Source: a virus (lineage: Duplodnaviria > Heunggongvirae > Uroviricota > Caudoviricetes). From it: DNA of 19,329 nt. The notes beneath the pieces are model-generated. The model saw nothing but the letters and a program-made list of their open reading frames with translations, was not told the DNA's origin and searched no databases. The stretch covers positions 1 to 19,329 of IMG/VR virus record IMGVR_UViG_2802429248_000011, one strand, 5' to 3'. The position numbers and the translations under genes are program-made. Positions 1 to 19,329 of the stretch are shown here, piece by piece (position 1 is the stretch's first letter; every line of letters begins with the position of its first letter).

Positions 1-462
1 ATCCCGTTTCAGGAAATCAACATGTCGGTTTTCCAGTTCCGGAAAACGCCGCTGTACCGAGAGAGGGATCCCGTCAAGAATACTGGCAATTTCACCTGCG
101 ATCCGTGACAGCACGAAAGTACAGAATGCGGTTTCCACCACTTCTGCGGAGTCTCTGGCATTCTTCAGCTCCTGGGCGTCAGCCTGCGCACGCGTAAGTC
201 GATGGCGTTCGTACTCAATAGTCCCAGGCTGGAGATCTGCCTCGCTGGCAGCCCTGTAATCCTCAACCTCTTTACGGAGTTTTTCATTTTCGATATCAGC
301 TTCCCTCTGCGCATACCACTGAATTGCCATGGCGGTATCAAATACAGATTCAACGCCCTTACCACCTCCGGAGACGCAAGGGAGTCCCTGAGACTGCCAG
401 CGTTCAATCGTTCGCGGATCCACGTTGAAAATTTCGGCAAGTTTCTTTTTATTAACCTTCAT
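1..462 (-). CDS. nu1: Terminase small subunit (lambda Nu1 / NohA family), N-terminal ~154 codons; 3' end lies beyond the window start
   Basis: The reverse complement of 421-462 reads ATGAAGGTTAATAAAAAGAAACTTGCCGAAATTTTCAACGTG ([14 protein letters not shown]), which continues [20 protein letters not shown]. This is a close match to the lambda Nu1 N-terminus including the winged-HTH. The full frame is absent from the ORF track because the ORF runs off the window. The cos site lies immediately upstream, as in lambda. Confidence 0.85.
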
Positions 463-486
463 GAAACAGTCTCACAATAAATACAG

Positions 487-690
487 GGTCCGACATGAAA
501 GTGCCCGAAAATGACTTTTTTAGGCGTTTTCATGTCGGACCTTTTACGGATTCGATATTAGAAAAAACAGATAGTTATGTTCGAGAAGTACCGACATGAT
601 TTTCCCCGGAAAATTTTCATAAATAGCGAAAACCCGCGAGGTCGCCGCCCCGTAACCTGTCGGATCGCCGGAAAGGACCCGCAGGCGTTC
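487..690 (-). other. cos: cos site: cosB (three R elements, 487-500, 528-541, 590-603), cosN 12-nt cohesive end (639-650), cosQ (651-690)
   Basis: The reverse complement of 618-650 is GGGCGGCGACCTCGCGGGTTTTCGCTATTTATG, identical to the lambda left end. The reverse complement of 651-690 matches the lambda right end (GGGTCCTTTCCGG.GATCCGACAGGTTACG). Three copies of CCGACATGA(A/T)TT sit in the orientation pattern forward/reverse/forward relative to cosN. This is the same pattern as lambda R3/R2/R1, with an AT-rich spacer (542-589) where lambda has its IHF site I1. Confidence 0.85.
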
Positions 691-703
691 TGGTTTATTC
701 GCA

Positions 704-955
704 ATGAATTCAATATCTGACAGACCTGAATACACGTCCTGTTTCTTCCACCCCCGCACAGGACTGGCGAGCATGAGGGACAAACCCGCGCACCATAAAC
801 GCGGTAAAAACCCGGTGTGCATCGTTTTTGATTATTCCCGCACACTCACGCAGAAGGAATTCCCCGTCGGGCTACGGTCATGGTTAATGCGGGAATACAG
901 CGACGATACTGCGCATGATGTGTCAGACTTGAATACCCTTATCGAATCCCGGTAA
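704..955 (+). CDS. Hypothetical protein (83 aa) adjacent to cos, transcribed opposite to the late genes as lambda bor is
   Basis: It is the only ORF of reasonable length between cosQ and the Rha pseudogene. The competing minus-strand ORFs cross cosN or are Cys-rich junk. No family was recognised. Confidence 0.3.
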   Translation: MNSISDRPEYTSCFFHPRTGLASMRDKPAHHKRGKNPVCIVFDYSRTLTQKEFPVGLRSWLMREYSDDTAHDVSDLNTLIESR

Positions 956-1472
956 TAAAAACTGTCCCTGTCTCTCCAGGCGTTTCAGCTTTGCAAGCAA
1001 TTGAGGTTTTTTCGTTCTTCCCCAGCGATTGAGCAGCCGGCCAGACATACTGGCGACATCCTTCTCTTTCATATACTCCAGCATTATGGCGTTGCGTTCT
1101 GCTTCATAACTTTCGCTGTACTTACGGAGTTCTGCTGACATCCAGTTAAAGGCATTTATATAGGCCTCTTTAACGGCGTCGGCTTTTGCGCCATTAAATC
1201 CCATGACCAGCATAACGAAGCCACTAAAGTCCATGCGGTAGTAAATCTGTTTCTTGTCGAAAATCCCTAATTCATTGATTTTTTTCGGCAACGCAAAAAT
1301 GCGCGCTCCGGAAATCTTCAGAGCAATGACAATTTTTCAGCGCCCTCAATACGTCCGCGTGACGCTTACCAAAAGCCTTTGCGATCTGGAAGGTGTCAGT
1401 TACCGGTTGACCTTCTGCTGCGGTAACTAACTGGCGAAAGTCAAAGTCATGATTCACAATTAATTCATTCAT
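923..1472 (-). pseudogene. rha: Rha-family phage regulatory protein, split into two ORFs by a frameshift at an A7 homopolymer (plus-strand T7 at 1279-1285)
   Basis: The upstream ORF (MNELIVNHDFDFRQLVTAAEGQPVTDTFQIAKAFGKRHADVLRALKN) is a Rha N-terminal domain. The frame ends ...GCCGAAAAAAATCAATGA. Deleting one A restores ...AEKINELGIFDKKQIYYRMDFSGF..., which aligns with the intact Rha paralog at 12766-13473 (NFEIINNLGLKRNVGAYIF). Confidence 0.6.
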
Positions 1473-1623
1473 GGCGTTACCTGCTACTTCGAAATGAACC
1501 TTTGCCGCACAGGAAACCAGCCCACCGAGGCTCGCCAGCACTAACTGGTATCCTCAAAGGCCCATTCCAAAGGGTCAGGTTCGGTGGTTATTGTGCGCTG
1601 CGGTGCGCGGTGAAATACCTATA

Positions 1624-1648
1624 CAAAAACGCCCCGCATCTGCGAGGC
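1624..1648 (-). terminator. Intrinsic terminator downstream of Rz/Rz1 (end of the late lysis transcript); also usable from the plus strand
   Basis: On the minus strand the stem is GCCTCGCA..TGCGGGGC with one G·U wobble, followed by UUUUUGU. On the plus strand the same hairpin is followed by ATTTTCC. Confidence 0.5.
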
Positions 1649-1690
1649 ATTTTCCTGAAAGTCACTTGTTAAATTTCAGTGAAATTAAAA

Positions 1691-2128
1691 TTATTTTAAG
1701 CACTGCGTCCTAATGTACTCCTGCAAGTAGTTAACCTGCGCGGTTATCCTGTCGATTCCACTTCGGAGACGGTAATAATTGAGTTCAGCATCTGCTGTAA
1801 GTCTTGGGCTTTCTCCATCGCCCATGCCGCTGGCTCCGGTCTTTGACTTTGCACAGGAGGCGGCGACTTGCAGCCGCTTACGCCCAGCAGAAACATCATC
1901 ACGGAGACTTTCGATAGTCGCGTTAGCATCAGCAAGCTCCTTTGTATATCTGGCATCGAGTTCTGCTACATCACGTTGACGCTTCTGCATATCAGCGATG
2001 ATGGATGTGGCTTTATCGCGCTGGTCTTTGTAGGCGATGGCGTTATCACGGTAATGATTAACAGCCCATGACAGGCAGACGATGATGCAGATAACCAGAG
2101 CGGAGATAATCGCGGTTACTCTGTTCAT
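1691..2128 (-). CDS. Rz: Rz i-spanin (inner-membrane spanin subunit)
   Basis: [39 protein letters not shown]... is near-identical in its N-terminus to lambda Rz. The first ATG is at 2128 and overlaps the R stop; the ORF track begins at a GTG at 2140. Confidence 0.85.
1744..1929 (-). CDS. Rz1: Rz1 o-spanin lipoprotein, embedded in the +1 frame of Rz
   Basis: [20 protein letters not shown] carries a lipobox (VSGC) followed by a Pro-rich mature peptide ([13 protein letters not shown]...). Embedded Rz1 is the classic lambda arrangement. The ORF-track start (1956) is upstream of the likely signal peptide. Confidence 0.75.
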
Positions 2129-2622
2129 TACTGACCCCACAAACAGATTTCACGCTCAATCTCACGACGAGTCATGAGACCTTTCCATTGCTTACCGCCA
2201 GCATATGTCCAGCGACGTAGCTGATCACATGCGCCTTTGATATCGCCCTGGTTTATTTTGCGAAGAAGCGTCGATGTTCTGAAATTGCCAGCACCCACGT
2301 TGTAAACGAATGAGTAAAGAGCGCCGCGCGTTGTTTCCGGTATATCGACTTTGATGTACGGGTTAATTTGTCTGGCGACAGTGGCAAGGTCTTTATTCAA
2401 GAGTGCTTTGCATTCTGCTTTGGTATACGTTTTACCGAGCATGATGTCTTTTCCTGTATGCCCGTGACATACAGTCCATACACCAACAATATCTTTGTAT
2501 GGTATGTAGCTGACACCTTCCAGACCATCGTTACCACTTGGGCCAGTGATTAACACTGATGCTATAGCAATTGCTCCGCCACCAATAGCAGCAACAACGG
2601 CTTTTCGTAATGATGGAGGCAT
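2128..2622 (-). CDS. R: SAR endolysin (T4-lysozyme/GH24 fold with N-terminal signal-anchor-release domain), phage 21 R-like
   Basis: The N-terminus [47 protein letters not shown] is a Gly/Ala-rich SAR helix next to the catalytic region, as in R21. It sits between the pinholin and Rz, with one-base start/stop overlaps on both sides. Confidence 0.85.
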
Positions 2623-2837
2623 TATTCACCTCTCGCAGCCTTACGCCTGTCTTCTTTAATCTTGAAATAAAGATTTGTCAGATACGTCAGCAGGCCAAAA
2701 ACCAGGCTACCCAGCACACCGATTGCAGCCCACTGTGACGGAGTTACTTTATCGAGTAACTGCAATGCCCAGAAACCAGCATTACCCGCCGATGTGCCAT
2801 AGGCAACACCTGTTGTTAACTTATCCATTGATTTCAT
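2622..2837 (-). CDS. S: Pinholin S21-type (71 aa) with dual-start motif MKSM (antiholin from M1, holin from M4)
   Basis: [71 protein letters not shown] is near-identical to the phage 21 S pinholin. The SD GGTGAGGAT is upstream and the gene pairs with a SAR endolysin. Confidence 0.9.
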
Positions 2838-3056
2838 ATCCTCACCCCGATGTACACGGATGGTGCAATATGTTTGAAAATATCGGAGTCTACGGGGTAG
2901 TTTTTACAGCACACGTTGTTCTCAACGGCGCTAAAAAAACATACACATTAAAAATGTGGTTAATTATTTTGAAAGAAAATCATATATTAATTAATAATAC
3001 GAGAAATGTTTTCATATTTAGTGTACTGTATACGGCCATTTATACAGGAAAAGCCT

Positions 3057-3227
3057 ATGTCAGAACGTAAAGACTCAAAATCACGCCGTAATTATCTCGT
3101 TAAATGTTCCTGCCCAAACTGCACCCAAGAGTCAGAACACAGTTTTTCAAGAGTACAAAAAGGTGCCCTTTTGATCTGCCCTCATTGCAACAAAGTATTC
3201 CAGACAAATCTTAAAGCTGTAGCCTGA
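3057..3227 (+). CDS. Small zinc-ribbon protein (56 aa; CxCPxC ... CPHC), YmcF/YnfQ-like moron
   Basis: MSERKDSKSRRNYLVKCSCPNCTQESEHSFSRVQKGALLICPHCNKVFQTNLKAVA has two Cys pairs. SD AGGAAAAGCCT-ATG is present and the gene is followed by a terminator. The ORF-track start (3006) lacks an RBS. Family assignment is from memory and is tentative. Confidence 0.5.
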   Translation: MSERKDSKSRRNYLVKCSCPNCTQESEHSFSRVQKGALLICPHCNKVFQTNLKAVA

Positions 3228-3287
3228 TTGATTTTATTCGCAACAAGTATTTTTTATATTTTAATAATATATTTAAAGCAGATAATA

Positions 3288-3312
3288 AAAAACCCGCCTG
3301 AGCGGGTTTAAT
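3288..3312. terminator. Bidirectional intrinsic terminator (ends the cspB transcript on the minus strand and the zinc-ribbon gene on the plus strand)
   Basis: AAAAAACCCGC-ctga-GCGGGTTT. The A6 on the plus side gives a U6 tract for the minus-strand reading. The plus side has TTTAATATT. Confidence 0.6.
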
Positions 3313-3590
3313 ATTGTGGTGCTTTTTGTGAGAGTCATCCACTTACGCACTTTGTTTTGCTATGCCAGCAGTTAGCTTCTGCTGTAAAACTATTCATGCA
3401 GCAAACCTGCACTTCACCACAATGGTTAGCATACTTTTCCTGATTAAGTTATTACCAAATATGCTGGCCATTGTTTCATGTATTGGACCGCCTTACTCTT
3501 TATTAAAGAGATCCAATATTCACCACTCTGTCTGTATCTCCACTCAGGCATCAGCCTTCTTCGTTATCGTATACAGACAAACTATGAATT

Positions 3591-3806
3591 TTAATCATTA
3601 ATGATGACATTTGCTGCTGCAGGACCTTTAGCACCACTCTCTACAGAGAAGGTAACCTTTTGACCTTCAAATAAGGTTCGATAATTATCATTCTGAATCG
3701 CAGAAAAATGCACAAACACATCTTTACTACCATCAACAGGAGAAATAAAGCCGAAACCTTTATCAGCGTTAAACCATTTTACTAAACCAGTCATTTTATT
3801 TGACAT
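3591..3806 (-). CDS. cspB: Cold-shock protein, CspB-like (CspA family)
   Basis: [71 protein letters not shown] carries the RNP1 (KGFGFI) and RNP2 (VFVHF) motifs and is of CspB type. Confidence 0.9.
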
Positions 3807-4105
3807 TCTACATTCCTTAACTTGAGCCTTTCGGCATAAATGGTTTGTATAACAGAAACGACTTCGTACTTAATTGGAGAGACTCAAAGAAGGAATAAGT
3901 GAATAACACCTGAAATGAGAACTGCTTTAGTAAACTACTTCGTATATCGTCTGTTCTTCAAACCGACGCAATCATTAACGCATAGTTGAACATATGAAGC
4001 AATGTTTATTTTAGACATCCAGCCATCTTCAACCCCATCAAAAAACTATAGCTTTCTTCAGGAACGTGTGTATAGTGCGCCAAGTTATCAGTATTAAGGA
4101 ATTTT

Positions 4106-4318
4106 TTGTCCCGTAAAATGACAGGAATTGTCAAAACCTTTGACTACAAAAGCGGCAAAGGTCTTATCATACCATCCGATGGCCGTATCGATGTCCAGCT
4201 GCACGTTTCTGCTCTCAATCTCCGCGATGCAGAAGAAATTACCACAGGATTACGCGTGGAATTTTGCCGAATCAATGGTCTACGTGGACCTTCAGCTGCC
4301 AATGTTTATCTTTCATGA
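4106..4318 (+). CDS. cspF: Cold-shock-like protein, CspF/CspH subfamily (divergent from cspB)
   Basis: [70 protein letters not shown] is the CspF type, which lacks the canonical RNP1 aromatics. The divergent cspB/cspF pair matches the Qin prophage arrangement. Confidence 0.85.
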
Positions 4319-4372
4319 GCTATATTAAAGCTTTTACTTTAAGCCCCATCGGATCACACATGGAGAGTTTTT

Positions 4373-4462
4373 ATGAATAACCCCGTCTGCCTTGATGACT
4401 GGTTGATTGGCTTTAAAAGCTTATGCTGTACTTTGGCCGTAATAGCTCTGCTAATAATATAA
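4373..4462 (+). CDS. Candidate small hydrophobic peptide (29 aa) just downstream of cspF
   Basis: SD GGAGAG lies 5 nt before the [32 protein letters not shown] has a polar N-terminus and a hydrophobic C-terminus. It lies between cspF and the terminator at 4612-4640. Confidence 0.25.
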
Positions 4463-4611
4463 TAAGCAGACTCATTGTGTTTAGGGACATTGTACTGGAA
4501 GAAAACATTTTAAACATCAGGCAAATAACTAAGTCACCAGCTAAATAATAAGTTAACAGACATGGGTCCCGGGATGAGGTTCAACATCACCATTGCCCCA
4601 TTTAAAGCACA

Positions 4612-4640
4612 AAACCCGCTCATCAGCGGGTTTTCTAATT
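4612..4640. terminator. Intrinsic terminator (cspF transcript; bidirectional)
   Basis: AAACCCGCT-catc-AGCGGGTTTTCTAATTTC. The flanking A/T tracts work for both strands. Confidence 0.6.
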
Positions 4641-5049
4641 TCTTTCTAAACATCAGATATACAAAGCCCATCATTGAGGGAATCTTATCCATATTTTTTG
4701 AAAAATGCAAGCATCACGTTGCCATCTTCATTGAAAAACCTTTATCGTGTTACTTTTATCAATTGCACTTCAGCATAGAGTTATCCCAGGCAGCACTTTA
4801 AAGACTTCTACATTACACACACCTTGTCTCCCCTTCTCGTCATATCTGCAAGACCGATATGCATGACGCAGTACATACGCTGAACTGCTTTATCCATCAG
4901 CATATTCTAGTGCTAAAGCGACTTCAGTAGCAGAAGCAAAATTCTGCTACTGTGCCAAACAGGAGTAAACGTCATTTTATGTAATGTTGATTGAGTGGTC
5001 ATAGTATCACCTCAATAACAGCTCTTCGCCCTATCATTGAAAGCATATC

Positions 5050-5058
5050 TGCTATAAT
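5050..5058 (+). promoter_or_regulatory. Extended -10 promoter (TGcTATAAT) for the DUF883-like gene
   Basis: TG at 5050-5051 and TATAAT at 5053-5058. The gene ATG is at 5090 with AGGA upstream. Confidence 0.45.
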
Positions 5059-5089
5059 TAAAAAGCCACTTAACATCAGGACTTCAAAC

Positions 5090-5275
5090 ATGACTTCAAA
5101 TCAATCTGAAAACGAAATAGTTAATACTGTCAAAAAATATGCATCATGTGCTGACGATGCTTTGCAGGCAGGCAAAGAAAACGTTAAAGATAAATTTAGA
5201 AATTATCCACTGACTAGCGTGGTGGTCGCTCTAAGCATAGGGTTAACGCTTGGTTTTATTATTGGCAGAAAATAA
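5090..5275 (+). CDS. Short DUF883 (ElaB/YqjD/YgaM)-like C-tail-anchored membrane protein, 61 aa
   Basis: The C-terminus ...NYPLTSVVVALSIGLTLGFIIGRK matches the ElaB/YqjD tail signature (P-x-x-x-V-x-x-A-x-x-x-G-L-x-L-G-x-(L/I)-(L/I)-x-R-(R/K)). The N-terminal coiled region is shortened. The gene has its own promoter and terminator. The ORF-track start (4991) has no RBS. Confidence 0.5.
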   Translation: MTSNQSENEIVNTVKKYASCADDALQAGKENVKDKFRNYPLTSVVVALSIGLTLGFIIGRK

Positions 5276-5330
5276 TCTTAAGCCTCCCATAAGTCGTACA
5301 CAATCACATCTACCAATTAATGTTCCATTA

Positions 5331-5360
5331 GTAAAAAACCACCTCCTGTGGAGGTGGTTT
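5331..5360. terminator. Intrinsic terminator, strongest on the minus strand (CCACCTCC-aca-GGAGGTGG + U6); also ends the DUF883-like gene on the plus strand
   Basis: Perfect 8-bp GC stem CCACCTCC/GGAGGTGG. The plus-side A6 (5331-5336) gives a U6 tract for the minus strand. On the plus strand the hairpin is followed by TTTAAGG. Confidence 0.6.
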
Positions 5361-5411
5361 AAGGATAGCAACAAAACACAACCTACTTTAAACGGCTATA
5401 TTCTGCTATAT

Positions 5412-5531
5412 CTAAATAATAGGTTCTCTTTTATCATCCGGTGAAAAAGGGTTCAATGGTTGCCCCTCATCAGGACGCTCAACGGGCTCATCATCAGGCT
5501 TACGGTCATCAAAATCTGGATGTTCTGACAT
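5412..5531 (-). CDS. Candidate small acidic Pro-rich protein (39 aa), second gene of a minus-strand mini-operon
   Basis: MSEHPDFDDRKPDDEPVERPDEGQPLNPFSPDDKREPII. SD GGGTGGAAT-ATG is present. It is followed about 50 nt later by the strong minus-strand terminator at 5331-5360. Confidence 0.3.
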   Translation of the reverse strand: MSEHPDFDDRKPDDEPVERPDEGQPLNPFSPDDKREPII

Positions 5532-5566
5532 ATTCCACCCTAGTATTTTTATGCAGGAAAGATTAT

Positions 5567-5674
5567 TTACTCTTTCCGGTTGTCTTTTTTATTATCCTTA
5601 CCCTTACTATCCTCATTGTTTTTATTCCTGTCATGAGATTTTTCATTTGAATCACTTACATATAATGTATTCAT
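5567..5674 (-). CDS. Candidate small highly charged protein (35 aa), first gene of the same mini-operon
   Basis: MNTLYVSDSNEKSHDRNKNNEDSKGKDNKKDNRKE. SD TGGAGTCCCC-ATG is present. A perfect TATAAT -10 on the minus strand lies upstream (plus coordinates 5715-5720). AT-rich DNA makes chance ORFs likely, hence the low confidence. Confidence 0.25.
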   Translation of the reverse strand: MNTLYVSDSNEKSHDRNKNNEDSKGKDNKKDNRKE

Positions 5675-6403
5675 GGGGACTCCAGTTTTTTAACAGCACA
5701 ATGCTGTATCTGTAATTATAGATGCAATTAATCATTATGGTATGTATGTTTCATGCACAAATCAGAAACGCATCTAGTGCTTTAATTAATATGGATTTTA
5801 TTGCTGTAGATTTACAAAAATTTTCATAATTAACCAGCAATATAAGACAAATATCTCATAACATGAGGGAAATCAAGCTCATTTAAAGCAATTTATAATT
5901 TTCATCCTACTATTTTCCCTACACTGCCAACACCAGTTTCGTCGCAACACTCTGACAAGACACCTATAAAATCAGTTTCGTTATCACCTTAATTTTCTTC
6001 ATGGGTAACAAACCGGTAATACATCGATAGCCTGATTGATGCACGTTACTGTTACCTCTTCCCTGCATCAGGATGGCTTCCCAAGATGATATGGTTAATC
6101 ACACTGGAACATTCACGCATAACCGTTTCCTTCATATCCTGCCGTTTTAGCATGTCTTTTCCCCTTCTTGTTAATATCAATGACTAACACAAATCTAAAA
6201 AAGCCAGCAATGTAAAAAAACTGCATTCACGGCAACCAGAATGGTTACCGTTCTGCACAAAGTTTATGTCCACAAAAAAACCACTCTGCGCGGCTTATTG
6301 ATATTTTCCACCGGTATGCATATAAGGCTCATCATTGGAAAACTCTTTGCACGTTTCCTTAGAAAATACAATCGTTATGTCGCCATCGTTCGGTGAAAAT
6401 CTT

Positions 6404-7156
6404 TTATCTTGTCACTTTTCTCAGTTGTGCTTCTGCATACGCTTCTTCCTGCCAGCACTTTGTTACCAGTTTATCAATGACGTCCGCATACCCCTTGTAC
6501 CACTGATAATCTGTCAGGTCCGGTACCAACTTCTGGACATGACGTCGTGCCAGTGTGGTCGGTAAACGACTAAACCTGTTTCCATTACAACGCCCACAAA
6601 TCTTATAAACCGGTACGCCATGAAGCCGGGTTCTTTTTTCATCCAGGACAATACCTTTACCCTTACACCCTCTGCACGCTGTGCTGACTTCGCCCTTACC
6701 ATGGCAATGCTGACATAGTTCCTTCCCCCATTCTTCCTTGATAACAGATTCCCCACTTCTGTAGTGTTTCACCACTTCGCGCAATACATTATGAAATCCC
6801 GTACCTGCACAATGTTCACAGCGAGCCTTACTTGCCGCAGACCTGGAATAATCAGCAAAGGCAAAATTCACAAGGTAAGGGATGATCTGTAACCGGGTTT
6901 CTTCACTCAATTTGTTCAATATCGGGTTATCCAGTGCCATCGCGTAATTGAGCAGACCTTCAATCGCAAACTGAGGGTTCTGAACACCAACTTTTGCCAG
7001 AAATAAGGCAAACCCAAGCGGTGCTTTCGACTGCACCATCCCCTGCGCAGCCATCACATCCGTAATTGTTAAACCACCAGAGCCTGTCGCCGGTGCGTCA
7101 TCGCTCAGTTTTGGTGATTTCGGGGAGTAATATTTCGGTAAGACTTCAAGGTTCAT
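6404..7156 (-). CDS. quuQ: Late-gene antiterminator Q (QuuQ-like, 250 aa) with a Cys-rich zinc-binding region
   Basis: MNLEVLPKYY...CEHCAGTG...CQHCHGKG...CRGCKGKG...CGRCNG. SD GGAGAACGAGC-ATG is present. Position is as expected (upstream DUF968, downstream lysis genes). Length equals K-12 QuuQ (250 aa). The ORF-track start (7198) would overlap the upstream gene. Confidence 0.75.
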   Translation of the reverse strand: MNLEVLPKYYSPKSPKLSDDAPATGSGGLTITDVMAAQGMVQSKAPLGFALFLAKVGVQNPQFAIEGLLNYAMALDNPILNKLSEETRLQIIPYLVNFAFADYSRSAASKARCEHCAGTGFHNVLREVVKHYRSGESVIKEEWGKELCQHCHGKGEVSTACRGCKGKGIVLDEKRTRLHGVPVYKICGRCNGNRFSRLPTTLARRHVQKLVPDLTDYQWYKGYADVIDKLVTKCWQEEAYAEAQLRKVTR

Positions 7157-7169
7157 GCTCGTTCTCCAC

Positions 7170-8165
7170 TTACGCCAGCACGCCAATTGCCAGCGCACGA
7201 TCGATAAAACGAAATATCAGCTTCAGCTGGGAGCCATACTTCTCTTCAAATGCCACGGTATCCGCATGCAGCTCGTCGTGATGCTTTCTGCACAAAGGCA
7301 ACACAAAGAGGTCATGCGCTTTTGTAGCCATTCCACCCTGACCGTGGCCTATCAGGTGGTGGGGATCATCAGCAGGCTTTCCACAACATGCACACGGCTG
7401 TGTCTTAACCCAGCGCGTGTACTTTTCGTTAACCCAGCGGCGACGTTTGGGGCGTAACATAAAAGACTCCGGCGACTCCGGATCCACTTTCAGCGCCAGC
7501 ACCTTTTTCGCTTTATCCTGGATAATGCTGGTGGCAGGAACCGAAGGCACAAGGTCACTTTCCCGGGTGACAGACGGCACAACAGGCTTCGGTAATCTCA
7601 GTGCCTTACGGGCTGCACTTTCCGGTAAGGCATCCGCCAGGTCATTACGAATCAGCCACCAGCACAGTTCCGGCATTGTCACAACGTGACTATCATCAAA
7701 ACCGAGATCCCGACGCACAACAGACAACACCCAACGGGCACAGTTATCCGTTGCCATTGATTCCAGCCGTTCCGTGAACTGATCGCGCAGCTGGTTATCG
7801 CAGTGCCAGCACAGACGGATTGCGCCCGGGGCGTGTCGCATTGTGGTCATGTTCTCGCTGTGCCAGTCGGAATGAGGCCACTGGCAGCCCTTTTCACGAA
7901 GTAACCAGCTTTCAAGACATTCCACGCCACCAGCACGACGGATCACTGCCTCATTGCGGAACACGGCCCGAACGGCAGGATCATCCGCCAGCGGTTGTGA
8001 TGCCGCCGGAACGGCACCACTGGCGAAAGATGAATAACGCTCCGGCTCAGGCTCCAGCAGGACACGCCCCTGCATAAACAGGGGCATCAGCTCTGAACCT
8101 GGCCTGAACAATACGATCCCCATACGCGGGGCAATTTCAGGGGTCAGCAGTGCTCTCACGGTCAC
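7170..8165 (-). CDS. ydfU: DUF968-family protein (YdfU-like) with a C-terminal HNH-like Cys/His motif
   Basis: The C-terminus has ...QPCACCGKPADDPHHLIGHGQGGMATKAHDLFVLPLCRKHHDELH. It lies between the replication genes and Q, as YdfU does in Qin. The start is a GTG; the alternative ATG at 8123 lacks an SD. Confidence 0.6.
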   Translation of the reverse strand: MTVRALLTPEIAPRMGIVLFRPGSELMPLFMQGRVLLEPEPERYSSFASGAVPAASQPLADDPAVRAVFRNEAVIRRAGGVECLESWLLREKGCQWPHSDWHSENMTTMRHAPGAIRLCWHCDNQLRDQFTERLESMATDNCARWVLSVVRRDLGFDDSHVVTMPELCWWLIRNDLADALPESAARKALRLPKPVVPSVTRESDLVPSVPATSIIQDKAKKVLALKVDPESPESFMLRPKRRRWVNEKYTRWVKTQPCACCGKPADDPHHLIGHGQGGMATKAHDLFVLPLCRKHHDELHADTVAFEEKYGSQLKLIFRFIDRALAIGVLA

Positions 8166-8211
8166 CTCAGCGAACGGTATTGCATGAACGCAGAAGAAAA
8201 AAATTCAGCCA

Positions 8212-8469
8212 TCACGCAGTAAACTCCTTCACCAGCGTTTCAAACTGGCTTACCTGGCCTTCCAGTTCCGCCACGCAATCCACCAGCTCATCCACCGCCT
8301 TTTGTGTGCGGTGTTTTGCCTGCAGCAGATCACGCAGCGCCGGAGTAAGCTGCTTGCAGAGCGTATCCTTTGCCACGCTCGTTTTTTCCATCTGTTCAGC
8401 ACAACGAAGCATCTCCTGTGCCTGCCGACGAAGTTGTTCCGGTGAAACAGTGGTTGTTCTGTTATTCAA
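8212..8469 (-). CDS. Small coiled-coil hypothetical protein (85 aa), TTG start coupled to the DnaB stop (TTGA overlap)
   Basis: MNNRTTTVSPEQLRRQAQEMLRCAEQMEKTS... SD ACGGAG is upstream. No family was recognised. Confidence 0.45.
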   Translation of the reverse strand: MNNRTTTVSPEQLRRQAQEMLRCAEQMEKTSVAKDTLCKQLTPALRDLLQAKHRTQKAVDELVDCVAELEGQVSQFETLVKEFTA

Positions 8470-9866
8470 AATAAACGCTCCGTTTTACTGCCCGACATGC
8501 GTTTATTGCTGTATCTGCGCGGATTGCCCGGAGTCATGGGTGTGGAAAGAACCCGGGCACTCTCCTGGTCCACAGGCAGAAAATGTCCGTTATAAAAACG
8601 CCGGTAAATCGTCCCCAGAGAACCGTTACGTTGTTTCGTGATATTGATTTCTGCGATGCCCCTGGCCTGCGTATCCGGGTTGTACACTTCATCCCTGTAA
8701 AGCATCAGAATGATGTCTGCATCCGCCTCTATTTCTCCGGAATTTTTCAGGTCCGAGTTCATGGGGCGTTTATTGGGTCTGGATTCCACGCCGCGGGAGA
8801 GCTGGCTAAGAGCAATCAGCGGAAAACCGCCGGATTTTGCCAGGCTTTTAAGTCCCTTTGAGATTTCCCCCACCGCAAGGTCGTGACGCCCCGTGCTGCG
8901 GGTTTTAATCAGGCCGAGGTAATCGACCACCACCAGCGCCGTTTCCGGGTGTTTCATCCGGTGGTGCTTCGTGGTTGCACATATCTCATCAATGGTCAGG
9001 TTTGCCTGGTCCACCATCCAGATATTACGCCCCGTCATTCGTCCCACGCCCTGCGAGAAACGCGCCCAGTCTTCATCTTCAAAACGGGCAACAGACTTAA
9101 GACGTGATACCGGCATTCCTCCAGCCGCAGACACCATACGTTCACCAATCTGGATGTTCGACATCTCCATGGTGAACAGAAGCACACCATGCCCCTGCTC
9201 AGTCACCTTGTCGATGATGTCCAGCGCAAGTTCGGTTTTCCCCATCGAAGGACGGGCGGCAATGAATACCAGGTCTCCGGGCTCCATACCGCCCGTTTTT
9301 GCGTCCAGTTCATCAATACCGGTCATCAGCGCCCTGGATTTCTCCAGTCCCTGATTGCGGCATTCAACACGGTCGACCACTTCCGGAAGGACATCATCAA
9401 TGTGAACCGGCTGAATGACGCCCTTTCCTGTCGACAGTGTGACCATCATGTTCTGCGCATCCTTCAGAGCATCCTCGGCTGCTTCACAGGTATGCGCATC
9501 ACGTAAATTCTGTAATGCTTCAGTCAGTGTTTTTTCTGCATCGCGCAGTGCGGCATTTCGCCGCAGCGCTGCAACATAGTGCTCCAGTGAAGACTTCACC
9601 CAGGTTTTACGCCCGGTGTCGGTAATCACCGGGGCAAGTTCCGGCATCTCATTGCACAGCAGCACGGGGTCAATGACGCCGGATACGCGAGCCTGTCTGC
9701 AAATCCCCGCGTAAATATCCCTGTACTGACGCACGAAAAAGACATCCGCCGGAAGCGTGGCCAGAATATCCATCACTTCCGGATCAGCCCCACGCAGAAA
9801 AAACGCGCCAATCACGGCACCTTCCAGGTCATCGTTACGCCATGCCGGATTTGTCGTTTTTGTCAT
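8466..9866 (-). CDS. dnaB: Replicative DNA helicase, DnaB family (phage-encoded, P22 gp12-like)
   Basis: Walker A (ARPSMGKTELALDI) and the DnaB C-terminal RecA-like fold motifs (LIALSQLSRGVE, ILMLYRDEVY) are present. The start at 9866 has SD AGAGGTG and an ATGA overlap with the DnaC-like stop. The longer ORF-track start (9905) would overlap by 43 nt. Confidence 0.85.
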   Translation of the reverse strand: MTKTTNPAWRNDDLEGAVIGAFFLRGADPEVMDILATLPADVFFVRQYRDIYAGICRQARVSGVIDPVLLCNEMPELAPVITDTGRKTWVKSSLEHYVAALRRNAALRDAEKTLTEALQNLRDAHTCEAAEDALKDAQNMMVTLSTGKGVIQPVHIDDVLPEVVDRVECRNQGLEKSRALMTGIDELDAKTGGMEPGDLVFIAARPSMGKTELALDIIDKVTEQGHGVLLFTMEMSNIQIGERMVSAAGGMPVSRLKSVARFEDEDWARFSQGVGRMTGRNIWMVDQANLTIDEICATTKHHRMKHPETALVVVDYLGLIKTRSTGRHDLAVGEISKGLKSLAKSGGFPLIALSQLSRGVESRPNKRPMNSDLKNSGEIEADADIILMLYRDEVYNPDTQARGIAEINITKQRNGSLGTIYRRFYNGHFLPVDQESARVLSTPMTPGNPRRYSNKRMSGSKTERLF

Positions 9867-10753
9867 GCTGCCACACCTCTGATATGCGCACGGTAGCTTT
9901 CCCAACCAAACACCAGGCAGTTACACCCACCATCAGTAACGCGATCCACAATCCGTTCACCAATGGATTCTTTAAGCTGTTCAAACGTCAGGTTGCTGAT
10001 CAAAATTGTCGGTAAAACGCTTTCGTAACGCGCATTTATGATTTCCTGCAGGATGGTTATCTCTGTAGGCGTGCCGAACTGCACACCAACCTCATCAATG
10101 ATCAGCAGGTTCAGTGAGGCGAAATGAGCGAGAACTTCATCCTCGGTACGCTCTGAATTGTGGCGCCAGGTATTTTTCACAGCGCGGGTCAGTCGCATAA
10201 CATCCGTAATTTCGACGGTCGCCTGGTGGTGGCGAATAATATTTTTTGCCATTGATACAGCCAGATGATTTTTCCCGGTACCACAATTGCCAATCATGAC
10301 CATGCTGGTACCCGCAGCAAGACACTTCTCCCATGAACCGGCATAGCGCCGACAAGCCTCAAGATTTCTCTGTGCGTCAGCATTCACCGCCTGATAATTC
10401 TCAAACTCGCAGTTCTGGAAGCGGCGGGCAATACCAGCCCTGTCGAGTAATTCATGAACTTTCAGGATGCGTAACGCCTCCTGTACCTGATCCAGCTCAT
10501 TCGCAATGCAGGTCGGGCAACCAGACACCCGTTTGATGGTTTCCCCACGAACATCTGGCCCTTTCAACACCAGACGTGTGTATTTCCCGTGTTTCTCACA
10601 CTCAGCAGTATCCTCGCTTGTCAGCCAGTGTTCACAGCGCCACGGACGCTTCCCGACACGGGCAAACTGCATCTCCTCCTCCAGTTCCGCCCTGCGGTTG
10701 AGCAATTGCGCTTTGTCGTGTTGTGCGTAGTGTTTTTTTAACTGTTCAAACAT
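9863..10753 (-). CDS. DnaC/IstB-like AAA+ helicase loader with an N-terminal Cys/His zinc-finger-like extension
   Basis: Walker A (GNCGTGKNHLAVSMAKN) and Walker B (LLIIDEVG) are present. The N-terminus carries CEHW...CEKH...CPTC. Confidence 0.8.
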   Translation of the reverse strand: MFEQLKKHYAQHDKAQLLNRRAELEEEMQFARVGKRPWRCEHWLTSEDTAECEKHGKYTRLVLKGPDVRGETIKRVSGCPTCIANELDQVQEALRILKVHELLDRAGIARRFQNCEFENYQAVNADAQRNLEACRRYAGSWEKCLAAGTSMVMIGNCGTGKNHLAVSMAKNIIRHHQATVEITDVMRLTRAVKNTWRHNSERTEDEVLAHFASLNLLIIDEVGVQFGTPTEITILQEIINARYESVLPTILISNLTFEQLKESIGERIVDRVTDGGCNCLVFGWESYRAHIRGVAA

Positions 10754-10772
10754 TGTTCATCACCTCGAAAAA

Positions 10773-11582
10773 TCACCAGTTGAAGTTCGTTGAACCGTAG
10801 TCCTGCTCACTGAATCCCGAGATCGGGAGGCCGGTAGTTCGCCCACCTCCGGGAGCGGCTGGCTGTTGCCAAGATTCCTCGAAGTGACGATCGGGTCCAA
10901 AGAACGTCGCAGCCTGCTTCACGAACTGTGTGCCGATATTTCCGGTAGCTCGTACCCAGGCGGCATACCGCTTCACGCCATCAAGCATGGTCTCCGGTTT
11001 TATTCCCTCCCTGATACGGGCTTTCCAGGCTTTGAAGGCTGCTGACTTGGAATTGCCACCGGCACGTTTGGGATATTCCTGCCAGGCCTGTTCAAATTCC
11101 GGTGAATATTCCTGTCGGGCAGAACGCGCTGGTGCAGACGCGTCAGCGGATGCGCCAATAGTTGATTCATTGACTGGTTCTTTGACTGGTTCAAAAGAGT
11201 GACTGGTTCTGGGTGAATCTCCTGCACTACCCCCTAGTGCAACTCCTGCACCACCTGGTGAATTTGTTGCACTAGGTAGTGAATTATTTGCACTACCACC
11301 TAGTGAATCTTTTGCACCATCAAGACGAAGAAGATAAATATTGCTCGAGTTGCCTTTTTCACCTTTCCGGGAAACTTTTTTTACCAGTCCCGATTCACAA
11401 AGAGCCGTAATATGATTCATCACAGAACGTTTGCTAATCTCGCACTGATCAGCAATATGCTGATAGCTGGGCCAGCACTCGCCCTGATCGCTGGCATTAT
11501 CAGCCAGCTTAATCAGAACCAGTTTTCGCAATGGATTCCCCACACGAATTTTCATCGCTTTAACCATCAGCTCCATGCTCAT
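10773..11582 (-). CDS. O: Replication initiator, lambda O-like (N-terminal HTH DNA-binding domain, low-complexity linker, C-terminal domain); the gene contains the ori iterons
   Basis: The N-terminus (...ECWPSYQHIADQCEISKRSVMNHITALCESGLV) is a winged-HTH initiator domain. A Gly/Ser/Ala linker is encoded exactly over the iteron array. SD GGGAGGTG is present. Confidence 0.75.
   Translation of the reverse strand: MSMELMVKAMKIRVGNPLRKLVLIKLADNASDQGECWPSYQHIADQCEISKRSVMNHITALCESGLVKKVSRKGEKGNSSNIYLLRLDGAKDSLGGSANNSLPSATNSPGGAGVALGGSAGDSPRTSHSFEPVKEPVNESTIGASADASAPARSARQEYSPEFEQAWQEYPKRAGGNSKSAAFKAWKARIREGIKPETMLDGVKRYAAWVRATGNIGTQFVKQAATFFGPDRHFEESWQQPAAPGGGRTTGLPISGFSEQDYGSTNFNW
11171..11345. 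repeat. ori: Phage replication origin: 3x TGACTGGTTC direct repeats (11171-11209), 4-5 palindromic iterons TGCACTAcc(n)cCTAGTGAAT (about 11224-11321), and a flanking A/T-rich box (11325-11345)
   Basis: The repeats are read directly from the sequence. Spacing is 20-24 bp, about two helical turns. The location inside the initiator gene mirrors the lambda ori inside O. Confidence 0.7.
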
Positions 11583-11803
11583 AGAGCACCTCCCAGGCGT
11601 TTAAACATTTTTCCGGACTGAAACGCCATCAACGGATAGCTAATGGTGTAGTTACGCCCCAGTAATTCACACACAACTTTCTGGCTTTCGGTGCTGACCA
11701 GGCAAACCCGCAGAACGTGACCGTTGCTGGTGGCGAACCACTGCCCCACACGGGGGCAACGGTTGTATCGGTGATACAGGGAATTAACGATGTAGCGGAT
11801 CAT
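11579..11803 (-). CDS. Hypothetical protein (74 aa), early operon
   Basis: SD GGAGGTG is present. ATGA overlaps occur at both ends (11800-11803 and 11579-11582). Confidence 0.5.
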   Translation of the reverse strand: MIRYIVNSLYHRYNRCPRVGQWFATSNGHVLRVCLVSTESQKVVCELLGRNYTISYPLMAFQSGKMFKRLGGAL

Positions 11804-11994
11804 GGACGCACCTCCGCCGTAGTTACGTATTTAACCGGGCTACCTTTCATTGAGATGGTTTCACACATCTCTGCCGCTTTCAGTTCCGCCGTTTTTCTGG
11901 ATTTATAGCGACGGTGCCAGACAGATACATCCGTGCGAACTGATACATCGTTTCTGTATTCCGTAGTGGAGATGATGATTTCGTAACTAATCAT
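11800..11994 (-). CDS. Hypothetical protein (64 aa), early operon
   Basis: The start at 11994 (MISYEIIISTTEY...) has SD GGGAGGT and an ATGA overlap with the upstream stop. The ORF-track start (12009) lies inside the upstream gene. Confidence 0.5.
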   Translation of the reverse strand: MISYEIIISTTEYRNDVSVRTDVSVWHRRYKSRKTAELKAAEMCETISMKGSPVKYVTTAEVRP

Positions 11995-12353
11995 GGGCGT
12001 ACCTCCCATTGATTACGGCGAAAAGCAGTGTGATTCAGGCTGGTTTCAGCCTCATGGAATGCTCCAATGCAGCTCTCGTAGTACCGCATTGTGCGTAGAC
12101 TTAACCCAAGCTGAAGCATCATCAGGCCATCAAGGGTGATGTAATAACCACGCAGGGAGTCACCATAGATGTGGTAAGTACCCGGTATGAAGTTGCGGGT
12201 AAAAAATTCGCGCGAGCAGTTCAGATACTCGATTTTGTCGACGATGTTCTGGTGCATGCGCTTAAAGTGGCAGGCAACATGCAGGGAGAAAATAACAGCT
12301 TTGCCGTTGACGACTTCGATTTTGAGGAATGGGGAAGTTGGGACTGTAGCCAT
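11991..12353 (-). CDS. Hypothetical protein (120 aa from the strongly supported internal start; the open frame extends to 12653/12887)
   Basis: AAGGAGG lies 8 nt before the ATG at 12353 (MATVPTSPFLKIEVVNGK...). The upstream in-frame stretch translates as a low-complexity G/S/A/P-rich sequence. It would overlap the Rha-like gene by 120 nt and contains an antisense terminator, so it is treated as non-coding. Confidence 0.45.
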   Translation of the reverse strand: MATVPTSPFLKIEVVNGKAVIFSLHVACHFKRMHQNIVDKIEYLNCSREFFTRNFIPGTYHIYGDSLRGYYITLDGLMMLQLGLSLRTMRYYESCIGAFHEAETSLNHTAFRRNQWEVRP

Positions 12354-12740
12354 GATGGCAGCCTCCTTGATCGGTGAAAAACTTCCACCACCGGAGCTGC
12401 GAAACTCATGGGTGGTGAACTGAACAGGGTTCGCAGTACCGGCGATCAAGGAAACCGGCGAGCCTTTCGGCTCCCCTGCCCAGCCCACCATAATTCTGGC
12501 GTGCGTGAGCGCAGACGATAAAAAAGACGCTGGCGCGTCGTATATCGCCTTGATCAATTCCGGGCTGCGACCCCCGGCACCCGCTTTATAAGGTGCTGGA
12601 ACAGTGTAACGTCCCGAAATTACAGAATCAATATTTTGGCTTGAAACATTCATATGCTTACTGGTATTTTTACTAACGCAAATGTTCTTGGATGTTACTG
12701 GCTTACTTCTTTGTGAGGTTGCCTTTACTAACGTTGAGCG

Positions 12741-12767
12741 AGCCGGGTCACTACCCGGCTTTTTTTC
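12741..12767 (+). terminator. Strong plus-strand-only intrinsic terminator, antisense to the early-right operon (3' end of a candidate OOP-like sRNA)
   Basis: AGCCGGGT-cact-ACCCGGCT is followed by T7. On the minus strand the hairpin is followed by CGCTCAACG with no U tract, so pR transcripts read through. It overlaps the stop codon of the Rha-like gene. Confidence 0.7.
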
Positions 12768-13473
12768 ACCGCTGCCAACCAATAACCTGAAATAACCCCA
12801 TTTTCGGGTGATACCAGCGAGTCCCTCGCGGTTCTGCTTCCGCCATAACCTGATGGAAAGCAGCCATAAACGGTTCCACGGCAACAATTGCGCGACGTGA
12901 CAACAATCCGTCCGGCGTCATGAACTCATGGGTGTCTGTAGGAATTTGATAAGCGTTCACCAGATTGCGGCATTTATCATCTGACAAACCGGTTTTCGCT
13001 TTCAGTTGGCGATATCCGGCATAGCCCTCACGAATGTTGCCCTTTTTGATTTGCTCAACTGTTTCGGCAACGTGGCTGACTTTTTCTTCCACCTGAGTGA
13101 TCCGTTTCTGCTGACGAACAGCTTCAAGAGCCATCGCGGCAACCATTTCGATTTCGCTCATTGGCTTACGGATCTGTTCTTCCAGTTCGCGCCAGCGATC
13201 TACTAGGCGGGCTGTGAATTCGGGACAAAGCTGTGCGACGACAATGATGCTGTCGCGCTTACCTTGTTCGCCTTCGAAGATGTAAGCACCTACATTTCGT
13301 TTTAATCCTAAGTTGTTGATTATTTCGAAATTCGCCATTGGCGCACTTCGAATAATCCCCTTATCCATGAGCCTTTCAATGCTGCGCTTAACATCTTTGT
13401 GTTGGCTGCCCACCAACTCTGCGATTTCAAGGCTGGTCATGGATGCTTTGCCGTTAAAAATTGCGGTGTTCAT
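12766..13473 (-). CDS. rha: Rha-family phage regulatory protein (intact paralog)
   Basis: The N-terminus ...SMTSLEIAELVGSQHKDVKRSIERLMDKGII... matches the Phage_pRha domain. ATGA coupling with the cro-like stop. Confidence 0.6.
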   Translation of the reverse strand: MNTAIFNGKASMTSLEIAELVGSQHKDVKRSIERLMDKGIIRSAPMANFEIINNLGLKRNVGAYIFEGEQGKRDSIIVVAQLCPEFTARLVDRWRELEEQIRKPMSEIEMVAAMALEAVRQQKRITQVEEKVSHVAETVEQIKKGNIREGYAGYRQLKAKTGLSDDKCRNLVNAYQIPTDTHEFMTPDGLLSRRAIVAVEPFMAAFHQVMAEAEPRGTRWYHPKMGLFQVIGWQR

Positions 13474-13733
13474 TGTTGGTCTCCTGTGGGCTTGTCATCC
13501 TCTGTGTGCGCTAAGCTTGGATGTGGAAAAAGCTCTGGTAGGTCTGGACGAAATTCATACGCTTGGATCTTTCCGTCGACAGCTGCAACCAATAACGGCA
13601 CAAATTCTGGTGAAATCTTGTTCTTGCAGTTCAACCAATCGCAGACTGTTGACTGGGCCTTTCCGCATCGCTTGGCTAAGGCTTGCTGACTTCCAAGAAT
13701 CTCAATAGCTTTCTCTATGGCTTTATGTTTCAT
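13470..13733 (-). CDS. cro: Cro-like / YdaS-like HTH regulator, first gene of the pR operon
   Basis: MKHKAIEKAIEILGSQQALAKRCGKAQSTVCDWLN... is an HTH. SD AGGAG lies 8 nt upstream. The gene is divergent from cI across an operator/promoter region. Confidence 0.65.
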   Translation of the reverse strand: MKHKAIEKAIEILGSQQALAKRCGKAQSTVCDWLNCKNKISPEFVPLLVAAVDGKIQAYEFRPDLPELFPHPSLAHTEDDKPTGDQQ

Positions 13734-13745
13734 AATCGCATCTCC

Positions 13746-13774
13746 TATTGAACGCATAATAACAACAGGAAAAG
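13746..13774 (-). promoter_or_regulatory. pR-like sigma70 promoter for the early-right operon
   Basis: On the minus strand: -35 TTGAAT (13769-13774), 17-bp spacer, -10 TATTAT (13746-13751), about 12 nt to the cro SD. Confidence 0.55.
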
Positions 13775-13808
13775 CGATATTCAACGTTAAACCTAGAACA
13801 TTTATCGG
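13775..13808. promoter_or_regulatory. Operator-like sites in the cro/cI intergenic region (oR): palindrome TATCGGAAAGCCGATA (13793-13808) and related CGTTAAACCTAG (13775-13786)
   Basis: A 16-bp perfect palindrome lies upstream of the pR -35. A second related site abuts the -35. Both resemble the two sites at the promoter downstream of cI. Confidence 0.45.
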
Positions 13809-13852
13809 AAAGCCGATAGACTAGCCAAGATAGAGAGGGGAGGAAAATCGCA

Positions 13853-14545
13853 ATGACATTTTCAGAACGACTTGATTTAGCTATGCGCAACGCAAAATTT
13901 ACGCAAGGTAGGCTGGCCAAAGAAGTGGGTATGGCTCAGTCCAGTGTCAATCAACTACTTAACAAAGCCAACGGTTCCAGAAAAACAGTCGAAATAGCAA
14001 AAGTTTTGGGCGTTAACCCGGAATGGCTCGCATCGGGTGTTGGCCCAATGGAAATCGTGACCTCTGCAGACTCACACCAAATACGTAACATTTCTGAAGA
14101 TTGGGTTACTGATTCGTATGTCGTGGATGTTTTAGACATCAGATATAGTTGCGGACCTGGCAGTTATAACTCTGATTTTCCTGACATTGTCAGATCTATA
14201 GCGATAGAACCAGGATACGCATCAAGAGTTTTTGGCGGCAGACCAGCATCAGCAATCAAAGCAATAAACGCCCACGGCGACAGTATGAAAGGCACAATAG
14301 ACCCTGAAGACTTGGTATTTGTAGATGTATCAGTTCGCACATTTAATGGTGATGGTATATACGCCTTTACATACTCTGGAACATCGCACATCAAAAGACT
14401 TCAAAAAATCAAAGATACTCTAACGGTGATATCTGACAACCCAGCTTACAAGGATTGGGCTATCGAACCGGAAGACTTTGAACAACTTCACATTGACGGA
14501 AAAGTAATTGTCAGTTGGCCTATGACACTACACCGTTTTGCATAA
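13853..14545 (+). CDS. cI: CI-type prophage repressor (N-terminal XRE HTH, C-terminal S24 LexA-like autopeptidase)
   Basis: The N-terminal HTH is QGRLAKEVGMAQSSVNQL. The C-terminus has the Ser nucleophile in AHGDSMKGTI and the Lys in SHIKRLQKI. SD GGGGAGG is present. Confidence 0.85.
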   Translation: MTFSERLDLAMRNAKFTQGRLAKEVGMAQSSVNQLLNKANGSRKTVEIAKVLGVNPEWLASGVGPMEIVTSADSHQIRNISEDWVTDSYVVDVLDIRYSCGPGSYNSDFPDIVRSIAIEPGYASRVFGGRPASAIKAINAHGDSMKGTIDPEDLVFVDVSVRTFNGDGIYAFTYSGTSHIKRLQKIKDTLTVISDNPAYKDWAIEPEDFEQLHIDGKVIVSWPMTLHRFA

Positions 14546-14563
14546 GCAAAAATCATTTAACCC

Positions 14564-14589
14564 GCCCACTCTTAAGTGGGCTTTTTTTT
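14564..14589 (+). terminator. Intrinsic terminator after cI
   Basis: GCCCACT-ctta-AGTGGGC is followed by T8. Confidence 0.75.
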
Positions 14590-14596
14590 GGAAAAA

Positions 14597-14638
14597 ATCG
14601 ATAAACCGATTGACAGGCGAAATCGGTAAACCTATTAT
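14597..14638 (+). promoter_or_regulatory. pL-like sigma70 promoter (-35 TTGACA 14610-14615, 17 bp, -10 TATTAT 14633-14638) flanked or overlapped by two operator-like sites (AATCGATAAACCGATT 14597-14612; AATCGGTAAACCTATT 14621-14636)
   Basis: The -35 is a consensus hexamer and the spacing is ideal. Both flanking 16-mers share the ATCGR-TAAA-CCKAT pattern with the oR palindrome. Confidence 0.6.
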
Positions 14639-14687
14639 TATGGCATAGGTATCGAACTCACCAAAGCAATTATAGAGGATGAGAAAA

Positions 14688-15185
14688 ATGTCATCGTATA
14701 TGGGGTTACCAACAAATCAGCACGATGCTCTTGAGAATATTCAGCTCTTAGTCGGGGCTGGTGCACTACTGTATAGCAGCAATAACCCTGAGTTAATTGA
14801 ACTTGCCAGCTCCATCCTGGCTGTAACTCAAAAATATAGCCTCACAGCGTCGCGTTTATGCAAACAAAATTTAGCTATTAATTCCCAGAATCGGATTAGC
14901 ACTCAACGCGAAGCCTGCGGCTTAACAACCGCCGAACTCGCCAGGCTGCTCGATCTCGATGAAGAAATTATCATCCAGTGGGAGAGCGGAGAGTATGAAC
15001 CAACCATCAGCATGCTTATCCCACTGGCAAATATTCTTGGCTGCGATCCGATGTGGCTGTTAACTGGCGAGGTTACTCCTCCGGAGCAACCAAAAAGTGA
15101 GGAGCAGCAACACCATGACGCATCTCAACAAGTTTGCTCCTTATCTCGCGAAGCTCTTCTACGGAAGAACCAATACCAATGGTGA
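14688..15185 (+). CDS. XRE-family HTH transcriptional regulator (165 aa; HTH in the C-terminal half), first gene after the pL-like promoter
   Basis: ...CGLTTAELARLLDLDEEIIIQWESGEYEPTISMLIPLANILGCDPMWLLTGE is HTH_3-like and resembles DicA-type repressors. The ATG at 14688 has AGAGGA at -8. The first ATG (14679) abuts the SD. Confidence 0.6.
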   Translation: MSSYMGLPTNQHDALENIQLLVGAGALLYSSNNPELIELASSILAVTQKYSLTASRLCKQNLAINSQNRISTQREACGLTTAELARLLDLDEEIIIQWESGEYEPTISMLIPLANILGCDPMWLLTGEVTPPEQPKSEEQQHHDASQQVCSLSREALLRKNQYQW

Positions 15186-15313
15186 CATAATCACCGCTTC
15201 GCCCCTCAAGGTACATGCGAACATTTTTATCAATCATTGCGGAAACAGTCTCAATATGAAAACACTTCTGAGACTCGCTATATAGCAGAACATATAAGTC
15301 AGCTGAGGAAGCC

Positions 15314-15679
15314 GTGAAAAAGTTCGAAAACATAACTGCTCTCCATGTTGATGACTTTGATTATACAAACCCGGAACTTCTCCCGGAGGTTGTAAAGGCA
15401 ATAGATGTTGCCGATATAGTGATTAGAGGAAAGAGAATCGTCAAAAACAGGCTCGCATGCACTTCAGGAGCAATGACAGAAACAACCTCACAACAAGATG
15501 ATTATGAAGGCATTTGTCTGGAGCCGGACTCATTTGCGGTAAATGTTTATCATTTATTGCATGCAACACAGGTATTACATATGTCAAGTAATCACGAAAC
15601 AAAAACACTTGGCAGCGAAATTCTGAATTTTGCATGTGAATATGCAAAAGCTGCTGCCGAAAAAGAATTAGCACAATAA
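15314..15679 (+). CDS. Hypothetical protein (121 aa), GTG start
   Basis: SD GAGGAAGCC-GTG is present. No family was recognised. Confidence 0.45.
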   Translation: MKKFENITALHVDDFDYTNPELLPEVVKAIDVADIVIRGKRIVKNRLACTSGAMTETTSQQDDYEGICLEPDSFAVNVYHLLHATQVLHMSSNHETKTLGSEILNFACEYAKAAAEKELAQ

Positions 15680-15875
15680 CAATAAATATTCCCTGAATGT
15701 TTATTACGGTTTTATCGCCGGGGATTGTTGCAACCTTTATTCGCAGGTGATTATGTTATGACTTTCCTGAAACATAAGGCATCGTATAAAACTGCCTGCC
15801 TCATTGTACAACATGGAGATTCTTATCTTCATATAGCCAACCTGTATTTGCGCAAAGCATATGGGAGATAAGTCA

Positions 15876-16064
15876 ATGGAAGAAAAACAACAAAACATAA
15901 CACATAAAAAAGTAAGAGTGTTGCTAACCATTGAAAATGGGAAGGTAATTCACTCAAAACATCTGTTGGATAATGAATTTGTTGGCTGCATGGATACATT
16001 TTTGTTGGTGGTAAAAAGAGCGGGTTACACTATTATTCCACCAGCAAAGGAGCAAACATTATGA
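15876..16064 (+). CDS. Hypothetical protein (62 aa)
   Basis: SD GGGAGATAAGTCA-ATG is present. ATGA overlap with the next gene. A possible promoter precedes it (TTGCAA 15728-15733, 17 bp, TTATGT 15751-15756). Confidence 0.5.
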   Translation: MEEKQQNITHKKVRVLLTIENGKVIHSKHLLDNEFVGCMDTFLLVVKRAGYTIIPPAKEQTL

Positions 16065-16642
16065 ATCATTCAGAGTTCCGACCAGAAGTTACGCCACACG
16101 GTATAAAAATTGGCAATACAACCATAGATTATGCCGAGGCCGTACAGCGACTTAATGATGGTGAATACGATAATCCAAATTCTCAAGGTTTAAGAATTAT
16201 GCAGTGTATTGCTGAAGCCGATGATGCCGGATTACTGGGACGATTTTCAGTCGATATGAAAGTTGCTCAATGGCGATGGCTGTATGTGACAACATTTATA
16301 AATGAAGAGGAAGACAAGAACGGCACCATTGATATCCCTAACGATAATGGAACTACAGATCGCGCAGTTATTTACAAGGGTAAACATGGTTGCCTGAGTA
16401 TCTACCCAGGGCCACTTCGCATTGCCCTGCAAAACCATGTCGAATGGAGATTCATTGAAAAATATGGCGAAGCTGAAGGCATGGGGCGAGTTCTGTTTCT
16501 CTATCAAAAAATGCTCATCGCAGATCCTGATAATGGCTTCATTGTCTCTGCTATGGGACGAGAAGGGCTTGAACTTCTTCTGGATGAAATGATTCACGAT
16601 CTGAATACTCATGGTATGCCAGAAACACCATTGGCACATTAA
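16061..16642 (+). CDS. Hypothetical protein (193 aa)
   Basis: SD AAGGAG lies 9 nt upstream. Translationally coupled to both neighbours. No motif was recognised. Confidence 0.6.
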   Translation: MNHSEFRPEVTPHGIKIGNTTIDYAEAVQRLNDGEYDNPNSQGLRIMQCIAEADDAGLLGRFSVDMKVAQWRWLYVTTFINEEEDKNGTIDIPNDNGTTDRAVIYKGKHGCLSIYPGPLRIALQNHVEWRFIEKYGEAEGMGRVLFLYQKMLIADPDNGFIVSAMGREGLELLLDEMIHDLNTHGMPETPLAH

Positions 16643-16644
16643 AC

Positions 16645-16926
16645 ATGTCAAATCAGAATAAAATTAATGTATTTCAGGTTGAATCAAAACATAAAACACC
16701 TGTGATAAAACACGTTCGCCGCCATACACTCATCTATACGCCAGAAGAGTTTATGGCAATTCCAATGATAAAGAAGTTTATTCGTGATAATCCCGATCAC
16801 ATTGCTATAGATAAACATAACGGAGAAATAATGTTATCACGCGAACTTGCCGAAATTTACTGTAACGTGAATAACGGTAAAAAATTGAAAAAGGCAATCC
16901 GAAAAAAATCAGGAGTAACAAAATGA
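16645..16926 (+). CDS. Hypothetical basic protein (93 aa)
   Basis: The start is 2 nt after the preceding stop. Lys-rich C-terminus. ATGA overlap with the next gene. Confidence 0.5.
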   Translation: MSNQNKINVFQVESKHKTPVIKHVRRHTLIYTPEEFMAIPMIKKFIRDNPDHIAIDKHNGEIMLSRELAEIYCNVNNGKKLKKAIRKKSGVTK

Positions 16927-17291
16927 ATAGCATCGAGACACAATGTTCCTCATCTGAAGTTATGAACTATGACCCGAATCTGACGTTGTACGGACGCATG
17001 GCAAAACAAACTGTTCTATTAACTTTCGGGCTATGGGAATACCGCGAAACATTCGAAGTTTCTGTCGGCGGCAATCTGACCGGACTGGATGTTATCAGTT
17101 GCGCCATTGAAAGCCTGTACGCAACGCTGCCTTATGAAGAAGTCGAGGATGAGCGCGATATCATAGCCACCATTAATATCGGCGGCATGGAATGCAAGGA
17201 TGAAAACCTGAACGGAGAACTCTGGCTTGCCGGGATGCTTATCTCGGCAGAAATCATCAGTATTGAACCCGCTACAAACATACGACTCTGA
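16923..17291 (+). CDS. Hypothetical protein (122 aa)
   Basis: SD AGGAG lies 7 nt upstream and the gene is coupled to its neighbours. Confidence 0.55.
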   Translation: MNSIETQCSSSEVMNYDPNLTLYGRMAKQTVLLTFGLWEYRETFEVSVGGNLTGLDVISCAIESLYATLPYEEVEDERDIIATINIGGMECKDENLNGELWLAGMLISAEIISIEPATNIRL

Positions 17292-17322
17292 AGTTCTCAC
17301 AACTCAGGGAGCAGGAGAAAAA

Positions 17323-17565
17323 ATGTTCGCTTTGATTAATCAGGGGCAACTGTATACCGATAGTGCTGGCTACCCGATAAAAATTATTCGCTGCATAAAC
17401 AACACTGTGTTGTACAGAAGAATGGATGGGCGAACACAGTCGGTAAAAATAAACGATTTTAATGAACTGTTTGAACGAATCGATCACCAGGAATACCGAC
17501 AAATTCTGGCAGAAACAGAGCAGGAAGCTCATCTGAAAAAATTACGGGTCATGAAAAGGAAGTAA
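17323..17565 (+). CDS. Hypothetical protein (80 aa)
   Basis: MFALINQGQLYTDSAGYPIKIIRCINNTVLYRRMDGRTQSVKINDF... has SD GGAGCAGGAG at -7. The ORF-track start (17227) overlaps the previous gene and has no RBS. Confidence 0.5.
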   Translation: MFALINQGQLYTDSAGYPIKIIRCINNTVLYRRMDGRTQSVKINDFNELFERIDHQEYRQILAETEQEAHLKKLRVMKRK

Positions 17566-17568
17566 AGA

Positions 17569-17715
17569 ATGAATAAAGCGTTTGAGCTATGGGTACGCCA
17601 GCGTTACGGCAATCGCTATGACCTGACGCGAGATGTTGACGGTTTCCACTGTCGTGAAATTGTGAAACGAATGTTTGAAGTGTGGTGTTACTGTCGTGGA
17701 CTGAATGTTGTGTGA
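17569..17715 (+). CDS. Small hypothetical protein (48 aa), below the ORF-track length cutoff
   Basis: atgaataaagcg...gttgtgtga translates to MNKAFELWVRQRYGNRYDLTRDVDGFHCREIVKRMFEVWCYCRGLNVV. SD AAGGAAG is at -8. It fills the gap between neighbouring genes exactly. Confidence 0.45.
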   Translation: MNKAFELWVRQRYGNRYDLTRDVDGFHCREIVKRMFEVWCYCRGLNVV

Positions 17716-17723
17716 GGTAATGC

Positions 17724-17960
17724 ATGGGCAATGTGATTCAACTGGCTCCCAATGAATGGGTTTGTGAAAGCGTTCTTATCGCAATTACCGGGCTCAAACC
17801 AGGCACAATTCTTCGGGCCCGGAAAGAATGCTGGATGGTTGGAAGAGAGTATATTCACGTATCACCAGACGGTAATCCAAAGCCTTCCAGCGAATGTATG
17901 TATAACAGAAAAGCAATAGATGCCTGGGTCGCTTCAATGAAAAACAAACAACCTGGGTGA
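17724..17960 (+). CDS. xis: Excisionase-like protein (DUF1233/Xis family of Rac/DLP12-type prophages)
   Basis: ...AITGLKPGTILRARKECWMVGREYIHVSPDGNPKPSSECMYNRKAIDAWV. It lies immediately upstream of int. SD GAGGT is present. Confidence 0.6.
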   Translation: MGNVIQLAPNEWVCESVLIAITGLKPGTILRARKECWMVGREYIHVSPDGNPKPSSECMYNRKAIDAWVASMKNKQPG

Positions 17961-18015
17961 TTTAATGCCATGAAATATGTAAGCTCGTATCGCTCTTGGG
18001 CGTCTGGAGGTATGA

Positions 18016-19329
18016 ATGGATAAAGTTAAATATCCAACAGGCGTCGAAAACCACGGTGGCACATTGCGCATCTGGTTTAATTTTAAAGGTAAACGTGTCA
18101 GGGAAAATCTTGGTGTCCCTGACACTGCCAAGAACAGGAAGATTGCCGGAGAACTGCGGACATCGGTATGTTTTGCCATCCGCACAGGAAGCTTTGATTA
18201 TGCTGCACAGTTCCCTGACTCCCCTAACCTTCAGGCTTTTGGGGTAAGTAAAAAAGAAATTACGGTGAAAGAACTTGAAGAAAAGTGGCTGGATCTGAAA
18301 CGAATGGAAATCTCTGCAAATGCATTCAATCGTTATGAATCCGTTGCAAGAACGATGGTCCCGAAAATTGGAGGTAGCAGACTGGTGTCAACGGTGACCA
18401 AAGAGGAATTGCTGTATATCAGGAAAGATTTGCTGACCGGATACCAAAATCCAACAAAAGGTAAGGCTCCGGTAAAAGGGCGAAGCGTTATCACAGTAAA
18501 TTATTACATGACGACAATCGCTGGAATGTTTCAGTTTGCTGCAGATCACGGTTACTTAGAAGCAAATCCCTTCCAGGGAATTAAGCCTCTTAAAAGAGCC
18601 AGGGCAGAGCCAGATCCGCTAACTCGTGACGAATTTATTCGCCTGATAGATGCTTGCCGACATCAGCAGACGAAAAACCTGTGGTCATTGGCTGTGTACA
18701 CAGGAATGCGTCACGGTGAACTGGTCTCCCTGGCCTGGGAAGATATCGATCTGAAAGCAGGAACTATTACTATCAGGCGCAATTATACGAAACTCGGTGA
18801 GTTCACTCTACCTAAAACTGAAGCAAGTACAAACAGGGTTGTGCATCTTATCCAGCCCGCTATCAGTGTCCTGAAAAATCAGGCTGAAATGACAAGACTG
18901 GGTAAGCAGCACAACATCAAGGTTCAACTACGTGAATATGGACGTTCAGTGAATCATGAATGTACTTTCGTGTTTAACCCCCAGGTGGTTAGAAAAAGCA
19001 AACAGGTCGGTTTTATCTACAAGGTAGATTCTATTGGCGACTCATGGGAAACAGCCATTAAGCGTGCGGGCATCAGGCACCGGAAAGCATACCAGTCACG
19101 ACACACTTATGCGTGCTGGTCATTATCTGCCGGAGCAAACCCAAGCTTCATTGCCAGCCAGATGGGCCATGCAAGTGCCCAGATGGTGTTCAATGTATAC
19201 GGAGCATGGATGACTGACAGTAATGCAGAACAGATCGCAATGCTGAATCAGAAGCTGGCAGATTATGTCCCAATGATGTCCCATGGTCACCAAAGTGACA
19301 CAAGAGACTTATTAAAATCAGTGGGTTAG
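18016..19329 (+). CDS. int: Tyrosine integrase, lambda-Int superfamily (Rac/P22-type N-terminal arm-binding domain)
   Basis: The N-terminus YPTGVENHGGTLRIWFNFKGKRVRENLG resembles the IntR/P22 Int N-terminus. The C-terminal catalytic motifs ...HELVSLAWEDI..., HRKAYQSRHTYACWS and VYGAWM (Tyr) are present. The stop codon is the last triplet of the window. Confidence 0.9.
   Translation: MDKVKYPTGVENHGGTLRIWFNFKGKRVRENLGVPDTAKNRKIAGELRTSVCFAIRTGSFDYAAQFPDSPNLQAFGVSKKEITVKELEEKWLDLKRMEISANAFNRYESVARTMVPKIGGSRLVSTVTKEELLYIRKDLLTGYQNPTKGKAPVKGRSVITVNYYMTTIAGMFQFAADHGYLEANPFQGIKPLKRARAEPDPLTRDEFIRLIDACRHQQTKNLWSLAVYTGMRHGELVSLAWEDIDLKAGTITIRRNYTKLGEFTLPKTEASTNRVVHLIQPAISVLKNQAEMTRLGKQHNIKVQLREYGRSVNHECTFVFNPQVVRKSKQVGFIYKVDSIGDSWETAIKRAGIRHRKAYQSRHTYACWSLSAGANPSFIASQMGHASAQMVFNVYGAWMTDSNAEQIAMLNQKLADYVPMMSHGHQSDTRDLLKSVG

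Follow-up and report, generated by a model that had tools for sequence, protein, structure and literature searches.

The exo-xis genes of phage lambda are non-essential and expressed very early. According to published reports, they bias both lysogenisation and induction (PMC3824215, PMC8614690). Genes of the rexAB and BstA type are located elsewhere, between cI and pL, on the transcript of the repressor (PMC8585504). Two further systems are compared with individual genes below. SinR/SinI pairs an XRE-type repressor with a small antagonist that has the same oligomerisation domain, and the heterodimer abolishes DNA binding (PMC3163267). RgdR, a member of the DUF4222 family, comes from a phage-inducible island and regulates motility and LEE/type III secretion. 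Its RGD motif is required for activation of type III secretion (PMC3378721).

We analyzed the interval 14597-17715 of a phage sequence of 19,329 nucleotides; this whole stretch is referred to as the window. The interval is the counterpart of genes L03-L10 of phiP27. It is best read as a repressor-controlled early-left operon (pL type) in a lambdoid prophage of the common phiP27 type, with a probability of about 0.75; its control by cI is predicted from sequence. The interval is largely ordinary, composed of small shuffled genes of unknown function already present in hundreds of E. coli genomes. It nevertheless hides a missed antisense gene and a pair of genes resembling a regulator and its decoy. 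Minor novelties are a SinR/SinI-like domain common to the first two genes, and the conserved core formed by g37, g62 and g193.

Table 1. Features in and around the interval (positions in the window)
Feature	Position	Strand	Remarks
oR-type operator core ATCGGAAAGCCGAT	13804..13817	.	cI/cro intergenic region; exact ATCG-N6-CGAT
cI repressor	13853..14545	+	HTH (HTH_19) and Peptidase_S24 (E 7.5e-17); S24 autopeptidase
Intrinsic terminator of cI transcript	14564..14589	+	GCCCAC-TCTTAA-GTGGGC, then T8
pL-like promoter	14595..14638	+	-35 TTGACA 14610-14615, -10 TATTAT 14633-14638; overlapped by oL1 and oL2
XRE-type HTH regulator, 165 aa	14688..15185	+	First operon gene; HTH_3, PHROGs 4739/4836
m86, 86 aa	15073..15333	-	SD GGAGAG; phrog_6104 E 5.9e-49
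g121, acidic	15314..15679	+	GTG start; phrog_5451 E 1.4e-82
Conserved non-coding element ATCGCCGGGGATT	15714..15726	+	31 nt upstream of g37
g37 microprotein, 37 aa (MTFLKHKASYKTACLIVQHGDSYLHIANLYLRKAYGR)	15758..15871	+	Inside 48-aa TTG ORF 15725-15871
g62, 62 aa	15876..16064	+	phrog_340 E 1e-21; stop overlaps g193 start (ATGA)
g193, acidic	16061..16642	+	No known fold
g93, basic (pI 10)	16645..16926	+	Optional gene; no SD, no family
DUF5406 protein, 122 aa	16923..17291	+	pI 4.05; DUF5406 E 2.4e-21
DUF4222 protein, basic, 80 aa	17323..17565	+	PF13973 E 2.3e-15; distant RgdR-family member
g48b, small, basic	17569..17715	+	phrog_3871 E 1.6e-34; directly upstream of xis
xis	17724..17960	+	DUF1233 E 9.5e-33
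int	18016..19329	+	Arm-DNA-bind_2 and Phage_integrase

Promoter and operators

The homologues of cI in relatives are annotated as LexA-family regulators. The first-pass annotation placed a terminator after cI, and then a near-consensus promoter overlapped by two operator-like 16-mers. Our analysis found the same arrangement. The terminator scan gave a stem-loop at 14564-14581 with seven pairs, five of them G-C, followed by eight T (TTTTTTTT). The promoter (TTGACA-17-TATTAT, 14610-14638) matches the consensus at 11 of 12 positions and is the best within the 6 kb scanned. The operators oL1 (14595-14611, AAATCGATAAACCGATT) and oL2 (14620-14636, AAATCGGTAAACCTATT) are 16/17-mers that overlap the -35 and -10 hexamers; as 17-mers they form a direct repeat, 25 nt apart.

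The exact core ATCG-N6-CGAT is found at only two sites in the window, 14597 and 13804. Allowing a single mismatch raises the number of matches to 16, compared to 6.6 expected, and none of 200 shuffles reaches 16. Relatives of other immunity types have a motif of their own, common to their oR and oL, and the motif changes together with the immunity region. Since the operators at the promoter match oR and the motif follows the immunity type, the plus-strand cluster genes should be early genes under cI repression, silent in the lysogen.

When bound to oL1 and oL2 in the lysogen, cI should block access to both hexamers (-35 and -10) of this near-consensus sigma-70 promoter. Upon cI cleavage or infection, one terminator-free transcript would run from the HTH regulator through g121, g37, g62 and g193, and continue through g93, DUF5406, DUF4222, g48b and xis into int. 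Expression of the small genes would fall in the earliest stage. The operon would also serve as the expression route for xis and int, which would form its distal end. No plus-strand terminator is predicted between 14640 and 18016, from which we infer the read-through to int; there is no N-like antiterminator, and Rho-dependent termination is possible. The locus would represent a prophage early-left operon that lacks both an N antiterminator and a Red/Erf module.

Gene content and distribution

The first-pass annotation put an HTH regulator first, as we do, followed by eight tightly coupled genes with uniformly good SDs and of no recognized family. Tight coupling is observed from g37 through xis, where neighboring genes overlap by ATGA (16061, 16923) or lie 2-8 nt apart. 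The first two gaps are wider, 128 nt between the HTH gene and g121 and 78 nt between g121 and g37. The small plus-strand genes are real and co-oriented, judging from homologues 33-66% identical in Salmonella, Citrobacter and Klebsiella prophages and from substitutions mostly at third codon positions; g93 has no SD. Seven of the nine plus-strand products match named families in Pfam or PHROG (DUF5406, DUF4222, and PHROGs 4739/4836, 5451, 340, 1515, 3409, 285 and 3871).

Several starts were revised. The 48-aa TTG ORF is really the 37-aa gene starting at ATG 15758; the frame upstream contains a stop in relatives L004 and L006. The 67-aa ORF is shortened to 62 aa by its most likely start, 15876; this ATG is preceded by an SD (GGGAG), and a 189-nt gene is annotated in relatives. 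The 112-aa ORF becomes an 80-aa gene starting at 17323. The most likely start of the HTH regulator is 14688, with an alternative ATG at 14679.

Absence of resemblance to exo/bet/gam, N, cIII, kil and ssb was borne out. Red, Erf, Kil, CIII, N and SSB gave no Pfam or PHROG match among the cluster genes, and sequence comparison found no similarity to early-left genes of lambda, P22 or 933W. The cluster was also said to replace the recombination/kil module. The interval from cI to xis indeed contains no recognizable recombination, kil, cIII or N gene. However, the replacement is only positional. In prophages of the Pseudomonas group, DUF5406 shares an operon with ERF/SSB or Rad52.

Contrary to the first-pass annotation, the cluster is no orphan. 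Its closest match is an E. coli prophage with 94.6% identity across 100% of the interval. Of 5426 complete E. coli genomes, 655 contain mosaic pieces of it, as does phiP27. The layout of cI, (HTH), small ORFs and xis/int recurs in phiP27, PhiR49_2, ASU11 and Stx2a phages, and in Salmonella, Citrobacter and Klebsiella prophages. Content varies from phage to phage, and only 42 of the 655 genomes carry at least 80% of the interval. Mosaic breakpoints define pieces 300-2023, 2366-2825, 2726-3119 and 2871-3119 of the query interval. In PhiR49_2, ea22- and eaA-type genes are located exactly in place of g93, DUF5406 and DUF4222. The independent exchange of pieces argues against a single multi-gene system. 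The small genes would be independent, individually exchangeable accessory genes rather than one multi-protein machine. They may be grouped into three sub-modules: the HTH regulator, the convergent antisense m86 and g121; g37, g62 and g193; and the int-adjacent DUF5406, DUF4222 (a putative RgdR-like small regulator) and g48b.

The HTH regulator, g121 and the antisense gene m86

The HTH regulator is composed of an N-terminal two-helix domain, termed X, HTH_3 (E 1.5e-10) and a conserved C-terminal tail. It matches phrog_4739 (E 2.7e-57) and phrog_4836, 'CII-like' (E 3e-50). Its homologues have variable N-domains and the tail motif QQHxxASQQxGxxSxE. The C-terminal 65 aa of g121 are a copy of the X domain. 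phrog_4587 matches both g121 residues 57-121 and regulator residues 3-58, hhalign relates the two with a probability of 97.1% (E 4.9e-11), and tblastn also supports the sharing. In relatives, the X domain is also found alone, as proteins of 66-69 aa. The X copy in g121, which is not accompanied by a DNA-binding domain, may titrate or modify the HTH regulator in a SinR/SinI-like manner. Comparison of the X domain of a regulator with that of its neighboring g121 shows no greater similarity inside one phage than across phages; a specific interaction of the two thus receives no support from co-evolution. Downstream of g121, at 15680-15715, there is an AU-rich hairpin with a trailing UUUU that could act as an attenuator, but its stability is not significant (z -0.94).

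The first-pass gene list missed m86, which comparison among relatives identifies as a real minus-strand gene (15333 to 15073). It occupies the 128-nt gap between the HTH gene and g121, its 3' end covering the last 113 nt of the former and its 5' end the first 20 nt of the latter. In a Salmonella arizonae prophage m86 is open and 76% identical, compared to 55% for the HTH regulator and 33% for g121. In the part that is non-coding on the plus strand, substitutions at the three codon positions number 3, 0 and 17 (p=2.8e-6). Every other antisense ORF is broken by stops in relatives. The exact m86 protein is found on 349 contigs; the gene is truncated in phiP27 and absent from Stx2a phages. A perfect TATAAT is located 27 nt upstream of its ATG, with no -35, and is not conserved in relative L014. 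The product is predicted to be soluble (GRAVY 0.01, no predicted membrane segment).

The g37-g62-g193 core and the int-proximal genes

g37, g62 and g193 form a core that is conserved and translationally coupled. All eleven loci with g193 also have g37. g37 is conserved across four genera, with 52-66% identity and synonymous codon changes in Citrobacter, Salmonella and Klebsiella prophages (codon-position counts 9, 4, 14 and 10, 5, 17); its frame is the only open one. g62 is 37% identical in L014. The element ATCGCCGGGGATT upstream of g37 occurs once in the window and is identical in six relatives, including Stx2_EH2201 despite diverged flanks. No known fold was found for the two best structure models of cluster products. 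The predicted structures of g193 (pI 4.85) and the DUF5406 protein are confident and compact, with no enzyme-like fold match.

g93 is present in relatives L001, L003 and L005 and missing from phiP27, PhiR49_2 and Stx2_EH2201. It has no match in Pfam, PHROG or PDB. DUF5406 is retained in early-left operons from Escherichia to Pseudomonas. g48b stays beside xis despite differing neighbor genes, both in PhiR49_2 and in a prophage of Citrobacter, whose copy is 79% identical.

Alternative explanations

The cluster could instead be cargo expressed in the lysogen, acting in superinfection exclusion, abortive infection or lysogenic conversion to protect or change the host. This was in essence the earlier proposal, with rexAB and sieB as examples. 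The region adjacent to immunity is a recognized mosaic hotspot and the home of BstA and Rex (PMC8585504), several cluster genes are AT-rich (GC 0.33-0.39 vs 0.46 for the window), and relatives have an extra SPFH-domain gene at this place. However, the analogy to genes of the rexAB or BstA type, or to lysogenic-conversion cargo, is not supported, since the true hotspot, from cI to pL, is empty here; only 19 nt separate the cI stop from the start of the terminator, with no ORF between them. All plus-strand genes are located behind the promoter with the oR-matching operators. Promoter-like sites in the region number seven, compared to 11.8 expected by chance, and the promoter scan found no convincing internal promoter. 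The pieces shuffle independently. The PADLOC models matched no known defense family, giving only generic HTH hits. In favor of cargo, m86 is placed like sieB of lambda and P22, is better conserved than its neighbors and has the upstream TATAAT. But its predicted solubility, its lack of SieB similarity, the missing -35 and its absence from Stx2a phages argue against such a role. Overall we consider expression as lysogen cargo improbable. Slightly less probable still is that several of g37, g93, g48b and m86 are chance frames in conserved non-coding or regulatory DNA. RefSeq annotation of the closest genome omits g37 and m86, g37 has no PHROG match, and g93 has neither SD nor family and only a weak codon-position signal (8, 8, 13). 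Against this stand the synonymous changes in g37, the third-position bias of m86, and the PHROG match and Citrobacter copy of g48b.

A third explanation is compatible with the cI-repressed early operon and not exclusive of it. At least one of the acidic g193, DUF5406 and g121 or the basic g37 and g48b may inhibit a host defense or process during early counter-defense or host takeover. The examples of Gam, Ral, Kil and CIII suggest restriction, RecBCD, FtsZ or FtsH as candidate targets. In lambda and P22, ral, gam, abc, kil and cIII occupy the early pL-proximal position. The strong acidity and compact folds of g193 and DUF5406, the wide retention of DUF5406 and the conservation of g37 are consistent with such roles. 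Acidity by itself is weak evidence, however, and Pfam, PHROG and structure searches found no homology or fold similarity to Kil, CIII or a known anti-defense protein. Anti-defense roles of individual genes are possible, but we regard this explanation as rather unlikely.

Comparison with known systems

The first two genes of the predicted cI-repressed operon resemble SinR/SinI of Bacillus subtilis in that the gene after the XRE HTH regulator encodes a small protein which lacks an HTH but has a helical, non-DNA-binding domain homologous to one in the regulator. The two systems have no detected homology. In SinR the shared domain is located at the C-terminus, whereas the HTH regulator has it at the N-terminus, and the interaction proposed here is not accompanied by within-phage co-variation.

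The DUF4222 protein and RgdR (ECs1581) belong to the same Pfam family (E 2.1e-23 for RgdR), and both are small, basic and encoded on mobile elements (PMC3378721). Aligned directly, the two are only 30% identical over 27 aa, and the DUF4222 protein has QGQ in place of RGD. RgdR has 99 aa and lies in a P4-like island, whereas the 80-aa protein lies in a lambdoid pL operon.

m86 is the only gene with a sieB-like placement, on the opposite strand inside the early-left (pL) operon. Unlike SieB, which has about 190 aa, it is not hydrophobic, and it overlaps both neighbors.

The exo-xis region and b/ea genes of lambda (ea8.5, ea22, orf60a/61/63) and the ea genes of P22 are likewise small, non-essential, mosaic and located on the pL transcript between immunity and xis/int. 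The cluster would be a gene set of the same kind as these genes, which adjust the choice between lysis and lysogeny as well as host physiology. The comparison is one of position and style only, since no cluster gene is homologous to any exo-xis gene. In addition, the set here spans the whole distance from pL to xis, as there is no N, cIII, kil, gam, bet or exo.

phiP27 (NC_003356 / AJ298298) differs in its cI/operator set, its shorter HTH gene, the lack of g93, the truncated m86 and an extra SPFH-domain gene (L05); all its products are annotated 'unknown'. Nevertheless, phiP27 L03-L10 and the E. coli prophages beside yecE (a DUF72 gene) have the same gene order as this locus, with 93-95% nucleotide identity over 75-100% of the interval and the same xis, int and integration neighborhood.

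Layout of the region and its relatives

The window spans the half of a lambdoid prophage that carries its regulatory and early functions. The cluster of small plus strand genes is located between cI and xis/int, at 14597-17715, and its genes are named here by product length in amino acids (g121, g37 and so on; m86 is on the minus strand).

Features of the prophage region (window positions unless marked as query positions within the interval)
Feature	Position	Strand	Match or remark
Lysis cassette	1691-2837	-	
Cold-shock-protein gene	3526-3967	-	between Q antiterminator and lysis genes
Cold-shock-protein gene	4106-4318	+	between Q antiterminator and lysis genes
Q-type antiterminator	6404-7198	-	Antiterm, E 1.2e-53
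C4 antisense RNA	12408-12495	-	Rfam, 85 bits; between Rha and Ash genes
IsrK RNA	12520-12596	-	Rfam, 57.6 bits; between Rha and Ash genes
Cro, YdaS family	13470-13730	-	
cI repressor, S24-type	13853-14545	+	
cI terminator	14564-14581		followed by T8
Operator-like repeat oL1	14595-14611		
Promoter	14610-14638		TTGACA-17-TATTAT
Operator-like repeat oL2	14620-14636		
HTH regulator	start 14688	+	165 aa; HTH_3; phrog_4739, phrog_4836
m86, 86 aa	15333->15073	-	SD GGAGAG; phrog_6104, E 5.9e-49
g121	15314-15679	+	GTG start; phrog_5451
Conserved non-coding element ATCGCCGGGGATT, inside TTACGGTTTTATCGCCGGGGATTGTT	15714-15726	+	31 nt upstream of g37
g37	start 15758	+	ATG start
g62	start 15876	+	phrog_340
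g193		+	phrog_1515
g93		+	
122-aa protein		+	DUF5406 / phrog_3409
80-aa protein	start 17323	+	DUF4222 / phrog_285
g48b		+	phrog_3871
xis (DUF1233), then int to window end	directly after cluster	+	
Exchanged piece	query 300-2023		rest of HTH gene through g193
Exchanged piece	query 300-1275/1405		
Exchanged piece	query 2366-2825		DUF5406 and start of DUF4222
Exchanged pieces	query 2726-3119 and 2871-3119		DUF4222 and g48b

The Q antiterminator contains a DnaJ-type CXXCXGXG zinc-finger region (DnaJ_CXXCXGXG, E 3.7e-8), and its gene shares 29 nt with a DUF968 gene that has an HNH-like region (6404-8165, minus strand). After the DUF968/HNH gene come genes for a DnaB helicase, a DnaC-like loader and an O-like initiator, then the Ash and Rha genes. 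The C4 and IsrK RNAs both fall within an over-long 298-aa TTG ORF (11991-12887). This region, located beside a lambda-type cI/cro switch, has the look of a C4/antirepressor immunity module of the P1/P7 type. The two cold-shock genes in the late region look like moron-type cargo, and one of them has a full-length cspA thermoregulator 5' UTR (157.9 bits).

The closest relatives are E. coli prophages located beside yecE/yecN, with 94.6% identity across the entire interval. The best match to the window among complete E. coli genomes shows 96.2% identity over 70%, and none of these genomes carries an identical prophage. Of 5426 complete E. coli genomes, 655 carry part of the interval and just 42 carry at least 80% of it. 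Phage phiP27 is also close, and its L10 to L03 are the counterparts of the cluster. This distribution does not fit the first-pass annotation of the cluster as an orphan.

A sample spread down the match ranking showed the discrete pieces listed in the table. Some relatives have a 62-aa gene and an SPFH/Band-7 gene inserted before DUF5406, and PhiR49_2 has ea22- and eaA-type genes in place of the distal genes, with g48b, xis and int kept. ASU11 combines a different cI and a two-HTH regulator with the same downstream genes. Whatever the genus, g193 has an S24 repressor upstream and lies among small ORFs that Pfam does not match, and g37 accompanies it in 11 of 11 loci. In Pseudomonas-group prophages DUF5406 is in one operon with ERF/SSB or Rad52-type recombinases, so it accompanies a recombination module and is not a substitute for one. 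Neighborhood comparison supports an accessory and mosaic character of the cluster, but not a block that evolves as a whole. What emerges is an ordinary lambdoid mosaic: early genes that are exchanged independently of one another, plus a single conserved core (g37, g62 and g193).

The SPFH gene is missing from the window. Many relatives have it (Band_7 E 1.1e-30), among them loci L003 (4825-5837, preceded by the 62-aa gene), L002 (6468-7295) and L006 (8103-8930), and it is annotated variously as 'serine protease' or 'lipoprotein'. Host SPFH proteins (HflK/C) modulate FtsH. We speculate that the SPFH gene of these relatives might be a functional counterpart of cIII. In L014, a Salmonella arizonae prophage, three small proteins (61-69 aa), all acidic and helical, are encoded between the g121 and g62 homologues (5086-5859). 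They share similar patterns (...LLRMFESYPD..., ...LGAWFESSRDD...) and may be a tandem family; they have no counterpart in the window.

Predicted transcriptional control of the cluster

The terminator, near-consensus promoter and two overlapping operator-like repeats reported earlier downstream of cI are real. The terminator starts about 18-19 nt past the cI stop. The promoter agrees with the consensus at 11 of 12 positions, and the repeats, 25 nt apart, cover parts of its -35 and -10 hexamers. Exact ATCG-N6-CGAT has just two sites in the 19 kb, at 14597 (oL1) and at 13804 in the cI/cro intergenic region (oR). With one mismatch the motif is over-represented, with 16 sites vs 6.6 expected, and 16 was reached in 0 of 200 shuffles.

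The kinship of oL and oR was checked in relatives of other immunity types. Words of the AAAATCAAG type are common to the cI/cro region and the region upstream of the HTH gene in PhiR49_2 and Stx2_EH2201, and CCAAAGTATCA is likewise common to both regions in phiP27. Because these relatives carry their own common oR/oL words, the promoter region changes together with the repressor, as expected of an operator-controlled pL. A strong promoter past the cI terminator and predicted operators with the oR motif are the sequence features of a cI-controlled, pL-type early operon, and the cluster has them.

No plus strand terminators are predicted between 14640 and 18016. No good internal promoters were found in this interval, and promoter-like sites are rarer than chance expectation. 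This lends indirect support to a single transcription unit that would extend as far as xis and int and be off in the lysogen. Terminator or attenuator folding in the two gaps is not significant (z -0.94 and -0.09), and Rfam has no match within the cluster, at gathering thresholds or at E<=1. Since all the genes listed in the first-pass annotation are downstream of the predicted operators, the cluster should be silent in the lysogen and on at once upon induction or infection. The lack of a predicted terminator before int and the few promoter-like sites suggest that the cluster is probably also a conduit for xis/int expression, which the early-left transcript would carry in a phage without N.

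This arrangement bears on the earlier comparison with rexAB/sieB-like cargo. Genes such as rexAB and bstA, located between cI and pL, ride the repressor transcript, and this position is a known cargo hotspot (PMC8585504). Here nothing occupies the equivalent slot (14546-14609). Past the cI stop come the terminator and, directly after it, oL1, with no ORF from the cI stop to the terminator, and the cluster genes are located downstream of the operators. The cluster thus does not fit repressor-linked cargo of the rexAB/BstA type.

The non-coding element ATCGCCGGGGATT is identical in six of the relatives scanned, including Stx2_EH2201 despite its diverged flanks. An exact match is missing from the scanned Salmonella locus L014.

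Genes and product families

Several gene calls were revised. The most likely start of the HTH gene has an AGAGGA SD 11 nt upstream, and homologue P0141 begins MSSYMGL. The previously called 48-aa TTG ORF contains g37, which is really 37 aa; the TTG start was rejected, as the upstream frame has a stop in PhiR49_2 and Stx2_EH2201. Prophages of Citrobacter (66% identity), Salmonella (53%) and Klebsiella (52%) preserve the 37-aa protein, with numerous synonymous substitutions in its gene. The 67-aa ORF is probably 62 aa, with its start behind a GGGAG SD, and a 189-nt gene is annotated in relatives. The TTG start giving 112 aa for the DUF4222 ORF was rejected, leaving 80 aa. Past g62 the order is g193, g93, DUF5406, DUF4222 and g48b. 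The tight coupling described earlier holds from g37 onward, with ATGA overlaps or 2-8 nt gaps, but not from the HTH gene to g121 (128 nt) or from g121 to g37 (78 nt). The SDs are not uniformly good either, as g93 has none.

No family had been recognized for these genes, yet seven of the nine plus strand products belong to named ones, g37 and g93 being unmatched. HMM searches returned DUFs, PHROGs and a generic HTH, with no early-left homology. All matched PHROGs are of unknown function save phrog_4836 of the regulator, labeled 'CII-like regulator'. The regulator shows no homology to the Phage_CII family of lambda CII-type activators; Pfam gives only generic XRE HTH matches (HTH_3, HTH_19, HTH_31). 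The best NCBIfam match of the regulator is DicA, under its cut-off, and the regulator has no match to lambda cII or P22 c1.

The absence of exo/bet/gam, N, cIII, kil or ssb likeness is confirmed. No cluster product matches Exo/Bet/Gam, Erf, Kil, CIII, N, SSB/Ea10 or Ral in Pfam, PHROG or NCBIfam, and tblastn against lambda 19-38.2 kb, whole P22 and 933W 1-20 kb found nothing beyond a c2 match through the generic HTH and a match to xis. For the lambda exo-xis/ea families, there is no Pfam match to Ead_Ea22, DUF1382 or DUF1317 and no tblastn match. PADLOC-DB v2 gave HTH-domain matches to the regulator alone (RmrA, CapH, HTH_VI) and none for the other products, m86 and g37 included. Sequence searches of solved structures with g193, DUF5406, DUF4222, m86 (single sequence and profile), g93, g62 and the g121 profile gave nothing below E 0.08.

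The products differ in charge. The HTH regulator (pI 4.6-4.8), g121 (5.0), g193 (4.85) and DUF5406 (4.05) are acidic; g37 (9.8), g62 (8.9), g93 (10.0), DUF4222 (9.5) and g48b (9.0) are basic. DUF5406 (PF17400) is matched at 76.6 bits vs a cut-off of 25, over profile positions 1-116 of 116, and a literature search found no papers on it. Both g193 and DUF5406 are modeled well, as compact proteins with no known fold.

DUF4222 is matched at 56.3 bits vs a cut-off of 27. Its one characterized member is RgdR (ECs1581), a 99-aa protein from a phage-inducible island. RgdR is an activator of LEE1 and type III secretion and a repressor of motility, with weak, non-specific DNA binding (PMC3378721, PMC10877973, PMC6092414). 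RgdR scores 82 bits on the DUF4222 model (E 2.1e-23). The window protein is 30% identical to it over 27 aa; close orthology was rejected, and it is a distant relative only. The RGD tripeptide of RgdR is needed to activate type III secretion (PMC3378721), whereas the window protein has QGQ at the aligned residues.

The antisense gene m86

The gap between the HTH gene and g121 is occupied by m86. This gene is convergent with the regulator gene, overlapping its last 113 nt, and divergent from g121, overlapping its first 20 nt. Because a PHROG match alone could be over-annotation, m86 was put to three further tests. In L014 it is intact, with 76% identity vs 55% (HTH) and 33% (g121) for the flanking plus strand genes. 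Across the 128 nt with no plus strand coding, substitutions by minus-frame codon position number 3, 0 and 17 vs L014 (p = 2.8e-6) and 4, 1 and 10 vs ASU11. In ASU11 the plus strand is non-coding opposite the HTH-tail part, and the minus strand protein is conserved there nonetheless. These tests support minus strand coding and show that m86 is a real gene. All other antisense ORFs of at least 60 aa in the cluster (77, 64, 134, 89, 86 and 60 aa) have stop codons in diverged relatives and were rejected.

The m86 protein is not hydrophobic and has no Pfam, PADLOC or PDB match. An identical protein is found in E. coli O55:H7 RM12579 and 349 contigs, and close relatives in Shigella, E. albertii and Salmonella; the gene is truncated in phiP27 and absent from Stx2a phages. 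A perfect TATAAT is located 27 nt upstream of the ATG, but it has no -35 and L014 does not conserve it. A conserved TTGACR is found further upstream, but inside the conserved part of g121. Among the cluster genes, a role in the lysogen is plausible for m86 alone.

Codon 7 of m86 (15313-15315, minus strand) is ACG (Thr) in the window vs ATG in all relatives (MFSNFFM...). Were Met7 the true start, the gene would be inactivated in the window; yet the SD precedes Met1.

A regulator domain copied in g121

The N-terminal two-helix domain of the regulator (X domain) is also found at the C-terminus of g121. The 66-aa family phrog_4587 matches regulator residues 3-58 and g121 residues 57-121. One alignment was made of regulator N-terminal domains, by exhaustive phmmer, and another of g121 C-terminal domains and stand-alone 66-69 aa proteins. 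Comparison of the two with hhalign gave 97.1% probability (E 4.9e-11, 54 columns). PhiR49_2, Stx2_EH2201 and L014 also share the domain between the two proteins, and in Stx2a phages it is encoded alone, directly after the regulator gene. An XRE regulator is thus regularly trailed by a protein copying its non-DNA-binding domain. Formally, g121 is like SinI, a copy of the regulator's non-DNA-binding domain with no HTH, although this is a comparison of how the proteins may work only. In SinR/SinI the domain copy heterodimerizes with the repressor and inactivates it (PMC3163267), and a regulator-g121 complex could similarly abolish DNA binding. X-domain co-variation within phages, sought as support for a specific regulator-decoy interaction, was not found.

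The C-terminal tail of the regulator, QQHxxASQQxGxxSxE, is conserved in homologues just 36-46% identical (P0161, P0183, P0251, P0281). It is encoded at 15085-15185 (plus strand), opposite the m86 C-terminus, so both strands of the 113-nt overlap seem to encode protein. Database entries such as P0149 (200 aa) have the regulator fused to a +1-frame 62-aa ORF (15097-15285, plus strand). The fusion evidently reflects a frameshift or a miscall, and this ORF has no family of its own.

Discussion

Our analysis suggests that the cluster is an exo-xis-like accessory early operon that has a regulatory module at its front and an RgdR-like regulator close to int. We give this reading, drawn by analogy, a probability of about three in four. 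The first-pass annotation was largely correct in what it observed, yet imprecise, and half right in its interpretation.

A bolder joint reading seems improbable to us. The first three genes would form an undescribed phage switch, composed of the XRE regulator, an X-domain decoy and the highly conserved antisense 86-aa gene; separately, g193, DUF5406 or the 37-aa microprotein would be new inhibitors of host defense or physiology. Convergent transcription and decoy titration would set the level of early-left transcription and hence of xis and int. 

Counter-defense roles of single acidic or micro-proteins are compatible with the accessory-operon reading, but have no homology support. Screens for anti-defense or host-takeover activity could reasonably include the g37-g62-g193 core and DUF5406, compact proteins that model well and match no known fold.

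One published phage genome and hundreds of annotated bacterial genomes already contain the region, its products invariably labeled hypothetical. It is one more copy of a common, sequenced, uncharacterized phiP27-type early operon, and as it stands matters little. The new points are modest: the m86 overlap gene, the domain common to the regulator and g121, the conserved, g193-linked 37-aa microprotein, and the lack of a known fold for g193 and DUF5406. What makes the region useful is that it points to tractable experiments, on genes found in about 1/8 of complete E. coli genomes and on the route to xis/int. These genes are predicted to be made at the moment of prophage induction, and they include a relative of the type III secretion regulator RgdR. 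Should the regulator/decoy/antisense module govern early-left transcription, that would help to account for excision timing in N-less lambdoid phages. Some Stx2-converting phages are among the phiP27-type prophages, and such a module could then be relevant to how the Shiga-toxin prophages in this family are induced.

The order of cI, terminator, oL/pL, early-left genes, xis and int is the lambda layout in mirror image. [quoted passage not shown] Its small genes are early, mosaic and non-essential, and they alter host physiology and tip the balance between lysis and lysogeny (PMC3824215, PMC8614690). The cluster is equivalent to this region in position and early-operon context, without homology.

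Follow-up and report, generated by a model that had tools for sequence, protein, structure and literature searches.

The window analysed here, a 19,329-nt stretch of a Caudoviricetes record in IMG/VR (IMGVR_UViG_2802429248_000011), carries a cro-like gene on the minus strand, an intergenic gap, a cI gene on the plus strand, a terminator, a promoter and a run of plus-strand genes that ends in an excisionase and an integrase (Table 1). The 3' end of the cro-like gene overlaps a Rha gene at 12766-13473, and the genes on the cro side comprise Rha, Ash/Rha, a DnaD-like initiator, a DnaC-like loader and a DnaB helicase. The translation of cI carries the GDSM and KRLQK motifs. On the other side, the first gene behind the promoter encodes a helix-turn-helix (HTH) protein, here called L10-like, and it is followed by an L08-like gene and by small plus-strand genes of unknown function (phrog_340, phrog_1515, DUF5406 and DUF4222) that lie between the L08-like gene and xis. 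No terminator and no strong promoter were detected on the plus strand from 15100 to 19329. The gene plan is thus lambdoid, with the promoter in the position of pL, and the set of genes that a preliminary description of this DNA had called an accessory cluster switched with lysogeny is the early-left operon, which has xis and int at its end and would indeed be switched with the lysogenic state.

Table 1. Features of the window from the cro-like gene to the integrase
Feature	Position	Strand	Evidence and remarks
cro-like gene, YdaS-family HTH, 87 aa	13470-13733	-	Pfam YdaS_toxin 9.5e-15; phrog_35; divergent from cI
OR-c (candidate operator), AATCGCATCTCCTATT	13734-13749	none	1 mismatch to consensus; overlaps cro RBS and predicted pR start
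Candidate pR for cro, TTGAAT-17-TATTAT, extended TG	13756-13784	-	promoter scan 9/12; inferred
OR-b (candidate operator), AACAGGAAAAGCGATA	13764-13779	none	degenerate copy in pR spacer; 2 mismatches, chance level when taken alone
OR-a (putative operator), perfect palindrome TATCGGAAAGCCGATA	13803-13818	none	over likely pRM region; kept in type-A loci
cI repressor, N-terminal HTH and C-terminal S24 autopeptidase	13853-14545	+	Peptidase_S24 7.5e-17; HTH_19/HTH_3; phrog_4 1.4e-53
Intrinsic terminator of the cI transcript	14564-14589	+	7-bp stem (14564-14581) with 5 G-C pairs, then T8; kept in type-A loci
OL1 (putative operator), AATCGATAAACCGATT	14596-14611	none	exact consensus match; kept across type-A loci
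pL-type promoter, TTGACA-17-TATTAT	14610-14638	+	promoter scan 11/12; sigma-70-like promoter at the equivalent position in 8/8 cassette types
OL2 (putative operator), AATCGGTAAACCTATT	14621-14636	none	exact consensus match
L10-like protein, N-terminal helical-hairpin domain, cassette-specific	14688-14906 (alternative start ATG 14679)	+	AF2 helices 11-29 and 34-76, pLDDT 85-93
L10-like protein, Cro/C1-type HTH core, conserved	14907-15071	+	HTH_3 1.5e-10, 41.3 bits vs Pfam cut-off 23
Acidic/Q-rich "tail" of the L10-like ORF, unselected read-through	15072-15185	+	pLDDT <50; stops in relatives
Small minus-strand gene, 86 aa, phrog_6104	15073-15333	-	phrog_6104 5.9e-49; convergent with the pL transcript
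L08-like gene	15314-15679	+	phrog_5451 1.4e-82; phrog_4587
Excisionase, distal end of the early-left operon	17724-17960	+	DUF1233 putative excisionase 9.5e-33
Integrase, runs past the window end	18016-19329	+	Arm-DNA-bind_2, Phage_integrase

The promoter behind cI (TTGACA at 14610-14615, TATTAT at 14633-14638, with a 17-bp spacer) is the sole plus-strand match of a promoter scan in 13400-15400, and the terminator of the cI transcript stands between it and cI. Two 16-mers at this promoter had been reported to match a palindrome in the cro/cI gap, and the match holds for both, although the first starts at 14596, one base before the start given in that report. The 16-mers had also been said to bracket the -35 and -10 elements. 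An overlap with the promoter is present, but the term is loose: the first site, OL1, adjoins the -35 element and overlaps its first 2 nt, whereas the second, OL2, occupies the promoter spacer and extends over 4 nt of the -10 element. The centers of OL1 and OL2 are 25 bp apart, and these two sites are the ones detected on the oL side. The candidate CI operator has the half-sites AATMGR/YCKATT within the 16-bp consensus WATMGR-N4-YCKATW.

On the other side of cI, the cro/cI gap probably holds three operator sites, as judged from the sequence, which are spaced by 30 and 39 bp. The weakest of them in the window, OR-b, is replaced at the same position in two relatives of the window's own immunity type (type A; loci L002 and L016) by an exact consensus match, AATAGGTAAATCGATA. 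OR-c is unchanged in every type-A locus, even in the divergent L072, a conservation that is confounded by the cro RBS. No confident placement of pRM was obtained in the cro/cI gap.

When the whole 19.3-kb window was searched with the degenerate 16-mer WATMGRNNNNYCKATW, three exact matches were found against 0.06 expected, and none of 200 shuffled sequences reached three. The three are OL1, OL2 and OR-a, all of which lie within the two regulatory gaps. Allowing up to one mismatch adds a single match, at 13734-13749, also in the cro/cI gap; the resulting count of 4 against 1.5 expected is reached by 16 of 200 shuffles, so that this count alone is not beyond chance, and matches with two mismatches occur at chance level. 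These statistics are partly circular, as WATMGRNNNNYCKATW was derived from the same sites that it counts, and the real weight must therefore come from the comparison across loci.

We assembled homologous loci from E. coli chromosomes, sequenced phages and 80 IMG/VR contigs, giving 92 sequences (the window and 91 others), of which 91 could be parsed. Sequenced phages with the same arrangement are phiP27 (L12-L11-L10), PhiR49_2, phi467, ASU11 and the Eru7-type Stx1/Stx2 phages, the type phage of Eru7 being Stx2_14040 (PMC8951638). The loci fall into at least eight immunity cassettes with one gene order, namely A (the window), B (phiP27), C1-C3, D (ASU11), E and F, and the DNA-binding domains of their CI proteins are 20-40% identical between cassettes. 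In each cassette the repeats around the promoter reappear in its own cro/cI gap and differ from those of the other cassettes. A similarity matrix of oL against oR for six cassettes (6 x 6), built on near-matches of 12-mers with masking of low-complexity sequence, is dominated by its diagonal, and among the 720 permutations the true pairing alone scores best. Plain sharing of 7-9-mers was dropped as a measure for the oL/oR comparison because it was too noisy in AT-rich DNA.

The type-A consensus has three exact matches per locus at equivalent positions in 11 of the 11 other type-A loci, and a single stray exact match in the approximately 90 loci with other cassettes. Within the 11 type-A loci the operator half-sites and the promoter hexamers are fixed, and the 5 bp between the -35 element and OL2, like the 4 bp at the center of OL2, are free to vary. 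ASU11 has a motif of its own, WATAG-N6-CTATW, with five matches in 5.4 kb, of which three lie in oR and the other two precede the HTH gene; this oL pair is spaced by 25 bp, as in the window. These comparisons bear directly on the possibility that the promoter is a constitutive one of the "moron" type, which keeps the HTH gene expressed in lysogens, with the 16-mers being there by coincidence or for structural reasons. The promoter comes close to the consensus and has a terminator ahead of it, as morons often do, and the unremarkable count of matches with up to one mismatch (4 against 1.5, reached by 16 of 200 shuffles) would agree with coincidence. However, the three exact matches all sit in regulatory gaps where 0.06 would be expected in the entire window, half-sites and hexamers are conserved in the manner of a footprint, ASU11 repeats the layout of three oR and two oL sites with a different motif, and xis and int lie downstream with no other strong promoter to serve them. 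A moron-type promoter is thus very unlikely.

Together, these lines of evidence, all of them comparative, namely the position of the promoter, the sharing of operators with the cro/cI gap, the phylogenetic footprint and the covariation with cI, support the suggestion made in the preliminary description that CI controls this promoter as in an oL/pL region. We consider it highly probable that this lambdoid Escherichia prophage, which is phiP27/Eru7-like, has its early-left promoter, the analogue of pL, at 14610-14638, with the two 16-mers acting as OL1 and OL2 under CI/Cro. CI and Cro as readers of the sites are indistinguishable by sequence.

The L10-like open reading frame at 14679-15185 encodes 168 aa, with the HTH_3 domain at aa 76-127, so that the N-terminal extension of about 75 aa noted earlier is confirmed. 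Translation likely starts at the ATG at 14688 (MSSY...), behind the RBS AGAGGA at 14674-14679, rather than at the ATG at 14679, in line with the annotation of near-identical genomes. Full-length membership in phrog_4739 (3.6e-57) and phrog_4836 (2.9e-50), and the same position after cI in 91 loci, define the L10-like family; the label "CII-like regulator" of phrog_4836 is an annotation, and other sources give generic names. Both the gathering score and the five-helix fold place the protein in the Cro/C1-type (XRE) HTH superfamily. In the AlphaFold model (mean pLDDT 76), a five-helix HTH at 81-126 is followed by a disordered tail, and the predicted HTH core superposes on the DNA-binding domain of P22 c2 with an rmsd of 0.8 A over 63 columns at 32% identity. 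In fold searches, PDB and BFVD gave matches to the HTH core alone and none to the N-terminal hairpin; a sequence-profile search of PDB gave generic matches, and Pfam detected no S24 domain in the protein.

The preliminary description had called the protein DicA-like. The likeness stands at the level of the superfamily and fails at that of the family: the DicA family model (NCBIfam NF007257) scores 45.4 bits against a cut-off of 101, with a match limited to aa 68-142. DicA is a repressor encoded opposite dicC, paired divergently with a cro-type gene. The L10-like protein and DicA of the Qin prophage have in common a Cro/C1-type HTH whose helix 4-5 motifs are similar, and some database records name homologs "DicA"; the HTH of L10, however, is C-terminal to a 70-aa domain and not N-terminal, and its gene lies downstream of a genuine cI. 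Similarly, no structure matches the HTH core better than that of P22 c2, but L10 has an N-terminal helical hairpin and no C-terminal S24/oligomerization domain, and its specificity is not linked to immunity.

The HTH core, REACGLTTAELARLLDLDEEIIIQWESGEYEPTISMLIPLANILGCDP, is 84-100% identical across cassettes, being identical in A, C1 and E, and is found in 335 of 5426 complete E. coli genomes. A scan of genome contigs with the core returned only distant, unrelated HTH proteins, and the L10-like family appears to be confined to Escherichia. This near-invariance speaks against the other alternative raised in the preliminary description, that the L10-like HTH protein binds the 16-mers, represses its own promoter and adds a second immunity layer. 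The protein does belong to the Cro/C1-type HTH superfamily, in which autoregulation is frequent, and its gene follows immediately on a promoter flanked by operators. But the core stays the same in at least eight cassettes whose promoter-flanking repeats are unrelated, and about 80 loci with the same core lack the type-A motif; an HTH so constant across unrelated operator sets cannot be the one that reads them. The same motif is also present between cro and cI, the region on which CI and Cro have to act. Moreover, the helix-turn-helix regions of CI and L10 do not align, and the recognition region of L10 (DEEIIIQWES) is unlike that of CI (AQSSVNQLLN). As for a second layer of immunity, if pL is repressed by CI the protein would be absent from lysogens and could confer none. 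Autoregulation through the 16-mers is therefore extremely unlikely, and the description of the gene as a second repressor-like gene is misleading. Nor does the protein have the attributes of a CI-type immunity repressor, as its recognition domain is not immunity-specific and its gene lies behind a terminator and an operator-covered promoter; the gene at 13853-14545 is the one that has them.

The target of L10, as a DNA-binding protein, would by the same token be one common to heteroimmune phages and not OL1/OL2. An inverted-repeat scan of 14640-18020 for such a target gave weak pairs and no convincing palindrome, none of the non-coding DNA next to the L10-like gene is conserved across all cassettes, and the 5' untranslated region of the gene in the window has no significant structure (z = -0.5).

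The N-terminal domain of L10 behaves differently from the core. The N-domains are distantly homologous between cassettes (23-41% identity), and the type of N-domain matches the type of cI in 91 of 91 loci. The type-A block of cI, pL and N-domain is intact in all 25 genomes that have a substantial part of it among the 5426 complete E. coli genomes; the other matches to the block, in three genomes, cover only the last 45 bp of the query, which correspond to the linker that precedes the HTH core. Diverged sequence gives way abruptly to conserved sequence, either at the domain junction or a short distance upstream of it, by about 15 codons in three genomes. Downstream of the core, L10 forms that end just after WLLTG (136 aa), that carry a tail or that have two HTH domains (216-245 aa) occur within single cassettes. 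The HTH core is a recombination joint, and downstream architectures assort freely with the type of cassette.

As the N-domain covaries with the operators as well, covariation alone leaves it as a possible reader, and it may be an immunity-specific element that reads the operators or binds its own CI/Cro, for instance in the role of an anti-repressor, making induction irreversible. Such a role would account for its constant inclusion in the immunity cassette, and it is in line with the complete match to cI type, the intact type-A blocks in 25 of 25 genomes, the sharp boundary near the domain junction and the free recombination of the region behind the core, where short, tailed and two-HTH forms are found within single cassette types. 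However, the N-domain starts only 100-145 bp after the stop codon of cI, so that physical linkage suffices to explain the association, and the loci represent only about eight independent cassettes. The predicted structure of the domain, a simple helical hairpin, matched no DNA-binding fold. The L08 paralog speaks in the same direction: the N-domain of L10 is homologous to residues 68-115 of the L08-like protein (phrog_4587; hhalign probability 92%, E 5e-7), yet L08 is not cassette-specific and is at least 93% identical across types. We therefore regard an immunity-specific action of the N-domain as improbable. The simplest explanation of its association with cI is tight linkage without function, since the gap of 100-145 bp has no homology remaining for crossovers.

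The relationship between L10 and L08 recalls SinR and SinI of Bacillus subtilis, in which the helical oligomerization module of an HTH protein has a paralog in the product of a neighboring gene that lacks the HTH. The N-domain of L10 and the C-terminus of L08 resemble this arrangement, as an analogy only, with no sequence relationship and with the order of domains reversed; L08 has an extra N-terminal domain. A broader proposal, which we put forward tentatively and hold to be unlikely as a whole, is that in phiP27/Eru7-like phages L10 is an early regulator at the place of N. Through its invariant HTH it would act either on a target that heteroimmune phages have in common or on the host, its fast-diverging N-domain would be a functional part of the immunity cassette through self-association or contact with the cognate CI/Cro, and L08 would modulate it in a manner similar to SinR/SinI.

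The acidic/Q-rich tail that had been described for the protein is present as an open reading frame but shows no selection. The plus frame of the tail is interrupted by stop codons in five relatives (L005, L072, L012, L017 and L081), in which the antisense frame is intact. In L005 and L072, which have 76-77% DNA identity in this segment and are less close than the other three, the minus-strand frame remains open and its codon changes are 15-17 synonymous and 14-16 non-synonymous, whereas the plus frame of the tail has 3-4 synonymous against 28-29 non-synonymous changes in addition to the stops. Variable sites in the tail region also favor the third positions of the minus frame. This pattern of codon changes, together with the stops in the plus frame, indicates that the tail is an accidental read-through antisense to a conserved minus-strand gene.

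Returning to CI control of the promoter, we infer from the anatomy, conservation and covariation described above how binding, repression, cooperativity and SOS induction would proceed. CI dimers, encoded at 13853-14545, would bind the AATMGR/YCKATT half-sites, and Cro would probably occupy the same sites early in lytic growth. The 25-bp spacing of OL1 and OL2 would permit pairwise cooperative binding over the -35 and -10 elements. In the lysogen pL would be off, and the terminator after cI would block read-through from pRM. RecA-stimulated autocleavage of CI would then allow pL to fire, and the transcript would cover the L10-like HTH gene, the L08-like gene, the small genes, xis and int. The L10-like gene would thereby be the first early-left gene, in the position that N has in lambda.

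The oL/pL region of lambda consists of a strong promoter that lies beyond cI and points away from it, of repeated, immunity-specific operators shared with the cro/cI gap, and of an early-left operon that extends to xis and int. The window agrees with lambda, and also with P22, 434 and 933W, in the place of the promoter, in the sharing of operators and in a spacing of about 24-25 bp between adjacent sites. It has the position and the xis/int operon of an oL/pL region, at least two operators over the promoter hexamers whose sequence recurs at sites of the cro/cI gap, and operators that are specific to the immunity type, which are all the features of such a region that sequence can reveal. It differs from lambda in that two oL sites are detected instead of three, in its 16-bp operators with the half-site AATMGR, in the layout of oR (30 and 39 bp, with one degenerate site and one site over the cro RBS), and in the lack of detected plus-strand terminators in the operon. 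The first gene is an XRE-type HTH gene and not N; an N-type antiterminator as the first gene is a feature of lambda-type members and not of all CI-controlled early-left promoters. The closest likeness is with phiP27 (L12-L11-L10) and Eru7, which have the same order of cro-like gene, cI, promoter, L10-like and L08-like genes and an HTH core 90-96% identical to that of the window, whereas cI, cro, the operators and the N-domain of L10 are all different. A Rha-family gene lies beside cro in the window, as reported for Eru7 (PMC8951638).

The control logic seen here is textbook, and among the papers found by literature searches none describes the L10 protein or these operators. The present analysis assigns, for a single immunity type, candidate operators and an early-left promoter in a prophage group that includes phiP27 and the widespread Eru7 Shiga-toxin phages, and the layout of three plus two operators recurs with different sequences in sister cassettes. 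It also averts a mis-annotation, since the second HTH gene is neither an immunity repressor nor DicA and the tail is not a domain. If the promoter is under CI/Cro as proposed, the L10-like protein, which is common in E. coli (335 of the 5426 complete genomes) and uncharacterized, would be the first to be expressed on induction, and it may thus offer a modest lead.

The last ~15 codons of cro (…HPSLAHTEDDKPTGDQQ) are common to heteroimmune cassettes, being found in the window and at the cro 3' ends of the related loci L001, L005, L010 and L011; the Rha gene starts within this stretch. The shared 3' end places the cassette's right-hand mosaic boundary inside cro. Some type-A prophages, which have the same cassette type as the window, carry a bssS-family gene between the Rha gene and cro, an apparent moron within the early-right region.

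Features in and around the immunity cassette and the early-left operon
Feature	Locus	Coordinates	Strand	Remarks
Shared cro 3' end	window	13470-13520
Conserved 5'UTR segment	window	14649-14662		ATAGGTATCGAAC
phrog_6104 gene	window	15073-15333	-	86 aa, conserved; inside early-left operon
L08-like gene	window	15314-15679	+	C-terminal residues 68-115 match phrog_4587
5'UTR hairpin, L10-like gene	L006	2383-2429		z = -3.7
5'UTR hairpin, L10-like gene	L012	about 2722-2765		z = -5.6
bssS-family gene	L002	3128-3445		inserted between Rha gene and cro (E. coli UMNF18, ETEC strains)

The L10-like gene, which encodes the HTH protein and is the first early-left gene after cI, has a strong 5'UTR hairpin in other cassettes (L006 and L012), and the 3' arm of this hairpin covers the Shine-Dalgarno sequence. 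This suggests translational control of the gene in these cassettes, or else a DNA palindrome. No comparable hairpin is present in the 5'UTR of the window's L10-like gene (z = -0.5). The conserved segment ATAGGTATCGAAC of this leader contains two tandem elements resembling left half-sites (ATAGG and ATCGA), located just 3' of the -10 of the early-left promoter pL; it could be a weak third element of the operator oL, or merely conserved leader sequence.

On the + strand at 15100-19329 of the window, a 4-kb span between the HTH gene and the integrase gene, no intrinsic terminator and no strong promoter were detected. The early-left operon also contains no N homologue and may not need antitermination. 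Within it lies the phrog_6104 gene, which is convergent to pL transcription and has no promoter of its own in the promoter scan; this gene overlaps the HTH ORF in its tail and the L08-like gene at its start.

The L08-like protein, encoded next after the HTH protein on the + strand, shows at least 93% identity between immunity cassettes, and its C-terminus (residues 68-115) is homologous to the helical N-terminal domain of the HTH protein (hhalign probability 92%). It is possible that the L08-like protein is a partner or an antagonist of the HTH protein. In many members of the L10-like family the conserved core is followed by a second HTH domain that differs from it, giving proteins of 216-245 aa; such two-HTH forms occur in L005 and L008-L011, i.e., ASU11 and the Stx1/Stx2 'Eru7' phages. 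The 'Clade VIII CI' proteins are described as having two HTH domains without a peptidase (PMC8951638), and they might be two-HTH L10-like proteins mistaken for CI.
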